Source: Bacteroidales bacterium (GTDB lineage: Bacteria; Bacteroidota; Bacteroidia; Bacteroidales; UBA3824). Taken from it: a stretch of 64,000 nt of DNA. How positions within the stretch are numbered: the first letter of the stretch is position 1; each line of letters opens with the position of its first letter. Shown piece after piece: positions 1-64,000 of this stretch. A program made the position numbers and the translations under genes. Where the stretch lies: positions 1,524 to 65,523 of the forward strand of contig JAGCRY010000126.1 in the NCBI GenBank assembly GCA_017964465.1, in the 5' to 3' direction. The notes below the pieces were generated by a model. That model was not told where the DNA came from, ran no database searches, and worked only from the letters and a program-made list of their open reading frames with translations.

Positions 1-790
1 TATTGAGTTCGTTGACGGTGGTTACAGCCGTGATGTCATTGACGGCAAAAATTGCGTCGGGAATGTTGTCCTCGTCGCGGAGTTTTTTTATGACCTCCAC
101 CGCCTTGTCGTGGGAGTCGCAGTCAAAGATAGTTTCGTCGGTGATGGGCATTTTGTGGCGTTTGAGACAATCCACAAAACCGCGCCGCCTGTCCTTGCCA
201 ATCCTCACATTGTTTGGACCCGCAAAATGCACAATTTTCTTGCGTCCAAGGCTTACCAAATGTTCCGTGGCGGTGTAGGCTGCGGCATAGTCGTCGATGA
301 TGCAACGGTCGCAGGCAAAACCTTCCGGCGGTCTGTCGAAAAACACAACAGGCACATTCCTGTTCATAAGTTTTTGAAAATGAGCATAATCATTGGTCTC
401 CTTGGTTATGGAAATCAAAATGCCTTCCACCCTGAGCGACACCAATGAGCGGATGTTTTCCTTCTCGCGCTCCACGCTCTCGTCGCTCGGACAAATGATG
501 ACATTGAAACCCGCATTGCGGGCGGTCTCGGTGATGCCGCTGATTACCGATGAGAAAAAATGATGTTGAATTTCGGGTATGATGATGCCGATGATTTTGC
601 TGCGTTGGTTATGGAGACCCAAAGCGAGCGCGTTGGGTTGGTAATCGAGTTTGTCGGCGACGCTCCTGACCGCCTCCTTAGTTTCGGGGCTGATGTCGGG
701 ATGGTCTTTCAACGCCCTCGATACCGTGGAAGCCGAAATTCCAAGTTCGCGGGCTATGTCCTTGATGGTCGCTTGGCGGAATGGTTTCAT
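1..790 (-). CDS. LacI-family transcriptional regulator (C-terminus off the left window edge)
   Basis: My own reverse-strand translation from ATG (complement of 788-790) reads MKPFRQATIKDIARELGISASTVSRALKDHPDISPETKEAVRSVADKLDYQPNALALGLHNQRSKIIGIIIPEI..., a LacI-type HTH followed by a periplasmic-binding-like sugar-binding fold. It is open to position 1. It is missing from the ORF track because it is truncated; the plus-strand ORFs 3..278, 110..448 and 560..907 are its shadows. Confidence 0.85.
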   Translation of the reverse strand, partial: MKPFRQATIKDIARELGISASTVSRALKDHPDISPETKEAVRSVADKLDYQPNALALGLHNQRSKIIGIIIPEIQHHFFSSVISGITETARNAGFNVIICPSDESVEREKENIRSLVSLRVEGILISITKETNDYAHFQKLMNRNVPVVFFDRPPEGFACDRCIIDDYAAAYTATEHLVSLGRKKIVHFAGPNNVRIGKDRRRGFVDCLKRHKMPITDETIFDCDSHDKAVEVIKKLRDEDNIPDAIFAVNDITAVTTVNELN

Positions 791-885
791 AATAAGATTT
801 GGTATAGGTTTAGATTTCGCTGCATAAAAGTATGGAAAATAATTGAAATTGCAAAAAAAATCGGAAAAAATCATAAAAAAAGTGC

Positions 886-893
886 TACATTTG
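886..893 (+). promoter_or_regulatory. Bacteroides-type -7 promoter box TACATTTG (TAnnTTTG)
   Basis: Exact match to the TAnnTTTG consensus, 35 nt upstream of ATG 928, in an A-rich divergent intergenic region. Confidence 0.45.
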
Positions 894-927
894 CGTTATA
901 CTTTTGACACCCAAAATTTTTTTGAAG

Positions 928-2871
928 ATGAAAAGATTGTTCCTGATATTGGCGTTATGGTTTGATTTCACGCTCGTTATGGCGCAGACTCCACAGGCTA
1001 TATGGACTGAGGATAATTCCACGCTCACTTTTTATTATGGTGTGCTTTATCAGCCTGGCGATGATTTCAAAGGGCACAAGGTCACACGTGTATGGAGCGG
1101 CGATCGTTTCAATGACATCGAAAACCGACATAGGCGCAGCTTGTCAGATGAATATTATTGGCTTGTGCCGGGGTGGGTGGCGGAAGATGTCTATGTGGAT
1201 GACGATGGCAATCAAGTGACTGAATATTGCGACGTTAGCACAAAGATTGTCACTGCAATTTTTGATGATTCATTCCGAAATTATAAAATCAAGCACACTC
1301 AATGGCTCTTTGAGCATTGTTCCAATATGACTTCCGTCCAAAAAATGGAAAACCTTTGCACAGACATTGTGACGGATATGCGTGGAATGTTCTATGAATG
1401 TGAATCTCTGTCGGAAATTGACCTCAGATACCTCAATACTTCAAATGTCGAAAACCTTTCATACGCTTTTGCCGGCTGTAAGTCGTTGAAAAAGATTGAT
1501 TTGAGCCATCTAAACACTTCAAATGTGACCGATATGAGGGGACTGTTTTTTGAATGTGAAACGCTCACGGAGATTGACGTAACGCCGCTCAACACAAAGA
1601 ATGTGAAAGACATGGCGGGCATGTTCGCTTCATGCAGTTCTCTAAAAACGCTCTATCTTGCTGATTTGAATGTCAGGAGCGTAAATGATTTCACGTCGAT
1701 GTTTGAGGATTGTAGCGCGTTGGAGAAGATTTATTGTGACAAGGACTGGAAATCCATTCGCCCGTCCGCCGATTATGAATTTTTGTTTACAAACTGTGAT
1801 AATCTTGTTGGTTTTGTGCCTTACGACGAATCTGAAACTGGCATTTCAATGGCAAATCCCAAAAAATATTTCACGTGGGATTGCATTATGATTGAAAAAA
1901 AATCATTTGACCAGGGCGTCAAGTGGGCAGATTCTCCTATAAATCCAATGGAAACTCACATGGACATTAAACAGTCGGGCAATTTCTCGTATTATATTGA
2001 TGGTAAGAATGTTACATCTGCAATCGCCGAGCCTGGAAAATATAATGTAAAAATCCGTTTTCAGTCTAATGACGGCGAAATCGACTATTCGCAGGATTTC
2101 CAAATCACTGTCATTGAGTTGCCATACATAAAGGCGGACTTTGACGAGACAGTGCGCAGTTATTGTGGCGGCGAGGAGGTTGAAATTAAGTTTTCAAACA
2201 TTCGCAACGTGAAGCCTGACAAGTATTCAATATATTTTTCTGCTCCTGTCTTCATGGAGGAAAACGATGCAACTTTTGATGGTGAAAAGATTGTATTCTC
2301 CATACCTTCAAATCTCCAACAAGGTGACTATCAGGCGTTTTTTACGCTGAAAAACTCTGAAGTCCAGAGCGATGAGATGGTTTTGAAGTTCAATATTGGT
2401 AACCGCAGCTTGAAAACGAAATGGGACGACGTGGTTTACATTCCAAATCCTCAAAACCTTTATGTGAAATATCAGTGGTTCAGGGATGATGAGGAAATTT
2501 TTGGAGCGAAGAAACAGTTTTACAATGAGTTGGACGGTCTCAATGGCACTTATTATGCGATTGTCACCGACACTGACGGCAACGAGTTCAAGACTTGTTC
2601 GCTCGAAGTCACCAAACAAATTGTCAATTCTGCGCCGCGTGTTAACGTGTTCCCGAATCCAGCCGTCGCAGGCGAGCAGATAACGTTACAACTTGAAAAC
2701 ATTGACATTTCCAATGGAGTTGAACTTTTGATTTTTACGTCGTCTGGTTCATTCATAAAGCGCATCGAAAATGCCCAACATACTAATTATCTGACGCTTT
2801 CAAAGGGTGGATACATGGGTTATGCAGTTTATGACGGCGAAAAAATTGCATTTAAAATTATGGTGGAATAA
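928..2871 (+). CDS. DUF285/BspA-type leucine-rich-repeat surface protein with T9SS type-A C-terminal sorting domain
   Basis: Signal peptide [20 protein letters not shown]. Tandem ~26-aa repeats NTSNVxxMxxMFxxCxSLxxIDLxxL. C-terminus [18 protein letters not shown]...FKIMVE is Por_Secre_tail-like. The track ORF starts at TTG 904; ATG 928, just before the signal peptide, is preferred. Confidence 0.8.
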
Positions 2872-2887
2872 CAAAAATTTATGGAAA

Positions 2888-5146
2888 ATGAAAAGATTGA
2901 TTTTGACATTCGGTTTTGTGTTAAGTGTCATGCTCGGCATGGCACAGACACCTCAGGCGATTTGGACGGAAGGCAACAGGACGATTACCTTTTATTATGG
3001 CAGTTTGTACAATGTTGGCGACAACTTTGGCGGACAGACAGTTACGAAGGTATGGAGTGGCAGCCGTTTCCATGAAATCAAGCGCACCGACGACCCGACA
3101 ATCATCGAGCGCGAGCCGGGATGGGTGACGGATCAAACTTTGATTAATCAAAGTGACCGCTCTTTCGTCTGCTCCGACTTCCCTGAAAAAATTGAAACGG
3201 CGGTTTTCGACCCGTCTTTCAAAAATTATCGACTCTCTCATTCGCGGTATTTCTTTTTTGGCTGTACGAATTTGAAGACCATTGTCGGCATTGAAAACCT
3301 CAATACTGAGAAAATCACGGACATGATTGGAATGTTTGGCTATTGTAGTTCACTGCCAGACATCGACCTCAGCCACTTCAATACCGCAAATGTCACTGAC
3401 ATGTGTAGCATGTTTTCGTTTTGCAGCAGTTTAAAAGAACTCGACGTCAGCACTTTCAATACGCGGAAAGTCAGGGACATGTCGTTCATGTTTGAAGGAT
3501 GCAGCGGGTTGACAAGTCTCGACATCAGCAATTTCGACACTCGAAATGTGGCGGACATGTATGGAATGTTCACAAACAGCAACAATCTCAAAACCCTCGA
3601 CCTCCAAAAATTCAACGTTCAAAGTGCAACGGACGTTTCGTCGATGTTTGAGGGATGCAGCGAGTTGGAAAAAATTTATTGTCTCAGCGACTGGAAGCAA
3701 ATCAGGAGCAATCTTATGGGTACTGACATGTTCAATGGCTGTGACAAATTGGTTGGCGCGGTAGAGTTTGACGCAACAAAGACCAATGCAATGATGGCGA
3801 ATCCCAAAAGCGGCTATTTCACCGGCGACAAGATTACAATCGAGAAGGATGAATTTGATTATGGCGTGACTTGGGCTAACGCTGAACTTTTTCCGAAGGA
3901 ATATCGTTTTGATGTGCAACAAAGCGGTACTTTTACTTATGTTGTTGACTATGAAAATGTTACAAATGTAGTTTCCGATGCTGGCAAACACAAAGTTACC
4001 ATTCGTTTCGTTTCCGACGATAACAGCATCAACTATTCGCAAGATTTTGAGGTGACAATAAATCCAATAGACATTTCAAAGGGCAAAATTGACGATATTC
4101 CCGACGAAACGTTCTATGCATTTTTTTTCATGCCATCTGTAACGATAACTCTCAACGACAATAAACTTGTTGAAGATCAAGACTTTGTTGCATATTATGA
4201 TGACAATTATCATGTTGGAACGGCAACCGTAAACATCTATGGCAAAGGAAATTACAAAGGCAAAGTTGAGACGCATTTTGAAATCAATCCTCGTGACATT
4301 TCCCAAACTGTAATTTCGCCTATTTCTGATTACGATTACACTGGCAGTGAAATAACTCCAAATGGTTCAATAACTTACAGACACAACACTCTCGTTTCGG
4401 GTGTCGATTATGATATTGAATATTCAAACAACATTGACGTCGGTACTGCAAGTGTAAAGTTTTTAGGAAAGGGTGATTTCTGCAATGAAGTTACAAAGAC
4501 GTTTTTAATTGTTCAAAAAGAGCCGGAACCAGAACCCGAACCTGAGCCTGAGCCAGAACCCGAACCAGAACCGCAAGTTGAACCCGAACCAGAACCGCAA
4601 GTTGAACCCGAACCCGAGCCGCAGGTTGAACCTGAGCCCGAGCCGCAGGTTGAACCTGAACCACAAGTCGAGTGTATGAATCTTAAAACCAAATGGGACG
4701 ACGTGGTTTATGTTCCCAATCCCGACAATAAATTTGTTTCTTATCGTTGGTTCAAGAATGACGAGGAAATTGAAGGAGCGAAGAAACAGTTTTTCAACGA
4801 GTTAGGCGGTCTTGATGGTGTCTATTATGCCATCATAACCGACATCGACGGCAACACAATCCAAACATGCCCGCTGGAGAAAGTGAAAACAATAAACCAT
4901 TCTGCGCCGCGTGTCAATGTGTTCCCAAATCCTGCTGTCGCGGGCGAGACTATCACGATTCAACTTGAAAACATGGACGTTTCAAAAGGTGTAGAACTGA
5001 TGATTTACTCGTCATCGGGTTCATTTGTAAAGCGTATCCAAGATGTCCAACATACTAATTATCTGACACTTCCCAAAGGCGGATATATGGGCTACGCGAT
5101 ATATGAAGGAAAAAATGTTGTATTTAAAATAATGGTTGAAAAATGA
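2888..5146 (+). CDS. DUF285/BspA-type LRR surface protein paralog with Ig-like repeats, an EP-rich linker and a T9SS type-A CTD
   Basis: Signal peptide [20 protein letters not shown]. It has the same [16 protein letters not shown]-terminal module and LRR repeats as the upstream gene, plus extra repeats ([23 protein letters not shown] / [20 protein letters not shown]), an (EP)n linker and a conserved C-terminal module ending [21 protein letters not shown] 2888 is preferred over track start 2807. Confidence 0.8.
4520..4672 (+). repeat. In-frame tandem repeat encoding (EP)n then (EPEPEPQV)n, with a 24-nt unit gaacccgaaccagaaccgcaagtt
   Basis: Visible directly: [49 protein letters not shown]. 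The nucleotide units are near-identical, differing at synonymous third positions. Confidence 0.95.
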
Positions 5147-6006
5147 AAAAAGTTCTGATAATAATAATGTGTATGCTGTCTTCGCTTTGCCATGCGCAAA
5201 ACGATTTCCTTGTCTTTGACATTGGCGGCGGCATTAATGGTTTGAAATACGCCACAGACGACCGTGGCAGCGCAAAACCAGGCGTAGGAATCACCGTGAG
5301 AGGTGGTTACAGGCATTTTTTCAATAAAAACTGGGGCGCGGGCATTAATGTTGTTTTTAAGACTTGCGCCACAAATTGTACGCTCGATTTCGTGGAAACC
5401 ATTGGCGACGCTGTGGACAGCGAGGGCGAAAAATACGAACATAGAGTTTGCTATAAGTCGCTGAAAGAGAAGCAGTCACAGTCCAACATTTCATTGCCTG
5501 TCGGTGTGTATTACCGTCGCGACATCGCCACAAATCTCGAACTCACGGCGGGCGCGGGCGTGTTATGGCAGACCACAATTAGCAACAAATACAAAATCGC
5601 CGATGGCAAGGTTGAGACCGTTGGATATTACGCCGAAGACAACATCACATTCGACGAAATGCCTCAACACGATTTCTATAATGTAAACAATTTCAGTGGC
5701 GAATATGAATATAAAAATTCCCTCGGCGCATACGGCGAAGTTGGTGTTGCGCGGGAGATTGGTGAAAATGTATTCCTATCGCTCTGTTTTTATGGCAGTT
5801 ATGGCTTGTCGACTTGCATGGAGGACTTTGATGAGCCGGTGTATGATTATCAAACGATGAAATATATTGGCGTCCTCAATTCTGAAATCACCTCAAAAAA
5901 GCATCAGATTGCCTTTGGTGTTTTGTTGGGCTTGAGGTTTGGACTTTCGGGCAACGGTGGCGGAAAGGGTAGGGGACACTCCATCTGCCCGGCGTATAGC
6001 AATTGA
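5143..6006 (+). CDS. Outer-membrane beta-barrel protein (porin-like, OMP_b-brl type)
   Basis: Signal peptide [19 protein letters not shown]. Alternating-hydrophobic strands rich in G/Y, with a terminal strand FGVLLGLRF. Its ATG overlaps the stop of the upstream gene (ATGA at 5143-5146). Confidence 0.65.
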
Positions 6007-6027
6007 TTTGGAACGGCGAGCGAAAGT

Positions 6028-7455
6028 TTATAGCAATTCATCACGCGATGCATCCATCCTCACAAAAATGAACAGCAGCACTGTGAACGACCACAGCGAA
6101 CTGCCGCCATAACTGAAGAACGGCAGCGGTATGCCTATCACGGGCACCATGCCGATTGTCATTCCGATATTGATTGCGAAGTGGAAAAAGAGAATCGAAG
6201 CCACGCAGTAGCCGTAGATTCTTGCGAAGGCTGACCTTTGAAGTTCTGCAAGATATATTATCCTGAGTATCAATGCAATAAACAGCATGATTACCACAGT
6301 TGAGCCTACGAATCCCCATTCCTCGCCCACGGTGCAGAATATGAAGTCTGTCGCCTGCTCCGGCACAAAATTGAACTTTGTCTGCGTGCCTTGAAGGTAT
6401 CCTTTGCCCCATAGACCGCCCGAGCCGATGGCTATTTTGCTCTGCTCAACATTGTAGCCCGTGCCTTTCGGGTCAATCTCCAATCCAAGGAACACGCGGA
6501 TGAGCGTCTGTTGGTGGTCGGTCATGATGTTATTGAAGACGAAATCCACAGAAAACACAACCGCAAAGCATGCAATCAAGCCCAACCAAATGAACGTCGG
6601 CGACCATTTGCGTTGAATGTAACTATAGACCACCACGCCAGGCAGCAGAATCAGGCTCGCGCCAACTATGAGGTAATGCCATTCAAATTTGTCATGCAGC
6701 AAATAATGATTCGCAACCCACAGCAATCCCGTCAGCACTGCGACTGCGCCCCACGCTATCAGAATTTCAACTATCGACCTGCCGAATGCGAGCAGCCAAA
6801 TGCCCGCCACAATCACAAGTCCAAGCATTACAAAAGCGAGCGGATACTGGAGCGTTGTGACAAAAATAACCACTCCCAATGCTATCAGCCACATTATTAT
6901 TGACCAAAGACCTTCGCGGAAAAACACAAAAATCATGCTCGCATAAACAAGCACCGAACCCATGTCGGGTTGCAATAGTATCAAAGCCGCCGGCAATAGA
7001 AGTATGCCAACAGCCATGAAAAGGTTTGGAATTTTCTTTATGTCGAAATTGTATGCCGACATCACTTTGGACAACGCCAGCGCTGTGGCGAATTTTGCAA
7101 ACTCCGCCGGTTGAATCTTCAAAGGACCTATCTCAAACCAAGACCGCGCTCCGTTGGTCTTGGTGCCCACCACAAGCACCGCAACCAGGAGCAATATCAT
7201 GAAACCATAAATGAAATATGACAGCACGGAATACAGTCGGAAATTGGACGCCATAATCAGAATCACAATCACATACGACACCCCAATCCATACGAGTTGC
7301 TTGCCGTAGCGCATGCTGAAATCAAAGATGCTTTCGTGCGTGTCGTCATAGCAAGCCGCATGGATATTGAACCACCCCATAAAGAGTAGTGCAGAGTAGA
7401 TAAGCAATATTATCCAATCAAGCGACCTAAAAACATTTGCTCCGCGTTGTTTCAT
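6028..7455 (-). CDS. rodA: Rod shape-determining protein RodA (SEDS family)
   Basis: Polytopic membrane protein with FtsW/RodA motifs (GARSWF, QPAEFAK, LLQPDMGS, ATDFIF, GMVPVIGIPLPFFSYGGSS), directly downstream of PBP2. Confidence 0.9.
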   Translation of the reverse strand: MKQRGANVFRSLDWIILLIYSALLFMGWFNIHAACYDDTHESIFDFSMRYGKQLVWIGVSYVIVILIMASNFRLYSVLSYFIYGFMILLLVAVLVVGTKTNGARSWFEIGPLKIQPAEFAKFATALALSKVMSAYNFDIKKIPNLFMAVGILLLPAALILLQPDMGSVLVYASMIFVFFREGLWSIIMWLIALGVVIFVTTLQYPLAFVMLGLVIVAGIWLLAFGRSIVEILIAWGAVAVLTGLLWVANHYLLHDKFEWHYLIVGASLILLPGVVVYSYIQRKWSPTFIWLGLIACFAVVFSVDFVFNNIMTDHQQTLIRVFLGLEIDPKGTGYNVEQSKIAIGSGGLWGKGYLQGTQTKFNFVPEQATDFIFCTVGEEWGFVGSTVVIMLFIALILRIIYLAELQRSAFARIYGYCVASILFFHFAINIGMTIGMVPVIGIPLPFFSYGGSSLWSFTVLLFIFVRMDASRDELL

Positions 7456-7517
7456 TTGTTGATTTGTTGAGTATTGATTTGTTGATTTCCTTGTTCCTCT
7501 TTCCTCTTTCCTCGTTT
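7456..7517 (-). repeat. Short-period low-complexity intergenic tract between mrdA and rodA
   Basis: In gene sense it reads gaaacgaggaaagaggaaagaggaacaaggaaatcaacaaatcaatactcaacaaatcaacaa, followed by ATG. That is a purine-rich heptamer-like half followed by a G-free AAATCAAC-type half. Confidence 0.8.
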
Positions 7518-9335
7518 CTATTTCATCTGTGCGTTCGGGTCGAGGAGGTTTGCATTACAAATCCTTGTTTCCACGTCCTTTCGCGTGATGGTGTCCGTGA
7601 GGTATTTTTCAATCATCAGACCGGCAATTGGTGCGGCGTATGTTGCGCCGAAACCGCCATTTTCTACATAGACCGCGATTGCGATTTTGGGGTTTTCACG
7701 TGGTGCAAACGCCTCAAAAATCGAGTGGTCTTTGCCGTGAGGGTTTTGAGCCGTGCCGGTTTTGCCGCATACTTCTATGCCCGGCACTCTTGCAGACCGT
7801 CCCGTACCCATCTCACAAACTTGATACATGCCTTGAATCACTGTCTCAAAATAATCCCGCTGTATGCCTGTGTCATGTTTTTCGAGGAATTTCGGGTCTA
7901 TTGATTCCTGCCCCTCTATCTTCTTGACAATGTGAGGGATGATGTAGTATCCACGGTTTGCGATTGTGGCGCAGGCATTGCAAATCTGGAATGGCGTGAA
8001 ACCCAATTCGCCCTGACCGATGCTGAGCGAGACTATTGTGTAGCCCGTCCAATGCCCCTCACCGTAGAATCTGTTGTAATAATCCTTTGAATACAGGATG
8101 CCGCCGGATTCTTGGTTGAGGTCGCTGCCGAGTTTTGTGCCGAGGCCGAAAGACTGAACCCTGCGCCGCCAGTTGCTGTAAGCCGAATCTGCACGCCTGT
8201 ATTTCGGGTCGGCGATGAGTTTTGTGAACTCATAGCAGTAATAGGCGTTGCATGAATGTTGGATTGAACTTACCAAATCCAACGATCCGGCGTGGTGGCA
8301 CTTTACAACATGGCTGCCGAGCCTGAAGCCACCGTTGCATGGGAACGACGATGATGGAGTGATGATGCCTTCCGCAAGTCCAATGAGGGCGTTGATGGTC
8401 TTGAAAGTTGAGCCGGGCGGATAGCAAGCCATCAAAGCGCGGTTGTACATCGGCTTGTATGGGTCTGCCAAAAGTTTGGGGTAGTTGATTGCCATGTCGC
8501 TGCCCACAAGCAAGTTAGGGTCATATCCGGGCGATGAGACGAGCGCAAGTATTTCACCCGTGGAAGGTTCTATGGCGACGATTGAGCCGACTTTGTTTTG
8601 CATCAGTTTTTCGCCGTATTCCTGCAGGTCGATGTCGAGGGTTGATTGGATGTTGAGACCCACGACAGCCACAGTGTCATAGATTCCGTCCTTGTATTTG
8701 CCTTGTACTTTGTTCTTTACGTCAACAATGAAAATCTTTGTGCCTTTATGACCGCGCAGCTGTTCTTCGTATGATTTTTCAATGCCCGCCACTCCAACAT
8801 AGTCGCCGGGCTTGTAATACGGATTTGCCTCTATGTATTTTTGGTCTGCTTCGCGCACATAGCCCAACACCTGAGCGGCGGCGTTGTATTCGTATTTGCG
8901 GGCGGTGCGTTTCTGGACTTCAAAGCCTGGAAACTTATACATTTTTTCCTGCAAATATGAATAGCGGTGTTTGGGAATTTGTTTGAAAATGACGCTTTCC
9001 TTGTATTTGGAGTGCTTGATGGCCTTCTGAAATTCAGCCTTGAAACTCTCCACGCTTGTGCCGAGAATTTCGCACAAGTCCGCCGTGTCGAACTCCGGGA
9101 CGCGGTTTGGGGTCGCCAGAAGGTCGTATGAAGACTCGTTATAGACCAGCAACTTGTCATTGCGGTCAAAAACCAGCCCCCTCGCCGGATAATCGACAAC
9201 TTTTCTGAACACATTGCTTTCCGCCGATAGTTTGTAGCTCGAGTCCATCACCTGAATGGAAAAGAGTTTGTAGATGTATATCAACGCTACTGCAATGAAA
9301 ATCAGACCAATAATATATTTTCTGTTGTTATACAT
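7518..9335 (-). CDS. mrdA: Penicillin-binding protein 2 (elongasome transpeptidase)
   Basis: N-terminal TM anchor, then PBP dimerisation and transpeptidase motifs (STFK, SCN, KTGTA), adjacent to rodA. Confidence 0.9.
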   Translation of the reverse strand: MYNNRKYIIGLIFIAVALIYIYKLFSIQVMDSSYKLSAESNVFRKVVDYPARGLVFDRNDKLLVYNESSYDLLATPNRVPEFDTADLCEILGTSVESFKAEFQKAIKHSKYKESVIFKQIPKHRYSYLQEKMYKFPGFEVQKRTARKYEYNAAAQVLGYVREADQKYIEANPYYKPGDYVGVAGIEKSYEEQLRGHKGTKIFIVDVKNKVQGKYKDGIYDTVAVVGLNIQSTLDIDLQEYGEKLMQNKVGSIVAIEPSTGEILALVSSPGYDPNLLVGSDMAINYPKLLADPYKPMYNRALMACYPPGSTFKTINALIGLAEGIITPSSSFPCNGGFRLGSHVVKCHHAGSLDLVSSIQHSCNAYYCYEFTKLIADPKYRRADSAYSNWRRRVQSFGLGTKLGSDLNQESGGILYSKDYYNRFYGEGHWTGYTIVSLSIGQGELGFTPFQICNACATIANRGYYIIPHIVKKIEGQESIDPKFLEKHDTGIQRDYFETVIQGMYQVCEMGTGRSARVPGIEVCGKTGTAQNPHGKDHSIFEAFAPRENPKIAIAVYVENGGFGATYAAPIAGLMIEKYLTDTITRKDVETRICNANLLDPNAQMK

Positions 9336-9337
9336 AT

Positions 9338-10585
9338 TTATAATGCGTTATTCCAATCATCCCAAAATTTTGGGTAAGATTTTGCGACTGATTCGGCGTC
9401 CTCGATTGTGACAGGGGCGTCGGCGTTGAGCGACATAACAGCCAAAGCCATCGCCATTCTGTGGTCGTGGTGAGCCGAGACGGTGACGCCGCCGTGGATT
9501 TTGCCGCCGTGGATTAACATTCGGTTTTCGTTTGATGTAATGTCAACTTTGATGCCAAGTTTCTCAAACTCCTCGGCGATGGATTGAGCGCGGTTGCTTT
9601 CCTTGTGGATGAGGCGTTGAGTGCCGGTTATCTCGCTGATACCGTTGCAGTTAGCCGCCAAAGCCGCCAACACGGGAAACAGGTCGGGCGCGTCCGTTGC
9701 GTCAAATTCAAACGCTTTTAAATTTTTCGTCTTGCGGGTGATGATTGTCATGCTGTCAATCTCCATATTTGCGCCGCAGTTCCTCAATACCTCAATAATT
9801 GCCTTGTCTGCCTGTAATGAGTTGCAGTTCAAACCGTTAATGACAGCCTTGCCGCCTATTGCGCCAGCCGCGAGATGTGCCGCCGCGCTGCTCCAGTCGC
9901 CTTCAACGAAATATTTGCAACCGTCGTAATGTGCGATTGGTTTGATGTAAATTTCCTTGAAATCAAAATTGTAGATTTCGCCGCCGAACTGTTTGACGAT
10001 TTCTATCGTCATTTCAACGTATGGCCGGCTGTTGATTGCGGACAAGACGAGGTGGGAGGACTTGCTGGCTCTTGGAAGAGCGATGAGAAGTCCTGAAAGG
10101 AATTGAGAACTTTTTCCGGCGTCCACAGTCGCCTCGCCGCCCTGCAATATTCCTGTTGTATGCACAGGCGCACAATGGTCTGTGAGCGTGGCAGTTACGC
10201 CGAGTTGTTTCAATGGAGCCACCATTTCATCCACGGGACGTTTCAGCAGAGTGCCGCCGCCAGTGATTGTGATGCCAGAACGCAGGAGCGAACATATTGG
10301 AGTATAGAGCCTTAGACCCAAACCCGCCTCGCCGACATTCACTGTGTCAGCCACGGTTTTGGATTTTCTCATGATTTCCACTCTGTCTTTAAACTCCTCC
10401 ACCTCGCATCCGAGCGCACGCGCAACGCCAAGCCCTGCCCGTGAATCGTTGCTGAAGTCGGGGTTGAAAATTGTGGTTTTGCCGTCGGCGAGCGCGGCTA
10501 TTGCCACGGCGCGTTGCATGTAACTTTTTGACGGCGGTATGGTGAGTTCGGCGTTATATGCCGAAGGTGTCAACGATTTGTTCAT
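9338..10585 (-). CDS. aroA: 3-phosphoshikimate 1-carboxyvinyltransferase (EPSP synthase)
   Basis: The length and motifs (PPSKSYMQRA, GEAGLGLR, LLKRP, HHDHRMAMA) are typical of EPSPS. Its stop lies 2 nt from the mrdA start. Confidence 0.9.
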   Translation of the reverse strand: MNKSLTPSAYNAELTIPPSKSYMQRAVAIAALADGKTTIFNPDFSNDSRAGLGVARALGCEVEEFKDRVEIMRKSKTVADTVNVGEAGLGLRLYTPICSLLRSGITITGGGTLLKRPVDEMVAPLKQLGVTATLTDHCAPVHTTGILQGGEATVDAGKSSQFLSGLLIALPRASKSSHLVLSAINSRPYVEMTIEIVKQFGGEIYNFDFKEIYIKPIAHYDGCKYFVEGDWSSAAAHLAAGAIGGKAVINGLNCNSLQADKAIIEVLRNCGANMEIDSMTIITRKTKNLKAFEFDATDAPDLFPVLAALAANCNGISEITGTQRLIHKESNRAQSIAEEFEKLGIKVDITSNENRMLIHGGKIHGGVTVSAHHDHRMAMALAVMSLNADAPVTIEDAESVAKSYPKFWDDWNNAL

Positions 10586-11858
10586 AGAGCTTTTGTGCAG
10601 TCTGTTTTTTAGTGAGTTGATCGACGCTGATTATGCCGTATGCGCAGTCGGCGTAGAGCGGGATGCGCTCTTGTAGCATGTTTTGAGCCACTTCAAGGCG
10701 GTTTTCACATTGGAGCAACGGGCGGTTGCTGACGTCGAGGCCGTCGATGCAATATGCCGCCGGAGCGTAGAGCCAGAGTGTGACGAAATTGTCACGGAGG
10801 ATTTGGCGGTTTGCCTCCTGTTTCACAGTGCCGCCGCCGCATGAAAGTATGATGTCAACCTCGTCTGCATATTCGAGCAGGAGGTCTGATTCTATTTTGC
10901 GGAAATAGTCCTCGCCCTTTTTCTCAAAAATCTCCGTAATCTTCATTCCCTCACGGCGTTCGAGTTCGTGGTCCATGTCGATGAAGCGGTAGTTGAGTTC
11001 GTAGGCGAGTTCGCGTCCGGCTGTGGTCTTGCCAACACCCATGAAACCCGTCAATGCTATACGGCCTTGATAATCAAGATGATAGTTGTCCAAAGCCTCA
11101 TACATCACTTCTGCGTCCACGTCGCTGCCCGTGAAAGTCTTGAACGCCGGAACTGCCTGATTTACAAGCCAATTTCTGCCCGAAAGGAAATGAAAACCGA
11201 TAGTCTGAGCCGGCTTTTCAAATATGGAGTTCTTATAATTTGCATCCAAAACCACATGGTCGGCGGTCAGTACGTTTGGGTCGAAAACTACCGCGCCCGC
11301 CGGCAATGCCTGTACGATTATCGGGAAGTTGTTTACAGTGGATGTGATGTGTTTGAGCGATGCTGTGAGGATGTTGTATTTATCTTTGAGGACGGCGATG
11401 GCTTCTTGGTTTCGTGCCGCCACAGTCACTTCAAGTCCGAGGTTTTGACCTGCAATTATCACTGCATTTGCCGCGCCGCCGGAGCCGATGACGAGCATTT
11501 TGCCCTTTTGGAGATAGTCGGGGAATTGTTTCAGTGTCAGCTCCACGCCCGTGATGTCGGTGTTGTCGCCCCAAAGTCCGTCTTCTTGGCGATATACGCA
11601 ATTCACCGCGTCGGCTTTTTTGGCGTTTTCGGTGAGGTGGTCGAGAAATGGGATGATTTCACGCTTGAAAGGTGCGGTTACGTTCATGCCCTTCATGTCG
11701 AGGGCGTTGAAAGTGTTGATGGCTTCCTGCGCCGAAGTCGCTGGCAGACGCAAGTATCTGTAAGGCAAGCCGTTGGTTTGTATGGCGGCATTCATGAGCA
11801 CTGGGCTGAGGCTATGGAGCGCTGGGTTGCCAGTGACCGCCATAATGTTAAGGTTCAT
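10554..11858 (-). CDS. aroE/aroK: Fused shikimate 5-dehydrogenase (N-terminal) and shikimate kinase (C-terminal)
   Basis: The N-terminal ~255 aa look like AroE (VTGNPALHSLSPVLMNAA, NVTAPFK, NTD, GSGGAANAV). The C-terminal ~165 aa look like AroK, with P-loop GFMGVGKTT followed by RFIDMD and GGG. It is one uninterrupted frame, and its 3' end overlaps the aroA start by 32 nt. Confidence 0.85.
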   Translation of the reverse strand: MNLNIMAVTGNPALHSLSPVLMNAAIQTNGLPYRYLRLPATSAQEAINTFNALDMKGMNVTAPFKREIIPFLDHLTENAKKADAVNCVYRQEDGLWGDNTDITGVELTLKQFPDYLQKGKMLVIGSGGAANAVIIAGQNLGLEVTVAARNQEAIAVLKDKYNILTASLKHITSTVNNFPIIVQALPAGAVVFDPNVLTADHVVLDANYKNSIFEKPAQTIGFHFLSGRNWLVNQAVPAFKTFTGSDVDAEVMYEALDNYHLDYQGRIALTGFMGVGKTTAGRELAYELNYRFIDMDHELERREGMKITEIFEKKGEDYFRKIESDLLLEYADEVDIILSCGGGTVKQEANRQILRDNFVTLWLYAPAAYCIDGLDVSNRPLLQCENRLEVAQNMLQERIPLYADCAYGIISVDQLTKKQTAQKLYEQIVDTFGI

Positions 11859-11859
11859 G

Positions 11860-12705
11860 TTATTTCTTTATTTCGTTGTGGTATTCCGCGAGCCGCTGAA
11901 TCGGCTTTTGGAGTATGGAGAAAATTGTTAGTCCGTGGAAACGTGCCGCGTCCTTCAGGATTTCGGCGAAATTGTAGGCTATGGAGCCGACAAAACCAAT
12001 GCTGAGGTTTTTGGGACGGTTTAGGCGGATGATGTTCCTGTTGAAAAACAGGTCGAACTCCGTCAGCACGATGTTGCGGAAGATGTTGTCACTGATGTGG
12101 TCGCTGATGAACGGGACAAGGCTCGCCAAAAATTGTGCGGGCGTCTCGCTGCGATACACTCCATAAATCACGTCGTCATATCCGAGCATACATTCACGCT
12201 CGAACATCTGACGGTAGGAGTCTGCGATTTCCCTTTTGTATATGGCGTTCACGAGCCTTTTGCCGATGCTTGCGCCGCTGCCTTCGTCGCCGAGGATGTA
12301 GCCCATCGGCGGGATGTGTTCGATGATTTCGCCGTCCACATAAACGCCTGAGTTGCATCCCGTTCCGAGAATTGCGGCTATGCCGTTGTCGGTTTTGAAA
12401 AGTGCGCGTCCCGCTCCCACGAGGTCGCTGTATGTATGAGTCTTTGCGGCGGGGAAAACTTTGGCGAGTATCTTGTTGACCTTGTCCGAAGGCTCGCCAC
12501 TGATGCACCCTGCGCCGTAAAAGAAAATTTCGTCTATTGTGGCGGGGTCAACATTACCCACGATTGCGCCTCTGATGGCGTTCTCCATCACGTCTTCGCT
12601 TGTGGTAATGGGATTGAACCCGTTGCCGGAGAAGATGTTGACGTTTGTGCCGTCAGATACCGCCCAGTCGCATTTTGTGGCTCCGCAGTCTGATATGAGG
12701 AACAT
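11860..12705 (-). CDS. BadF/BadG/BcrA/BcrD-type ATPase (N-acetylglucosamine kinase-like)
   Basis: N-terminal SDCGATKCDWAV and internal ILGTGCNS / GYILGDEGSG motifs belong to the ASKHA BadF-type kinase family. Its stop lies 1 nt from the aroE/K start. Confidence 0.7.
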   Translation of the reverse strand: MFLISDCGATKCDWAVSDGTNVNIFSGNGFNPITTSEDVMENAIRGAIVGNVDPATIDEIFFYGAGCISGEPSDKVNKILAKVFPAAKTHTYSDLVGAGRALFKTDNGIAAILGTGCNSGVYVDGEIIEHIPPMGYILGDEGSGASIGKRLVNAIYKREIADSYRQMFERECMLGYDDVIYGVYRSETPAQFLASLVPFISDHISDNIFRNIVLTEFDLFFNRNIIRLNRPKNLSIGFVGSIAYNFAEILKDAARFHGLTIFSILQKPIQRLAEYHNEIKK

Positions 12706-12769
12706 TTTATTTTACGATTTGAATATGTTTGTTGTCGGGGGCTAATTTACAATAGTTTTTTGTAATGTG

Positions 12770-12777
12770 CAAATATA
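12770..12777 (-). promoter_or_regulatory. -7 promoter box TATATTTG (minus strand) for the BadF-aro-mrd gene string
   Basis: The reverse complement of caaatata matches TAnnTTTG, ~64 nt upstream of ATG 12705. Confidence 0.4.
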
Positions 12778-12807
12778 TTTTTGTCATGAAGTTCTCATTC
12801 GTTTTTA

Positions 12808-15800
12808 TCATGAAATTCTCAGTCCCATTATTGTTATGTCGTCGCGCTGTTCCACGCCTTCCATGAACTCGTCAATGGTCTCCTCGATGGTCTGTTTCTG
12901 ACCTTTCATTTCGAGTTTGCTGACGTATTCAATGGTTTTCACAAACCTCACTCTGCCGAAACGCTTTCTGTCCTTGTTGTTCTGGTCGATGATGCCGTCG
13001 GAGGTCATGTAGATAGCGTCGCCAGGGTTTGCCGTGAGGCTGTGGCGTGTGAAGGTCTTGTCCTTGATGTTGTTAAATCCGCCAATCGACATACGGTCGG
13101 CGGCGATTGTTTCAACCTCGTTTGTCTCTGATTTATAATGATATAACGAGTTTTTCGCGCCGGCATATACAATGTTGCGGTATTTCCCATCCTCGTCGCG
13201 GTCAAAGCGGCATAAAGCCATGTCGAGTCCGTCGTCATTGCCGTTTTTCTGCTGGTTTAGGGCGTTGACGATTTCTTTGTCGAGGTTTGAGAGGATTTGC
13301 TCGGGTTCATAGAGCTTGTTGCGGATGATGAGGTCGTTCAAAAGGATGTTGCTAATGAGCGACATGAACGCGCCAGGCACGCCGTGCCCCGTGCAGTCGA
13401 TTACGGCGGCAAAGATTTTTTCGGGTTTCGTCCTGTCTGAGCCTATGGTCTTGAACCAATAGAAATCGCCGCTCACAATGTCTTTCGGGCGGAAAATCAC
13501 CATCGCGTTGAAGTATTTGTTTATGAAGTTTTCATGCGCGAGGATTGCGTCCTGAATGGTTTTTGCGTAGCGTATGGAGCCGTTTATTGCGTTGTTTTTG
13601 ATTTGGAGCTGGTGGTAGTCCTTGGCTTTTTCGAGCGCGATGCTCAGGTATGAAGCCATCATTCGGATGTTTGCGCGGTCGGATGTTGAGTATTTTCCTT
13701 CGGCGAAACATCCAATGGTCACGATGCCGTTTGCACGCGACGCCTCGCGTAGTGGAATGACGAACAACGTGCCGAGGGTCTTGTCTTCAATTGTGTGGAA
13801 GAGGGAATTTTCAGTGCCTGTGTAGGAGTCTTCGTTTGAATTGAAACACAAAGCCTCAGTCGTCTCGCTTGTTATGTCCGTGGATTGCGGCGGCATCTGC
13901 TGCCCCTCAAAGTATATGTAATCGAACTCGAGCGCGTTTTTGGACGGACTGTATTTGCCGACCGCCATGAGGTCCATCTTTGTAACCATCTTGATGTGGT
14001 TGTAGGCGGTTGTGATGATTGTGGCGGTGTCGAATGAACTTGTAATCTGACGGCTCAAGTCGTTGAGTATGAGGGTGCTGTTGAGCGATTTTTCAACCTC
14101 CTCTTTTTGGATTTCGAGCGATACATTAGCCATCACGAGGTCTTCAGTGCGTTTCTTGACGGTCAGTTCGAGGTTTCGTTGGCGTTGGAGCGTTGAGCGG
14201 TTTCTCATCCTTCCAAATGCCACTATCGTCGCCAGGGCTGCTAAAATGGCAAGTCCAATCATCAACGGATGTCGCCACAGCGGACGTTCAACAATGATTT
14301 TCAGCGGTCTTACGTCCGATTCCACGCCGTCGGCGTTGCGGCATTTTATGAGGAATACATACTCGCCGTAGTCGAGGTTTGTGAAAACAGCCTCGTGGCG
14401 CGAGCCTATGTCTGTCCACTTGTCTTCATAGCCTCTCAGCATGTAGGAATAGCGGTTTCCAGCTTCGCCGAGATAGTTGAGGGTTGTGAATTGGATTATG
14501 ATGGTTTTTCCACGTTTGCTGTCGAGGACGATTTGGTCGGTGGCTTCGGGCGCTTTGTCACTGAGGATTGTGTCGAGTTGACGCTGGTTTTTTTCATTGT
14601 CATCATATTCGAGCATCAGCCTTGTGATTGTTGGCGGGGGGAGATTGAAGTCGATTCGGATGTCGGTTGGGGTGAAGTATGTGAAGCCGTTGGACGCTCC
14701 AAAATACATTATGCCGTCCTTGTCCTTGTGGGCGGCGTGTTGCAGGAAATTGTCGGCAAGAAGCCCGTCCGAGGAATGGTATGTCCTTACGACACGTCCG
14801 GTCTCAGGGTTGAATTTTGAGATGCCGTTTGCCGTGGAGATCCACAGACAATCTGTGCGGTCGTCGGAGAGTATGCCTTGTATGACGTCGCTGAGCAGAC
14901 CGCAGTCTGTGTCGTAGGTTTTGAAAGTGCCTTTTGTTGGGTCAAACAAGTCGAATCCGGCGTTTGTAGCCACCCAAATTCTCTGTTTTGCATCAATGCA
15001 GAAATGCACAACCCAATTGTGGCTGAGGGTTGTGGAGTCGTCATCGTTGCTTTCGTAGTTTGTATATGTTTGTTTTTCAGGGTCGTAGATTGACATGCCG
15101 TTTGTAGTGCCAATGAGGATTTTCCCAAAATGTTCGGCGAGCGTGATGCCCCATACACTTGCAATCGACGAGCCGTCCGCCCCTTGGTTGACGTTTCGGA
15201 ATTTGCCTTTTGCGGGGTCTTCGAGAAGATACAATCCTTCGCCGTTTGTCAACACCCAGACGCGGTTTTTCGTGTCGCATAGGATTGCGACGGTGTGGTC
15301 GCTATGGAGCGCGTCAGGATTGTTGCGGTCGATTTTGTATTCGTCTATGGTTTTAAGGTCGGGGTGTATGCGTGTCAGGCTGCGGTTATAGCCGCCGTTG
15401 TAGCAATATCCTTTTTGGTCGAACGCTATGGCATGTACCGACGACATTACAATCCTACCGTTCTTGGTTTCTTTGGTGTCGAACGTGGCGAGTGGCGTCG
15501 GGCTGCCTTTGCGCCAGAATGTGATGCCGCCGCCGTAGGAGCCGATTGCAATCGTGTCGCCGTGGGAGTCGAATGAAGAAATGAACCTTTTTTCGGGTAT
15601 CACGGTTGATGATGTGCAGTTGGCGTTATGGAACACCTTGCATGGTTTTAATGTGGTGTAAGACAGACCTTTCCATGTGCCGAACCACAACAGCCCCTGA
15701 TTGTCTTCACAGATGTCGGACGTGGTGGGGGAGTTGATGCTGAAAGACGAGCGGGAGGGGGAGGCCTCCACTTTTTGCAGCGTTTTTGTCGTAAAGTTAT

Positions 15801-16719
15801 ACGTGAAAAGTCCTGTGCTCATCGTTCCAATCCACAGTGTGCCCTGACTGTCCTTGAAAAGGCTTCGGGTGTCATGGGCGGGGAGGATATTGAGGTTTTG
15901 GGCGTCGAGGTCGTGGAACTTGTTATTTTTTTCGTCATAGACAATCAGTCCGTTGTCGCCGCCAAAAAAATATTCACCTTTGCCGTTGTCGAGGAAGCAG
16001 TTACTGCCTTTTGTTGGCGTGCGGTCGCCGAGGTCACCGCATGGTATCGAGAGGAGCGTTTCGCCGTTGATGTCAACCTTAAAGATTGTATTTTCTTTTT
16101 CTGACAGCATCCAGAAACAGTCCGAGGAGTCCTTGTGGCAGTAGCGGATTTCATGGTTGTGGAAAAAAGTCGAGAAAGCCGGTTTGAATGATTTTTCCTC
16201 GCTGTCATATTTATGGAGTCCGTGGTATTGAGAAAAGTAATATATGTGGTTTCCATTATCCATGAAAAGGTTGTCAGCCTGGTAGCTGTTGTTGTTTACA
16301 GTGCCGACAGAGCCATGCCGTGGAATGTAGGAGAAGCGGTCTGTGTAAATGTCGAATTTTGAGACGCCCTTTTCGGTGGCAATCCACACATTTCCGTCTG
16401 CATCCCGTCTGATGTCCGCCACGGAATTTCCAATCGCCGTGTTGAGGTTCCCTTTGTTTTTCGAGGATGACATTTGGACAAATGAAAGCCCGTCATAACG
16501 CTCCAGACCGGTCTTTGTGCCAATCCATATATACCCGAAGGCATCCGCCTCGATGCAAGTAACGACCTCGTTGTTCATGCCGTTTTGCTCGTCGATGGTA
16601 TGGAACATAATCTCGTCCTGCGCCCGTGAGCCGGTAGAGGCTAACGTCGCAATTATTAAAGCGATGATTGATATTATATTGGTTTTCAAATGTGTCATTG
16701 TCATAAATCTCCTTCCCAC
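12808..16719 (-). CDS. Periplasmic beta-propeller/Y_Y_Y sensor with TM, GAF and PP2C-type (SpoIIE) phosphatase domains
   Basis: Signal sequence, then many two-component-regulator propeller repeats (GLxxYD, WIGT, GLxxF). Next come a Y_Y_Y-type Ig region (RYSYMLRGYEDKWTDIG..YVFLIK), one TM helix (LMIGLAILAALATIVAF), a coiled coil and a GAF-like block. The C-terminal SpoIIE motifs are VSGDFYWF, DCTGHGVPGAFMS, DGLDMALC and TSDGIIDQ. Confidence 0.8.
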   Translation of the reverse strand: MGRRFMTMTHLKTNIISIIALIIATLASTGSRAQDEIMFHTIDEQNGMNNEVVTCIEADAFGYIWIGTKTGLERYDGLSFVQMSSSKNKGNLNTAIGNSVADIRRDADGNVWIATEKGVSKFDIYTDRFSYIPRHGSVGTVNNNSYQADNLFMDNGNHIYYFSQYHGLHKYDSEEKSFKPAFSTFFHNHEIRYCHKDSSDCFWMLSEKENTIFKVDINGETLLSIPCGDLGDRTPTKGSNCFLDNGKGEYFFGGDNGLIVYDEKNNKFHDLDAQNLNILPAHDTRSLFKDSQGTLWIGTMSTGLFTYNFTTKTLQKVEASPSRSSFSINSPTTSDICEDNQGLLWFGTWKGLSYTTLKPCKVFHNANCTSSTVIPEKRFISSFDSHGDTIAIGSYGGGITFWRKGSPTPLATFDTKETKNGRIVMSSVHAIAFDQKGYCYNGGYNRSLTRIHPDLKTIDEYKIDRNNPDALHSDHTVAILCDTKNRVWVLTNGEGLYLLEDPAKGKFRNVNQGADGSSIASVWGITLAEHFGKILIGTTNGMSIYDPEKQTYTNYESNDDDSTTLSHNWVVHFCIDAKQRIWVATNAGFDLFDPTKGTFKTYDTDCGLLSDVIQGILSDDRTDCLWISTANGISKFNPETGRVVRTYHSSDGLLADNFLQHAAHKDKDGIMYFGASNGFTYFTPTDIRIDFNLPPPTITRLMLEYDDNEKNQRQLDTILSDKAPEATDQIVLDSKRGKTIIIQFTTLNYLGEAGNRYSYMLRGYEDKWTDIGSRHEAVFTNLDYGEYVFLIKCRNADGVESDVRPLKIIVERPLWRHPLMIGLAILAALATIVAFGRMRNRSTLQRQRNLELTVKKRTEDLVMANVSLEIQKEEVEKSLNSTLILNDLSRQITSSFDTATIITTAYNHIKMVTKMDLMAVGKYSPSKNALEFDYIYFEGQQMPPQSTDITSETTEALCFNSNEDSYTGTENSLFHTIEDKTLGTLFVIPLREASRANGIVTIGCFAEGKYSTSDRANIRMMASYLSIALEKAKDYHQLQIKNNAINGSIRYAKTIQDAILAHENFINKYFNAMVIFRPKDIVSGDFYWFKTIGSDRTKPEKIFAAVIDCTGHGVPGAFMSLISNILLNDLIIRNKLYEPEQILSNLDKEIVNALNQQKNGNDDGLDMALCRFDRDEDGKYRNIVYAGAKNSLYHYKSETNEVETIAADRMSIGGFNNIKDKTFTRHSLTANPGDAIYMTSDGIIDQNNKDRKRFGRVRFVKTIEYVSKLEMKGQKQTIEETIDEFMEGVEQRDDITIMGLRIS

Positions 16720-16767
16720 AAAGGTACATCAAATCTTTCAAAAACCGTACAAAAATCGCAATTATTT

Positions 16768-17646
16768 TTAATTTTTTTTATTGCAGAGATATACGCCCGC
16801 CACTGTGATTATGCAGCCGATGATTGCATAGATCGTGATATTCTCGTCGAGGGTTATGTGGGCGGTGATGAGAGCCACTACTGGATTGAAATAGAGATAG
16901 TTAGAGGCAGTGACGATGCCGAGCCGTCGAGACACGAAACTCCATGCAAAATAGCATCCGAGCGACGCCACGAGCGCAAGGAAAATCACATTAAAAATCA
17001 CCACGCTGTCCCCTAAAATAGCCATGTCAATGTCGAAGGGTTCATATATGAAATATGGCAGAATTGTGATGACGCCCCATAAAAACACTTTCCTCGTGAT
17101 TTCGAGAGAGCCGTGCTTTTGTTCCTGAATCCTTAATAAAGTTGAATACACGCTCCAGCTCAATGCCGCAGCGATGCTGAGAATGATGACAAGCGGGTTG
17201 TCGTCGAGGACGAAAATGCCATTGAACACCACAAGCGCAGTGCCCACAATCGCCGTCACGGAGCCCAATGCAAATTTTTTCCCGAGTTTTTCATTTCGCC
17301 AAATCAGGCGGCTGATGATGGCGGTCAGTATTGGGTTTGCGCATACGATGAGCGCGACGGTCGAGGTCGCGGATGTGATTTCTACGGCGATGTTCTCAGT
17401 GACGAAATACAACGACCCGCCAGTTATGCCGAGGGCGATGAAGATAAGCTCGTCCCTCCATCCTGAAAACTTTATGTTACGCAGACAGAAAGGCAGCATT
17501 GCGAGATACGCCACTGCAAACCTAATCGTCATAATCTCCGCCGGTGACATTCCGGCGTTAAGGAGCACTTTGCTCGATGCAAATGTAGAGCCCCATACTA
17601 TTGATACCGCAAGCGCAAACAGGTGAAGCGGCCATTTTTTTGACAT
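16768..17646 (-). CDS. DMT-superfamily (EamA-type) transporter
   Basis: Ten predicted TM helices in two EamA-like halves, 292 aa. Confidence 0.8.
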   Translation of the reverse strand: MSKKWPLHLFALAVSIVWGSTFASSKVLLNAGMSPAEIMTIRFAVAYLAMLPFCLRNIKFSGWRDELIFIALGITGGSLYFVTENIAVEITSATSTVALIVCANPILTAIISRLIWRNEKLGKKFALGSVTAIVGTALVVFNGIFVLDDNPLVIILSIAAALSWSVYSTLLRIQEQKHGSLEITRKVFLWGVITILPYFIYEPFDIDMAILGDSVVIFNVIFLALVASLGCYFAWSFVSRRLGIVTASNYLYFNPVVALITAHITLDENITIYAIIGCIITVAGVYLCNKKN

Positions 17647-17818
17647 GGAGTTTATTGTTTGGATTAATAAATTTTGAGCGCAAAGGTAGTGATTGGCAAG
17701 GAAATGATAAAATTTATTCTACGAGTTTGCCATAAGAAATTCTCTTATTTTGTAGCCGAAGTATGAAAAATTAACATTCTTTAACTCTGGTTGCGGTTTC
17801 ATTTGACAAAATATGCTA

Positions 17819-17826
17819 TAACTTTG
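17819..17826 (+). promoter_or_regulatory. -7 promoter box TAACTTTG for the aromatic leader and operon
   Basis: Matches TAnnTTTG, 24 nt upstream of the leader-peptide ATG. It is flanked by the inverted repeat GGTTGC...GCAACC. Confidence 0.45.
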
Positions 17827-17849
17827 CAACCGCATAAAAAAGCAAAAGA

Positions 17850-17921
17850 ATGAACACAATATTTGGAACATATTATTACGGCTTTTACTTTGCTTACTTT
17901 GGCGACGAGGTGAGGCGGTAA
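17850..17921 (+). CDS. Phe/Tyr-rich leader peptide MNTIFGTYYYGFYFAYFGDEVRR (23 aa)
   Basis: My own translation of ATG 17850 to TAA 17919-17921. Nine of 13 residues between positions 5 and 17 are F or Y. It sits between a promoter box and a terminator hairpin, upstream of pheA and tyrA. Confidence 0.65.
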   Translation: MNTIFGTYYYGFYFAYFGDEVRR

Positions 17922-17960
17922 TTTATTGTTTCAAGTAAAAAAAGATACGACAATAGAACG

Positions 17961-17997
17961 AAAGCCTCACCTTAGAGATAAGGTGAGGCTTTTTTAT
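17961..17997 (+). terminator. Attenuator terminator hairpin (14-bp stem, GAGA loop, U-run)
   Basis: aaagcctcacctta-gaga-taaggtgaggcttt followed by ttttatt. The 9-mer AGGTGAGGC of the 3' arm also occurs at 17908-17916, inside the end of the leader ORF, so it can pair alternatively with GCCTCACCT (17964-17972). Confidence 0.75.
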
Positions 17998-18015
17998 TAC
18001 AAACACATTATAAAT

Positions 18016-18882
18016 ATGAAAGTAGCAATTCAAGGAGTCAAGGGCGCGTTCCACGAGGTGGCGGCGCGTGAATATTTCTCCGACAAGGACATCGACATCG
18101 TGGAGAAGATGACATTCGAGGAAGTTTTGAACAGTGTCGAAAACTGTGAAAACGACTACGGCCTCATTGCCATTGAAAACACCATTGCCGGCACAATCCA
18201 CGCCAACCTCAATCTCCTCAGACGCAAGGAAGTGCGCATCTGTGGCGAGATTTTCTTGCGCATCAGGCAGAACCTTGCAGTCGTTCCGGGTGTGAAAATC
18301 GAGGATCTCGAAGAAGTCCGCAGCCATTATATGGCAATCAACCAGACGAGGCAGTTTTTCCGCCAGTATCCCCACATCAAACTCGCCGAATGTCCCGACA
18401 CAGCCCTCGGTATGCGCCAGGTTGCGGAGGGCAAACTCAAAACCGTAGGTGCGATTGGCAGCACGCTCGCCGCTAAAAACTACGGTCTCGAAATCATCGC
18501 TCCGGGTATTGAAACTTTCAAGAAGAACTACACGCGCTTCATGGTCGTCAAGAACGCGATGGACAGCGGTCTCGAAGAATACAACAAGGCGTCGCTCAAC
18601 CTCATTCTGAAAAACAAAGTCGGCAGCCTCGCCCAAATCCTCAGCATCATGTCATACTATGACGTCGATTTGACAAAGGTTGAATCCATGCCGATCATGG
18701 GACAGCCGATGCAGTATATGTTCTACGTTGATGTGAAGTTCAGCGACCGCAAACAGTATCAGGACATGATAACAGCCATCCGCCCGCTTCTCAACAAAAT
18801 CCACATCCTCGGCGAATACATGGAAGGCTCAAAATCATGGGAAAAGATGCACGGCGACGACGACAAAACAACAAATCAGTAA
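18016..18882 (+). CDS. pheA: Prephenate dehydratase (PDT plus ACT domain)
   Basis: MKVAIQGVKGAFHEVAAREYF..., ENTIAGTI, and a C-terminal ACT-like block (SL..ILKNKVGSLAQILSI). ATG 18016 is preferred over track start 17926, which would read through the terminator hairpin. Confidence 0.9.
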   Translation: MKVAIQGVKGAFHEVAAREYFSDKDIDIVEKMTFEEVLNSVENCENDYGLIAIENTIAGTIHANLNLLRRKEVRICGEIFLRIRQNLAVVPGVKIEDLEEVRSHYMAINQTRQFFRQYPHIKLAECPDTALGMRQVAEGKLKTVGAIGSTLAAKNYGLEIIAPGIETFKKNYTRFMVVKNAMDSGLEEYNKASLNLILKNKVGSLAQILSIMSYYDVDLTKVESMPIMGQPMQYMFYVDVKFSDRKQYQDMITAIRPLLNKIHILGEYMEGSKSWEKMHGDDDKTTNQ

Positions 18883-18911
18883 ATCACAAATCACCAAATC
18901 AATAAATAAAA
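18880..18911 (+). repeat. G-free heptamer tract (AAATCAC-like) between pheA and tyrA
   Basis: taaatcacaaatcaccaaatcaataaataaaa contains no G and runs from the pheA stop to the tyrA GTG start. Confidence 0.85.
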
Positions 18912-19757
18912 GTGAAACTATCAATAATAGGACTTGGACTTTTGGGCAGTTGTATGGCGTTGGACTTGCGCAAGCGCAAGTTCGCCGACAAGATTTATGG
19001 CTATGATAAAAGTCCTGTAAATCAAGAATATGCGCTCCGTGTTGGGCTCATCGACGAGGGCGCGGACTCCATGGAGTCTGTCATTTCAAAAGGCGACATA
19101 ATCATTGTGGCGATACCCGTGTCGGCGGCTTTGAAAATGTTGCCGCAGATATTGGATAAAATCTCTGACAATCAGATTGTTGTCGATGTTTGCTCCACAA
19201 AACATTCGCTCTGTGAGCGCGTGAAATACCATCCAAACCGTGCGCGTTACGTGGCATGTCACCCGATGGCGGGTACTGAAAATTCAGGACCGTGGTCTGC
19301 AATTTCATGCATGTTCGATTCGAGGGCGGTGATTATGTGCGACACCGAGGATTCTGATGAGGATGCAGTGAAAATTGTACGCAAAATGTTTGAGGCGTTG
19401 AATATGAATCCCATGTTCTTCTCATCCTCAAACCACGACATCCACGTTGCATACATCTCCCACATCTCCCATGTGAGCGCATACGCACTCGCAAACACGG
19501 TTTTGGACAAGGAAAAGAATGAGAAAAACATCTTCCACCTTGCTTCCGGCGGTTTCAATTCGACTGTCCGCATCGCAAAATCAAGCGCGGACATGTGGGT
19601 GCCAATTTTCGATGACAACAAGGAAAACGTCATGACAGTTCTCAACACCTACATCGAGAATTTGCAGGAGTTCAAGCGGCTTCTCGAAACAGACGACACC
19701 GTTGGTCTGAACGAGTACATCACAAAAGCAAACCACATCCGCAAGGTTTTGAAGTAA
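18912..19757 (+). CDS. tyrA: Prephenate dehydrogenase
   Basis: N-terminal Rossmann motif IIGLGLLGS, then HPMAGTE, 281 aa, in the aromatic operon. GTG start as in the track. Confidence 0.85.
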   Translation: MKLSIIGLGLLGSCMALDLRKRKFADKIYGYDKSPVNQEYALRVGLIDEGADSMESVISKGDIIIVAIPVSAALKMLPQILDKISDNQIVVDVCSTKHSLCERVKYHPNRARYVACHPMAGTENSGPWSAISCMFDSRAVIMCDTEDSDEDAVKIVRKMFEALNMNPMFFSSSNHDIHVAYISHISHVSAYALANTVLDKEKNEKNIFHLASGGFNSTVRIAKSSADMWVPIFDDNKENVMTVLNTYIENLQEFKRLLETDDTVGLNEYITKANHIRKVLK

Positions 19758-19792
19758 TTCATAATTCGTAACTCATAATTCAATAAATTGAA
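19755..19792 (+). repeat. Heptamer tract (AATTCAT-like) between tyrA and the DAHP synthase gene
   Basis: taattcataattcgtaactcataattcaataaattgaa lies directly before ATG 19793. It has 7-nt periodicity and is nearly G-free. Confidence 0.8.
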
Positions 19793-20851
19793 ATGAAATA
19801 TTTTGCAGACATCTTCGGTGACAAGCCGTGGATAATTTCCGGCCCCTGTTCTGCCGAGACTAAAGAACAGACTTTGGAAACAGCCCGTCAGTTGGCGTCT
19901 AATGGCATAAAGGTTTTCCGTGCGGGAATTTGGAAGCCGCGCACGCGCCCGGGCAATTTTGAGGGCGTTGGAGAGATTGGTCTCGAATGGCTCCAGGATG
20001 TGAAGCGCGAGACTGGCATGTTGACCGCCACTGAGGTTGCAAACGCAAAGCATGTATGGTCGGCGATTAAAGGCGGCATCGACATCATCTGGATTGGTGC
20101 GCGTACAACGGCAAATCCGTTCATGATGCAGGACATCGCCGAGAGCCTCAAGGGTTGTAATATTCCTGTTCTCGTGAAAAACCCCGTAAACCCCGATGTT
20201 GAGTTGTGGCTTGGTGCGATTGAGCGTCTTGAGTCTGTCGGACTTAGCAAGATTGGCCTGATTCACAGGGGTTTTTCAAGCTATGAGAAGATTCTGTACC
20301 GCAATGAGCCGGGATGGAAAATTGGCATGGAAATCAAACGCCGCCGCCCCGACCTGCCGCTGTTCTGCGACCCGTCACACATCGCCGGCAAGAGGGACTA
20401 TCTTTTTGAGTTGTCGCAGAAGGCAATGGACTTGAATTTTGACGGTCTGATGATTGAATCTCACATCAACCCCGATAAAGCATGGAGCGACGCAAAGCAG
20501 CAGCTCACCCCTGCCGCACTCAAAGAGATGCTCGGCAAACTCGTTGTGCGCAAGGTTAATCCCGCAACGGCCTCCATGGAGTCTCTCAATGAATTGCGTT
20601 TCCATATCGACCAGATGGACTCCGACATTATCGACATGCTCCGCAAACGCATGGATGTCTGCGTGAAGATTGGTGAATACAAGAAGGCTAACAACATGAC
20701 CGCATTCCAGCCGTCGCGTTGGGACTCCATACTCACAAAGTATGTCGGCATGGCTAAGGAACGCGACCTCGATGAGAATTTTGTTGCTCAGGTGTTCTCC
20801 GCTATCCACGATGCGTCTGTGAACGTCCAGACCAAAGTGCTTAACAGTTAG
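19793..20851 (+). CDS. Bifunctional 3-deoxy-7-phosphoheptulonate (DAHP) synthase (type I-beta, KDO8PS-like) and chorismate mutase
   Basis: The N-terminal ~260 aa carry GPCSAE, FRAGIWKPRT and DPSH motifs. The C-terminal ~90 aa (LNELRFHIDQMDSDIIDMLRKRMDVCVKIGEYK...) look like an AroQ-type chorismate mutase. Confidence 0.88.
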   Translation: MKYFADIFGDKPWIISGPCSAETKEQTLETARQLASNGIKVFRAGIWKPRTRPGNFEGVGEIGLEWLQDVKRETGMLTATEVANAKHVWSAIKGGIDIIWIGARTTANPFMMQDIAESLKGCNIPVLVKNPVNPDVELWLGAIERLESVGLSKIGLIHRGFSSYEKILYRNEPGWKIGMEIKRRRPDLPLFCDPSHIAGKRDYLFELSQKAMDLNFDGLMIESHINPDKAWSDAKQQLTPAALKEMLGKLVVRKVNPATASMESLNELRFHIDQMDSDIIDMLRKRMDVCVKIGEYKKANNMTAFQPSRWDSILTKYVGMAKERDLDENFVAQVFSAIHDASVNVQTKVLNS

Positions 20852-20862
20852 TCTTCAAAATC

Positions 20863-21507
20863 ATGTTGTACGTATGCTTGTCGGCGGAAGGCGTGGAGAA
20901 CGCCCTCCGTCAACTTGGCGACGAGAAGTGCGCCGAGTTGCGTGTGGATTTGGTTAAGCCGTCGATGGACGAGATGGTGAAATTAGTTTCCAAAAAGGAT
21001 TTCAGTTTTATCGTGACGTGCCGTCCGGGAGTTTTCGATGAGGAGACTTCACTGAAATACTTGGCGACCGCCGCAAAACATGGCGCGGACTATATCGACA
21101 TTGAGATTGAACGCGGCGCGGAGGTTGCTTCAAGAATGAAAGCCGCCTGTGAAGGCTCGGGATGCAAATTGATTATTTCATATCATAATTTTGAATGTAC
21201 TCCGTCTTTTGAAGAGTTGAGAAAAATCATAATGGAATGTCGTGGACGCGGCGCGGATATTGTGAAAATCGCGTGCAAGGTAAATTCCACGGCAGACAAT
21301 TCAACTTTGATGTCGCTATATGGCGAAGGCGAAGGGATTGTGGCTTTCGGAATGGGGACGCTTGGTCAGGTTTCGAGGCTTGCGTCGCTTGGATGTGGAG
21401 CAAAGTTTACATACGTCGCTTCAGATTTTGGTGATGGCACTGCGCCCGGTCAGCTCAACGTTTCACAGATGAGGAGGTATGTCAATGAATTAGGAATTAA
21501 GTTGTAG
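20863..21507 (+). CDS. aroD: Type I 3-dehydroquinate dehydratase
   Basis: ELRVDL, ISYHNFECTP, DIVKIACK (catalytic Lys context), GxxGQVSR, APGQL. Confidence 0.8.
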   Translation: MLYVCLSAEGVENALRQLGDEKCAELRVDLVKPSMDEMVKLVSKKDFSFIVTCRPGVFDEETSLKYLATAAKHGADYIDIEIERGAEVASRMKAACEGSGCKLIISYHNFECTPSFEELRKIIMECRGRGADIVKIACKVNSTADNSTLMSLYGEGEGIVAFGMGTLGQVSRLASLGCGAKFTYVASDFGDGTAPGQLNVSQMRRYVNELGIKL

Positions 21508-21519
21508 TTATTATTTTTG

Positions 21520-22011
21520 TTATTTTCCTTGCGCTTGGGACGAGTTCTCGAGTGCAAGGATTTTTTGTGTATTGAGGATTGTGACGATTTTGTCCTCATG
21601 GTTATATACACCTTCCGAGAGAGAAGCGTCGATGTGGGAGTCGAAATCGTTTATTGGGATGATATCTATTGGTTTTATGCTTATTACGTCGCTGACCCTT
21701 TCTACGATTGCACCCGCAATGAGATGTAAATCAGCGTCTTCCTTGTTTGTCTCCAAAACGATTATTGCGCAATCTTCGTCGGCGACAGGCTCGTGTATGC
21801 GCGTGAGGTGGCATTTCGCCATTACGTCGATAGCCGGCAGGATTTCACCGCGAAAATTGAAAACACCTTTTATATAATGGTCACATTGTGGTATGGCGGT
21901 TATTTTTGGACGCTCTGTCACCTCCACGACGTTATTGATGCTGAATGCGTAGAGTTGGTCGTCGAGCCAAAACGACAAGTATGGAGTGGCTCCGCTGTAG
22001 TTTTCCATCAT
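21520..22011 (-). CDS. cheW: CheW-like coupling protein
   Basis: Single CheW domain: YLSFWLDDQLYAFSINNVVEV...IKGVFNFRGEILPAIDV...IAGAIVERVSDVISI...DKIVTILNTQKIL. Confidence 0.8.
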   Translation of the reverse strand: MMENYSGATPYLSFWLDDQLYAFSINNVVEVTERPKITAIPQCDHYIKGVFNFRGEILPAIDVMAKCHLTRIHEPVADEDCAIIVLETNKEDADLHLIAGAIVERVSDVISIKPIDIIPINDFDSHIDASLSEGVYNHEDKIVTILNTQKILALENSSQAQGK

Positions 22012-22032
22012 TATGCGTTTTATGGTTTTGGC

Positions 22033-24123
22033 TTATTTTTTTAGGTATTTGATGAGTTTGTTCGTGTCGAGGACGAGTGCGATGCTGCCGTCGCCAAGCA
22101 CGCTGCCGCCGGAGAGGTATTCCTGGTTGCTGAAATATTTGCCCAACGACTTCAAAACGGCTTGATGCTCGCCGTGAACCTTGTCAAGGACGATGCCGAC
22201 GCGTGAATCCTTGTATTTAACCATGACTGCAATGCGTTCTTCGGGCGGAGTTCCGCTTATATTGAAGAATGTCCTCATGTCGAGTATGGGCAGCGGCTCG
22301 CCTTCATGGATGATGCGTCCTTTACTTTCGTCAACGTCCTTGTGTCTGATGTGGATGCAACTGTCTATTACATAGACAGGTATGAGAAGTTGAGTCTCCG
22401 CCACAGAAACGAGCAGCGCATCCACGATACTTAACGTGAGGGGAAGTTTGATGGTTGTGATTGTTCCCAAATCACATTCACTGTCCATTTCAATTTCTCC
22501 ACGAAGTTTCATGATGCTTTGTTTCACAGCGTCCATGCCTACTCCACGCCCTGAGATGCCTGTGATTTTCTGCGCCGTGGAGAATCCGGGCAGGAAAACG
22601 AGGTCGAAAAGTTGGCGGTTTGTGGGATGGTCGGTGGCTTTTATGAAGTTTTTTTCTATAGCCTTTTTCCTTAGGTATTCCGGGTTCATGCCTGCTCCGT
22701 CGTCCTGGACTTGGATGAAGACATTGTTTCCAGAATAGAACGCCGTGAATTTTATGATGCCGTGGTCGGGCTTTTTGAGTTCCCTTCGGCGTTCCACGGA
22801 TTCAATTCCATGGTCGATGCTGTTGCGGATGATGTGCATGAGGGGCACGGCGAGGTTGTCGATTATGGTCTTGTCGAGTTCCGTGTCTGTGCCTTCTGTC
22901 ACGAAGTCCACTTGTTTGCCGAGTTCTTTTGAAAGGTCGCGCACAAGCCTCTGAAATCTCAACATCAGGCTTTCAATAGGCACAAGACGTATAGACAAGG
23001 CGTTGTCTTTCAGTTTGTTTGAAAGTTTGTCAACCTTTTCGTAGATGTCGTGGAGTTCAGGAATGTCATATTTGTCGGCGATGAGAAGCATCTCCGCCTT
23101 TGTGTTCACAAACTCCGAGACGAGGTTCATCAGTTCGTCGAGTTTTTCGGAATCGACCTTTATGCCTGAATTTTTCGTGTCTGACGCCTCGATGTTTTTT
23201 GCAATGATTTTGCGCTCCGACTCTGCATTGTGGTTTGGTGCTGCGACGGGCACAGGTTGCTGGATTTGAGGCGGTTGGGGCTGTTGTGGTTCTGTGGATT
23301 CCGGCTGTTGAGGTTGGAGCAGTTGAGAGATTGCTTTGAGTTCGGCTGTGTCAATCGGGGTTTCTATGAGTTGGTATGTGGCGAGTTGCTCTTTGAAATC
23401 CTCACTTGAAAACAGGTCAATGTCGGCGATTTTTTCGAGTTTGACCTCGTCATGGACAAACAGGAAAATTTCTTCGAGTTCATTGAAAGGCAGTTCAGTG
23501 GCGAACACAGCCTCCCAATACATGTAGAACTTTCCATTGTCCGCCTGGTCGTCGCGCCATGAACGTGTGAAAATCGTGTTTTCACCGAGATCCTTGATGC
23601 TGTTCAGTATTCCTTTTATGTTCACGCCACGGTTTGTGATGTCGGCTTCCGGCGCAAACATCATGTAATATGTGCAGATGTTTTTTTGGGGAGGAAGGTC
23701 GCCGCCGTTTTGTGAAGTGTTATTGGATTGTGTGCGGTTGTCAGTGCCATTTATCGCCGCAACCCGTGCCAAAAAGTCGTTCACAAGCGCATCGTCGCCG
23801 TCCTCTGGCTGGTTCAGAAGATGGCGTAACAAGTCCACGCACTCGAGGGTCAGTGTGCTAACGTCCTTGCTTACTGAGCCTTGGGTGTCGCGAATCTTGC
23901 TGTAGATACTTTCAACGTCGTGGGTTATCTTTTCGACAGTCTTGAAGTCGTACATCGCGCTTGTTCCCTTGATGGTGTGCATCACTCGGAACACTTGGTT
24001 TATCTCGTCGATGCTGGATGGGTTTTGCTCCAATGTGAGAATCGCCCCTTCCATTTCGTTGAGCATGTCGTTGACTTCCTCGACGTATTTGAGTTTGAAT
24101 TGCTGTAAAGACGGCTGTGACAT
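22033..24123 (-). CDS. cheA: CheA-type histidine kinase (Hpt, unknown ~170-aa region, Q/P linker, dimerisation domain, HATPase, CheW-like domain)
   Basis: Hpt phospho-site context FRVMHTIKGTSAMY. Dimerisation region IKVDSEKLDELMNLVSEFV. ATP-binding boxes HIIRNSIDHGIE, DDGAGM, GFST, GRGVGMD. C-terminal CheW-like domain LLVSVAETQLLIPVYVIDS...GSIALVLDTNKL. Confidence 0.85.
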   Translation of the reverse strand: MSQPSLQQFKLKYVEEVNDMLNEMEGAILTLEQNPSSIDEINQVFRVMHTIKGTSAMYDFKTVEKITHDVESIYSKIRDTQGSVSKDVSTLTLECVDLLRHLLNQPEDGDDALVNDFLARVAAINGTDNRTQSNNTSQNGGDLPPQKNICTYYMMFAPEADITNRGVNIKGILNSIKDLGENTIFTRSWRDDQADNGKFYMYWEAVFATELPFNELEEIFLFVHDEVKLEKIADIDLFSSEDFKEQLATYQLIETPIDTAELKAISQLLQPQQPESTEPQQPQPPQIQQPVPVAAPNHNAESERKIIAKNIEASDTKNSGIKVDSEKLDELMNLVSEFVNTKAEMLLIADKYDIPELHDIYEKVDKLSNKLKDNALSIRLVPIESLMLRFQRLVRDLSKELGKQVDFVTEGTDTELDKTIIDNLAVPLMHIIRNSIDHGIESVERRRELKKPDHGIIKFTAFYSGNNVFIQVQDDGAGMNPEYLRKKAIEKNFIKATDHPTNRQLFDLVFLPGFSTAQKITGISGRGVGMDAVKQSIMKLRGEIEMDSECDLGTITTIKLPLTLSIVDALLVSVAETQLLIPVYVIDSCIHIRHKDVDESKGRIIHEGEPLPILDMRTFFNISGTPPEERIAVMVKYKDSRVGIVLDKVHGEHQAVLKSLGKYFSNQEYLSGGSVLGDGSIALVLDTNKLIKYLKK

Positions 24124-24140
24124 TGGCTGTTGTGGTTTTT

Positions 24141-24917
24141 TTATTGGAGAGCCCTCTTTATGAACGAGAGGAACTTGTCAATGACAAACGGCTTCTGAAT
24201 CCATCCAGTAATGCCAATCTGTTTGGATTTCTGGCGTTTTTCCTCGTTGATTTCCGTCGTGAGCAGGAGAATCGGGATGCTCCTGTAGGTCGGGATGCTC
24301 TTCACAGTCTCTGCAAGTTCAAGTCCGTTCTTGCGCGGCATGTTGAGGTCTGTGACGAGCAGGTCGATTTTCCGTCCGTCAAAGTATTTCAACGCGTCTT
24401 GACCGTCGGTTGCTTTGAGCACCTCATATCCAGCCTGTTTGAGTGTGAACTCGATGACGAATCGGGTGTTCTCAAAGTCGTCGGCGATGAGGATTGTCTT
24501 CTTTGAGTTCTCGTCGGTGTTCTTTTCCGGCGAAATCTCCTTGCTGAAGAAAACTTCCGCCCTCGGGTTCTGGAGTATCTGGCGGAAAATCTGCGAGTTG
24601 TCGCTGAGTTTGAGAAGGTATCCACGCGCTCCGGCTTCGATGAGGTCGTTGACATACTTCTTGTTGTCATACATCGAGAGGCCGATGATGACGAGCGACG
24701 GGTTCTTTTTGAGCGCCTCTTTTGTTGCCTCGATGCCGTTCATCTCCGGCATTTCGATGTCTATGAACACGAGGTCCGGGTCGCACTCGTCGAGGAGTTT
24801 CAGAAATTCCACGCCGTTTGATGCTTCGGCGATGATTTCAACGTCGCCGAGTTTCTGCAGCAGGGTCTTGATTGCGTTCCTGTAAACGAGTTTGTCGTCC
24901 ACTAATATAATTTTCAT
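24141..24917 (-). CDS. Dual-receiver (REC-REC) response regulator without an output domain
   Basis: REC1: MKIILVDD...DLVFIDIEMPEMNGIEA...IIGLSMY...GARGYLLK (NarL-type receiver features). REC2: KTILIADD...DLLVTDLNMPRKNGLEL...PILLLTTE...GITGWIQKP (CheY-type). No HTH or enzymatic domain. ATG 24917 is preferred; the track start at 24947 is possible. Confidence 0.8.
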   Translation of the reverse strand: MKIILVDDKLVYRNAIKTLLQKLGDVEIIAEASNGVEFLKLLDECDPDLVFIDIEMPEMNGIEATKEALKKNPSLVIIGLSMYDNKKYVNDLIEAGARGYLLKLSDNSQIFRQILQNPRAEVFFSKEISPEKNTDENSKKTILIADDFENTRFVIEFTLKQAGYEVLKATDGQDALKYFDGRKIDLLVTDLNMPRKNGLELAETVKSIPTYRSIPILLLTTEINEEKRQKSKQIGITGWIQKPFVIDKFLSFIKRALQ

Positions 24918-24949
24918 GTTTTTCAGTCTGTTTATTATTGTTAACAATA

Positions 24950-26809
24950 TTATTCCTTAGTTATGTAAGCCTCGTTAGGCAGTTCGATGTCCACTTGGAC
25001 GCCGTTGCCAGGCGAGGACTTGAATTCGCATGTGCCGTCGAGGGCTTTTGCTCGTCCCATGATGTTCGATATGCCCATCGTTGTGCTTTCGGACGATGCA
25101 AGGTGTTTTTCAACGTCGAAACCAATGCCGTCGTCGGCGTAATGGATTTTCAGCGTTGGGCCTGTGGAGTCCAGCGTCAGGTAAACATTTTTGGCTTCGG
25201 CATATTTCATCGTGTTGTTTATCAACTCGTTGATGATTCTGTATAATGACAGTTCGCGGGCTTTGTCTTTGAGTTCCGTGAAATTTTCATGGTCGAAATG
25301 GAAGTTAATCAGGTGGGAACTCTGGAGACCTTCAATGATGTTGCACACTGTCGCCACAAGTCCAAACCTTGTCAGGATGACTGGATGCAGGTTGTTGGCG
25401 ATGTCCTTCACGTTCTCTATAGCCTGTCCCACGAGGTCTTTCGTCAGGCGCAAGGTCTTGAATATTTCGTCGATTTCCGCGCCGCCTGAAAGAATGAGGT
25501 TTATGTAGATGTTTATGCTCGACAAAACCGCGCCGAGTCCGTCATGGAGCTCCTGCGCAAGTAAGGTGCGTTCGCGTTCCTCCGCCGCCTGTGAAGCGTT
25601 CATGATTTCGTTGTCCATGTTTCGGAACTGCGTCACATCGCTGAAAATGAGCATCAGGCTTGCCTCGCCGGTAGTCTTTAGCATGGAGGCGGTGATTTCA
25701 ATGTATGTTTTTGTGCCGTCGGGGTTTTGGATTGTTGTCTGTGTCGTTTCAAAAATCGGCGGCTTGTCAACCTTCGACACAAGTTCCTCGATGATTTCCA
25801 TTTGTTTTGCGTCGAGGATTTTGTTGAGCGGAGAGCCTGTGCAGTTGATGTTGCGCCTGATGCCGAACAATTCCAGGAACCGCCTGTTGTAGCGGTGGAT
25901 ATGGAGGTCGAGGCTTGTCGTGAGTATGCCTTTCGCGCTGTATTTGAAAATGCTTGCAACTTCCTTTTCAAGTTTGAGGAGCTTGAGTTCGAGGTCGCGG
26001 CGCGTTGCTATGTCGTCGCTGCCTCCCGTTTCGATTGTGCGCGTCTTGATTGCTATGTATTCATTTAGCCCTTCATACTCATTGAGCGGTATTGCCGTGG
26101 TTTCGAGTATGGCGGGTTCGCTGTCCCTTTTGCGTTGAGAGATGTATCTCGATGGCGCGGTCGTCGGCGATGAGGCGATTTGTGCAAAAATTTCGCGCTC
26201 CTGATCGGAGAGTGGTATTTCAGATATGTTTCGCCCGTCGATGACTGTGCCAGATGGCAGTCCGAGGATTGAGCCGGAGGATTGGGTCGCGGCGGCGATT
26301 GTACCGTCCGGGCGGCACAAAATCACAGATTCGCTTGCATGGTCGCTGATGACCTGAAGTACGGCTGCCTTTTCCAAGGCGTTGTCGCGCTGTTCGGTGA
26401 GTTTGCGGATTTTTTCAGTTATGGCTTCCGACGGTCTTGAAGCGTCGATGCGTCGGCGGATGCGGATTTGGAGTTCTGTGGTGCTGAACGGCTTGCATAG
26501 GTAGTCGTCCGCACCTGCCAGGAATCCAGTCGCAATGTCGTCGGATGTGTTACGGGCGGAGATGATGATAATCGGGATTTGTTGGGTTGCTGGGTTTGCT
26601 TTGAGTTCGCTGCATATCGTAAGGCCGTCCTTGCCGGGCATTAGCACGTCGAGGAGAATCAGGTCTGGCTTTATGCTCGTCGCCTGGTTTTCCGCGATTG
26701 TGCCGTCCGAAAGCGTCACGACGTCATATTCCTCGCTGAGCATCGCCTTGAGCATCACGAGGTTAACGTCGTTGTCGTCGATGGCAAGTATTTTGTCTTT
26801 CTGGTTCAT
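24950..26809 (-). CDS. Receiver-PAS-PAS-HisKA_3-HATPase_c hybrid sensor kinase
   Basis: N-terminal REC (KILAIDDNDVN...DLILLDVLMPGKDGL...PIIIISA...DDYLCKPF). Two PAS-like blocks. H-box LAQELHDGLG (HisKA_3, NarX/DegS type). ATP-binding boxes NELINNTMKYA, DDGIGF, GISNIMGRA. ATG 26809 forms an ATGA overlap with the recX stop; the track start at 26836 is possible. Confidence 0.8.
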   Translation of the reverse strand: MNQKDKILAIDDNDVNLVMLKAMLSEEYDVVTLSDGTIAENQATSIKPDLILLDVLMPGKDGLTICSELKANPATQQIPIIIISARNTSDDIATGFLAGADDYLCKPFSTTELQIRIRRRIDASRPSEAITEKIRKLTEQRDNALEKAAVLQVISDHASESVILCRPDGTIAAATQSSGSILGLPSGTVIDGRNISEIPLSDQEREIFAQIASSPTTAPSRYISQRKRDSEPAILETTAIPLNEYEGLNEYIAIKTRTIETGGSDDIATRRDLELKLLKLEKEVASIFKYSAKGILTTSLDLHIHRYNRRFLELFGIRRNINCTGSPLNKILDAKQMEIIEELVSKVDKPPIFETTQTTIQNPDGTKTYIEITASMLKTTGEASLMLIFSDVTQFRNMDNEIMNASQAAEERERTLLAQELHDGLGAVLSSINIYINLILSGGAEIDEIFKTLRLTKDLVGQAIENVKDIANNLHPVILTRFGLVATVCNIIEGLQSSHLINFHFDHENFTELKDKARELSLYRIINELINNTMKYAEAKNVYLTLDSTGPTLKIHYADDGIGFDVEKHLASSESTTMGISNIMGRAKALDGTCEFKSSPGNGVQVDIELPNEAYITKE

Positions 26810-27270
26810 ATCAGCGTCGTTATCACTTCTTTGCAAATTTCAATGCTGTATCCTCTCGAAACTCCAAACCGCATGAGTTTCTCCCATATCTTTTGTTTCG
26901 GCTCGTCACCTTTTATACCCCGCAATTTTTTTGCCATTTCGTCGGCTACCGTCTGCTTTTCATGTTCCGTGTCTATGGCGTTTTCGAGTGCGGCGTTTAT
27001 GATTTGAGCCGGTATATGTTTCATTTTTAGCGCGTTGGCAATTTTTTTCGAGCCCCATCTTGAAAACCTGAACTTGTCGGCGGCGAAGGCTTCCGCGTAC
27101 CGTGCGTTGTCTATGAACTTGTTTTCGGTCAGGTATTCAACTGCGGCTTCCGCATCTTCCTGGCTTGCGCCGTGAGAGAGCATATACTCCATGGCGTCAT
27201 GTTCACATTTTTCACTGCGTGAGCATAATGCCGTTAACCTTCTGAGTATTATTAAGTTGCCTGCGTCCAT
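26806..27270 (-). CDS. recX: RecX-like regulatory protein
   Basis: 154 aa of three-helix repeats. LCSRSEKCEHDAMEYMLSHG...AVEYLTENKFIDNARYAEAFAADKFRFSRWGSKKIANALKMKHI is typical of RecX. Confidence 0.75.
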   Translation of the reverse strand: MDAGNLIILRRLTALCSRSEKCEHDAMEYMLSHGASQEDAEAAVEYLTENKFIDNARYAEAFAADKFRFSRWGSKKIANALKMKHIPAQIINAALENAIDTEHEKQTVADEMAKKLRGIKGDEPKQKIWEKLMRFGVSRGYSIEICKEVITTLI

Positions 27271-27280
27271 GTCGTTTCCC

Positions 27281-27706
27281 TTAATCCACGAGCGTTGAGT
27301 CTTCGTTGTATTTATAGAACGTTATCTTGAAGTCCCCGTTGCGCTCGATGAACTCAAGGCGTTCATACATTGTGCCGTATGTGTAGTGGTTTTTGTATTT
27401 AATGGCAAGTCTTGTCACGTTGTCCATCGTGTAGGATTCAAAGTCGCGCCTCTGAACGCTGAGCAGCAGTCCGAGCGACTTGTCTTTTTCGATAAGGCCG
27501 TTGAGCCATATCTCTTTCGGGGTTGTCTTTATGGCTTCCTCGTCCAAGAATTGCATGGCGCTTTCATAGTCCTTGTTTTTCAGGCAGTTGTAGAAGTCGT
27601 TGCCTATGTTGTCGCATTGTGCGAATGCTCCACACGAGATTATTATTGTCGCTACAATGGCGCACAATAGTAATGGAAGCAATTTTTTCGAGCGTGTCAT
27701 AGTCAT
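27281..27706 (-). CDS. Hypothetical lipoprotein or secreted protein
   Basis: Signal or lipobox-like N-terminus KKLLPLLLCAIVATIIISCGAFAQ. No recognisable catalytic motifs. Confidence 0.55.
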   Translation of the reverse strand: MTMTRSKKLLPLLLCAIVATIIISCGAFAQCDNIGNDFYNCLKNKDYESAMQFLDEEAIKTTPKEIWLNGLIEKDKSLGLLLSVQRRDFESYTMDNVTRLAIKYKNHYTYGTMYERLEFIERNGDFKITFYKYNEDSTLVD

Positions 27707-27797
27707 TGTCTTTTGGCGTTGGGTTTTGATGTTGTGTTTTTAATGATGCGAAGATATAATTTTTTTTTCTGACTTCATACCATTTCCGTCGATTTTT

Positions 27798-28634
27798 TTA
27801 CCATAGTTTGACGTCGATGTCCGGCTCGTAATGCCATTTGCCTTTGTCGTAATAGTAACCGTCGAAGGACATGTCGGGTCCGTAGTATCGTGGATTGTGG
27901 ACGAATTGGGCAGGAGCCGACAGATGGTCGCCCACGACCATTTTCAGCCGTGGGTCGTATTGGAGGCTCATCACAGCCTTTTCAGTGAACTCAAACACAA
28001 TCCTATGCAGTCCGTCGGAATGTTCTGTGGCGAAAGAGCCTCCGAATTTTGCGTTCCATTCGTCGTCGAAGGTCAGCTGTTCGAGGACTTTGCGGTTTGT
28101 GAAAAGGTCTGCGCCGTCCCATCCGCACACAGCATACACCGGCGAGCGGCGGCTGCCGACTTGCTGAATCTGGTAATAGACTGCTCCATACCAGTTTCCT
28201 GCCTGCATATCGACAAATTGAGGGTTGCGCGTCTTTTTTTCGTCGTCGATGAGGCGTGTGACTTTTACGCCGTCGTCCTCGTCGTAGTGGATTACAAAGC
28301 CGTGGTAGAGGTATTTCTTGCCGTTGTTGAGCGGCACGGCGAATGTCATGAGGCGCACTAAGTTGTCGTCGGAGTATGCTGACGAGATGTTTTTGAGCAT
28401 CTCAAATTTGTAGTTGAACGCCGCGTCGTATTGCAGGAGTTGCAGCAGTTCATCGCACACCTTGCCCGAAATTTCCCTGCGCTCGTCGTCTGTGGTCGAG
28501 GCGAGGCATTTGTCGAGCAACGCCGCAACTGATTCCTCGCCGTATTTCAGGACGAGGGAATCCTGCGCACGTGCCGTGATGCCGATGATGGACATCACTA
28601 TTATTATAAAAAGCGTCTTTCTTGTCATGGGCAT
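27798..28634 (-). CDS. Hypothetical secreted protein
   Basis: Signal peptide MPMTRKTLFIIIVMSIIGITARAQ. ATG 28634 is preferred over track start 28709, which lies inside the terminator region. No family recognised. Confidence 0.55.
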   Translation of the reverse strand: MPMTRKTLFIIIVMSIIGITARAQDSLVLKYGEESVAALLDKCLASTTDDERREISGKVCDELLQLLQYDAAFNYKFEMLKNISSAYSDDNLVRLMTFAVPLNNGKKYLYHGFVIHYDEDDGVKVTRLIDDEKKTRNPQFVDMQAGNWYGAVYYQIQQVGSRRSPVYAVCGWDGADLFTNRKVLEQLTFDDEWNAKFGGSFATEHSDGLHRIVFEFTEKAVMSLQYDPRLKMVVGDHLSAPAQFVHNPRYYGPDMSFDGYYYDKGKWHYEPDIDVKLW

Positions 28635-28692
28635 GTAGTTTTTTTCAAAAAACAAATATATGTTTTTTTTGTTTTTGCTGCAAATAAAATGT

Positions 28693-28738
28693 ACAAAAAA
28701 AAGGCGCATCCATTATTATTTTGGATGCGCCTTTTTTA
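28693..28738. terminator. Bidirectional intrinsic terminator downstream of hsp20
   Basis: aaaaaaaaggcgcatcca-ttattattt-tggatgcgcctttttt: a 12-bp stem flanked by an A-run and a T-run. Confidence 0.65.
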
Positions 28739-28763
28739 GGAAACAGTTTCAGAATAAGTCAAA

Positions 28764-29213
28764 CTATTTGATTTCCACCGACTTCTTGGTGTTTACAACT
28801 GCGGCTTTCGGGATTGTGAGCGTCAGGATTCCGTTCTCGTACTTTCCGCCAATCTTTGCGCTGTCAACGCCTTCAGGCAGAGTGAACGACCTTGAGAAGC
28901 TGCTGAAGCAGAACTCCTGGCGGTAAATCTGTTTGTTGTCGGGGTTCTCCGTGGCGTTCTCTGCGCCTTCTGCACCCTTCTCCGTGTCTTCGGTGTTGTG
29001 TTCCTTATCGACAGAGATAGTGAGCAGGTTTTTGTCAACGTTCACATTGAAATCCTTCTTGTCGTAGCCCGGTGCAGCCATCTCGATAGCGAACTCCTTG
29101 TCGGATTCGGAGATGTTTACCGGCGGTACGCCGTACATTCTGTTGCGGTCGGCGTGGAACATGTTGTTGCCGAACCAGTCGATGTCGTCATTGTTGAAGA
29201 ATCTGTGTAACAT
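28764..29213 (-). CDS. Hsp20/alpha-crystallin family small heat-shock protein
   Basis: Alpha-crystallin domain motifs (PVNISESDKEFAIEMAAPGYDKKDFNVNVDKNLLTIS...FSRSFTLPEGVD...KYENGILTLTIPK). ATG 29213 is preceded by AAGGAGG (29219-29225). Confidence 0.85.
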   Translation of the reverse strand: MLHRFFNNDDIDWFGNNMFHADRNRMYGVPPVNISESDKEFAIEMAAPGYDKKDFNVNVDKNLLTISVDKEHNTEDTEKGAEGAENATENPDNKQIYRQEFCFSSFSRSFTLPEGVDSAKIGGKYENGILTLTIPKAAVVNTKKSVEIK

Positions 29214-29462
29214 ATTAGCCTCCTTGTTAAAACAGTTATGATGTCTCATTTTATTTGCGTTTTTTATTGTTAATATTCATGTTTACTGTCTTTGAACTGC
29301 TTTTCATTTCGCCGTTCACATACCAAGTTTTCAATCTTAGTGCCAAACCCGAAAATGGGCATTTTTGAGGATTTTTAATGACAAAACGGCAGTTTTAAAT
29401 GAAAATTTGACGGAAAATTATGACAAAATGGCGGTTTTGGGCGTTGTTTTAAAGTTTTTTTC

Positions 29463-29470
29463 TATCTTTG
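29463..29470 (+). promoter_or_regulatory. -7 promoter box TATCTTTG
   Basis: Matches TAnnTTTG, 23 nt upstream of ATG 29493. Confidence 0.4.
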
Positions 29471-29492
29471 TATCATCAACAATTTGGCACGT

Positions 29493-30485
29493 ATGGACGC
29501 AAAATATTTTGAAGAACAGATTTTTCATGTTGACAACGACGCCGACTTTGAGCGGTTGGCATTGCAACTATATGACTTTCAGCGGGAAAACAATCCAGTG
29601 TATCGTCGCTACCTCCAATACTTGGGCAGGGATGTCAAGGCGCACTCGTTGGAAGACATAATCTGTATGCCCGTAGGATTTTTCAAGAATTATGAAATTA
29701 AAACCACAGATTTCGTAGAACAATTAACATTTACAAGCAGCGGCACGACTGGCAAACAGACGAGCCGGCATTTCGTAAAAAATCCACACATATATTATAA
29801 GTGTCTGCTGAAAGGTTTTGAGGAATTTTACGGCGACATACGTCAATACACGGTGTTGGCATTGCTGCCGGCATACTTGGAGCGCACAGGATCGTCGCTT
29901 GTTACGATGGTGGAGCAATTGATGGAGGCATCCGGCAATGGCACGGGCGGTTTTTTCCTGTACGATTTCGATTCGTTGGCGCAGCATTTGGATTGGCTCG
30001 TTAACCATAATAAAAAGGTGTTGCTCATCGGCGTTACGTTTGCGCTGTTGGATTTTGCGGAAAAATTCAAGCGCAATTATGGTGATAAAGTCATCATCAT
30101 GGAGACCGGCGGCATGAAGGGACGGCGCAAAGAAATGGTGCGTGAAGAGGTCCATGAAATTCTTTGTAACAGCCTCGGTGTCAATGCAATACACTCTGAA
30201 TATGGCATGACGGAATTATTGTCGCAGGCATATTCGGACGGCGGCGGCATCTATCGTGAAACCTCCACGATGCGTATCCTCATCCGTGAACACAACGACC
30301 CCTTCAATTATGTCGGCTCTGGCATCAGCGGCGGCATAAACGTCATCGACCTTGCAAACATTTATTCATGCAGTTTCTTGGAAACGAGCGACTTGGGCAT
30401 AAAGTATGCCGACGGCTCGTTCAAAGTTTTGGGACGTTTCGACGATGCCGACCGGCGCGGATGCAACCTTTTGTATGCCGGTTAG
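29493..30485 (+). CDS. LuxE-like acyl-protein synthetase / acyl-adenylate-forming enzyme
   Basis: FERLALQLYDFQRENNPVYRRYLQYLG, TSSGTTG (AMP-binding-like), METGGMKGRR. This resembles LuxE/PaaK-type proteins conserved in Bacteroidota. The function assignment is tentative. Confidence 0.6.
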   Translation: MDAKYFEEQIFHVDNDADFERLALQLYDFQRENNPVYRRYLQYLGRDVKAHSLEDIICMPVGFFKNYEIKTTDFVEQLTFTSSGTTGKQTSRHFVKNPHIYYKCLLKGFEEFYGDIRQYTVLALLPAYLERTGSSLVTMVEQLMEASGNGTGGFFLYDFDSLAQHLDWLVNHNKKVLLIGVTFALLDFAEKFKRNYGDKVIIMETGGMKGRRKEMVREEVHEILCNSLGVNAIHSEYGMTELLSQAYSDGGGIYRETSTMRILIREHNDPFNYVGSGISGGINVIDLANIYSCSFLETSDLGIKYADGSFKVLGRFDDADRRGCNLLYAG

Positions 30486-31102
30486 CCGAGTTTTCCTTCG
30501 ATGCGGTCGAGCCGCGCCGTGATGTCTTCTAACATGGTTTCAGCGTGGTCGTCCTTGTCATAACACTTTATAATATAGCGAATATTGAAGGCGCGGACGG
30601 CGTTTGCATCGTCAATTTTGCCGTTTGCAATGGAGATTCCGGTGCGTTTCAGTAGCAATGTCCGCTCCTGCTTGTCGTTGTCGAAAAGGCTTTTTGAAGT
30701 TTCCTTTTTATTGACAATCAGGATGTTCCGCCCAAACTCCATTCCTATCATGCCATCCTCGATGCCTGGAATTTGGAGGAATTGTTTTGCCTGATATTTG
30801 TCACCGGCTGCTATGGCGTCGGCGTATGATGGTATTTCGTCGGCTTTGATATACGGAATACCCTTGCTGACAGCATTGTAGGCGGCATTTTCACCGTCCG
30901 CAAGGCTGCGGCAGAGGAGGTCTTCGAGCGTGATGCCGAAGTGACGTGCGATTTTCACAAACAGTTCAACCTTGGGTTCGGCGCGTTCTTCCTCGTATGC
31001 TCCGACCGCTGTACGCTTGAGTCCAAACAGTTCTGCGAAGGCTGACTGGCTCATTTGGTGAGTGTTTCGCAAAAATCTTATGTTTTGACTAAAAAAAGAC
31101 AT
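30482..31102 (-). CDS. XRE-family HTH transcriptional regulator with a C-terminal domain of unknown function
   Basis: N-terminal HTH_3: NIRFLRNTHQMSQSAFAELFGLKRTAVGAYEEERAEPKVELFVKIARHFGITLEDLL. The C-terminal ~130 aa could be a degenerate S24/LexA-like fold (not verified). Confidence 0.7.
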   Translation of the reverse strand: MSFFSQNIRFLRNTHQMSQSAFAELFGLKRTAVGAYEEERAEPKVELFVKIARHFGITLEDLLCRSLADGENAAYNAVSKGIPYIKADEIPSYADAIAAGDKYQAKQFLQIPGIEDGMIGMEFGRNILIVNKKETSKSLFDNDKQERTLLLKRTGISIANGKIDDANAVRAFNIRYIIKCYDKDDHAETMLEDITARLDRIEGKLG

Positions 31103-31145
31103 AAAAAAATTGTAAAAAAATTTTGATTAATTAAAAAAAATGACC

Positions 31146-31153
31146 TATATTTG
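31146..31153 (+). promoter_or_regulatory. -7 promoter box TATATTTG upstream of pspA
   Basis: Matches TAnnTTTG, 37 nt upstream of ATG 31190. Confidence 0.45.
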
Positions 31154-31189
31154 ACGTGACAAAATTAATAAAAATAAAATACAAATACT

Positions 31190-32044
31190 ATGGGATTTTT
31201 TCAAAGAATATTCAGGTGGGGCAAGTCCGAGGTGAATAGCGCCATGGAGTCCCTCGAAGACCCGATCAAGATGACTGACCAGGGCATCAAAGACCTTGAG
31301 GCTGACCTCGAGAAGAGCATTAAGGCTCTTGCATCTGTAAAGGCAAGTTGCATCACAGCAAAGAACGACCTTGAGAAGGCAAAACAGGATGTGACTGATT
31401 ACCAGAACAAAGCGATGACATTCGTACAGGCTGCAGAGCAGGGCAAAATCTCCCATGAGGAGGCAGATCGCCTTGCAACTCAATGCCTTGAGAAGAAGAG
31501 CCAGAGGAGCCGCGACCTTCCGCAGTTGGAGGCCAATTACGGCAGGCTTCAGGGACAGGTTACAAAATTCGAGGACACCATCAAGACCCTCAAGAACCAG
31601 ATTGACAAGTGGAAAAACGAGGCAAAGATGCTCAAAGCGCGTGCAAAGGTCAGCGAAGCTACCGCAAACGTCAACAAGCAGCTTGCCGGCATCGATTCGA
31701 CCGACACAATCGCAATGCTTGAGAAGATGAAGGAGAAAGTGAACGAGCAGGAAGCACTCGCAGACTCTTACCTCGAGATTGCAGCCGTTTCTGGTTCTGC
31801 AGACATCGACAACGCTTACCAGGCACTCGGCGGCGGTGTTGAGGCTCAGAGCGAACTCCTCGCACTCAAAGCGCAGATGGCAGAGACAAAAGCCATTTCG
31901 AGCGGCAGCGCATCTGACGCAGCACCCTCAAGCAGCGCGGCTACATCTGAACTCGACGCTCTCAAACAGGAAATGGCTGCTCAACAGCAGACCGCATCCG
32001 CTGAGCGTCCGATGCAGCAGGCCGACGAGGCACCAATGGAATAA
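31190..32044 (+). CDS. pspA: PspA/IM30 family protein
   Basis: MGFFQRIFRWGKSEVNSAMESLEDPIKMTDQGIKDLEADL... followed by a long coiled coil typical of PspA/Vipp1. The C-terminal tail is A/S/Q-rich. Confidence 0.85.
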   Translation: MGFFQRIFRWGKSEVNSAMESLEDPIKMTDQGIKDLEADLEKSIKALASVKASCITAKNDLEKAKQDVTDYQNKAMTFVQAAEQGKISHEEADRLATQCLEKKSQRSRDLPQLEANYGRLQGQVTKFEDTIKTLKNQIDKWKNEAKMLKARAKVSEATANVNKQLAGIDSTDTIAMLEKMKEKVNEQEALADSYLEIAAVSGSADIDNAYQALGGGVEAQSELLALKAQMAETKAISSGSASDAAPSSSAATSELDALKQEMAAQQQTASAERPMQQADEAPME

Positions 32045-32074
32045 AAAAGTGGATTATTTGTGAATAATTGTACA

Positions 32075-32113
32075 GCAAGCCTTACAATGCGAATTGTAGG
32101 CTTGCTTTTTATT
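32075..32113 (+). terminator. Intrinsic terminator after pspA
   Basis: gcaagccttacaat-gcga-attgtaggcttgc followed by tttttattt. Confidence 0.65.
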
Positions 32114-32119
32114 TCATTG

Positions 32120-32165
32120 AATAACCCTTCAATCACTTCAATTACTTCAATCACTTCTAATTATT
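32120..32165 (+). repeat. G-free nonamer tract (YACTTCAAT)n upstream of ATG 32169; shares an exact 22-mer with 53058-53079
   Basis: 46 nt without a single G. cttcaattacttcaatcacttc (32136-32157) is identical to 53058-53079. Confidence 0.9.
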
Positions 32166-32168
32166 GGT

Positions 32169-32669
32169 ATGAGTCTCTATCAATTGTCCAAACGGATTGA
32201 CAGGCGTTATGAAAAGCTGACGCCTAATGCCAAGTCGTTGATATTCATCGGCATCATAATTTTATTGTTGCTGTTGTTGGGATTGTTCGGGTGGTTTTTG
32301 TATGATAAGAACCGCCAGTATGCTGACGCGGAGCGTTACATCAAGGAGCTCGAGGAGTCCAAACAAAACTACTATCTTGTTACAATCGCAAACAGCAACC
32401 TTGAAAAGAGATTGCAGGATTTGAGCCTGCGCCTTGCTGAGACTTTGAACAACACCATTGAACTTGAGCGAATGTTCAAGGAACTCGAAGCGGAAAATGT
32501 CAGTCTCGAAGAAATCCGCGATGCAATGGAGAAAGGTCTCAAGAGAACCAAAACCCAATTGGACAATATGAGAGGTTCAGTAAATTATCTTATCGACCAG
32601 CGTCAAAAGGACATCATACAAATGGGTGAGAAGGTGAAAATTGAAAAGACAAATACACACGGAAAATAA
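32169..32669 (+). CDS. Hypothetical single-pass membrane coiled-coil protein
   Basis: TM helix SLIFIGIIILLLLLLGLFGWFLY followed by ~120 aa of heptad-like E/K/L-rich sequence, downstream of pspA. Confidence 0.55.
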   Translation: MSLYQLSKRIDRRYEKLTPNAKSLIFIGIIILLLLLLGLFGWFLYDKNRQYADAERYIKELEESKQNYYLVTIANSNLEKRLQDLSLRLAETLNNTIELERMFKELEAENVSLEEIRDAMEKGLKRTKTQLDNMRGSVNYLIDQRQKDIIQMGEKVKIEKTNTHGK

Positions 32670-32698
32670 TAGGGATTCTATGAAATCTCCATTCATAC

Positions 32699-32750
32699 AA
32701 AACCGCCGGCGTAGGATTTTATAGAAAATTCCGACGCCGGCGGTTTATTT
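32699..32750. terminator. Bidirectional terminator between convergent genes
   Basis: aaaccgccggcgtagga...tccgacgccggcggttt, with an A-run 5' and tattttt 3'. Confidence 0.65.
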
Positions 32751-32772
32751 TTGAGCCATGACGACTATTTTT

Positions 32773-33642
32773 TTAGTTCCTTTGTTTAGCCGCTTTCAGA
32801 GTGTTTTTCAGGAGTGAACATATTGTCATCGGTCCAACGCCGCCCGGGACGGGTGTGATGTAGGAGCACAATGGCGCAACATTCTCAAAATCGACGTCTC
32901 CGCAGAGTTTCCAACCTGATTTTGTCTTGTCGCTCTTAACGCGGGTTGTACCGACGTCAATGATTGCGCAGCCGGGTTTAACCATGTCGGCGGTAACGAA
33001 ACCAGGTTTGCCGATTGCGGCGACGAGGATGTCGGCTGTTTTGGCAATTTCCTTGAGGTTTTCAGTGCGCGAGTGGCATACGGTTACTGTTGCGTCCACG
33101 CCTTTCTGACTCATCAGGATGCTCAGCGGACGGCCAACAATGTTGCTGCGGCCGATGATGACGCAGTGTTTGCCGGCGGTTGGAATTTCATAACGTTTCA
33201 ATAAGTCCACAATGCCCGAAGGTGTTGCCGAAACGAAGGTGTCGAGACCGGCGACGAGTTTTCCAAGGTTTGTGGGATGGAAACCGTCAACATCCTTTTT
33301 GGGATTGATAGCCTCGATGATTTTCTGCTCGTCGATGTGTTTGGGCAGTGGGAGCTGAACGATGAAACCGTCCAAGTCGCTGTCGTTGTTGAGTTTATCG
33401 ACGGTTTTGAGGAGTTCGTCCTCGGTGATGTCGTCCTCAAAACGTATCAAAGTAGATTTGAAGCCCACTTCCTCACACGATTTAATCTTGTGCGCAACGT
33501 ATGTCTCGCTGCCTCCGTCGTGTCCGACGAGGACAGCGGCGAGATGAGGAGCGCGACCGCCGTTTGCAATTATTTTTTTGACTTCCTCGGCAATTTCCTG
33601 CTTGATTTCTGCCGAAGTCTTCTTTCCGTCAATCAGTTCCAT
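32773..33642 (-). CDS. folD: Bifunctional methylenetetrahydrofolate dehydrogenase / methenyl-THF cyclohydrolase
   Basis: [17 protein letters not shown]..., [33 protein letters not shown]. Confidence 0.92.
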
Positions 33643-33648
33643 TTCTTT

Positions 33649-34980
33649 TTATCGTTTCATTTTAGACATGAGACCAGCGATGCGCCTTGCGCCGCCGCCG
33701 GACATCATTTTCATAATCTTACGGGTTTCCTCGAATTGTTTGAGGAGGCGGTTGACGATTGCGACATTTGAGCCAGAGCCGTCTGCAATCCTGCGGCGGC
33801 GGCTGCCGTTGATAATCTGCGGATTTTCACGCTCCTCGGGTGTCATGGACATGATGATAGCCTCAATCTCCTTGAATGCGTCGTCGGAAATGTCGAGGTT
33901 TTTGATAGCCTTGCCAACGCCCGGAATCATTGATGCGAGGTCTTTCAAGTTGCCCATCTTCTTGATTTGCTGAATCTGCGCGAGGAAGTCGTTGAAATTG
34001 AATTGATCCTTCAAAATCTTCTTCTGCAACTTCTTAGCCTCCTCCTCGTCGTACTGCTGCTGGAGTTTTTCGGCGAGAGACACGATGTCGCCCATGCCGA
34101 GGATACGGTCAGCCATACGTGAGGGATAGAAGATGTCGAGGGCGTCGATTTTTTCGCCCGTGGACACAAACTTGATAGGTTTATCAACTGTGTATCTGAT
34201 ACTTAACGCTGCACCACCACGGGTGTCACCGTCGAGTTTTGTGAGGACAACGCCATCGAAATTGAGCCTTTCATTGAACGCCTTTGCAGTGTTTACGGCG
34301 TCCTGACCTGTCATGGAGTCAACGACGAAAAGGATTTCGGTGGGGTTTGTTTCTTTCTTGATGTTTGAAATTTCGTTCATCATCTCCTCGTCAACTGCGA
34401 GACGGCCTGCGGTATCGATGATTACTACATCGTTGCCGTTTTTCTTCGCCTGTTCAATGGCTGCCTTTGCAATTTTGACGGGGTTTTTGTTGCCTTCCTC
34501 AGTATAAACCGGCACTTGGATTTGCTCTGCAAGCACCTTCAACTGCTCGATAGCCGCCGGACGGTAAACGTCGCCCGCAACGAGCAACGGTTTTTTTGAC
34601 TTGTTTTTCTTGATGAAGTTTGCAAACTTGCCCGAGAATGTTGTCTTACCAGAACCTTGGAGACCGGCGATGAGGATAATCGCGGGGTTGCCTTTGAGGT
34701 TTACTTCGGTCTCGGTTGTGCCCATGAGGGTGATGAGTTCGTCATGGACGAGTTTGATCATCAATTGGTTAGGTTTCAGTTCGCCTTGAACCTGAGTGCC
34801 GAGAGCCTTTTCCTTTACCTTGTTGGTGAACTCCTTTACTATATTGTAGTTGACGTCGGCGTCGAGCAATGCCCTGCGCACTTCCTTCAACGCCTCCACG
34901 ACGTTGATTTCGGTGAGTTTGCCCTCGCCTTTTATCATCTTGAACGATTGTTCAAGCTTTTCGGATAAACTTTCAAACAT
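33649..34980 (-). CDS. ffh: Signal recognition particle protein Ffh
   Basis: MFESLSEKLEQSFK..., GLQGSGKTT, DTAGR, TKLDGD, and a methionine-rich M domain. Confidence 0.95.
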   Translation of the reverse strand: MFESLSEKLEQSFKMIKGEGKLTEINVVEALKEVRRALLDADVNYNIVKEFTNKVKEKALGTQVQGELKPNQLMIKLVHDELITLMGTTETEVNLKGNPAIILIAGLQGSGKTTFSGKFANFIKKNKSKKPLLVAGDVYRPAAIEQLKVLAEQIQVPVYTEEGNKNPVKIAKAAIEQAKKNGNDVVIIDTAGRLAVDEEMMNEISNIKKETNPTEILFVVDSMTGQDAVNTAKAFNERLNFDGVVLTKLDGDTRGGAALSIRYTVDKPIKFVSTGEKIDALDIFYPSRMADRILGMGDIVSLAEKLQQQYDEEEAKKLQKKILKDQFNFNDFLAQIQQIKKMGNLKDLASMIPGVGKAIKNLDISDDAFKEIEAIIMSMTPEERENPQIINGSRRRRIADGSGSNVAIVNRLLKQFEETRKIMKMMSGGGARRIAGLMSKMKR

Positions 34981-35058
34981 ATTGCTTTTGCTTTTTGGTA
35001 TTATTTTTACAATGCGGCAAATTTAATAATTTTTTTTGGGATTTCACGAAAATAATTG

Positions 35059-35066
35059 TAGATTTG
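35059..35066 (+). promoter_or_regulatory. -7 promoter box TAGATTTG
   Basis: Matches TAnnTTTG, 31 nt upstream of ATG 35097. Confidence 0.4.
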
Positions 35067-35096
35067 TGGAAAAATATTTGGATATCAAACTTCAAG

Positions 35097-35633
35097 ATGA
35101 CAAAACAAGAACTCCGCGCTCAAATCCGCGCCGCTAAACGCCTGCACACCTCGGGGCAACTTGCCGTTTTTTCCAAAACTTTATGCGACAAGATTTTGAA
35201 AATGCCGATATTCCAATCTGCACACACCTTATTATTATATAGTCCGCTGCCTGACGAGGTGGATGTGTTTCCTATTGTTAGCAATGCGCATGAAAATGGC
35301 AAAACCGTCCTGCTGCCAAAGGTCGTGGGCAACGATTTGGAGTTGCATATATATAAAGGTGTGGAATCGTTGGAGCGCGGGGCTTTTGGAATTTTAGAGC
35401 CGATGGGAGAAGTTTTTTTTGATTATGACACTGTGGATGTTGCCATCATTCCGGGCATGGCTTTCGACAAGGTTGGTCACCGACTTGGGCGTGGCAAGGG
35501 TTTTTATGACAGAATGTTGCCACGGCTCAAAAACTCTTATAAAATCGGCGTGTGTTTCCCATTCCAGTATTTTGACGAGATACCGAGCGAGGCGCACGAT
35601 GTCAGGATGGATTGCGTGGAGTACGGTGGATAA
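35097..35633 (+). CDS. 5-formyltetrahydrofolate cyclo-ligase
   Basis: MTKQELRAQIRAAKR..., LLYSPLPDEVD, LLPKV, IIPGMAFDKVGHRLGRGKGFYDR. ATG 35097 is preferred over track start 34995. Confidence 0.8.
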   Translation: MTKQELRAQIRAAKRLHTSGQLAVFSKTLCDKILKMPIFQSAHTLLLYSPLPDEVDVFPIVSNAHENGKTVLLPKVVGNDLELHIYKGVESLERGAFGILEPMGEVFFDYDTVDVAIIPGMAFDKVGHRLGRGKGFYDRMLPRLKNSYKIGVCFPFQYFDEIPSEAHDVRMDCVEYGG

Positions 35634-35713
35634 AAAAATGGGACAGCCGAGGCTGCCCCATTCACAGTTAATTCACATATAAACTTTCCAAAGTTAAATC
35701 TTGAAAAACAAAA

Positions 35714-36784
35714 TTACGCTTCTTTGGTGATGTACTTAGCGCAAGCCCAGCCTTCAACGACAGCCTTGATGCGGAACATGTTTTCCTGCTGTTCGATGAT
35801 GTTGAACTTTGTGCCGGCTTTGAGGTCACTGACAAGGCGGCGCGATTTTTTGCAGTCGCTGTAGAGCATTGCATTGTCAGTCTTGAGTTCGCCGTCGTAC
35901 TCACTGTCGGTGTTGTCCTGCTCGATGAACTCTTTGTCAATCCAGCCAGTGATTTCGTGGAGGATGTTGTACCATTCCTTGGTGGAATCCTGACCGATGA
36001 TGTAGATGTACGTGCCAGCCGCCATCGGACTTGACTTGAGAGGAGCGGTTGATGAAGGACCTTGGCGGAAGTTGAGTTTTACAGACGCCTTTCCAACAAC
36101 GAGCGACGATGCAGCTGACTTGCTGATGGCGTTTTTGAACATGTCGCTGATGCTGAGTGTGGAGCTTTGAGCGAAAATTTCGTCCCTCAATGCGTCAAGC
36201 GGGAAAGCTGGACCCGGGTCACACTTGCGGCCTGGGGCGATTTCCTCGTGGCCAAGGATTTCCTTGATTTCAAATGTTTTGCAGATTGTTCTGCAAAGTT
36301 CTTTTACAGCGGCGATTTGCTCGTCGGTGTATTTGTACCAATATGTCATCGTCGTGACGGCATTGCGGTGCTTGCCGGTGAACACTTTGCTTTCGGGCGT
36401 TGCGGTCTTGTTGTCCTTCTTTGCCTCCCACCATGTGTAATATTTTCCACCGATTTTCTGGAGGTAGCCCGGGTTGCTGATTTCGATGCCGATGGAGAAG
36501 CTGTTGTATCCCGACCTTCCGCCATAGCTCGAAGTGCCGGCGTGGTAAGCCCTCCTGTTGAGGTCCACCATCTGGGTTATTGAGCCGTCTTCGCTCACAA
36601 CGAAGTGCGCGGAAGTGGTTGCGGACGATGCCTTGAAAAGGTTTACAGTCGCCGCGCCGCTTGCACCGGCTGTGTAGTGTATGATAATTGCATCGGGCTT
36701 GATGATGCTTTTCTTGTCGTAGGCGTGAGCCTCAACGAAGGGCTTTACGTTGTCGCCCGATAGTCTGTTGTTTTTGATTTCCAT
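35714..36784 (-). CDS. N-acetylmuramoyl-L-alanine amidase (Amidase_2/PGRP fold) with C-terminal SH3-like domains
   Basis: IIIHYTAG...SAHFVVSEDG...RAYHAG...NSFSIGIEI...HEEIAPGRKCDPGP. Two C-terminal blocks resemble bacterial SH3 domains. No N-terminal signal peptide is visible. Confidence 0.7.
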   Translation of the reverse strand: MEIKNNRLSGDNVKPFVEAHAYDKKSIIKPDAIIIHYTAGASGAATVNLFKASSATTSAHFVVSEDGSITQMVDLNRRAYHAGTSSYGGRSGYNSFSIGIEISNPGYLQKIGGKYYTWWEAKKDNKTATPESKVFTGKHRNAVTTMTYWYKYTDEQIAAVKELCRTICKTFEIKEILGHEEIAPGRKCDPGPAFPLDALRDEIFAQSSTLSISDMFKNAISKSAASSLVVGKASVKLNFRQGPSSTAPLKSSPMAAGTYIYIIGQDSTKEWYNILHEITGWIDKEFIEQDNTDSEYDGELKTDNAMLYSDCKKSRRLVSDLKAGTKFNIIEQQENMFRIKAVVEGWACAKYITKEA

Positions 36785-36865
36785 GATATAGTTTTTGGTG
36801 TTGTTTTAATCAGCGCAATTTACTGAAAATTTTGATTATACGCAAATTTTTTTTCACTTTTTTTT

Positions 36866-38179
36866 TCAAATCGTGTAAAACGTCTTGAAAATGTTCTTGA
36901 TATTGAAGTGGTCGTAAACGCCGCAAATCTCTCTGATAGAGTGCATTGCGAGGATTGGCGAGCCTACATCGACGCATTTGAAGTCTGTCTGAGAGGTAGC
37001 GATGCTGCCGAGGGTTGAGCCGCCCGGAATGTCGCTGCGGTTCGTAAAACGTTGGATGGGCGAGCCTGCAATTTCGGCGAGTTGCGCGAACACTGCCGCG
37101 CTTTCGGCGTCGGTGCAGTACCGCTGGTCTGCGTTGTATTTGATTGCAGGGCCTTTGTTGATTATCGGGTGGTTTGTCGGGCAGCTGGATTCTGTGTAGT
37201 TCGGATGGAGACCGTGCGCGGGGTCGGCGGAAATCATGAACGAGTTGTAGATGGCTCGTATGTAGTCTTCATGGTCGCCGCCAAGGTTATACACAAGTCT
37301 TTCGAGGATGTTTCTGAGGAACGGGGATGCTGCGCCTTGACGTGTGCGGCTGCCTACTTCCTCGTTGTCGAAACATACCATTATCTGTGTAGCGTTGATG
37401 TTTGGGCTTGTGAACAGGGCTTCCATTCCGGCGTGAATCATGGAGAGGTTGTCGAGCCTTCCACTTGATATGAATTCGTTGTTCGCTCCTATCAGGCATC
37501 CTTTTTCAGTGTCGTACAGCGAGAGGTCGAAGTCGATGATGGCGTCGGGCGATACATTGAGTTCGCGTGCTATGAGTTCGATGAGGTAGTTCTGGTTCTC
37601 GAGTGGCGATTTGATGCAGGCGAGTAGGGGAGTGAGGTCTTTTTGTGGGTTGATTGGCACTCCGTCGTTGACCTTGCGGTTGAAATGGATGGCGAGGTTT
37701 GGAATCTGCAGGAGCGGGCGTTTGATGTTCAGCTGCCTTACTTCCGGTTTGAACGGGTTTTTGGATTTGAGGACTACGCGCCCTGCAATGCTGAGCGGGC
37801 GGTCAAACCATGTGCTGTATATTGCGCCGCCGTAGATTTCGATGTTGAGTTTTATGTAGGAATTTGCGACGACGATTTCTGGCGATGGCTTTATTTTTAT
37901 TGTCGGGGAGTCCGTGTGGGCTGCAATGATGCGGAACCCGTCTTTTTCGGGCTGCCCCATTCCGACTGTGAAAGTCGCGAGGGTTGTGTCGTTTTGGGAC
38001 ACGAAGTATTTGCCTTCCTTTTCTATCTGCCAGGGGTCTGTGAGCGGCAGTTCTTTGTAGCCTTTGCGCAGGAGCGCGGCTTTTATGTTCCTTACAACAT
38101 GGAAAGTGCTGGGGCTGAATGATATGAAGTCAATCAGGTCGTTTGCAAATTCCTGCGGTTCGTCAAGTTTTTTGTTCAT
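36866..38179 (-). CDS. M18-family aminopeptidase
   Basis: STFHVV, AAHTDSPTIKIKP, FDNEEVGS, HSIRE. Confidence 0.85.
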   Translation of the reverse strand: MNKKLDEPQEFANDLIDFISFSPSTFHVVRNIKAALLRKGYKELPLTDPWQIEKEGKYFVSQNDTTLATFTVGMGQPEKDGFRIIAAHTDSPTIKIKPSPEIVVANSYIKLNIEIYGGAIYSTWFDRPLSIAGRVVLKSKNPFKPEVRQLNIKRPLLQIPNLAIHFNRKVNDGVPINPQKDLTPLLACIKSPLENQNYLIELIARELNVSPDAIIDFDLSLYDTEKGCLIGANNEFISSGRLDNLSMIHAGMEALFTSPNINATQIMVCFDNEEVGSRTRQGAASPFLRNILERLVYNLGGDHEDYIRAIYNSFMISADPAHGLHPNYTESSCPTNHPIINKGPAIKYNADQRYCTDAESAAVFAQLAEIAGSPIQRFTNRSDIPGGSTLGSIATSQTDFKCVDVGSPILAMHSIREICGVYDHFNIKNIFKTFYTI

Positions 38180-38212
38180 GGTTGGTGAATTTTTGTTTTC
38201 AGGTCGGCTCCG

Positions 38213-41200
38213 CTAACACTTGAATCCGATGATGATTATGTCGTCGGTTTGTTCGGTGTTGCCGTCCTTTATCCATTTTTCGATTGTGTCGTTCAGTATT
38301 TCGCGCTGTTTAGCCGGCGGTTCGTTATGAATCTGCATGAACAGAGCGCGGAGGTTCTTGATGAGGAACTTCGTGTTGTTTTCGCCGCCGAACTGGTCTT
38401 TGTAGCCGTCGGAGAACATGTAGAACCATGTGTTGCCGTCGGGCTGGATTGCGACTTTTTTGTACTGGAAATCCGCGCCGTAGAGCTGCTGTCCGCCGAT
38501 GCTCTGTTTGTCGGCTTTGTATTCGGTGAGTTCGTCGTTTTGGATGACTACGAGCTGGTTTTTCGCGCCGGAATATTCAACGAGGTGCGTTTTCTTGTCG
38601 ATTGTGCAGAGCGCCATGTCCATTCCGTCCTGGTTTGCGGTTGTGTCCTGTTTGAGGGCTTTGCGGATTCGGCGGTTTTGGTTTGTGAGGATTTCTTCGG
38701 GGGATGTAATGCCTTCCACGACTATTTCCGTCAGTATCTGAGAGCCAATCATGCTCATGAATGCGCCCGGCACGCCGTGACCTGTACAGTCTGCGGCGGT
38801 GATGATGATGCTTTTTTCGGTTTCGGCGAACCAATAGTAGTCGCCGCTGACGATGTCCTTGGGGCGGAATAGTATGAAATGTTCGGGGAGTGCGGACTGG
38901 ATTTTTTCTTCCATCGGCAGCATGGCGGTCTGTATGCGCTGTGCATACCTGATGGAGTCGGTGATTTCCTTGTTTTTGGCAGTGATTTCCTCGTTTTTCT
39001 CCATGATGAGCTGGCTCTGTTTGCGTATTTCAGCTGTGCGTTCCTCCACGATTTTTTCGAGTTTCTCCTTGTCGCGTATGAGCTTTTTTGTGTAAGCCTT
39101 CACGAACAACCAGATGGCGAGGGCGAACAATGCAATGTAGAGCAATATGGCAAGTTTGGTGAGGTACCATGGGGCGAGGATTTCAAATGTTATTGTTGCC
39201 TCTTTACTCTCGACATTGTAAGCATTGATTGCGATTACGTGCAAGGTGTATTTGCCGGGGCTGAGGCTGGGGTACTCCTTGTAGTTTTCACTGCGGAAGT
39301 CAGACCAATTAACGTCGTTGTTTTCGAGGTAAGACTTAAATTTGATAGCTTCCGGATATTCGTATGTTGTGGCTGCAAACTTAATCCTGATGCTTCTCTC
39401 TGAAAATGGCAGTACAATTTTTTTGTTGGTTTCGTTGCCACCATAAATCAGAGAGTCGTTATGGATGAGTTCGATTTTCCTGATGAGAGCATTATATGGT
39501 GCTTCGACATTCTTTTCGATTCGGTCGTCGTAATGGACAAAACCTTCCTTGTCACCAATGATGTAGCATCCTTCGCCGATGTATCCAAACGAGTTTATGC
39601 GGCTCATGTATGGACGGAAAATGTTGCGTGTGATTTTTGCCGACGTGTCGCCCATAGGCGTTATACGCTCAAGAAACCAATAGTTTATGTTTTCGTCGTG
39701 CTTGTCGGTGACCACGTGTTTTACCCACAGGTTGCCGATGTTGTCGTTGTACATCATGTCGTAAACATTTTTTCCGCCGAGCGCAGTGTTGTGTTCCTCG
39801 TCTTGCACGTACTTATCGGAATCTCTATCGTATTTGTATAGTCCGTCCACCGTTCCCGCGATAAGTCCGTTGCCGGTGTTGAAGATGTAGTTGCCGAAGT
39901 TGGAAGGCAGGCCACCTTCGTCAGCGTCGTATTTTTTGCTGGCAACGATGGAATCGAATGTCTCGTTGAACTTGACCCTGAAAATGCCCTTATTGTTGTC
40001 GGAGATTACAAACCATCCGTCCGCGTCCTGCTGGATGTGGCGGACGTATTCGTTGAATCCTTTTGCACCGGTCTTATATGCCCATTTGCCGTTCTTTTTT
40101 TCGTAGATTGCAAAACCGGCGTTGGAGCCGCCGATGAGGATGTCCGGTTTTTCGCGAGGTACGATGAAATTTCGGATGTTTCGTGTCTTCTCCTTGTCGA
40201 TGTTGGTGAGTACGTTGTTGGTGTCGATGTACAACAAGCCTTTCTGTGCGCCGCCAATCACAGAGCCTTGCACTGTGTCGAGTTTCCAAATAGCGTACCG
40301 CTCGTTTGTGTTCTTTACTTCCTTGAAAAATTGTTTGTGGATAGAATCCTTTTTGATATGGAATACGGCATCTGCGCCGATATAAAGCTCGTCGCGGGTT
40401 TGCAGGATTGACCTGACAGAGCCGACAATGCCCGTCTCGTCGTTTGAATACCATGTGAAGGGCGAGAATACGTCAAGCAGGACGATGCCATTGTTGGAGG
40501 TCGTGATCCAAACAAGATGGTTGTCGTCCTCGAATATGGAGTAGATCTGGCCGTTGATGTCGTCGGTCCTTATAACATTGAAATCAAGGTCGGTGACCAC
40601 AAGACCGTGCCATGATGTTCCTAAGAGGTAATACTTGCCGTCGTGGGTCTTGGCAAAGCACGAAACGTCCGCGATGATGTTTTTTGGCAATGAAACATTT
40701 GGCTGGTAGAGAGAGTCGCCTTCGTAATAATAGATTCCTCTTTCTTTGTTGAGGATTACAATCCTTCCCTTCGACTTGTCCACAAGACGGATGGAAGTTG
40801 TGCCGGCATGGAAAAGGTAGTCAATTTTGGTCAGCTTTCCATCTTTAATTTCGTTGATGCCTTCTTCGCTGTCGATGACATATAATTTTCCGTCGACATT
40901 ATATGCAAAACAGAATCCACGGTTGTCTATTGCCGGAATGACGGTCATTGTGTTGTCCTTGAGGATGTATATGCCGGTCTGCGCCACAAACACAACGCCT
41001 TCATCGGGATCAATCATGATGTTCTGCACGAATGAAATACTGGAGTTTTCTTCCGGAATCATGTCCGCTAAGCTTCTGTATACGTATGCGCCCGCATCAT
41101 TTGTTTCGAGCAGGCCGATGTCGCCCCTCGAACCTACGTAAACCGTATTTGAAGCGGTGTCGATGGCAAGTGCCCTGACCGCATTTGTGGCGGTCTTTAT

Positions 41201-41425
41201 TAGGTTCCAGTTTGAACCGTCAAACATAAGGACACCGGCTTCGTTGGCAAAGAACATGATGCCGCGATTGTCTTTTACAGCACATAAAACCTGGTTTGAT
41301 GGAGTCTTGTAATCGTCTTTTGTGTAGGTGTGCATATACAATTCTCCACCGCGCTTTATTTGCGCCTCTGCCCACATCGGCAGCGTTAATATGATGATTG
41401 TCAGTAATATAACTATTCGTTTCAT
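38213..41425 (-). CDS. Periplasmic beta-propeller/Y_Y_Y sensor with TM and PP2C-type (SpoIIE) phosphatase domains (paralog of 12808-16719, no GAF)
   Basis: Signal peptide MKRIVILLTIIILTLPMWAEAQ, then propeller repeats, a Y_Y_Y block (FKSYLENNDVNWSDF...YTLHVIAIN), TM helix LAILLYIALFALAIWLF and a coiled coil. SpoIIE motifs: VSGDYYWF, DCTGHGVPGAFMS, DGMDMALC, FSDGYKDQ. Confidence 0.8.
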   Translation of the reverse strand: MKRIVILLTIIILTLPMWAEAQIKRGGELYMHTYTKDDYKTPSNQVLCAVKDNRGIMFFANEAGVLMFDGSNWNLIKTATNAVRALAIDTASNTVYVGSRGDIGLLETNDAGAYVYRSLADMIPEENSSISFVQNIMIDPDEGVVFVAQTGIYILKDNTMTVIPAIDNRGFCFAYNVDGKLYVIDSEEGINEIKDGKLTKIDYLFHAGTTSIRLVDKSKGRIVILNKERGIYYYEGDSLYQPNVSLPKNIIADVSCFAKTHDGKYYLLGTSWHGLVVTDLDFNVIRTDDINGQIYSIFEDDNHLVWITTSNNGIVLLDVFSPFTWYSNDETGIVGSVRSILQTRDELYIGADAVFHIKKDSIHKQFFKEVKNTNERYAIWKLDTVQGSVIGGAQKGLLYIDTNNVLTNIDKEKTRNIRNFIVPREKPDILIGGSNAGFAIYEKKNGKWAYKTGAKGFNEYVRHIQQDADGWFVISDNNKGIFRVKFNETFDSIVASKKYDADEGGLPSNFGNYIFNTGNGLIAGTVDGLYKYDRDSDKYVQDEEHNTALGGKNVYDMMYNDNIGNLWVKHVVTDKHDENINYWFLERITPMGDTSAKITRNIFRPYMSRINSFGYIGEGCYIIGDKEGFVHYDDRIEKNVEAPYNALIRKIELIHNDSLIYGGNETNKKIVLPFSERSIRIKFAATTYEYPEAIKFKSYLENNDVNWSDFRSENYKEYPSLSPGKYTLHVIAINAYNVESKEATITFEILAPWYLTKLAILLYIALFALAIWLFVKAYTKKLIRDKEKLEKIVEERTAEIRKQSQLIMEKNEEITAKNKEITDSIRYAQRIQTAMLPMEEKIQSALPEHFILFRPKDIVSGDYYWFAETEKSIIITAADCTGHGVPGAFMSMIGSQILTEIVVEGITSPEEILTNQNRRIRKALKQDTTANQDGMDMALCTIDKKTHLVEYSGAKNQLVVIQNDELTEYKADKQSIGGQQLYGADFQYKKVAIQPDGNTWFYMFSDGYKDQFGGENNTKFLIKNLRALFMQIHNEPPAKQREILNDTIEKWIKDGNTEQTDDIIIIGFKC

Positions 41426-41513
41426 GCCTTGATTTATGTTTGTTTCAGTCTGTAAAGATAAAAAAAATATTGCAAATAATGCTCCAAATGTGAAAAAAAA
41501 TGTTTTTTGGCGT

Positions 41514-41547
41514 AAAAAAAGCCCGTAGAAGTGGTTCTACGGGCTTT
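41514..41547 (-). terminator. Intrinsic terminator of the 43811/41615 gene pair
   Basis: In minus sense: aaagcccgtagaaccacttctacgggcttttttt (9-bp stem plus U-run). Confidence 0.7.
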
Positions 41548-41614
41548 GGTATGGGGTGCGGGCGGGTCGCACGCTTTACATGTGTTTTCGCAGGCGAGCC
41601 GCCTGCACTCCATT

Positions 41615-43795
41615 TTAGTTCTTGTAGAGGAGCTTGCCGTTGGCGGACAGGAGGATGTACGCCGGTTTTTCGGATGCGGAGATTGGGGAGTTGAGGTTGT
41701 CATACGCGCCGGTTACGTTGATGGTTTCGGCGTTGATTCTGAATGCTTTTATTGCCCTCACTTCGTCCTTGGACTCGCAGATGCTGGCTGTGAGTTGTGA
41801 GCCGTTTGCGTTGAGTGCCGCAATGTCGGATCTTGATGTGTAGGTTTTTCCGCCGACGTTGAGTTCGGTGTAGTTGCAGATTATCATGTAGCCCGATGAA
41901 GACTTCACAACGTCCGCAATTTTGCCTTTGAGTTTGAAGTAGGGGCTGAATGAAGGCTCTTTCTGACCGATGGCGATTGTCTCGAGAACTGCATCGTCGT
42001 TAGACTGTGAGTCGAGGTTGCCTTGTTTGCCTTTTGAGGCTACAGCGACGGTCTCGCTGATGTCGTCGTATGCAAAGCATGTCGGGAACAGGGTCGATGA
42101 GAGGTCTGTCTTTGAGAGTTGTTTGCCTTCGTTGTCCATTTTGATGACTGCGCTCTTGATTGTGCCGGCGTTGTCGTTTGAGACGAGTGCGAGGAATCCG
42201 CCTGTCCTTATCGGGATGATTTGGATGATGGTGTTGAATCCTGTGGGCAGGAATGTGACGTCTTTTGTCCAAACGGGTTCGTTGTCAGTGGAGATTTTGG
42301 AGATGAAGGCGATGGAATTGTTGTCGCCGGTTTTTCGGAAACCAGCCACATACCTTACTCCAGAGGCGTTTTTGCAGGTGTAGGTCGTTGTGTAGTCGCC
42401 AGTTACAGCTTCGGAGAATGAGGTTTGTGCGGGCTGGGCGTTTATGGATTTTCCGTTGTTTTCATAAGCCGTGTTTTCAGGTGCGAACTGCTCGACCGTG
42501 AAAGTCCTGAAGTGTTCGAGGTTCTTGGCGTTTATGGCGTCGAGTTCCTTTTCCTGTTCGGATTTGAATGAAGACCTGAATTTGTCCTTGCCGCCGTAGA
42601 GAGTGCTGAGCGACTGCTCGTGGAGCGTGAGATTTTTGTCGTTAATGCGCGAATCCATCGTGCGGAGGGTGTTGCGGCAGTTCTTGTCCATGAGATAGAG
42701 GTCGTAGTAGTATGCAGCCTTCTGGTTGTAGTCGCTGAGGAATGACTCTGGGTTTTGGATGTTGTTCGTGGAGCGGAGCGATGCAATCTGGAGGTTTGCT
42801 TTTGCGGCTTCATACCTCAGGCTTGATGACAGGAGCGATTCGTAGTCGTATTTTTCAGTGAGGTTCACGAGTTTGTTTGACGGCACGACGGTCTGAATGC
42901 TGTCTGTCTCGGCGTTTTGCTGTTGAAGGGATGCAACACGTGCGCGGAGAGCCTTGATGTCGTTTGCGGAGTTGTTTTTGATTTCACTGATGTTGCCGTC
43001 GAGCAGTTTTGTGGCTTCCTTGACCCATCCCTGGTAGTCCCACACGGGGATTTTGGGTTGGATGAAGTTGCTGGACGTGAGGCCTTCGAGCCTGTATGTG
43101 TCGATTGGCTTTATGTCGAGCTGCTGGTTGTACTGCTTGATGGGGTAGTTTGAGAGTTCGTTCTTGAACACGCTGAAACAAATCATCACGCTGTCGTAGT
43201 CGCGGGAGAGTTTTTTGAGCTCGTCGCGGAGTTGGTTAGAGTTTGTCACGAGGAGGTTCTTGTAGTTGCTCTGGTGGCCTACAATCAGTTTGAAGGTCTC
43301 GGTGCAGGTGTTGTATTTGTCGATTGCCTTGTTGAAGTTTTCAATGATGACAGTTACATGTTCGTCGTATTCCTTCACCTTGTCCATGATGTCGTTGAGT
43401 TTCTGGAGGACAGCCTCTTGCGTCACGGTCTTTGCGTCGCCTACTCCGAGGTTTGAATAGTAGGTGCTGTTTTTCTTGACTTCCTTTTCGTCAGCCTGGA
43501 TTTTGCTGATTGCAAGTCCGAGATAGAGTTTGCAGTTGTAGATCAGCTGGCGGACGTAGGTGTAGTTGAGGAATGGGTCTTCCTCTTGGAGCCAAGCCCA
43601 CTGTATGAGCGCGGTCTGGACGTATGTGTTCGGAAATTCGGGCGTGGCAGCCTGGAACTCGTTGAGTTTGAGGAGAGTGTGCTCAGTTGGTTCTTTTCCG
43701 AGTTTGTCGAAGATGTCCTTATATTTGAGTTTGCGCTGTCCGAAGGCGGAAGTGCAAATCATTACTGCCGATAGAAGTATGATGAATTTTTTCAT
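41615..43795 (-). CDS. Hypothetical secreted protein (726 aa)
   Basis: Signal peptide MKKFIILLSAVMICTSAFGQ. The N-terminal half looks helical and the C-terminal half beta-rich. It starts 15 nt downstream of the OmpA-family gene. No family recognised. Confidence 0.55.
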   Translation of the reverse strand: MKKFIILLSAVMICTSAFGQRKLKYKDIFDKLGKEPTEHTLLKLNEFQAATPEFPNTYVQTALIQWAWLQEEDPFLNYTYVRQLIYNCKLYLGLAISKIQADEKEVKKNSTYYSNLGVGDAKTVTQEAVLQKLNDIMDKVKEYDEHVTVIIENFNKAIDKYNTCTETFKLIVGHQSNYKNLLVTNSNQLRDELKKLSRDYDSVMICFSVFKNELSNYPIKQYNQQLDIKPIDTYRLEGLTSSNFIQPKIPVWDYQGWVKEATKLLDGNISEIKNNSANDIKALRARVASLQQQNAETDSIQTVVPSNKLVNLTEKYDYESLLSSSLRYEAAKANLQIASLRSTNNIQNPESFLSDYNQKAAYYYDLYLMDKNCRNTLRTMDSRINDKNLTLHEQSLSTLYGGKDKFRSSFKSEQEKELDAINAKNLEHFRTFTVEQFAPENTAYENNGKSINAQPAQTSFSEAVTGDYTTTYTCKNASGVRYVAGFRKTGDNNSIAFISKISTDNEPVWTKDVTFLPTGFNTIIQIIPIRTGGFLALVSNDNAGTIKSAVIKMDNEGKQLSKTDLSSTLFPTCFAYDDISETVAVASKGKQGNLDSQSNDDAVLETIAIGQKEPSFSPYFKLKGKIADVVKSSSGYMIICNYTELNVGGKTYTSRSDIAALNANGSQLTASICESKDEVRAIKAFRINAETINVTGAYDNLNSPISASEKPAYILLSANGKLLYKN

Positions 43796-43810
43796 GTTCG
43801 TGAGGTTTTA

Positions 43811-45925
43811 TTATTTGTTGTCAGTGCTGATTACTTTGAGTTCCATGCGGCGGTTCTTTGCGCGGTTTTCGTCGTTGGTGTTTGGCACGAGAGGCTGGGT
43901 TTTGCCGTAGCCTTTGGAGATTATCCTCGATTTTGCGATACCTTTTGTGATGAGGTATTCAGCGACGGCTGCAGCCCTCTGGTCGGAGAGTTTGAAGTTG
44001 TAGGCGTCGGCGCCGATGTCGTCGGTGTGCGCTGAAAGTTCAACCTTGATGTCGGAGTTCATCTTGAGGTTGTCAACAAGCATGTCGAGTTCCTCGTAGC
44101 TTGAGGGGTTGAGCGTTGAGCTGTTAGTCTCAAAGTTGATGTTTTCGAGTTCCATTTTCACGCCTTCTGTCATCTTCTTGATTTCGGCGTGGATTGTCAC
44201 GCTACCGTCGAGGTTTATGGTCTCGTCGGATGTTATGGCGAACTTCGTGGGGTCAAAATCTTGCTGACCTTGTGCAAGGTTTATTTTTTTCATCTTGTTG
44301 ACGGCGAGGTCTTTAGCACCGAGTGCTGTGGTCTGGTTGTAGAGAGTGTAGCCCTTCTTGGCGATGTTGACCTGATAGAGGTCGCCCTTGCGGAGCCAGA
44401 ACTCAGTGTTTCCGTCCGTGCCGGTGGTCTTTGATGTTGTGTAGCGGGAGATTGTGGAGATGTCCACAATGTTGACGTCGGCGGTTTCGCCGGGTTCGAG
44501 GCCGCGCACTTCCACGCGCAGGAGGATTTTGCTGGATTCAATTTCAGCGTCCTTTTCCACGGATTCAAAAAGCACGACTTGCGAGAGGTCGAGATTGAAC
44601 TCGTAGTCGGTGTAGAGGTCTTTTGTGATGAGGAATCCGAAGTTTTTGCCGATTGGGAGCGTCATCTTGTATCTGCCGGTTGCAAATTGGTCAGCCTTGA
44701 TTGTGGTGTCCTTGCCGTCGGCTGTGATGTGCATGTCGGCTTCGAGGGCATCGAACATGTCAGAGTCGAAAACGTTCAACTGCAGGTCGAGTTTGTCAAA
44801 GAAGTCGTAGTCGTTTTTGTTTTCGAGTTTGTTGGGTGTTGTCTCCACGATGTTGTGGGAGTAGCCCGGATGACTGAAGTCGATGAACACTGGCGTGCTT
44901 CCATTAAGGAAGAAGTCATATTCGCCTGTGATGTCATCACTGTTGAACTGAGCGAGAGTTATTGAGCTGAAAGCGTCGTTTACCTTTATGTCAGTACCGA
45001 GCGGCTTTTTTGTGGTGCGGTCGGTGGTCTTGCCGTAGTAGCGCGTGATTTTCTGATGCTTGAAGTTGTCGGGCAGGTCGGCTTTTACGAGCGCGTCAGA
45101 CTTCTTCTCTCCACGCGAGAAATACAACTGCTTTCCCTCGTAGTCGTATGTCGGTGTCAGGTCGTGGTACTGTCCGTTGAGCGTGTCGATTGGAATAGGA
45201 ATCATCCATGTCTTGGCGTCCGGACGGTATGTATAATAGATGTCGAAGTCCTCGCGTCCTTCCTTTCGGATTGAAGCGAAATAGATAGTCTTGCTGTCGG
45301 GCGCTACGTATGGCGCGGCGTCACATCCGAGCGTTACAGGCTCCGGCACGTCCTTGGCTGTTGACCATGTGCCGTCGGTCTTGTGGTTGCTCATGAAGAT
45401 TGTGCCGCACCGCTGGTCGGGGATGCTCACACCTTTTGCGGCTTCCTTTATCCTCGTGAAATAGATTGTGTTGCCGTCGGGCGCGATGGCGGGATAGCGT
45501 TCGTTCGAGGCAGTGTTTATACTGTCACCGAGCGGAGTCATGTCGCTCCATTTGCCGTTGCGCTTTGTGATGACGTAGATGTCAGTGTTTCCACTTCCAT
45601 TGTCGGCGGCGAAGTAGATTTTTGAGCCGTCGGAAGAAAGAGACGGTTCAAGGGGCTTGACGCTTTTCTTTTGGATGAGGTCGTTGAGCGGGTTGTTTTC
45701 GTACGGGTTAGCAAATGAGTTGCCACTCTTGGTGAATGTGATGAACGTTATCTGTCCGTCCTTCTCAATACCAACGATGGCGTGTTTTCCGTTGCCGGAG
45801 ATGTTTGCAGAGACCGCTTTTGAGCCTTCCGGGATTGGGAACGGATTTAGGGAATTGATCTGAGCCGTGCTTGAGCCGGCAATCATCAACGCTCCCAATG
45901 TCTGTATCAAAATCTTTTTTTTCAT
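43811..45925 (-). CDS. OmpA-family protein with PD40/TolB-like repeats and a C-terminal OmpA peptidoglycan-binding domain
   Basis: Signal peptide. Repeats of the SxDGxxIYF(A/T) type. C-terminal INFETNSSTL...VELSAHTDDIGADAYNFKLSDQRAAAVAEYL...GYGKTQP...NRRMELKV. Confidence 0.8.
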   Translation of the reverse strand: MKKKILIQTLGALMIAGSSTAQINSLNPFPIPEGSKAVSANISGNGKHAIVGIEKDGQITFITFTKSGNSFANPYENNPLNDLIQKKSVKPLEPSLSSDGSKIYFAADNGSGNTDIYVITKRNGKWSDMTPLGDSINTASNERYPAIAPDGNTIYFTRIKEAAKGVSIPDQRCGTIFMSNHKTDGTWSTAKDVPEPVTLGCDAAPYVAPDSKTIYFASIRKEGREDFDIYYTYRPDAKTWMIPIPIDTLNGQYHDLTPTYDYEGKQLYFSRGEKKSDALVKADLPDNFKHQKITRYYGKTTDRTTKKPLGTDIKVNDAFSSITLAQFNSDDITGEYDFFLNGSTPVFIDFSHPGYSHNIVETTPNKLENKNDYDFFDKLDLQLNVFDSDMFDALEADMHITADGKDTTIKADQFATGRYKMTLPIGKNFGFLITKDLYTDYEFNLDLSQVVLFESVEKDAEIESSKILLRVEVRGLEPGETADVNIVDISTISRYTTSKTTGTDGNTEFWLRKGDLYQVNIAKKGYTLYNQTTALGAKDLAVNKMKKINLAQGQQDFDPTKFAITSDETINLDGSVTIHAEIKKMTEGVKMELENINFETNSSTLNPSSYEELDMLVDNLKMNSDIKVELSAHTDDIGADAYNFKLSDQRAAAVAEYLITKGIAKSRIISKGYGKTQPLVPNTNDENRAKNRRMELKVISTDNK

Positions 45926-45959
45926 ATTTAGTTACAGTGGTTGTTAATATAATTTGTCG

Positions 45960-45967
45960 CAAATATA
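45960..45967 (-). promoter_or_regulatory. -7 promoter box TATATTTG (minus strand) for the OmpA-family operon
   Basis: The reverse complement of caaatata, 34 nt upstream of ATG 45925. Confidence 0.45.
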
Positions 45968-46019
45968 AATGTATTTTATATATCTTCCAAGAGAATCTAT
46001 GTTGAGAAATGGTTAATAA

Positions 46020-46075
46020 TTTTCACCCAAAAGTGGACATCCAAGTCCGAAAATTTATATATATTTTTGCATCGT
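46020..46075 (+). promoter_or_regulatory. Promoter module copy A (TTTTCACCCaAAAGTGG, inverted repeat GGAC..GTCC, CCGAAAATTT, -7 box TATTTTTG at 46062-46069)
   Basis: Aligns by eye with 47047-47100 at roughly three quarters of positions, including the exact TTTTCACCC and AAAGTGG blocks and the -7 box. Confidence 0.55.
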
Positions 46076-46152
46076 AAAAAAATATATTGTTTTGTTGTTT
46101 GGACGCTGCTTACATGGAACACTTAAAATCGGAAATTATTTTTTAGGTTCAG

Positions 46153-46197
46153 AACGGCTGCAGTTTATTGTTTTTGGGGGGTGCAGCCGTTTTTTTT
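46153..46197 (+). terminator. Hairpin plus T-run closing a short transcript from module A
   Basis: aacggctgca (46153-46162) pairs with tgcagccgtt (46182-46191). The loop is 19 nt, followed by tttttttt. Confidence 0.5.
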
Positions 46198-46263
46198 AGA
46201 ATTTTCATCGAAAAAAGTTGGCACTTTTGGGGCGTTTTTTTTGCTGACATCGCCAAAACTCCT

Positions 46264-46271
46264 TACCTTTG
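46264..46271 (+). promoter_or_regulatory. -7 promoter box TACCTTTG proximal to the LuxR gene
   Basis: Matches TAnnTTTG, 35 nt upstream of ATG 46306. Confidence 0.4.
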
Positions 46272-46305
46272 TCTCGTATATAAAAACAACACCCCCCAAC
46301 CCGAA

Positions 46306-47043
46306 ATGGATAAGAGCGTAAACGATTTTTTTGAATATCCAAACACGATGTTTGGCTACAACACCGATGAAAAACTTACTGTTGTAACCGCTTTGCATCT
46401 TGCCTCCGCCATCACAAGGATTAGCGGAAGTGGCATTTATATGGTGGACTACGAAAAAAATAGGGTTTTCTTCATGTCTGAAAACGTTGCAAGATGGTGC
46501 GGCATTCCGCCCGAGAAAGCCGGCAGCTACGATGAATATGTGAAATGCGTCCCAGACGACGATTATAAAATGCTCATAGAAATAAACGAGGCGACTTTCA
46601 AATATCTCCAAAATCTGCCCGACGATGAAATAATAAAATACACGCTTTCCTACAACTTCCACTTGAAAAAACTCTTGGTGCATCAATACTTTACGCCTGT
46701 TGTTGTGAAAGATGGCGTCATAAAAATTGGGCTTTTTGTCCTCACGACGCCCTCGGAGCAGGAATCTGGACGGATAATAATGCGCAGGTATGGCTCACCA
46801 GATTTTTATGAATATTCCCGCACCAAAAAAAGTTGGGAACTCAAGAAAGGCGTACTGCTTTCCGAAATTGAAAAACAAGTGCTTTGGCTCTCGGCGCAGG
46901 GCATGACGGTGGAGCAAATCGGAGAAGAAACCCACAAGTCGCCGGAAACCGTGAAGACCTACAAAAAACGTCTTTTCAAAAAACTCGGCGTTGCAAGCAT
47001 ATCCGAGGCTTTGATTTTTGCCATCAATAACAGGCTGCTATAA
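46306..47043 (+). CDS. LuxR-family transcriptional regulator (PAS-like N-terminal domain plus C-terminal LuxR/GerE HTH)
   Basis: C-terminal LSEIEKQVLWLSAQGMTVEQIGEETHKSPETVKTYKKRLFKKLGV. No receiver domain. ATG 46306 is preferred over track start 46168, which reads through the hairpin. Confidence 0.75.
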   Translation: MDKSVNDFFEYPNTMFGYNTDEKLTVVTALHLASAITRISGSGIYMVDYEKNRVFFMSENVARWCGIPPEKAGSYDEYVKCVPDDDYKMLIEINEATFKYLQNLPDDEIIKYTLSYNFHLKKLLVHQYFTPVVVKDGVIKIGLFVLTTPSEQESGRIIMRRYGSPDFYEYSRTKKSWELKKGVLLSEIEKQVLWLSAQGMTVEQIGEETHKSPETVKTYKKRLFKKLGVASISEALIFAINNRLL

Positions 47044-47046
47044 CTT

Positions 47047-47100
47047 TTTTCACCCGAAAGTGGTATCCAAATACCGAAATTTGTCATTATATTTGCATCA
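47047..47100 (+). promoter_or_regulatory. Promoter module copy B (TTTTCACCCgAAAGTGG, inverted repeat GGTAT..ATACC, CCGAAATTT, -7 box TATATTTG at 47088-47095)
   Basis: See copy A. It lies 3 nt after the LuxR stop and 35 nt upstream of ATG 47135. Confidence 0.55.
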
Positions 47101-47134
47101 ACGAACAAATGAAGTTATTAAAAAAGGAGTAGAA

Positions 47135-47713
47135 ATGATGAAAGTTTCCATTATATGTCTTATGTTGGCAATGCCGCTGACTATATGGGCGCAGGATGTT
47201 GATTATGAGATTGAAGGCGACAAGGGCAAGGAAATTGTGCTGAGTGTGAGCGGGTTCGCCGACGAGGGAAAATCGCAGCTTTCGGTGATGAAGACTTATG
47301 GCGACGACGATTTCAGCGTCTCAGATTTTGAGGACGGCAAGATTTCATTTTTGTTCAATTCTCCAAACGAATATGTCTTCGATTTCTGGGAGACGCTCGG
47401 CGAGTGCAAACAAAACACCACTGTGCGCTTTAAGATATTGAAAGACATAGAACTCTACATTCCTAACATTTTCACGCCCGACGGCGACGGCATAAACGAT
47501 CAGTTCCACATCAAATATGACCTCTGCCCCGACGAGTTCAACATTGTGATTTTCAACCGTGAGGGCAGGAAAATGTTCACTTCCGGCAATCCCGATTTCA
47601 GTTGGGACGGCTCGCGGTGTACTCCGGGCGTTTATAGTTACCGCATAAGTTATTCATATCGAGGCAGACAGAAAAACCTTTCAGGCTTCATCACTCTTGC
47701 TGACCGTCGATGA
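47135..47713 (+). CDS. Small secreted protein with a T9SS type-B (CHU_C / gliding-associated) C-terminal sorting domain
   Basis: Signal peptide MMKVSIICLMLAMPLTIWAQ. C-terminal IPNIFTPDGDGINDQFHI...IVIFNREGRKMF...FSWDG...PGVYSYRISY...GFITL. The passenger is only ~100 aa. An AGGAG sits 5 nt upstream of the ATG. Confidence 0.75.
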   Translation: MMKVSIICLMLAMPLTIWAQDVDYEIEGDKGKEIVLSVSGFADEGKSQLSVMKTYGDDDFSVSDFEDGKISFLFNSPNEYVFDFWETLGECKQNTTVRFKILKDIELYIPNIFTPDGDGINDQFHIKYDLCPDEFNIVIFNREGRKMFTSGNPDFSWDGSRCTPGVYSYRISYSYRGRQKNLSGFITLADRR

Positions 47714-48161
47714 TGATTTCGTCGTATTTGGGAATCTCTTTTAGAAAAGTGTATCTCGATTTCTCCGCGTCAAACTTCGCGCAATAATGGTTCAAGCCGT
47801 TTGTGACGATAATCAAAGGCGCTTTGAACTTTATGTTGTAGCGTGCGACTTGATTGAAAGTTTCTTGTGTGATTTTCACGTCTGCCGCCTTGCACTCCAC
47901 GACAACGAGCGGGCTGCCGTTTCGGTCGTAGATTACAATGTCGGAGCGTTTTTGGGTGTTGAAGAGTTTGAGCCCGTTTTCCGTCATCATCAGCGAGGCG
48001 GGGTAGTGGAGGTCTTCGATGAGATAATGTACAAAATTTTGCCTCACCCATTCTTCAGGGGTGAGAACGAGGTATTTTTTTCGTATTACGTCAAATATAT
48101 ATGTGTTTTGCCCGTCGGACTTTATGTTTAGGTCGTGGGGCGGCAGGTTTAGAGGTTCCAT
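47691..48161 (-). CDS. HsdR N-terminal-domain (PD-(D/E)xK-like) small protein
   Basis: TPEEWVRQNFVHYLIEDLHYPASLM...DIVIYDRNGSPLVVVECK resembles stand-alone type I restriction enzyme HsdR_N domain proteins. Its 3' end overlaps the convergent gene by 23 nt. Confidence 0.6.
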   Translation of the reverse strand: MEPLNLPPHDLNIKSDGQNTYIFDVIRKKYLVLTPEEWVRQNFVHYLIEDLHYPASLMMTENGLKLFNTQKRSDIVIYDRNGSPLVVVECKAADVKITQETFNQVARYNIKFKAPLIIVTNGLNHYCAKFDAEKSRYTFLKEIPKYDEIIIDGQQE

Positions 48162-48325
48162 TCTATGATGAATTGCTGTAAATTTCGCCGAAAGTTACAC
48201 ATTATTTTCACCATGGACAAAAAAATGACAGCAATTTTTTTGTATTGTGTGAAAAAAGCATTTATTTTGTGATTGGAAAAGAAATGTAATGCAACACAAA
48301 TCACCTCAAAAACACCCTAAGCATT

Positions 48326-49105
48326 ATGAAGACAAGAGAAGAAATTGTAAATAACTGGCTGCCAAGATATACGGGGCGTGAAATTGCCGAGTTTGACAAG
48401 TATGTGCTGCTCACAAATTTCTCCAATTACTTGGACTTGTTCGCCAAAAAGTTTGGAGTGAAGGTCATGGGACTCGACAAAAACATGCCGAGTGTCTCCG
48501 CCGAGGGCATCACACTCATCAACTTTGGCATGGGAAGCCCTAATGCCGCCACAATAATGGACTTATTGAGCGCGGTCAACCCCGAGGCGGTGCTGTTCCT
48601 CGGAAAATGTGGAGGCCTGAAAAAAATAAACAAACTCGGCGACATCATCCTCCCAATCGCCGCAATCCGTGGCGAGGGAACCTCTGGCGAGTATATGCCG
48701 CCCGAAGTGCCGGCTCTGCCCGCATTCCAGATTTTGAGGGCTGCGTCCGCCGTCGTCCGCGACCACGGGCACGACTACTGGACCGGCACGGTCTATACGA
48801 CAAACCGCCGCGTATGGGAGTGGGATGAGGATTTCAAAAACTATCTGCGCAAAATCCGCACCATGGGCATCGACATGGAGACCGCGACATTGTTCACTGT
48901 CGCCTTCAAGAACAAGATACCATGTGGCGCGATGCTCCTCGTTTCAGACCAGCCGATGGTTGCGTCAGGCGTGAAGACCCGCGAGAGCGACACAACCGTC
49001 ACTCGCAATTATGTCCAGGACCACCTCGACATGGGCATCCATACTCTCATGGAGATTAGGAACAACTGCCGGAGTGTGAAGCACTTGCGCTTCGATGAGG
49101 ACTAA
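48326..49105 (+). CDS. AMP nucleosidase-like nucleoside phosphorylase (PNP_UDP_1 family, short form)
   Basis: 259 aa. LINFGMGSPNAATIMD, GKCGGL, RGEGTS, DMETATLF. Confidence 0.7.
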   Translation: MKTREEIVNNWLPRYTGREIAEFDKYVLLTNFSNYLDLFAKKFGVKVMGLDKNMPSVSAEGITLINFGMGSPNAATIMDLLSAVNPEAVLFLGKCGGLKKINKLGDIILPIAAIRGEGTSGEYMPPEVPALPAFQILRAASAVVRDHGHDYWTGTVYTTNRRVWEWDEDFKNYLRKIRTMGIDMETATLFTVAFKNKIPCGAMLLVSDQPMVASGVKTRESDTTVTRNYVQDHLDMGIHTLMEIRNNCRSVKHLRFDED

Positions 49106-49126
49106 AAAAAATTATTGACACAAAAC

Positions 49127-50131
49127 ATGGCATCGACATACGAATCCATAATGACGGACTTGAAGGCTGGGAAATATGCGCCCATCTATATTTTGCAGGG
49201 TGACGAGCCATATTTCATCGACCAGATTTCCGGCTACATAGAAAACAATGTGCTCACCCCCGACGAGAGGGCGTTCAATCAGACTGTGGTGTATGGCAAG
49301 GACACCGACGTCAGGGATATTGACGTCATGTCGCGCCGCTTTCCGATGATGGCTAAGTATCAGGTTGTCATTGTGAAAGAGGCTCAAGAACTCAAAAAAA
49401 TTGACGACCTTGTCTTCTACGTCCAAAAGCCGCAGAAGACAACCATACTTGTCCTGTGCCACAAGTATAAGACGCTCGACAAACGCAAAAAACTCGCCTC
49501 ACTTGTGGAGAAGAGCGGTGTATTGTTCACATCCACAAAACTTTACGAGAACAAGATTCCGGCGTGGATTGACAATTACATAAAAGGCATCGGTCTGGTC
49601 AGCAATCCAAACGCAACACGTTTGCTCACGGAATATCTCGGCACCGACCTGTCGAAAATCAGCAATGAACTCGATAAACTCGCCATCGCCCTGCCGAAAG
49701 GCGCAGCGATAACGCCGGAGATTATTCAGGACAACATCGGCATTTCAAAGGACTACAACACCTTTGAACTCCAAAAAGTCATCAGCACGGGAAATGTGGA
49801 GAAGGCGGCGAGGATTGTGACTCACTTTGCCAAAAACCAGAAGGACAACCCGATAGTGTTGACCATAACGTCGCTCTATGGATTCTTCTCCAAGATGCTG
49901 ATATATTGGCAGTACGCCGGCAAAGACAATGCAACATTGGCGTCGGCGATTGGGTGCAGCCCGTATTTCCTCCGTGATTATCAGGAGGCGTCGAGGCTCA
50001 TGACGCTGCCACGTGTCATAAACGCCATATCGCTCCTTCGTGAATACGACCTCAAAAGCAAGGGCGTGGGGAATGTGTCAACCGACGGAGGCGCACTTTT
50101 GCAGGAATTGGTTTTCAAGATAATGCACTAA
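49127..50131 (+). CDS. holA: DNA polymerase III delta subunit
   Basis: APIYILQGDEPYFID..., VVIVKEAQEL, and a C-terminal helical domain. ATG 49127 is preferred over TTG 49115. Confidence 0.8.
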   Translation: MASTYESIMTDLKAGKYAPIYILQGDEPYFIDQISGYIENNVLTPDERAFNQTVVYGKDTDVRDIDVMSRRFPMMAKYQVVIVKEAQELKKIDDLVFYVQKPQKTTILVLCHKYKTLDKRKKLASLVEKSGVLFTSTKLYENKIPAWIDNYIKGIGLVSNPNATRLLTEYLGTDLSKISNELDKLAIALPKGAAITPEIIQDNIGISKDYNTFELQKVISTGNVEKAARIVTHFAKNQKDNPIVLTITSLYGFFSKMLIYWQYAGKDNATLASAIGCSPYFLRDYQEASRLMTLPRVINAISLLREYDLKSKGVGNVSTDGGALLQELVFKIMH

Positions 50132-50277
50132 ATTTTTATTTTGAAATAATTTTTTTGCAATTTTATTTGCATTTGGCGTATTTGTTGTTTAATTTTATGC
50201 AGAAAAATTTTGTGTCGTCGGGCGACTGTCCCGAAGTGCGCAAATGCTTGATAATTAGAAATTTAATATAATACGAG

Positions 50278-52422
50278 ATGAAATATAGTTTTCGCCTAAC
50301 GTTGAAAGTCAAGTTGCTGTTGGGGTTCGGTTTGCTCGGAATCCTACTGTTTTTCGCGTATCGCACCGTGAGCCAGGCGCAGGATGCCAACACTGTCACC
50401 GCGTCGGAGAACAGCGATTTGCTATTTCCGTCCATGATTTACACCGAGAAACTCAAGGACTTGATAGAGACCTCTCAATACCTCACGACCAAATGGACGC
50501 TAAAAGCCGAGCCGAAGGACAGCAAGCTGCTTAGCGAGATTGAGTCGTGCCACGGCGAAATGTATGATTCGCTCAAGTCCCAGATTGTCAAGTTTGTGGA
50601 CAAGGATCTATGGAACGACAAGAACAAGGAGATTTATTTCAAATTGACCTCCACAGTGGACACCCTGTTTGCTTTGCAGGACGACATCGTGGATAACCTC
50701 AACACCGTGGAGAAAATCAACGACAAGAGCAACTATTCTTTCAGACGCTACAGCCTTGTCGATGGCGAGGAGGCTGCATGCTACAAGCGGGCATACAACA
50801 CCGCTCTGAGGCTTGCAAATTCATTCCAGAAGGAATCCGCCGGAAAACTCGAGACGATGTTTGAAGGTTTTGATAAATCTGAAAAAGTGCTTACTTGGGG
50901 CATCATCATATTCTTTATATGTATGTTGGCGATTTACCTCTTGCTCAACCATAATCTCCGCAAACTCAACTACTTCAAGGAAAAGATTAAGGAAATGTCA
51001 GAAGGTATCCTGCCTGACATTGAGGTGAAAGGCAACGACGAAATCGCGGAAATGACGCAGACGCTCCGCACGTTGGTATCAAACCTCGACGAGACCTCTC
51101 ACTTCGCCATCAAGATTGGTGAAGGCAACTTCTCCACAGAGTTCAAGCCGAGGAGCAAGCATGACGTCTTGGCAAACTCCTTGCTCGTCATGCGTGACAA
51201 CCTCATCAAAGCCGAAAACGAAGCCGAGGAGCGTAAGGTCGAGAACTCGCAGCGTAACTGGGCGTCGCAGGGTCTCGCAGAGTTCAACGAAGTGTTGCGT
51301 AACGCGGGCGACGATATGCAGGTGCTTTCAAACAGGGTCATCGAGAGGCTCGTGCGCTACCTCGATGCAAACATGGGCGGCATCTACATTGTGGACGACT
51401 CCGACCCCGAAGACATTCACCTCGAACTCACGGCATTCTACGCATACGACCGCCTCAAATATGCAAAGCAGCGCATTGAGATTGGTGAAAACCTCGTAGG
51501 ACAGTGTTTCCGTGAGAATGAGACTGTATATATGACCGACATACCGAAAGGCTATGTCCACATCAGCAGCGGACTTGGCGAAGCTGACCCGACATGTTTG
51601 GTGATTGTGCCGTTGAAGGTGAACGCCGAGACGTTTGGTATCGTGGAGCTTGCATCGTTCCAGATAATCGAAAAATACCAGGTCGAGTTCATCGAGAAGA
51701 TTGGCGAGACCATCGCTTCGACCATTGCGAGTGTGAAAATCAACATGAACACCGCAAAACTTCTCGAAGAGTCCCACCAGAAATCCGAGCGACTTGCACA
51801 GCAGGAGTCTGAGGTGCACAAGAACATCGAGACCCTCAAATCAAAAATTGAAAACCTCGAGGAACTTAACAAACGCGAATCTGTCAAGTATCAGAAACTC
51901 CATGACGATTTTGAGAACCAGGCGGAGACAAACGCTTCCGTCATCCAGAAGCTCAATGACAAGAACGAGCAGCTCAAGGATGAAATCGTCATGAACCAGT
52001 ATATCCTCAACAATTCCGCCGGCTACTATGAACTCGACGCTCAGGGCTTCTTCATGAACATGAATGCAAGGTTCCTCAATGTTATTGTGATGCAGGCGTC
52101 GGAACTCGAAAGCCATGACGTCCGTTCATTCATGGTGAAAGAGGAGTCTGTCAAAAACTTCGACGAGGCGCTTAAGAAACTCGCCGACGGTCTTATCTAC
52201 TCCGCTCTCACCAAGTATTCATTCAACGGCAAGATTGTATATCTCAACGAAACCTACACGCCGATACGCGACGAGTACAATGTGCTCACCAAGATCTGCG
52301 TCATTTCAAAGAATATCACTATGGAAATTGAGAACGTCCGCGAGCTTAAGCGTCAGATTGCTGACCTGAAGAACGAGAACGAACTGCTCACCAACAAAGT
52401 GACTGCATTGACGACGAACTAA
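50278..52422 (+). CDS. Membrane HAMP-GAF-coiled-coil-PAS-like signalling protein without a recognisable output domain
   Basis: TM1 LLLGFGLLGILLFFAY, a ~170-aa extracytoplasmic helical region, TM2 WGIIIFFICMLAIYLLL, HAMP (LPDIEVKGNDEIAEMTQTLRTLVSNL), GAF (ANMGGIYIVDD...LVGQCF...IVPLKVNAETFGIVELASF), a long coiled coil, a PAS-like block and a terminal coiled coil. Confidence 0.7.
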   Translation: MKYSFRLTLKVKLLLGFGLLGILLFFAYRTVSQAQDANTVTASENSDLLFPSMIYTEKLKDLIETSQYLTTKWTLKAEPKDSKLLSEIESCHGEMYDSLKSQIVKFVDKDLWNDKNKEIYFKLTSTVDTLFALQDDIVDNLNTVEKINDKSNYSFRRYSLVDGEEAACYKRAYNTALRLANSFQKESAGKLETMFEGFDKSEKVLTWGIIIFFICMLAIYLLLNHNLRKLNYFKEKIKEMSEGILPDIEVKGNDEIAEMTQTLRTLVSNLDETSHFAIKIGEGNFSTEFKPRSKHDVLANSLLVMRDNLIKAENEAEERKVENSQRNWASQGLAEFNEVLRNAGDDMQVLSNRVIERLVRYLDANMGGIYIVDDSDPEDIHLELTAFYAYDRLKYAKQRIEIGENLVGQCFRENETVYMTDIPKGYVHISSGLGEADPTCLVIVPLKVNAETFGIVELASFQIIEKYQVEFIEKIGETIASTIASVKINMNTAKLLEESHQKSERLAQQESEVHKNIETLKSKIENLEELNKRESVKYQKLHDDFENQAETNASVIQKLNDKNEQLKDEIVMNQYILNNSAGYYELDAQGFFMNMNARFLNVIVMQASELESHDVRSFMVKEESVKNFDEALKKLADGLIYSALTKYSFNGKIVYLNETYTPIRDEYNVLTKICVISKNITMEIENVRELKRQIADLKNENELLTNKVTALTTN

Positions 52423-52449
52423 AAAGGAGCGTTATTCAGGCGAATTTTT

Positions 52450-53046
52450 TCAGAATGTAATGTTAGCCCTAATGATGGGATTGGAGAACGAAGTGTTGTT
52501 TTCCAATCCCTTCGTTGCGTTTAGGTTCCATAGCAGCATGAAGTTGAAAGATGCGCGGTCGGTGATTTGCCTGTGGTAGCCGCCGCCGATGAGGATTGGA
52601 ATGTCCACTTTCTTATCGGGGTCGTTGTAGTTTGACCAGTAGTTGTCATAGCATATAGCCTGAGCCTCGGCGTGTACAACGAGGAAATCCAGCGGATGGC
52701 TGTCTGCGTAGATGCCGCCGCCATAGACACTGCTCGAAATCGAATTGTAGGACGAGCTGTATTTGTAGTATTCGTATGTGGCGATTATGCCGGCGGTGAT
52801 GTACTGATTGAAATAGTAGCCGACCTGCGGGTTGAATTGAACGGTGAAATTGCCGGATGTAAATCCAAGCCCGAAGTCGCCGCCAAACCTCAGATGGTCT
52901 ATAAGGCGGTAGCGCTGCGCTGTGCGGCGGTTGTTGTTGGAATTGTTGTCGGAGTTGTCGTCCTCAAAATCCCTGAATTGTGCGAATCCCTGTCCGACGC
53001 CAATCAGCGTCAGAAATGCTATTAATAATAAGGTGTGCTTTTTCAT
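52450..53046 (-). CDS. Hypothetical outer-membrane beta-barrel protein
   Basis: Signal peptide MKKHTLLLIAFLTLIGVGQGFAQ. G/Y/F-rich alternating strands ending in ...IIRANITF. ATG 53046 is preferred over 53076, whose extension is encoded by the repeat tract. Confidence 0.55.
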   Translation of the reverse strand: MKKHTLLLIAFLTLIGVGQGFAQFRDFEDDNSDNNSNNNRRTAQRYRLIDHLRFGGDFGLGFTSGNFTVQFNPQVGYYFNQYITAGIIATYEYYKYSSSYNSISSSVYGGGIYADSHPLDFLVVHAEAQAICYDNYWSNYNDPDKKVDIPILIGGGYHRQITDRASFNFMLLWNLNATKGLENNTSFSNPIIRANITF

Positions 53047-53048
53047 AG

Positions 53049-53090
53049 TTTCAATCTCTTCAATTACTTCAATCACTTCAATTACTTCTT
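53049..53090 (+). repeat. G-free nonamer tract (second copy of the 32120-32165 element), between two minus-strand genes
   Basis: ttcaatctcttcaattacttcaatcacttcaattacttctt has no G on the plus strand, so it is C-free in the minus-strand mRNA sense. Confidence 0.9.
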
Positions 53091-54017
53091 GATTTCTGCC
53101 GCCTGTTTGATGAGGTCGATTTGTTCGGGAGTCATGTTTTTGGGTATGAAGTACTTAACCTTCACGAACAGGTCGCCGAACATTCCGGGAACGTTATATA
53201 CCGGCATTCCTTTGCCCTTCACTCTCAGTTGTTTGCCATACTCAATGCCTTGTGGGATTGTGATTTTTATGTCGCCTGAAAGCGTGCGGAGCAGTATTTC
53301 GCCGCCGAGGATTACCTTGAAGATGTCCACGTAGATTTCTGTGAAAAGTTCGTCGCCGCGCCTCGTGAAGAAGTTGTCCTTGTCGATTTTCACCCTTACG
53401 TAGAGGTCGCCTTTCTTTCCGCCGGCAATTCCCGGGTAGCCCTGTTCGGGGATTTTGAGAAGCTGGTCGTCCGCAATACCCGGCAGTATGGAGATGCGGA
53501 GTTTCTGACCGAGAATTTCAATGATGCGTTTTGAGCCGGTGTAAGCCTCCTGGAGTGTTATGTTGATGGAGCCGGTGAAGTCGTCGCCCTTGAAAAGCGT
53601 GCTGTTGCGGAAGAAGTTGTTGAAGAAGTCGGAATATTCGCTGGTCTTCTTCTTGAAATACTCGAGGTCGAGGTCGAAATCGTCGGCGTCCTTCTTCGCT
53701 TTGTTTGCTGACTTTGAGCCGGTATAGGTCGAGCCGGATGAATATTTGTTGTAGTATGACGAGCCGCTGTTCTTTGTATAGAAGTCATTCGTGTTGTTCT
53801 TTCCGTCGCGCATGATGTCAAATTTCTTGCGCTTTTCAGGGTTGCTGAGCACGTCGTATGCTTCGTTAATGTCCTTGAACATGTCCTCGGCGGTCTTGTT
53901 GCCGGGGTTGCGGTCGGGGTGATATGTCATGGCAAGGCGGCGGTATGACTTTTTAATCTGATCTGCCGTCGCATTGGAATCCACTTCCAGTATCTTGTAA
54001 TAGTCTTTGAATTGCAT
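53082..54017 (-). CDS. J-domain protein (CbpA-like: DnaJ N-terminal plus DnaJ C-terminal domains, no zinc finger)
   Basis: DYYKILEVDSNATADQIKKSYRRLAMTYHPDRNPG...AYDVLSNPEKRKKFD, with a C-terminal beta-sandwich region. Confidence 0.8.
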   Translation of the reverse strand: MQFKDYYKILEVDSNATADQIKKSYRRLAMTYHPDRNPGNKTAEDMFKDINEAYDVLSNPEKRKKFDIMRDGKNNTNDFYTKNSGSSYYNKYSSGSTYTGSKSANKAKKDADDFDLDLEYFKKKTSEYSDFFNNFFRNSTLFKGDDFTGSINITLQEAYTGSKRIIEILGQKLRISILPGIADDQLLKIPEQGYPGIAGGKKGDLYVRVKIDKDNFFTRRGDELFTEIYVDIFKVILGGEILLRTLSGDIKITIPQGIEYGKQLRVKGKGMPVYNVPGMFGDLFVKVKYFIPKNMTPEQIDLIKQAAEIKK

Positions 54018-54105
54018 GATTATTTTTGTAAAAAATGTTTGTATTTTTTGCGGTGTAAATTTAAAAAAAAATTCCTATCTTTACCGCAAAATTTTAGCAA
54101 AAAAA

Positions 54106-54801
54106 TTGGCATTACTAAAAGTTAGCAATCTTTGCAAGACATACTACAAGGGCGAAAACAAAATTTACGCCCTTCGCAACATCAATTTTGATGTTGAGGA
54201 GGGGGAGTTTGTGTCGATTGTGGGCAAGAGCGGCTCTGGAAAATCCACGCTTCTGAACCTCTTAGGCGGCATGGACACCTCCGCCGAGGGTAGCGTGTGC
54301 GTTGGCGGTATTAACATACTGACAATGAGTGAAAAACAGCTCTCACAGTACCGCAAGTTCACTGTCGGGATGATTTTTCAGTCCTTCAATCTCATTCCCA
54401 CGCGCACGGCGATAGACAATGTGAAACTGCCGCTGATTTTCAGCAACTATCCGCGCCGTCTGCGTGAGACGAGGGCGTGCGAGTTGTTGTATAACATGGG
54501 CTTGTATAACCGCGCCTTGCATTATCCGTCGGAGCTCTCCGGCGGCGAGGCTCAGCGCGTCGCAATCGCCCGCGCCCTCGCCAACAAACCCAAGATTATC
54601 CTCGCCGACGAGCCTACGGGCAACCTCGACACGGCTACTTCGGCGGAAATCATTTCGCTTTTGCAGATGTTCAACAAGAAGCACCACATCACAATCATCA
54701 TGGTGACACACGACAAGGAGACCGCCGGGCGTGTGTCGCATAAGACTGTGCTGCTTTCCGACGGCGAAATCATAAAAATCACCACTAACCCTAACCCATG
54801 A
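54106..54801 (+). CDS. ABC transporter ATP-binding protein (MacB/LolD-like)
   Basis: Walker A GKSGSGKST, signature LSGGEAQR, Walker B ILADEPTGNLD. The start is uncertain: in-frame TTG 54106 is proposed, since track start 54007 overlaps the divergent J-protein gene. Confidence 0.8.
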   Translation: MALLKVSNLCKTYYKGENKIYALRNINFDVEEGEFVSIVGKSGSGKSTLLNLLGGMDTSAEGSVCVGGINILTMSEKQLSQYRKFTVGMIFQSFNLIPTRTAIDNVKLPLIFSNYPRRLRETRACELLYNMGLYNRALHYPSELSGGEAQRVAIARALANKPKIILADEPTGNLDTATSAEIISLLQMFNKKHHITIIMVTHDKETAGRVSHKTVLLSDGEIIKITTNPNP

Positions 54802-56195
54802 AAGCGTCAGATATAGCCATACTCGCCTTTTATAATCTCAGGCGCAACACCATGCGCACCATCCTCACGTCGCTCGGCGTGGCGGTGGGCATAGGCTCGC
54901 TTGCGGCTATGATTTCATTTGCGCAGGGCATCTCCGGCAATATCTCTCGCTCTATGGAGAACAATGACATTTTCACTGGACTGACCGCCACAAGCCGTTC
55001 AATAGACCTCGACGACCCGGGCGCACGCCGCAGCTCCAGCATTCTTTCTCAGGAAAAGGCTGAAGTGCCGCTTAATGATTCTGTCATCGACGGCATCCGT
55101 GAATGGAAAGAAGTGGCGATTGCATTCCCGATAGTCTCAAAACCCGCCACTGTCCAACTCGCCGGACGTTCACTGAGGGCGAGCCTGAAGGCTGTGCCGA
55201 TTGAGATGGGCGAGTTTCCGCCGTTTTCAAACATCACACGCGGGCGGTTTTTTGAGTCCGCAGACGAGCCGAGGGTCATCATAAGCCGTCAGATGCTCCA
55301 ACAGATGAAAATCCTCATCGACGGCGAAAGTGATAATGTGGGGCTTGGCGGCGACGTGCTTTCTCTGCCGCTCGATTCGGTTTTGGACAAGGAATTGAAG
55401 ATTGTGACGAGGGTTTTCGACCCTGACAAACTTAATTTTATTAACCCGCGCAAGGGCGAACTCCCGCTCAGCAATGAAGTAACATCGTTGCGCATTGCCG
55501 GCATAATCGACAATGGCGCGTTTTCGTCTGGCGTTTTCAATGGTACTGACGTTGTCATCCCATCATTGGCGATTGACTACGTGCCATGCATCGACCTGCG
55601 CAGCATCTATGACATCATGGACGGCAAGTCGGACAGTCAACACAAATATGGTTCTGTACATATCCGCGTAAAGGAGCATAGGAACTTGAAGACCGTGAAA
55701 TTCAAACTTGAAGAAATGGGTTTGCAGGTGTTTTCTGTGGGTGACAAACTCGAGGACATAGAGAACATTTTCCTGATGCTGGACTCCATATTTGCCGCAG
55801 TGGGCGTGATTGCGTTGTTGGTCTCCATTTTGGGCATCGTGAACACCTTGATAATGGCGATTTATGAACGACGCAAGGAGATTGGCATCATGAAATCTCT
55901 GGGCGGCACGCAGTTCCAGATAAAGATGATTTTCTATGTTGAGGCGGCTTTCATTGGGCTTGTGGGCGGCATTTGCGGCGTGGCAGGCGGAAAACTTGCA
56001 TCACAGGCTGCAAGTTCGTTTGCAAACTCCCAAATCGGCAAAATCATCGGCTGCGACCTTGAATTTTTTGACTTTTCATGGACATTGGCGGTTGTGGCGA
56101 TTCTGTTCTCCGTAATCATCAGCGTCGCCGCCTCATTCTATCCCGCAAACCGCGCAGCAAGCATCGACCCGTTGGATGCGCTGAGGCGAGAATAG
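54798..56195 (+). CDS. ABC transporter permease (FtsX/MacB-type)
   Basis: N-terminal TM, a large periplasmic domain and a C-terminal FtsX-like four-helix bundle. ATGA overlap with the ATPase gene. Confidence 0.8.
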   Translation: MKASDIAILAFYNLRRNTMRTILTSLGVAVGIGSLAAMISFAQGISGNISRSMENNDIFTGLTATSRSIDLDDPGARRSSSILSQEKAEVPLNDSVIDGIREWKEVAIAFPIVSKPATVQLAGRSLRASLKAVPIEMGEFPPFSNITRGRFFESADEPRVIISRQMLQQMKILIDGESDNVGLGGDVLSLPLDSVLDKELKIVTRVFDPDKLNFINPRKGELPLSNEVTSLRIAGIIDNGAFSSGVFNGTDVVIPSLAIDYVPCIDLRSIYDIMDGKSDSQHKYGSVHIRVKEHRNLKTVKFKLEEMGLQVFSVGDKLEDIENIFLMLDSIFAAVGVIALLVSILGIVNTLIMAIYERRKEIGIMKSLGGTQFQIKMIFYVEAAFIGLVGGICGVAGGKLASQAASSFANSQIGKIIGCDLEFFDFSWTLAVVAILFSVIISVAASFYPANRAASIDPLDALRRE

Positions 56196-56211
56196 GGTTT
56201 GTTTCAATGTA

Positions 56212-56790
56212 TTATTTCCTCCAGAAATTCATCTCGTCGATATATTCAAAAACCTTCTCTGGCATGAAGAACCTGACGTCCTTGCCGGCGCGGATGGATT
56301 CGCGGATGAAGGTGCTGGACACTTCTATAATAGGCGTGTCAACGATTTTTATGTTTGGATGGGAGCGGAGCGCACCGCCGTCGCTGCCGTTGCGTGGGAA
56401 GACGATGATTTGGTGATTGTTGATGATTTGCTCGTAATTTTTCCAGCGGTCGAGCCTTTCGAGATTGTCAGTGCCCATGATGAGGGCAAATTCGCGTTTT
56501 GGATATTTTTCGCCCAAATAAGTGAGCGTATCAATAGTATAAGACGGCTTGGGCATCGAAAACTCGATGTCGCAAGCCGCAAATTTTTTGTAGCCCTCTA
56601 TCGCGCGGTTCATGAGTTCGAGCCGCTGATAGTCGGGCAGGAGCGATTCTTTGGTCTTGAATGGGTTTTGAGGGCTGATGACAAACCACAGTACGTCCAG
56701 CCCCGAATTTTCAACGAGGTAGTTTGCGAGCATCAGATGCCCGTTATGGACGGGGTTGAACGACCCGAAATAGAGACCAGTGACCGCCAT
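56212..56790 (-). CDS. nadD: Nicotinate-nucleotide adenylyltransferase
   Basis: GLYFGSFNPVHNGHL, ISPQNPFK, SSTFIRESI. Confidence 0.85.
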   Translation of the reverse strand: MAVTGLYFGSFNPVHNGHLMLANYLVENSGLDVLWFVISPQNPFKTKESLLPDYQRLELMNRAIEGYKKFAACDIEFSMPKPSYTIDTLTYLGEKYPKREFALIMGTDNLERLDRWKNYEQIINNHQIIVFPRNGSDGGALRSHPNIKIVDTPIIEVSSTFIRESIRAGKDVRFFMPEKVFEYIDEMNFWRK

Positions 56791-56796
56791 TTCTGT

Positions 56797-57408
56797 TTAT
56801 TCGTTGAGACGGTAGATGGTCTTTGCTTCCTCAGCCTGAGTGTAGTCCCAGAAGGGTCCGATAGAAAGGCGTTGGAATGTGAGGCCTTCATACAAAGCGT
56901 CGGTGAAAGTTTCGGCAGAGCCAGAAGAAACCGCAGCCGGGCTGTGAGTGAACTCGAAGCTGTTGAGCCTTTTCAGTTCCGTCAGCTGCACCTCAAACCA
57001 GTGCATTGTGCTTGGCGCGGTGGCTTGGGGGAGTTCGTTGATTTTGTCGCGGTTTTTCTTGTAGTAAATCTTGGAGTTCAGGGCTTCAGACTCGCTGTAG
57101 AACGGGCCAATCGCCATCTGACGGTGAGCGATGCCCCACCAAACAGCCTTTGAGAACGCCTTTTTTGTGCCGGACGAGATTTTACCGCCGCCGCCGGTGA
57201 TTTCGATTTCACGTTTTTTGCCGTCGAGACGGATGCGGATGAAATACCAGAAAACGGGCGGCTCGGGCTCGCGGTCGTTGATTTGTTCGGGGCCTGCAAT
57301 GTTGCCGTCGGTTGCGGTCTTGATTGGGTCTATTCCCATGGCACTCAGCGTGTTGCATACGAAAATCATCGCTAATGCCATCGTAAATATCATTACAAAT
57401 TTTTTCAT
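56797..57408 (-). CDS. Hypothetical secreted protein with an internal duplication
   Basis: Signal peptide MKKFVMIFTMALAMIFVCNTLSA. Two ~70-aa halves each end in (A/S)IGPF(Y/W)...EA...IY. No family assigned. Confidence 0.5.
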   Translation of the reverse strand: MKKFVMIFTMALAMIFVCNTLSAMGIDPIKTATDGNIAGPEQINDREPEPPVFWYFIRIRLDGKKREIEITGGGGKISSGTKKAFSKAVWWGIAHRQMAIGPFYSESEALNSKIYYKKNRDKINELPQATAPSTMHWFEVQLTELKRLNSFEFTHSPAAVSSGSAETFTDALYEGLTFQRLSIGPFWDYTQAEEAKTIYRLNE

Positions 57409-57555
57409 GGCTTGTATGTCTTGTTATTGTTGGGTTGAATCTAATTTTCTGTCATAATTCCCATTGCGCAAATTTCATACCACAAGAATTTTGGCAAAAG
57501 AAATAGTTTTTTTTTATTTAAGTGCAAAGTAAACTATTTTTTTTAGATTTTTGAT

Positions 57556-57563
57556 TATATTTG
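57556..57563 (+). promoter_or_regulatory. -7 promoter box TATATTTG
   Basis: Matches TAnnTTTG, 33 nt upstream of ATG 57596. Confidence 0.45.
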
Positions 57564-57595
57564 CAAAGAAAAAAACCAATAAATTTTTTAAGACT

Positions 57596-58237
57596 ATGAA
57601 ACGATTGTTTTTTATCGCCATGGTATGTGGCGCGGTGATGCTGGGCGGTTGCATGGAGACCACCTATCAGAACAAGAAGACTAACAACAACTCCACGACC
57701 ACCACGACGACCACCACAGACGAGAATGGCAACACAACCACGACCACTACGACCACCGACGACAGTGGCAAGGGCAACAAGAAGCCTTCAAAGTCCTTCC
57801 GTTCCCCAAACGGCAAGTTTGCGATTGACTTCGTGAACGTTCCGGACGGACCTATCATCTCGGAAGAGCAAAACAAGGCTGGCATGGTGCAGATTGTGCA
57901 GTATCTTGACCAGGTCGGCAGTAATGGCATGTATTTCGTCATCTACAAGGACTATCCTCACGGCTCAATCAAGGACGACGAGGTGAACGACAAGCTCAAA
58001 CTCGAGGCAAATGCTTTCCTCAAAAACTTTGGCGCGAAGGCTGGCAGCACCTCTGAGGAGCGTCTCGGCGGCAACAAGGGTCTCTCGTTCACTGGCACGA
58101 TGAACGACACAATCAAAGTCAACATGAGGAGCTACTTCGTCGGCAGACGCTATTACCAGTTCGGCACAATCGCCGCTAATTCAGTCATTTCCGACAAGGA
58201 TTCCAAGAAGTTCATCAACTCCTTTGAGCTTGAGTAA
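57596..58237 (+). CDS. Hypothetical lipoprotein with a Thr/Asn-rich linker
   Basis: Lipobox-like MKRLFFIAMVCGAVMLGGC, then NNNSTTTTTTTTDENGNTTTTTTTTDDSG, then a ~150-aa globular domain. Confidence 0.6.
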   Translation: MKRLFFIAMVCGAVMLGGCMETTYQNKKTNNNSTTTTTTTTDENGNTTTTTTTTDDSGKGNKKPSKSFRSPNGKFAIDFVNVPDGPIISEEQNKAGMVQIVQYLDQVGSNGMYFVIYKDYPHGSIKDDEVNDKLKLEANAFLKNFGAKAGSTSEERLGGNKGLSFTGTMNDTIKVNMRSYFVGRRYYQFGTIAANSVISDKDSKKFINSFELE

Positions 58238-58245
58238 TTTTTTTA

Positions 58246-58330
58246 ATGCATAATGCATAATTCATAATGCATAATGGGGCATCTGCCGCATTATGCATTA
58301 TGCATTGAATAAGCCTTATTATGCATTATG
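58246..58330. repeat. AATGCAT heptamer array arranged as a long inverted repeat
   Basis: aatgcat aatgcat aattcat aatgcat aatg...cattatgcattatgcatt...attatgcattatg. A perfect 14-bp stem joins 58264-58277 and 58289-58302. It lies between convergent genes and overlaps the last codons of the PfkB ORF. Confidence 0.9.
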
Positions 58331-59253
58331 TGTTGTGCATTCTGCATTGAAGCAATGTAGTTTTCATGGCTCATGCAGACTTCCTGCGCAAAGCGTGTGG
58401 CGTAGTCCACGATGTCGTCGATGGTTTCCTTTTTGGGATTGGTGCGGAGGTCGTTGCGTAAGAGGTTGTTCTGCACGATGCCGTAGATGATTCCGGCATT
58501 GAAATTGTCGCCCGCGCCGATTGTGCTTATCGGCTTTATGGGCGGCGCGGCGTATTCAAAAGATACGCCTTTTTGATAGAATGAGCATCCGTCCTTGCCT
58601 TTGGTGTAGAAAAACATTGCGTTTCGGTTGATGTTGCGCAGTACTTCAAAGGCGAGCGACTGGTTCCCGCATCCAAACACCAATGAAAAATCCTCGTCAC
58701 TGCCTTTCACGACATCCGCATACCAGATGTTTTCCTCGATGAAGGGCTTGACGGTAGGCAGGGCTTTGAGGTGTGGACGGCGGAAGTTCGGGTCATAGAC
58801 GATTATTGCGCCCTTCGCACGCGCCTGAGTCAGTAGTTGTTTCACACCGTCGCGGATTTCAGGCATGATGGCGTAATATGAGCCGAAAAGAAGTATGTCG
58901 TCCTTCTGGAAGTCGGCGGAAAAACGCGCGAGGTCGGGAGAATGGGGCTTTTGTTTGTAGAATTCATAACTTGCGTCGCCTTTGTCGTCCAAGAACGCCA
59001 AGGCTATGGAAGTCTGCATCGACGAGCCATCGACAAGTTGATGAGGCTCAACATTATTGTTATTGAGGAAGGTGGCGATTTGTTTTCCGATGAGGTCGTC
59101 ACAGAAGTCCGACATGAAGACAGGATTAAGCCCGAGGCGTCCTAAAGTCACCGCGCTGTTAAGCACCGAGCCGCCTGGATTGCCGCCGGTGGGTTTGCCG
59201 CCGTTGAACATGATGTCGAAAACTGTCTCTCCGATTGTGTATATTTTTCTCAT
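58291..59253 (-). CDS. PfkB-family carbohydrate kinase (fructokinase-like)
   Basis: GETVFDIMF...GGNPGGSVLNSAVTLGRLG; C-terminal GAGDNFNAG motif. The last ~13 codons (QHIMHNKAYSMHNA) are encoded by the heptamer array. Confidence 0.8.
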   Translation of the reverse strand: MRKIYTIGETVFDIMFNGGKPTGGNPGGSVLNSAVTLGRLGLNPVFMSDFCDDLIGKQIATFLNNNNVEPHQLVDGSSMQTSIALAFLDDKGDASYEFYKQKPHSPDLARFSADFQKDDILLFGSYYAIMPEIRDGVKQLLTQARAKGAIIVYDPNFRRPHLKALPTVKPFIEENIWYADVVKGSDEDFSLVFGCGNQSLAFEVLRNINRNAMFFYTKGKDGCSFYQKGVSFEYAAPPIKPISTIGAGDNFNAGIIYGIVQNNLLRNDLRTNPKKETIDDIVDYATRFAQEVCMSHENYIASMQNAQHIMHNKAYSMHNA

Positions 59254-59343
59254 AATTAGTGGTTTTTCAGTGTTAATAAAGTTGCCTTTAAAATTTTTCC
59301 TAAAATTAGTTTTATTTTTTTGAATTTTGTATCAAATTTATTG

Positions 59344-59351
59344 TATTTTTG
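59344..59351 (+). promoter_or_regulatory. -7 promoter box TATTTTTG
   Basis: Matches TAnnTTTG, 26 nt upstream of ATG 59377. Confidence 0.4.
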
Positions 59352-59376
59352 TGAAAACTTTTAAAAAGCATACGAG

Positions 59377-60540
59377 ATGGCAAAAATACTCATTGTAGAT
59401 GACGAGCGTACCATACGCAACACCCTCAAGGACATCCTCACATACGAAGGACATGAGATTGTTTTGGCGTTGGATGGCGAGGACGGATTGGATAAAATAA
59501 AGAACGACAAGTTCGACTTAATAATGTGCGACATCAAGATGCCCAAGATGGACGGCATAGAGATGCTCGATAATGTTATGGCGATGGGATTGGACACCCC
59601 GATGGTGATGGTTTCGGGACATGGCACCTTAGAGACAGCCGTGGAAGCCATAAAGAAGGGCGCATACGATTTCATAGAAAAGCCGCTCGACCTCAACCGT
59701 TTGCTCGTGGTCATCAAGAACGCCACGGAGCGCAAGGCTCTGATTGCTGAGACGAAGGAACTCAAGCACCGCATAAACCACAAGTACGACATGGTGGGCG
59801 AATCTGAAAAGATACGCCACGTGAAGGAAATGATTGAGCGCGTTGCACCGACCGAGGCGCGTGTGCTCATACTTGGCGAAAACGGCGCCGGCAAGGAGGT
59901 CGTAGCCCGCTGGCTTCATGAAAAGAGCAAGCGAGCCTCCAAACCCTTCATCGAGGTAAACTGCGCCGCTATCCCGTCGGAACTCATTGAGAGCGAACTT
60001 TTTGGACATGAAAAAGGCTCGTTCACGGGTGCAAGCAAACAGCAGAAAGGCAAGTTTGAGGCGGCAGACCAAGGCACAATCTTCTTGGACGAGATTGGCG
60101 ACATGTCGCTTGCTGCACAGGCAAAAGTGCTGCGTGTTTTGCAGGAAAACAAGATTCTGCGCGTGGGCAGCGACAAGGAGATAAGCATCAATGTCCGCGT
60201 GATAGCCGCAACAAACAAGAACCTCAAGGAAGAAATCAAGGAAGGACGTTTCCGTGAAGACTTGTATCACCGTCTGAGCGTCATTATAATAAAAGTGCCG
60301 TCCCTCAATGAAAGGCTTGAGGACATTCCTTTGCTCGTTGACTATTTTAACAAGCAGATAAGCGGCGAATATAACATGGCGTTGAAGACCTTCACGCCCG
60401 ACGCTATCGAAGAACTTCAAAAAATCAACTGGACCGGCAACATCCGCGAGTTCCGCAATGTCCTGGAGCGTCTCATCATCCTCTGTGATGCTGTCGTGAG
60501 CGGCAACGAGGTCAGGGAATATGTTGTGCCGATGAAGTAG
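59377..60540 (+). CDS. Sigma-54-interacting response regulator (REC plus AAA+), without a C-terminal HTH
   Basis: REC: KILIVDDE...DLIMCDIKMPKMDG. AAA+: GENGAGKE, GSFTGA (GAFTGA variant), LFLDEIG, RVIAATN, FREDLYHRL, NIREFRNVLERL. The protein ends ~20 aa after the last AAA+ motif. Confidence 0.85.
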   Translation: MAKILIVDDERTIRNTLKDILTYEGHEIVLALDGEDGLDKIKNDKFDLIMCDIKMPKMDGIEMLDNVMAMGLDTPMVMVSGHGTLETAVEAIKKGAYDFIEKPLDLNRLLVVIKNATERKALIAETKELKHRINHKYDMVGESEKIRHVKEMIERVAPTEARVLILGENGAGKEVVARWLHEKSKRASKPFIEVNCAAIPSELIESELFGHEKGSFTGASKQQKGKFEAADQGTIFLDEIGDMSLAAQAKVLRVLQENKILRVGSDKEISINVRVIAATNKNLKEEIKEGRFREDLYHRLSVIIIKVPSLNERLEDIPLLVDYFNKQISGEYNMALKTFTPDAIEELQKINWTGNIREFRNVLERLIILCDAVVSGNEVREYVVPMK

Positions 60541-60547
60541 GGGAGAA

Positions 60548-61486
60548 ATGGTGACAAACCTATCAGAAATCACAGACCTAAACAACCTCGAACTTGTGGC
60601 GGCGCACGTCACCGAGGGTTTCATAACTGGACTTCACAAAAGCCCGTTCCATGGCTTTTCGTCGGAGTTCAATGAGCATCGCCTATATAATAAAGGTGAA
60701 TCTACACGTCATATCGACTGGAAACTGTATGCCCGCAGCGAAAAACTTTTTGTGAAGCGTTATGAGGACGAGAGCAACCTGCGTTGTAACATCGTCATCG
60801 ACACGTCGTCGAGCATGAAGTATCCGCAGTCTGGAAAGTTCAACAAACTCGAGATGTCGGTTGTGTGCGCCGCCGCATTGATTAATCTTCTCCGCAGCCA
60901 GCGAGACGCGGTTTCGGTGACATTGTTTGATAAGGACATTTATTTTGAATCCGATTGTAAAATCTCCACGACCCATGCCAAGATGCTGTTTTCGAGGCTT
61001 GAGGAGATTGTGAGAGACAGAAATTTTGATATTAAGGATGGCGGTGCTATGCGCGAGGATTCTCTTGGCGGCAGCATCGCCAAATGCCTTCATCAAGTGG
61101 CTGAAAACACCCACAAACGCAGCCTTATTTTGATTTTCAGCGACATGATGGACAGCGGAAGCGAGGAGGAGGTGTTTTCGGCGTTGCAGCATCTCAGGCA
61201 CGCCAAACATGACGTAATCCTTTTTCACGTCATGGACAGAAAGACCGAGCTTAATTTTGATTTTGAGAACCGCCCATATAAATTTGTTGATATGGAAACT
61301 GGCGGACAAGTTGCTCTCAATCCGCTGGAATACAAAGAGATATACCGTGAATTGTCGTCAGGATTCTGTGGACGACTCCGTAATCATTGTGGCATGTATG
61401 AAATGGACTACGTGGATACCGACGTAGCAACTCCCTTCAAAGAAATCCTCGCCCCGTTCCTGATAAAAAGGGCAGTGCTGCATTGA
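60548..61486 (+). CDS. DUF58 (vWA-like) domain protein
   Basis: GLHKSPFHGFSSEFNEHRLYNKGESTRHIDWKLYARSEKLFVKRYEDESN..VIDTSSSM. It starts 7 nt after the activator stop. Confidence 0.8.
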   Translation: MVTNLSEITDLNNLELVAAHVTEGFITGLHKSPFHGFSSEFNEHRLYNKGESTRHIDWKLYARSEKLFVKRYEDESNLRCNIVIDTSSSMKYPQSGKFNKLEMSVVCAAALINLLRSQRDAVSVTLFDKDIYFESDCKISTTHAKMLFSRLEEIVRDRNFDIKDGGAMREDSLGGSIAKCLHQVAENTHKRSLILIFSDMMDSGSEEEVFSALQHLRHAKHDVILFHVMDRKTELNFDFENRPYKFVDMETGGQVALNPLEYKEIYRELSSGFCGRLRNHCGMYEMDYVDTDVATPFKEILAPFLIKRAVLH

Positions 61487-61488
61487 TA

Positions 61489-61523
61489 ATTGACAATTAA
61501 CAATTGACAATTGACAATTGAGC
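61489..61523. repeat. ATTGACA heptamer array
   Basis: attgaca attaaca attgaca attgaca attgagc lies immediately after the DUF58 stop. It is followed at 61541-61556 by attatgcattatgcat, a fragment of the 58246-58330 array. Confidence 0.9.
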
Positions 61524-61553
61524 TTTCGCCGGATGGCAATTATGCATTATGCA

Positions 61554-62591
61554 TTAAAGACGGGGGCAGGCGATTACGCTGTGGCGTTTCTTGGATCTTG
61601 CTTTGGGCTGGAATTCGTATTGAACAGAGAGTTCGTGGCTGCCGCCGGTTGAACTGAGGAGGTGTCCGATAGTGAAGTCGTAGCTGTATCCGATATGGAG
61701 ATTGAAGATTTTGTATCCGAGCAACACTGTGAGTGCGTCGAGGTTGCTGTAGGATTCGGCGCGGATTGCGACCGGAATGCCCCTGAGCCAGCATCCCAAA
61801 GTGAACGGGTCTTTGTGCCAGTAGCAGCCGAGGCTGAGGTTGTCGGATTGTTTTGTGAAGTCGTATAACAAAGTGAATGTAACGTTCTGCATGTCTTCCC
61901 TGCTCTGACGACCTTTTGCGGCGGTTTGCGGTGCGCCGACATAGATTTTTGCGCCGCCGAAGAGTGAAACTTTCATGTTTTCATGGTATGTGTCGTCATC
62001 GTAGAGCGATGCTTTAGGGCGCAGGAGGTGATCGACCGAGATACCTGCCCAATATTTGTCAGTGTAGAAACCCACGCATGAAACCTGCATGTCGAGATAA
62101 GGCTTGCGGGGGAGCGGGGGACGTTCATTTGTGGCGGTTTTTCCTATCTCGCCGAGTTCGTTAATCATGTCGGGGAAAATGAGTTTTTCAAAATCAACGC
62201 TTCTTTGGTTGTATTTTATGCCGATGCCCGGTCTGATAATCCATTCACGAGTGATGTTAGTCCACCAAGAGTAGCAAAGGTCTATTGTAGTTAGCGCGAG
62301 GCTACCTTCGCCGGCTTCGTCCCTGAGTACCATTAGACCGACGCCGCTATTAAGTTTGTGGAGGTTCTGGTCGTAGGCGATGGCGTAAGTATTGAAAGTG
62401 CCCACTTCCGGCCACTGGTTGCGGTAGTTAAGCGACACTCGGCTTCCCCAACATTCACCTGCGTATGAAGGCGCAAGGTACAGCGGCGCGGCGTAGAACT
62501 GCGAAAACTGTATTATCTGTCCTTCCGCCGTGTGCGTCCGGGCTGCTATCAGTGTTGCTATGGTTATAATATATATTAATATTTTTTTCAT
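61554..62591 (-). CDS. PorP/SprF-family type IX secretion system membrane protein
   Basis: Signal peptide, then QFSQFYAAPLYLAPSYAG and GGSHELSVQYEF, ending in ...ACPRL, as is typical for this family. Confidence 0.8.
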   Translation of the reverse strand: MKKILIYIITIATLIAARTHTAEGQIIQFSQFYAAPLYLAPSYAGECWGSRVSLNYRNQWPEVGTFNTYAIAYDQNLHKLNSGVGLMVLRDEAGEGSLALTTIDLCYSWWTNITREWIIRPGIGIKYNQRSVDFEKLIFPDMINELGEIGKTATNERPPLPRKPYLDMQVSCVGFYTDKYWAGISVDHLLRPKASLYDDDTYHENMKVSLFGGAKIYVGAPQTAAKGRQSREDMQNVTFTLLYDFTKQSDNLSLGCYWHKDPFTLGCWLRGIPVAIRAESYSNLDALTVLLGYKIFNLHIGYSYDFTIGHLLSSTGGSHELSVQYEFQPKARSKKRHSVIACPRL

Positions 62592-62677
62592 AACGGTACT
62601 CTATTTTTTGCTCGTATCTTATTTGATAACGTTGATGATGTTTATTTATTTTATGCCATTGGATTTTTTTTGAATTG

Positions 62678-64000
62678 TTATTCATTACAAAGCTCCGGCA
62701 TACGCTTGCAGATTCGCTCCAAAATTTTTGCCAAATCTTGCGCTTGGTACTCTATATCTTCGGCTAAAATGTTAATTTGTGTTGTATTGAGTCCTGAGTA
62801 TTCGTTATTTAGGGCAGATTGAAGTTTTTTGCGGTTATTTTGAAGCCGGTCGAAATCTTCTTTGATATATTCCACGTCCTCCGTCATGCCGTCTGGGAAG
62901 TCGTTGTCGAAATGTCGGCGTAAAATTTTTTCTTTTTGGAGGATTGTGAATACTTGGTCGCGTGCGTTAGAGACTGTGGCGTCGAGTTTTTGGGCGGCGA
63001 GGCGGTTGTTTTCGTCCTCCTGACGCTGCATGTAGTCGTTGATGACTGCGTTTGCTTTTTCGCGGCACAGTCGGCAGTATGTGGAGTTCACGTCGCTCTT
63101 GAGCTTTTCACAGAAAGACGCCGCCTCCGCGCTCGGGCGCATTGTTTTGAGCTGGTTGATTTTCGAGGCGAACACTTTGGTGTATTGTTCGTTTTCGATT
63201 GTTGTTATGAGGGAGCGGAGTTCGGCGAGAAAGATGTTGTCGCCGGCGTTTTCGGGGAATTGGATTGAATGGAGGACGGCGAGCGTCTTTTCATTTTCTT
63301 CGGGAGTGCGGTTTTTATGGTCGTCGCGTGATTCGTCGATGGCGAGGGCGGTGTTTTTGATGTTTTTGAGGTTGTTGTCGCCGTCGAGGTAGCCTTCGGC
63401 GTTTGTGATGATGGTCTGGTAGGTGGGCAGGAACTCGTTTTGGAACACTGGATTTTTGCCAAACTCGTTAATGCGCGATTTCATGGTGGCGCGGAGTTTC
63501 ATGTAGTTCTCAAAAATTTGCAGGAACATCGGCCTCATGTCGTCCGTGATGCGGTTTTTGGTGTTGAGGGTGTAGTTGTTTATGCTCGATTTGAGCGTTA
63601 CAAAGTCATTGAGGTAGTCGATGAGTTTGAGTTCCTGTGTGTAGATTTCCGCGCTGAGGAGCGAATTTTCGTATGCCTTCTTCACTTTTGCAAGCCTTGC
63701 ATCCACGGTCTCTGACGTTGTTTGGTCGCCGATGACGGGGTCGGAGACGTATTTGGATTTGTAGTTCACAATCACCATGAACGGATATTCAGTGCATTTG
63801 ATGAGCGATGCAATCTTGTCGCGGTCGAGTTTGGGATTGTCGTTTTCGTCTATGTATTTATAAAGTGGTTCAGGGTCGATTCCTGCCGAGCCTTTCTGTG
63901 ACGGGATGAAGGAATAGACATTCACAGACGCGACTCTTTTGCTGAAACCTTCCTCCTCGTATAGACGGATTGTGGAGTTGAATTTATATTCCTTGTCGTT
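62678..64000 (-). CDS. Hypothetical, largely alpha-helical protein (N-terminus off the right window edge)
   Basis: The frame stays open upstream of the track's GTG 63925 to position 64000 (my translation: NDKEYKFNSTIRLYEEEGFSKRVASVNVYSF...). No signal peptide or T9SS CTD is visible in the part present. Confidence 0.55.
   Translation of the reverse strand, partial: NDKEYKFNSTIRLYEEEGFSKRVASVNVYSFIPSQKGSAGIDPEPLYKYIDENDNPKLDRDKIASLIKCTEYPFMVIVNYKSKYVSDPVIGDQTTSETVDARLAKVKKAYENSLLSAEIYTQELKLIDYLNDFVTLKSSINNYTLNTKNRITDDMRPMFLQIFENYMKLRATMKSRINEFGKNPVFQNEFLPTYQTIITNAEGYLDGDNNLKNIKNTALAIDESRDDHKNRTPEENEKTLAVLHSIQFPENAGDNIFLAELRSLITTIENEQYTKVFASKINQLKTMRPSAEAASFCEKLKSDVNSTYCRLCREKANAVINDYMQRQEDENNRLAAQKLDATVSNARDQVFTILQKEKILRRHFDNDFPDGMTEDVEYIKEDFDRLQNNRKKLQSALNNEYSGLNTTQINILAEDIEYQAQDLAKILERICKRMPELCNE

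Follow-up and report, generated by a model that had tools for sequence, protein, structure and literature searches.

A putative four-segment attenuator with phenylalanine and tyrosine codons ahead of an aromatic amino acid operon in an uncultured rumen Bacteroidales

What governs transcription into the operon for Phe and Tyr biosynthesis in an uncultured rumen Bacteroidales, and what part is played by the short, aromatic-rich reading frame and the hairpin that lie in front of it? We looked into this question in a window of 64,000 nucleotides (the whole stretch of DNA analyzed), for which an original prediction had proposed a leader peptide with Phe and Tyr codons and a three-segment attenuator upstream of a pheA-tyrA-DAHPS/CM-aroD operon. 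The best explanation, to which we assign a probability of roughly 0.85, is that a ribosome-mediated leader-peptide attenuator, sensing charged tRNA-Phe and tRNA-Tyr, controls the four genes. It is supported by the sequence features of the region, by their conservation, by covariation in both the antiterminator helix and the outer stem of a leader hairpin, and by the thermodynamic feasibility of the states involved. This reading supplies a proposed regulatory mechanism for the operon, and it corrects the likely annotation of the stretch as intergenic or, if its transcript is detected, as an sRNA.

The operon and its upstream region

Pfam supported all four gene assignments of the original prediction. 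The first gene (positions 18016 to 18882, plus strand) encodes a prephenate dehydratase of the Phe branch (PF00800, E = 7.7e-52), and its homologues in Bacteroidales carry the same name. It is followed on the plus strand by genes for a prephenate dehydrogenase of the Tyr branch (18912 to 19757; PF02153, PDH_N, and PF20463, PDH_C), with a putative GTG start as listed by the ORF tool; for a DAHP synthase fused to chorismate mutase, serving the common aromatic pathway (19793 to 20851; PF00793, DAHP_synth_1, and PF01817, CM_2); and for a type I 3-dehydroquinase (20863 to 21507; PF01487, DHquinase_I). By Pfam, the gene called pheA here is a monofunctional prephenate dehydratase, and chorismate mutase sits on the DAHP synthase instead. 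The terminator scan placed an intrinsic terminator at the end of the operon (21526 to 21560, plus strand), with a 15-bp stem followed by TTTTTTGTGT. The source is an uncultured rumen Bacteroidales MAG, and its nearest public relatives, likewise MAGs of rumen Bacteroidales, are 98% identical to it in the dehydratase. The dehydrogenase and DAHP synthase/chorismate mutase genes also trail the leader in most of the related loci.

Upstream of the operon, an EamA-family transporter gene lies on the opposite strand (16768 to 17646) and is transcribed divergently, and the 369-bp intergenic region, with 32% G+C, holds divergent promoters. Because the upstream gene is divergent, the hairpin at 17961 to 17997 cannot be the terminator of that gene and acts only on a transcript begun within the intergenic region. 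We also considered the transporter as an operon-linked exporter of aromatic amino acids and set this idea aside, as the gene is an operon neighbor in the three closest relatives only. A scan for terminators directly before genes found no second attenuator-like site in the window.

The TAnnTTTG box claimed at 17819 is present as TAacTTTG (17819 to 17826, plus strand), a Bacteroidota-type -7 promoter box and the sole TAnnTTTG within 17650 to 17860. Transcription is predicted to start about 6 nt past this box, at about 17832. A TAnnTTTG box preceded the leader start in 20 of 20 leader-bearing relatives of the close clade, with 8 to 35 nt between the end of the box and the start codon. A sigma-70 promoter scan gave 11 matches against a shuffle expectation of 8.3 (SD 2.5) and was discarded; such a scan is uninformative for Bacteroidota promoters, and the count was within about one SD of chance.

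The predicted leader ORF (17850 to 17921, plus strand) comprises 23 codons and encodes MNTIFGTYYYGFYFAYFGDEVRR, with the four Phe and five Tyr residues originally described; homologous F/Y-rich ORFs occur in relatives. Its 5' side is an A-rich stretch with no Shine-Dalgarno sequence. Among the 1,007 small ATG ORFs of the window, it had the highest density of Phe, Tyr and Trp (F/Y/W). The regulatory codons form a run (F5, Y8, Y9, Y10, F12, Y13, F14, Y16 and F17; 17862 to 17900, plus strand) that constitutes segment 1 of the attenuator; every Phe codon is TTT, and the leader of the window contains no Trp codon. Phe or Tyr thus takes up 9 of the 23 codons, and the operon downstream encodes a Phe-branch enzyme (PDT) as well as a Tyr-branch enzyme (PDH), so that the mixed codons fit the products of the operon, as had been argued.

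Predicted competing helices in the leader RNA

The 14-bp terminator with a U-run that had been reported 19 nt before pheA proved to be a perfect inverted repeat. Segment 3 (AAAGCCTCACCTTA, 17961 to 17974, plus strand) pairs with 17979 to 17992 across a 4-nt loop, and the stem is followed by TTTTTTATT ending at 17997, 19 nt ahead of the pheA ATG (18016). The hairpin has a folding energy of -22.2 kcal/mol. Segment 4, taken as TAAGGTGAGGCTTT together with the U-tract (17979 to 17997, plus strand), provides the 3' arm of the terminator and the release site, and segment 3 provides both the 5' arm of the terminator and the 3' arm of the antiterminator. A generic terminator scanner assigned this stem to the minus strand alone. 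The uninterrupted T-run lies on the plus strand, and we took the assignment to be a quirk of the scanner.

The 9-mer AGGTGAGGC was confirmed at 17908 and 17981, with its complement at 17964. These were the only 3 matches in 64 kb when both strands were counted, compared with 0.22 expected, and none of 100 shuffles reached 3. The first copy falls within segment 2 (GAGGTGAGGC, 17907 to 17916, plus strand), which spans the final codons of the leader (E-V-R-R) and, on the evidence of duplex folding and relatives, forms the 5' arm of the antiterminator. Segment 2 stops 4 nt short of where the leader stop codon ends. The antiterminator duplex between segments 2 and 3 (17907 to 17916 with 17964 to 17973) has an energy of -19.8 kcal/mol. 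The terminator 5' arm lies wholly within this 2:3 helix except for the last base beside the loop, so that little toehold is left.

The stretch from 17835 to 18015 folded at -52.3 kcal/mol, compared with -24.5 ± 3.4 kcal/mol for dinucleotide shuffles (z = -8.3), and the minimum-energy fold put segment 2 inside a leader hairpin (17860 to 17937, plus strand; -27.8 kcal/mol). The outer stem of this hairpin pairs the N-terminal codons with the post-stop segment (17860 to 17870 with 17927 to 17937), and the inner stem pairs F/Y codons with segment 2 (17875 to 17885 with 17912 to 17922). On this point the original three-segment description needs revision: in the folds, the leader hairpin would act as an anti-antiterminator that also sequesters the first AGGTGAGGC copy, which would make the element a classical four-segment attenuator. 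The leader hairpin has no clear advantage in stability over the 2:3 helix. A 24-nt direct repeat (17893 to 17916 versus 17966 to 17989, 75% identity) indicates that the last part of the leader is a degenerate version of the terminator hairpin, with segment 1 resembling segment 3 and segment 2 resembling segment 4. A weak spacer hairpin (approximately 17924 to 17957, plus strand; -3.6 to -8.5 kcal/mol) recurs in relatives and may reuse the post-stop segment when the antiterminator forms.

To represent the moment at which segment 3 has emerged and segment 4 is absent, we folded the RNA as truncated at 17975 and applied a ribosome mask extending from -15 to +12 around the A site. With the A site on any of F5 to Y16, the first AGGTGAGGC copy was free and paired with GCCTCACCT in the 2:3 helix, and with the ribosome at F17 or at the stop codon this helix was blocked. 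In these models, a ribosome at the stop codon therefore masks the first 9-mer copy, as had been supposed. The companion idea, that stalling at the early Tyr/Phe codons frees the antiterminator, held for F5 to Y16. A ribosome stalled at the last Phe codon, F17, is modeled as masking part of segment 2 and should not antiterminate. Each of the proposed states appeared thermodynamically feasible in the folds.

For the full-length RNA, the terminator was the equilibrium structure under every ribosome mask, which means that antitermination must be kinetic. The same is true of E. coli trp. The truncated RNA without a ribosome preferred the 2:3 helix (-32.3 kcal/mol, versus about -28 kcal/mol for the leader hairpin); thermodynamics thus cannot settle the default of an untranslated RNA, which hinges on how long the leader hairpin persists.

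We infer the working of the element in vivo, from its start site and translation to stalling, kinetics and regulation, as follows. Transcription would start near 17832, and the 23-codon leader would be translated as RNA polymerase advances. When Phe and Tyr are ample, the ribosome would reach the stop codon at 17919 and cover segment 2; segments 3 and 4 would then pair, and the 14-bp hairpin with its U-tract would free an RNA about 165 nt long. A shortage of Phe-tRNA or Tyr-tRNA would stall the ribosome within codons 5 to 16, opening the leader hairpin and exposing segment 2, which would pair at once with the emerging segment 3; with nearly all of the terminator 5' arm occupied and no toehold left, the polymerase would read into the operon. 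If the leader is not translated, the leader hairpin would keep segment 2, and termination would be the likely default.

Recurrence of the element across Bacteroidota

We compared 80 loci with relatives of the dehydratase (one genome per species, 43 to 98% identity) and scored as a leader any ATG ORF of 8 to 35 amino acids with at least 6 F/Y/W that shared the strand of the dehydratase gene and lay no more than 330 nt upstream of it. Such an ORF was present at 67 of 74 testable loci, compared with 9 of 74 reverse complements and likewise 9 of 74 shuffled sequences; when at least 8 F/Y/W were demanded, the count was 49 loci versus 2 in the controls (of 74). A terminator and an F/Y/W ORF occurred together in 70 of 77 loci. 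Trp codons were found within the leader in 21 of 66 loci, and tandem units were found in 28 of 73, the window itself carrying a single unit. In the close clade (20 sequences), the leader stop and the end of the T-run are 68 to 79 nt apart, a further 12 to 28 nt separate the latter from the PDT start, and gaps within the alignment of the leader ORF are multiples of three. The leader starts with ATG, but with GTG in one relative.

These counts bear on the reading in which the terminator is constitutive, leaky or a bidirectional leftover and the ORF adjoins it by chance, with no sensing of amino acids. AT-rich DNA of this kind (32% G+C) readily gives Phe and Tyr codons, and the controls that reached 6 F/Y/W (9 of 74) speak for such a coincidence. 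It would leave the three copies of the 9-mer, which are far above chance, to accident, however, and there is no convergent gene that needs a terminator. Moreover, the ORF, the terminator and the complementarity between leader tail and terminator arm co-occur in most of the 70 loci, with covariation. We consider adjacency by chance highly improbable.

A control element that reads the RNA directly would place less weight on translation. A protein or a tRNA could bind the UAY/UUY repeats and control the terminator, as TRAP and T-box systems do, with no need for the leader to be translated, and the periodic U-rich triplets do adjoin the antiterminator/terminator pair. Yet a start codon, an uninterrupted frame and a stop codon at or close to segment 2 were kept in 67 of 74 loci, with indels in threes, whereas the spacing and number of the triplets are not fixed between clades, and neither a T-box nor any other Rfam family matched at its threshold, here or in 20 related loci. 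We regard binding of this kind as very unlikely, if a little less so than coincidence, and retain ribosome-mediated attenuation as the explanation.

Next, we evaluated pairing and covariation in the 20 aligned relatives of the close clade. The terminator (3:4) was 88% paired. In the antiterminator (2:3), 95.3% of cells were paired, and none of 500 column shuffles reached either the pairing value or the covariation score. In 7 of the 20 relatives, one 2:3 pair had switched from U-A to C-G; no other 2:3 pair showed a double change within the close clade. From the sequences, the change looks as if it arose twice independently, once in L007 and once in the L015 group, a count judged from the likeness of L007 to L006 and L008 in the alignment and not from a tree. 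The change turns a leader Val into Ala, and the same base of segment 3 often forms a mere G-U wobble with segment 4. Since the double change alters the peptide, and the segment 4 partner is often a wobble, the constraint is on RNA pairing and not on the peptide.

The leader hairpin was likewise predicted in 20 of 20 relatives by per-sequence folds. Its outer stem was 77% paired, with 5 pairs showing double changes, and only 0 to 1 of 500 shuffles reached the observed values. The inner 1:2 pairing was 82 to 85% paired in two registers, with weak covariation, which is expected because U-rich codons pair with the G-rich strand through G-U pairs. RNAalifold on a MAFFT alignment of the leaders gave no consensus structure, because subclades differ in their 1:2 register; we therefore worked from folds of the individual sequences and from helices specified by hand.

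Outside the close clade, the terminator arm itself changes, with GCCTCACC, GTCTCGGGG, GTCCCGG, ATCCTGCTCA, GCCCAGCC and others in different clades. The best complement of the terminator 5' arm within 137 nt upstream was nevertheless centered on the leader tail in 59 of 70 loci, compared with 23 expected if the best complement were placed uniformly within those 137 nt. In 39 of these 59 loci, the duplex energy had a P value of ≤0.05 versus random windows of the same locus. As the arm differs by clade yet its complement stays on the tail, the peptide tail (EVRR, PRLYGII, KKPGR, PGVVCVN) tracks RNA pairing. The alignment of regions upstream of pheA orthologs, which the original prediction had proposed as a check, thus bore it out for the F/Y run and the tail-to-arm complementarity, both of which recur across Bacteroidota while the terminator sequence differs by clade.

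This behavior of the tail also weighs on the idea that the nascent leader acts as an arrest peptide, with free Phe or Tyr sensed in the ribosome. TnaC is such an arrest peptide for Trp, and the conservation of an aromatic-rich nascent chain would suit a similar role here. The C-terminal part, however, which at termination would occupy the peptidyl-transferase center and the exit tunnel, shows no conservation at the peptide level and follows the RNA pairing. The polarity would also be wrong, since arrest under amino acid abundance would turn a biosynthetic operon on. We hold an arrest peptide to be the least probable of all the readings considered.

Taken together with an Rfam collection that has no Bacteroidota pheA leader family, the comparison leads us to favor, on balance, a phylum-wide family of aromatic attenuators (Phe and Tyr, often Trp) that precede the Bacteroidota dehydratase operon and have no Rfam model, with about 40% of the sampled lineages carrying two complete attenuators in tandem. 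If so, serial attenuators would give a steeper or a two-input response. The family would, moreover, lend itself naturally to tests of transcription-translation coupling in Bacteroidota because these bacteria, to our knowledge, lack Shine-Dalgarno-led initiation. The roughly 70 loci, with their geometry, antiterminator covariation and tandem units in many lineages, would be enough to seed a curated Bacteroidota pheA-leader family.

Comparison with Rfam families and known attenuators

An Rfam search of 17000 to 19000 at permissive thresholds returned sub-threshold matches only (BTnc231, 29 bits; BTnc060, 25 bits; Phe_leader, 24.7 bits), and at the gathering threshold there was no match in 20 related loci. 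The best of these, the Bacteroides sRNA BTnc231 (RF04180; 29.2 bits, E = 0.0018 in a 2-kb search, versus a gathering score of 80.4), was rejected as a relative. It raises the question of whether the terminated RNA of about 165 nt works mainly in trans, as an sRNA like those catalogued in Bacteroides, with the mini-ORF incidental or the RNA dual in function, and units of this size with a promoter and a terminator are often labeled intergenic sRNAs (PMC7366714). The BTnc231 score falls far short of its gathering score, though, and rests on the terminator and A/U-rich stretches; the sORFs of BTnc231 itself (5,366,995 to 5,367,200 in B. thetaiotaomicron) are not F/Y-rich leaders (e.g., VEVVRLPFFSS). 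Furthermore, the element always lies immediately 5' of the dehydratase gene on the same strand, and its frame and F/Y content are kept while its nucleotides drift. A mainly trans-acting role is accordingly very unlikely, even as the least improbable of the alternatives to attenuation.

Ribosome-mediated attenuation is accepted in the phylum from Bacteroid-trp (RF01692), a leader-peptide attenuator of an aromatic operon in Bacteroidota (Weinberg et al. 2010, PMC2864571). Bacteroid-trp differs from the present element in that it precedes the trp operon (ahead of trpE in F. psychrophilum), and its model gave no match in 17000 to 19000 even at E ≤ 10 and none in the 20 related loci. Bacteroid-trp leaders carry Trp codons. 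Attenuators in Bacteroidetes/Chlorobi were reportedly also predicted by Vitreschak et al. in 2004. For the relatives with tandem units, and for these only, the tandem attenuators of Salmonella mgtCBR (PMC3641672) offer a precedent for two serial leader ORFs in front of one operon, although the signals and the operon are different there.

The original prediction had likened the locus to E. coli pheL-pheA, and the likeness holds for the logic. As in that system (PMC3082878), a short leader ORF is rich in codons for the end product, the 2:3 and 3:4 helices and the putative 1:2 helix exclude one another, an intrinsic terminator lies just ahead of pheA and the position of the stop codon would let a terminating ribosome cover segment 2. 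It does not extend to the Rfam model: Phe_leader (RF01859) scored 24.7 bits (E = 0.28) against a gathering score of 55, and the element is thus not a member of the E. coli-type Phe_leader. The E. coli pheL has Phe codons only, whereas the leader of the window has Phe and Tyr codons, and E. coli pheA, which encodes a chorismate mutase-dehydratase fusion, is transcribed by itself, in contrast to the four-gene operon described here, which includes the Tyr branch and a DAHP synthase. The window also differs in its Bacteroidota-type promoter and in a start that has no Shine-Dalgarno sequence.

The closest counterpart is the leader-peptide attenuation element of the F. psychrophilum pheA-aspC3 mRNA (Guerin et al. 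2021, PMC9723704, Table S7, SI D9). The 5' region of that pheA encodes a 27-amino-acid leader, MNTNNTFYSNNSFYFYWNIGRDCYMVI, with RNA-seq evidence of condition-dependent read-through, and the element, which Rfam does not include, is conserved within the Flavobacteriaceae; its mapped start lies 6 nt past a TAnnTTTG motif (PMC9723704). The two elements belong to the same phylum, have a prephenate dehydratase as first gene and share a promoter of the TAnnTTTG type followed by some 18 to 20 nt of A-rich 5' UTR. In both, the ORF starts with ATGAACACA (MNT...) and has mixed Phe and Tyr codons (in F. psychrophilum, Trp too), the leader tail pairs with the terminator 5' arm (-14.8 kcal/mol there) and the overall length is similar (171 nt there versus about 165 nt here). 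They differ in that nucleotide identity is low beyond the start region, the terminator has another sequence and an aminotransferase gene follows pheA in F. psychrophilum, whereas here the dehydrogenase is next and a dehydroquinase is added. Judged by its sequence, the element of the window would appear to have the full set of F. psychrophilum-type features, the sequences being too short and divergent to tell common ancestry from the same design. The mechanism is a textbook one, and with an element of the same design already reported in Flavobacterium, a specialist would not be surprised to find it in front of this operon.

Predicted tandem attenuators and Trp codons in Bacteroidota leaders

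The region upstream of the dehydratase gene carried two complete predicted leader-peptide attenuators in series at 28 of 73 Bacteroidota loci, each unit combining an ORF rich in F/Y/W with a terminator of its own; in the window's clade a single unit is present (17819-17997 in the window). One tandem pair lies upstream of the prephenate dehydratase gene of Ancylomarina euxinus (locus L025, 2660-2957); the other 27 tandem loci include those in the range L026-L046, L049, L056, L057, L067-L069, L073, L075, and L076.

We also found Trp codons besides those for Phe and Tyr in the leaders of 21 of 66 loci (L024-L046 and others; for example, MSYNYFFYFWFFYF), while the window leader (17850-17921) has none. 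The codon content of these 21 leaders suggests that all three aromatic amino acids would be sensed, and the presence of a DAHP synthase in the operon fits sensing of Phe, Tyr, and Trp by the Trp-bearing leaders.

Composition and spacing of the leader region

All four Phe codons in the window leader are TTT (run 17862-17900); across seven coding genes in the window, TTC was favored over TTT (105 versus 44). Possible reasons for the exclusive use of TTT in the leader are base pairing with segment 2 (17907-17916), which is rich in G, the AT-rich composition of the intergenic region, or slower decoding.

In the predicted 5' UTR, the A-tract (ATAAAAAAGC, 17834-17843) is perfectly complementary to the stretch GCTTTTTTAT at the U-tract of the terminator (17988-17997), and the two stretches lie 144 nt apart. 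This complementarity probably arises as a side effect of the initiation region being A-rich and the terminator having a U-tract, but the pairing would make the read-through fold more stable. At L003, from one of the two genomes closest to the window, the leader ATG falls just 8 nt past the TAacTTTG promoter box (L003:2825-2840), and the leader mRNA is therefore predicted to be leaderless or nearly so.

Mosaic identity and neighboring genes

Comparison of window positions 16768-21507 with the two closest genomes, L001 and L003, revealed a gene-by-gene mosaic. Identities to L001 and L003 were, respectively, 98% and 87% for the dehydratase (18016-18882), 98.5% and 70% for the dehydrogenase (18912-19757), 86% and 95% for the DAHP synthase-chorismate mutase (19793-20851), and 67% and 83% for the dehydroquinase (20863-21507). 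These values point to recombination among related rumen species or to a chimeric MAG assembly.

Adjoining the operon on the minus strand are CheW and CheA-like chemotaxis genes (21520-24123), of a kind uncommon in Bacteroidales. Divergent from the attenuator is a gene for an EamA-family transporter (16768-17646, minus strand), a neighbor retained only in the three closest relatives; some members of this family, such as E. coli YddG, are aromatic amino acid exporters.

Follow-up and report, generated by a model that had tools for sequence, protein, structure and literature searches.

Closest described systems

The described systems closest to the locus reported here are FrzZ of Myxococcus xanthus and the CheA3/CheS3/CheY3 circuit of Rhodospirillum centenum. 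FrzZ, a component of the Frz chemosensory system, consists of two fused CheY-like receivers that are both fed by the CheA protein FrzE, and it is restricted to the Cystobacterineae (PMC4546325). Both of its receivers can be phosphorylated, and the protein acts by protein-protein interaction in a non-flagellar (gliding/pili) context (PMC4546325). In the R. centenum Che3 cluster, CheS3 is phosphorylated on its receiver by CheA3 and is itself the sole phosphodonor to CheY3 (PMC3868531). CheY3 is a single-domain protein, CheA3 is a hybrid carrying a C-terminal receiver, and CheB3 and CheR3 are also present.

Regulators with tandem receivers have been described as a widespread class that is little understood (PMC13535131). 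DrdR of Xanthomonas campestris binds the motor ATPases PilB and PilT (PMC13507683), and RedD of M. xanthus passes phosphate along as part of a four-component system (PMC2755868). DrdR, RedD and the D1-D2 pair of PleD are all tandem receivers regulated by phosphorylation, and DrdR and RedD lack an output domain.

Here we describe a two-receiver response regulator, REC-REC, encoded in a Che-like gene cluster in the window (the whole 64-kb stretch of Bacteroidales DNA that was analysed). Literature searches on Che systems in Bacteroidales/Bacteroidetes, and on Che clusters with HisKA_3 kinases, turned up nothing of relevance, and the Bacteroidota are not known to have flagella. Since its gene always neighbours that of CheA and usually that of another kinase, REC-REC probably unites two signalling pathways. 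With a probability that we put at roughly 45%, it would do so as a dual-input regulator without an output domain, with CheA phosphorylating its second receiver (REC2) and a HisKA_3 kinase its first (REC1).

REC-REC resembles FrzZ in having two receivers and a linker, in lacking an output domain and in being encoded with CheA and CheW (PMC4546325). It is set apart by the description of FrzZ itself: REC1 is of the NarL type and is followed by a NarL-type linker, so the two receivers are not both CheY-like, and the family belongs to the Bacteroidota and is co-inherited with a HisKA_3 kinase. REC-REC probably arose by a fusion event independent of FrzZ. Like the REC-REC cluster, in which it lies next to CheA, the Che3 cluster encodes a second kinase that has a PAS domain and a receiver at its N-terminus, and it offers the best parallel for a flow of phosphate through two kinases of the same Che cluster. 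The REC-REC cluster differs from it in the two receivers of different families, in the HisKA_3 type of the second kinase and in the lack of CheB and CheR in the main clade. As for the other tandem receivers, DrdR is the product of an orphan gene and has a truncated (beta-alpha)4 N-terminal pseudo-receiver, whereas both receivers of REC-REC are complete, REC1 retaining all catalytic residues in the window's clade; PleD has a GGDEF output and a degenerate D2, whereas REC-REC has no GGDEF and two intact receivers; and RedD lies outside Che clusters, whereas the REC-REC gene lies between two kinases.

The gene cluster and the REC-REC protein

The cluster comprises the following features.

24141..24917, minus strand: REC-REC response regulator CDS, 258 aa plus stop (ORF list, start from homologues)
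24567..24914, minus strand: REC1, NarL/FixJ-type receiver, aa 2-117 (NCBIfam, neighbours, Foldseek)
24498..24566, minus strand: inter-receiver linker, aa 118-140, ~23 aa (alignment, profiles, pLDDT)
24144..24497, minus strand: REC2, CheY-type receiver, aa 141-258 (neighbours, synteny, Foldseek)
24950..26836, minus strand: hybrid sensor kinase, REC-PAS-HisKA_3-HATPase (Pfam)
26459-26791, minus strand: N-terminal receiver of the kinase, PhoB/PleD-like (NCBIfam typing)
25622-25951, minus strand: PAS domain of the kinase (Pfam)
25379-25573, minus strand: HisKA_3 domain of the kinase, with His431 at 25544-25546 (Pfam)
24974-25255, minus strand: HATPase_c domain of the kinase (Pfam)
22033..24123, minus strand: CheA, 696 aa (Pfam, NCBIfam CheA models)
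23854-24087, minus strand: Hpt/P1 domain of CheA, with His49 at 23977-23979 (Pfam)
22990-23166, minus strand: dimerisation domain of CheA (Pfam)
22435-22848, minus strand: HATPase_c domain of CheA (Pfam)
22048-22419, minus strand: CheW-like P5 domain of CheA (Pfam)
21520..22011, minus strand: CheW coupling protein, 163 aa, final cluster gene in the window (Pfam PF01584, E=1.3e-23)
26806..27270, minus strand: RecX-like gene, directly upstream and overlapping the kinase start (Pfam RecX_HTH1-3)

The genes for the kinase, REC-REC, CheA and CheW are separated by 32, 17 and 21 nt. No P2 domain was detected in the window's CheA, no MCP was found within the 64 kb, and the cluster also lacks CheB and CheR. 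Related modules likewise contain CheA and CheW, with MCPs in the relatives and without CheB, CheR or CheD in the main clade; CheW is found in all related clusters. The order REC-REC then CheA-CheW is invariant in ~20 loci; wherever the contig extends beyond REC-REC, cheA comes next downstream, either directly or with a single MCP gene in between. The RecX-like neighbour is conserved only in the closest relatives (L001-L004, L091-L093 and L174), and it is doubtful that it forms a functional part of the module. In the HisKA_3 H-box (H-D-x-x-x-Q), Gln is replaced by Ala in the module kinases and by Pro in other Bacteroidota HisKA_3 kinases; since loss of the Gln is phylum-wide rather than module-specific, we draw nothing from it for the module kinase. 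The PhoB-like N-terminal receiver of the kinase, with D63 (in LILLDVLMP) as its receiver Asp, might offer CheA a third entry point into the module. A SpoIIE/PP2C-STAS partner-switching module recurs near REC-REC clusters; in L174 and L094, TPR-SpoIIE/PP2C and STAS proteins are the neighbours of cheW.

The mechanical open reading frame of REC-REC spans 24141..24947 on the minus strand (268 aa, TTG start at 24947). Translation most likely starts at the ATG at 24917, for a product of 258 aa, because the homologues begin at M-K-I-I-L-V-D-D. Pfam matches PF00072 alone, over two stretches (E=6.5e-49; score 165 bits, cut-off 30.2), and the AF2 model (pLDDT 88) contains two (beta-alpha)5 folds, each with a pLDDT of ~90. 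The receiver residue set (DD, D, T/S and K) is present in both halves, which both belong to PF00072. The protein is thus confirmed to consist of two intact receivers and no other domain. The initial annotation, made from the sequence, had proposed a second receiver in the position of the GerE HTH, ~20 aa after the first; all the receiver motifs that it quoted occur in the translation, and the linker measures ~23 aa (residues 118-140). No GerE/HTH domain (PF00196) was matched by Pfam in the protein, and no GerE-like sequence was found by tblastn within the 64-kb window.

As a whole, the protein fits neither parent family. It lacks the C-terminal GerE/LuxR-type HTH that defines NarL/FixJ regulators, and its 258 aa and two receivers depart from the CheY definition of a single domain of ~120-130 aa. 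REC-REC reaches none of the NCBIfam equivalog cut-offs; under the E. coli-type CheY model, which has its cut-off at 189, the whole protein scores 98 bits and REC2 scores 63. AF2 gives no confident packing between the domains (pTM 0.54).

REC2, the CheY-type receiver

REC2 retains a complete catalytic set (D146 and D147, D190 at 24348-24350, the T of LLLTTE, and K242-P243), and W239 (in TGWIQKPF) occupies the position of the switch residue Y106 of CheY. By HMM typing alone REC2 is generic (PhoB 71 bits, CheY 63 bits). Its closest relatives are stand-alone CheYs of 120-125 aa (45-66% identity), and its best single-domain Foldseek match is Vibrio cholerae CheY4 (38% identity, rmsd 1.1-1.4 A), with CheY also matched. 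In 9 of 9 contexts (L006 and eight other loci), the slot that REC2 has here, next to cheA on its upstream side, is taken by a solo cheY. These stand-alone CheYs, from Che clusters of Bacteroidales and Desulfobacterales (e.g. L006), share the motif TGW(I/L)QKPF with REC2, and their clusters carry CheR, CheD and CheB, unlike the main-clade REC-REC clusters. REC2 differs from the solo CheYs by its fusion to REC1. Nearest to the CheYs, encoded with CheA and CheW and with an intact phosphorylation site, the REC2 half belongs to the CheY family, and the matches to CheYs encoded upstream of cheA bear out its earlier description as CheY-style.

REC1, the NarL-type receiver, and the linker

REC1 has a full (beta-alpha)5 fold in the AF2 model (pLDDT >90) and a complete catalytic set (D7 and D8, D53 at 24759-24761, S81 and K103). 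The highest NCBIfam scores are those for MctR (87 bits) and NarL (84.5 bits), with alignments that run through the linker (profile positions ~129-135). The closest relatives outside the family are REC+GerE regulators of ~214 aa (42-52% identity), proteins with PF00072 and PF00196 account for ~90 of the best 120 REC1 matches, and Foldseek matches receivers of LiaR, DesR and the LuxR family. Mean identity is 43% to the receivers of Bacteroidota REC-GerE proteins and 26% to solo CheYs. In the tree, REC1 groups with NarL-type receivers, apart from the CheYs, with an NJ bipartition support of 50%. HMM scores, nearest neighbours and tree grouping thus back the NarL/LuxR style proposed for REC1 in the initial annotation, and the REC1 half, including its post-receiver linker, belongs to the NarL/FixJ family.

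REC1 also scores fairly well with the models for CheY_Halo (77 bits) and for the receivers of CheB (74 bits); CheB receivers are substrates of CheA. Derivation of REC1 from a CheB receiver was considered and rejected: identity is 20% to E. coli CheB against 43-52% to REC-GerE receivers, and the CheB receivers of the compared loci, 26-37% identical to REC1, fall elsewhere in the tree.

The similarity to Bacteroidota REC-GerE (NarL/FixJ) regulators, at 42-52% identity, extends over the first part of the linker through YFS. In the N-terminal part of the linker (AEVFFSKEI), AEVFFS aligns with the G..YFS post-receiver motif of REC-GerE proteins, and residues 129-137 are predicted to be disordered (pLDDT <50 in AF2). 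The usual partners of Bacteroidota REC-GerE regulators are HisKA_3 kinases, like the kinase that adjoins REC-REC. REC-REC differs from them by a CheY-type receiver in place of the GerE DNA-binding domain, and REC1 differs from their receivers by DDK/DDQ in place of DDH and by LLKLSDN, an invariant motif specific to the family.

Origin of the fusion

REC1 and REC2 share 22% identity as a family mean and 30% in the window protein. Tandem duplication of one CheY-type domain, which the initial annotation had named as the outcome that would refute its reading, is rejected by the receiver phylogeny: the halves fall in different families, as do their nearest relatives, and REC1 and REC2 group together in 0 of 100 bootstraps. 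REC-REC is a chimera, in evolutionary terms better described as the CheY of the cluster extended N-terminally by a NarL-type receiver and linker. In Desulfobacterales, Spirochaetales, Acidobacteria and Agrobacterium, matches over the full length proved to be a cheY and a cheB lying side by side rather than fusions.

More than 100 database clusters (at 90% identity) have the same ~260-aa two-receiver architecture, and a metagenome scan added at least six or so further full-length members among the matches listed. All named relatives are Bacteroidales or Bacteroidota MAGs. Stand-alone versions of both halves exist, and this is the sole point in favour of an artefact in which a truncated NarL-type regulator and a cheY were joined by an assembly or frameshift error; the fusion, at ~260 aa and with its linker conserved, recurs in more than 100 clusters that are independent and come from a wide range of samples and assemblers, and this, together with purifying selection on the open reading frame across species, makes the chance of such an error negligible.

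Sequence constraint and a divergent clade

Among 41 members of the family, D53, K103, D190, K242 and P243 never vary, and REC1 is better conserved than REC2 (mean identity 60% against 44%). Between the window and locus L091, REC-REC is 99% identical in amino acids at 88% nucleotide identity, with synonymous changes in one third of the identical codons, while the kinase, CheA and CheW are 82-83% identical; between the window and L092, the values are 91% for REC-REC and 45-60% for the other three. REC-REC is therefore under very strong purifying selection, and no other gene of the cluster is as constrained.

In a distant clade (P0109-P0116), the acidic pocket of REC1 is degenerate and the fusion is retained. 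The REC-PAS-HisKA_3 kinase is found in 0 of 3 loci of this clade, where CheR/CheB are present instead. Absence of the kinase is associated with decay of the REC1 pocket (Fisher p=0.01, uncorrected for phylogeny).

Retention of the fusion with a degenerate pocket is what would be expected if REC1 were unphosphorylated in vivo and served the CheY domain only for dimerisation or docking, in the manner of the DrdR pseudo-receiver (PMC13507683) or of D2 of PleD, which is also a Foldseek match. For the window's clade this is quite improbable, since DD, D53, S81 and K103 are conserved there in a completely folded domain (pLDDT >90), REC1 is the better conserved of the two receivers (60% vs 44%), and superposition of the two receivers on PleD-type pairs is poor. 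A PleD-like pseudo-dimer thus finds no support (rmsd 12-18 A on PleD, 3mf4 and 3luf; AF2 pTM 0.54).

Association with the HisKA_3 kinase

HisKA_3 kinases normally pair with NarL-type receivers. The REC-PAS-HisKA_3 kinase adjoins REC-REC in 14 of 16 main-clade loci (~11 lineages, as the loci are not phylogenetically independent), and no other NarL-type receiver (REC-GerE) lies nearby in 11 of those 14, so that REC1 is the sole NarL-type receiver next to the kinase there. The kinase co-diversifies with REC1, REC2 and CheA (r=0.73-0.83), all parts of the module co-varying. Mirror-tree/partial Mantel analysis does not tell the two donors apart, with partial r values of 0.58 with the kinase and 0.40 with CheA-P1 for REC1, and of 0.49 and 0.40, respectively, for REC2. 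The kinase is the probable donor to REC1, and CheA the probable donor to REC2. The input from both kinases that the initial annotation had suggested is consistent with the kinase adjacency and with the decay of the REC1 pocket in the kinase-less clade.

Two main-clade loci (L081 and L172) have no adjacent kinase, and their REC1 is intact and equally conserved. In three others, the kinase has a REC-GerE partner of its own, whose gene separates kinase and REC-REC in L171 and L082 and adjoins the kinase in L084; the principal target of the kinase may thus be a protein other than REC1. Both groups of loci, together with the invariable adjacency of REC-REC to CheA-CheW and the near-equal scores of REC1 against the CheY_Halo and CheB receiver models, are consistent with an arrangement like that of FrzZ, where FrzE phosphorylates both D52 and D220 (PMC4546325). 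CheA would then phosphorylate both receivers, REC-REC would simply serve the Che-like pathway as an output or amplifier of the dual-CheY kind, and the HisKA_3 kinase would belong to a separate two-component system with its NarL-type regulator elsewhere or, as in L171, L082 and L084, beside it. We consider this unlikely, as REC1 and its linker are both NarL-type, the kinase is co-inherited with the module and adjacent in most loci (14/16), REC1 is the only NarL-type receiver nearby in most of these (11/14), and the REC1 pocket decays in the kinase-less clade though CheA remains.

The same three loci with REC-GerE partners, and the resemblance of REC1 to REC-GerE receivers, whose linker it keeps, would also suit a connector or sink. 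REC1 would here be a decoy that drains phosphoryl groups from the HisKA_3 kinase or competes for them, its availability being set by CheA-dependent phosphorylation of the tethered REC2, and the true output would be REC-GerE transcription throttled by the Che module. Phosphate-sink receivers are established in Che systems (PMC3868531), and the dual receiver RedD passes phosphate to a kinase-like protein (PMC2755868). This reading is rather improbable, given that a REC-GerE protein is missing nearby in most loci (11/14) and absent from the 64-kb window, and that the extreme conservation of the whole surface of REC-REC suggests more partners than a simple sink needs.

Proposed mechanism

In the preferred dual-input reading, REC-REC would be the response regulator of a stripped-down chemotaxis-like module in gut Bacteroidales. 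We infer that CheA-P1 phosphorylates REC2 at D190, and that the co-inherited cytoplasmic REC-PAS-HisKA_3 kinase phosphorylates REC1 at D53. CheA may in addition gate the HisKA_3 kinase through the N-terminal receiver of the latter, as CheA3 gates CheS3 in Rhodospirillum centenum. With no output domain and a flexible linker, REC-REC must presumably act by protein-protein contact, and its activity would be set by the combined phosphorylation state of both receivers, as in a two-input integrator or hub. The strong sequence constraint on REC-REC would suit such a hub. A candidate downstream target is the SpoIIE/PP2C-STAS partner-switching module.

A more elaborate form of the dual-input reading, which we put forward tentatively and hold to be less probable than the reading itself, is a coincidence detector, in which the HisKA_3 kinase would act on REC1, and a chemoreceptor-coupled CheA would act on REC2 and also gate the kinase. 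In gut Bacteroidales, the resulting circuit of three receivers and two kinases would govern either some behaviour that does not involve flagella or an output by partner switching (PP2C/STAS). If this is correct, it would be the first described convergence of Che and classical two-component signalling on two halves of one output-less regulator.

The REC-REC family gives Bacteroidales Che-like systems a conserved and tractable core of two kinases and a 258-aa regulator. If the two receivers take phosphate from different kinase families, a chemoreceptor array and a cytoplasmic PAS-sensor kinase would be merged in one protein, which would differ from integration at promoters or via shared Hpt relays. 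The fusion is also datable, a CheY having apparently gained a NarL receiver and linker, with CheB/CheR lost and the kinase gained or retained, and is usable for studying how signalling specificity gets rewired.

In L171, L082 and L084, helix alpha-1 of REC1 is slightly more similar to that of the REC-GerE protein of the same locus, a comparison made by eye and anecdotal.

The two-receiver gene and its cluster

The two-receiver protein (REC-REC) is encoded in a tight cluster of co-directional genes, in the order RecX-like, kinase, REC-REC, CheA and CheW, with gaps of 32, 17 and 21 nt:

26806-27270, minus strand, RecX-like gene directly upstream of the kinase and overlapping its start
24950-26836, same direction as REC-REC, REC-PAS-HisKA_3-HATPase kinase (Pfam)
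24141-24947, minus strand, REC-REC open reading frame (268 aa, TTG start)
22033-24123, minus strand, CheA (Pfam)
21520-22011, same direction as REC-REC, CheW (Pfam)

The REC-REC coding sequence is likely 24141-24917 (258 aa), because homologues begin at MKIILVDD. Its sole Pfam content is two stretches of Response_reg (PF00072, E=6.5e-49), and neither Pfam on the protein nor tblastn on the whole 64-kb window finds a GerE-type domain, confirming the initial annotation of two receivers lacking this HTH. The phospho-acceptor sets of the N-terminal REC1 (D7 D8, D53, S81, K103) and the C-terminal REC2 (D146 D147, D190, T in LLLTTE, K242-P243) are both complete. An AlphaFold2 model, with a 41-sequence family alignment as input, contains two confident (beta-alpha)5 folds (mean pLDDT 88) and a flexible linker disordered at residues 129-137. 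The pTM is only 0.54, and therefore no fixed inter-domain packing is predicted.

The RecX-like gene, an odd yet conserved neighbour for a signalling cluster, keeps its position in close relatives (loci L001-L004 and L091-L093) and also in L174. In the window CheA, ~220 residues between Hpt (P1) and the dimerisation domain (residues ~100-320, partly Pro/Gln-rich) have no Pfam assignment, and Pfam detects no P2 CheY-binding domain in this protein (22033-24123, minus strand). A ~670-aa MCP gene directly follows cheW in L002, L003, L004, L092 and L093, where REC-REC is 84-91% identical. It is absent from the window (cluster end 21507-21520) and the closest relatives L001 and L091, in which aromatic amino-acid biosynthesis genes lie beyond cheW on the opposite strand. 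No MCP signalling domain is found across the 64-kb window, so its CheA/CheW pair is without a nearby receptor.

REC1 and REC2 have different origins

Against NCBIfam, REC1 alone scores best with MctR (87 bits) and NarL (84.5 bits), both of the NarL family and both with alignments that extend across the post-receiver linker; the runners-up are CheY_Halo (77 bits) and CheB (74 bits). Searched against a 5.8-billion-protein collection, REC1 has, after fragments of its own family, REC+GerE regulators (PF00072+PF00196) as ~90 of the best 120 matches listed. These are proteins of 209-226 aa from Bacteroidales and Bacteroidota, with 42-52% identity over 95-97% of the query. In a neighbour-joining tree of 67 receivers, including E. 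coli CheY, CheB, NarL, UvrY and PhoB as labelled references, REC1 joins the NarL-type receivers (bipartition support 100/200), and its mean identity is 43% to REC-GerE receivers vs 26% to solo CheY. The NarL-family linker motif is kept after REC1 (AEVFFSKEI, aligned with G..YFS of REC-GerE proteins), and single-domain Foldseek matches are LiaR (37% identity), DesR and LuxR-family receivers. Single-receiver relatives also occur: the 168-aa protein encoded just upstream of REC-REC in L082 (9484-9990) nests in the REC1 clade and is thus a stand-alone REC1-type paralogue, and the database search returned further REC1-like proteins of ~130-137 aa (P0121, P0124, P0139, P0212).

REC2 alone matches single-receiver proteins of 120-125 aa (45-66% identity), many named CheY by JGI, and in nine loci the gene directly preceding cheA is such a solo cheY, exactly the place of REC2. 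REC2 sequences interleave with solo CheYs in the tree (support 103/200) and are as similar to them as to each other (mean identity 44% in both cases). Both share TGW(I/L)QKPF, with Trp in place of the CheY switch residue Y106, and Foldseek matches REC2 to V. cholerae CheY4 (38% identity), CheY and RR468. Tandem duplication of one receiver is rejected, with a REC1+REC2 clade in 0/100 replicates and a mean identity of 22% between the two. As trees, identities, motifs and Foldseek agree, the earlier description of a NarL-type receiver with a CheY-type receiver in the HTH position holds, and REC-REC is almost certainly a chimera. In evolutionary terms it is the CheY of the cluster with a NarL receiver and linker added N-terminally.

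Distribution and conservation

Clustering at 90% identity leaves >100 clusters with the ~260-aa architecture, the most divergent at about 44% identity, and a distant clade (P0109-P0116) lies at 31-37%; an assembly artefact is accordingly given next to no weight. Every named source is a Bacteroidales or Bacteroidota MAG, and the samples are from rumen, goat, yak, horse and sediment. Outside this phylum, what look like full-length matches are adjacent cheY and cheB genes and not fusions.

No other gene of the cluster comes close to REC-REC in conservation. Amino-acid identity between the window and L091 is 99.2% for REC-REC, 83% for the kinase, 83% for CheA, 82% for CheW and 74% for RecX; the corresponding values for L092 are 91%, 46%, 60%, 45% and 53%. 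Across the window, L091, L001 and L092, REC-REC is 91-99% identical and neighbouring genes only 45-83%. Synonymous changes in 34% to 49% of identical REC-REC codons indicate purifying selection, not recent transfer. This constraint is unusually strong for a 258-aa signalling protein, and its surface-wide extent fits a small hub protein touching several partners. Within the family REC1 is more conserved than REC2 (60% vs 44% mean identity).

Gene neighbourhoods and candidate phosphodonors

Neighbourhoods were read from precomputed Pfam tables and BLAST annotation against reference domains. Wherever the contig continues, CheA is next after REC-REC or after one MCP, and CheW is present in all neighbourhoods; CheB, CheR and CheD are absent from the main-clade clusters examined. 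Of 16 non-redundant main-clade loci, 14 have an adjacent HisKA_3 kinase: immediately upstream in ten, separated from REC-REC by a REC-GerE gene in two (L171, L082) and divergently transcribed in two (L084, L173). A PhoB/PleD-like receiver forms the N-terminus of most of these kinases. Their H-box reads ELHDGLGA (window ~25529-25546); other Bacteroidota HisKA_3 kinases read ELHDGLGP and acidobacterial ones keep the canonical H-D-x-x-G-Q, so that these Bacteroidota kinases seem to lack the Gln of the phosphatase motif throughout the phylum.

The usual partners of HisKA_3 kinases are NarL-type receivers, and REC1 is the sole such receiver nearby in most loci. For these reasons the kinase (His431) is proposed to phosphorylate REC1 (D53), a step with about even odds. 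CheA-P1 (His49) would very probably phosphorylate REC2 (D190), as for the orthologous solo CheYs. The activity of REC-REC would then be set jointly by the phosphorylation states of both receivers, and having no output domain it must signal by binding something. Dual input is plausible and has comparative support, and the full model of a dual-input regulator without output domain is given a probability of roughly 45%.

REC-REC might instead be a connector or sink for a transcription pathway that runs from HisKA_3 to REC-GerE; an additional REC-GerE regulator occurs in only three of the 14 kinase-bearing loci, and this model is considered improbable. In the distant clade REC1 has neither the DD pocket nor the Ser/Thr, and in 3/3 contexts the operon is a full CheR-MCP-(CheD)-REC-REC-CheA-CheW-CheB with no HisKA_3 kinase. 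An intact REC1 pocket is thus associated with an adjacent kinase (Fisher p=0.01), across loci that are phylogenetically non-independent and stand for some 11 lineages of the main clade and 2-3 of the distant clade. A pseudo-receiver or scaffold role, for which the distant REC1 offers a likeness and the complete main-clade pockets do not, is rated lower still. Pairwise distances of REC1, REC2, kinase DHp/CA, CheA-P1 and CheA core are all correlated (r=0.73-0.83, 12 loci), so the kinase is a co-inherited part of the module; partial correlations of these distances do not separate phosphodonor-receiver pairings.

Relation to known systems

Closest in kind is FrzZ, two fused CheY-like response-regulator domains without output from the Che cluster of a gliding bacterium, which is restricted to Cystobacterineae and receives phosphate from CheA on both receivers (PMC4546325). 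Its published description sets it apart from the REC-REC family, an independent fusion of unlike receivers. A FrzZ-like arrangement, with CheA feeding both REC1 and REC2, has this precedent; it stands against the co-inherited HisKA_3 kinase and is thought unlikely. Closest in wiring to the proposed dual-input module is the R. centenum circuit, in which CheA3 phosphorylates the CheS3 receiver and CheY3 is phosphorylated by CheS3 only (PMC3868531); by analogy, CheA may also phosphorylate the N-terminal receiver of the kinase. Tandem receivers further serve as pseudo-receiver plus receiver in DrdR (PMC13507683), in a phosphorelay in RedD (PMC2755868) and as adaptor in PleD, whose REC-REC modules superpose badly in two-domain Foldseek matches (rmsd 12-18 A). 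Regulators with tandem receivers are described as widespread but little understood (PMC13535131), and no literature was found on Bacteroidales Che systems or on HisKA_3 kinases in Che clusters.

Since there are established examples of both multi-kinase Che-like circuits and dual-receiver regulators, REC-REC is not categorically new, but its conserved NarL/CheY chimerism and co-inherited HisKA_3 kinase are distinctive and make it more than a further member of a known family. It represents a well-defined, testable signalling node in gut Bacteroidales, whose novelty hinges on its phosphotransfer pattern.

Possible outputs and other genes

A recurring feature in the vicinity of these Che-like clusters is a gene for a SpoIIE/PP2C phosphatase that also carries Reg_prop/Y_Y_Y or TPR sensor parts:

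12808-16719, minus strand, window
38213-41425, minus strand, window
11789-14029, L174
15042-17267, L094
1936-4095, L173
1537-4755, L003
1519-3366, L179 (known from the Pfam table alone)

In L174 and L094 the gene directly follows cheW on the same strand. A BLAST screen finds a SpoIIE match in only 8/175 loci, five of the eight being REC-REC loci. Partner switching through SpoIIE/PP2C could be a candidate output of the module. Small ORFs in related Che clusters (L006 9537-9992, L084 15151-15552) have weak STAS/SpoIIAA-like Pfam matches (27.7 and 18.9 bits, both under the gathering score), one directly upstream of a solo cheY. Taken with the PP2C genes, these ORFs hint at an anti-sigma-antagonist type of output.

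Elsewhere, the window encodes a 714-aa HAMP-GAF-PAS protein with no output domain recognisable in Pfam (50278-52422, plus strand), and a 387-aa NtrC-type receiver and sigma-54 activator AAA+ protein in which Pfam detects no C-terminal DNA-binding HTH (59377-60540, plus strand). Two adjacent large genes for BspA-type leucine-rich-repeat/DUF285 surface proteins (904-2871 and 2807-5146, both plus strand) lie near the window start, the second with a Pro-rich repetitive stretch.
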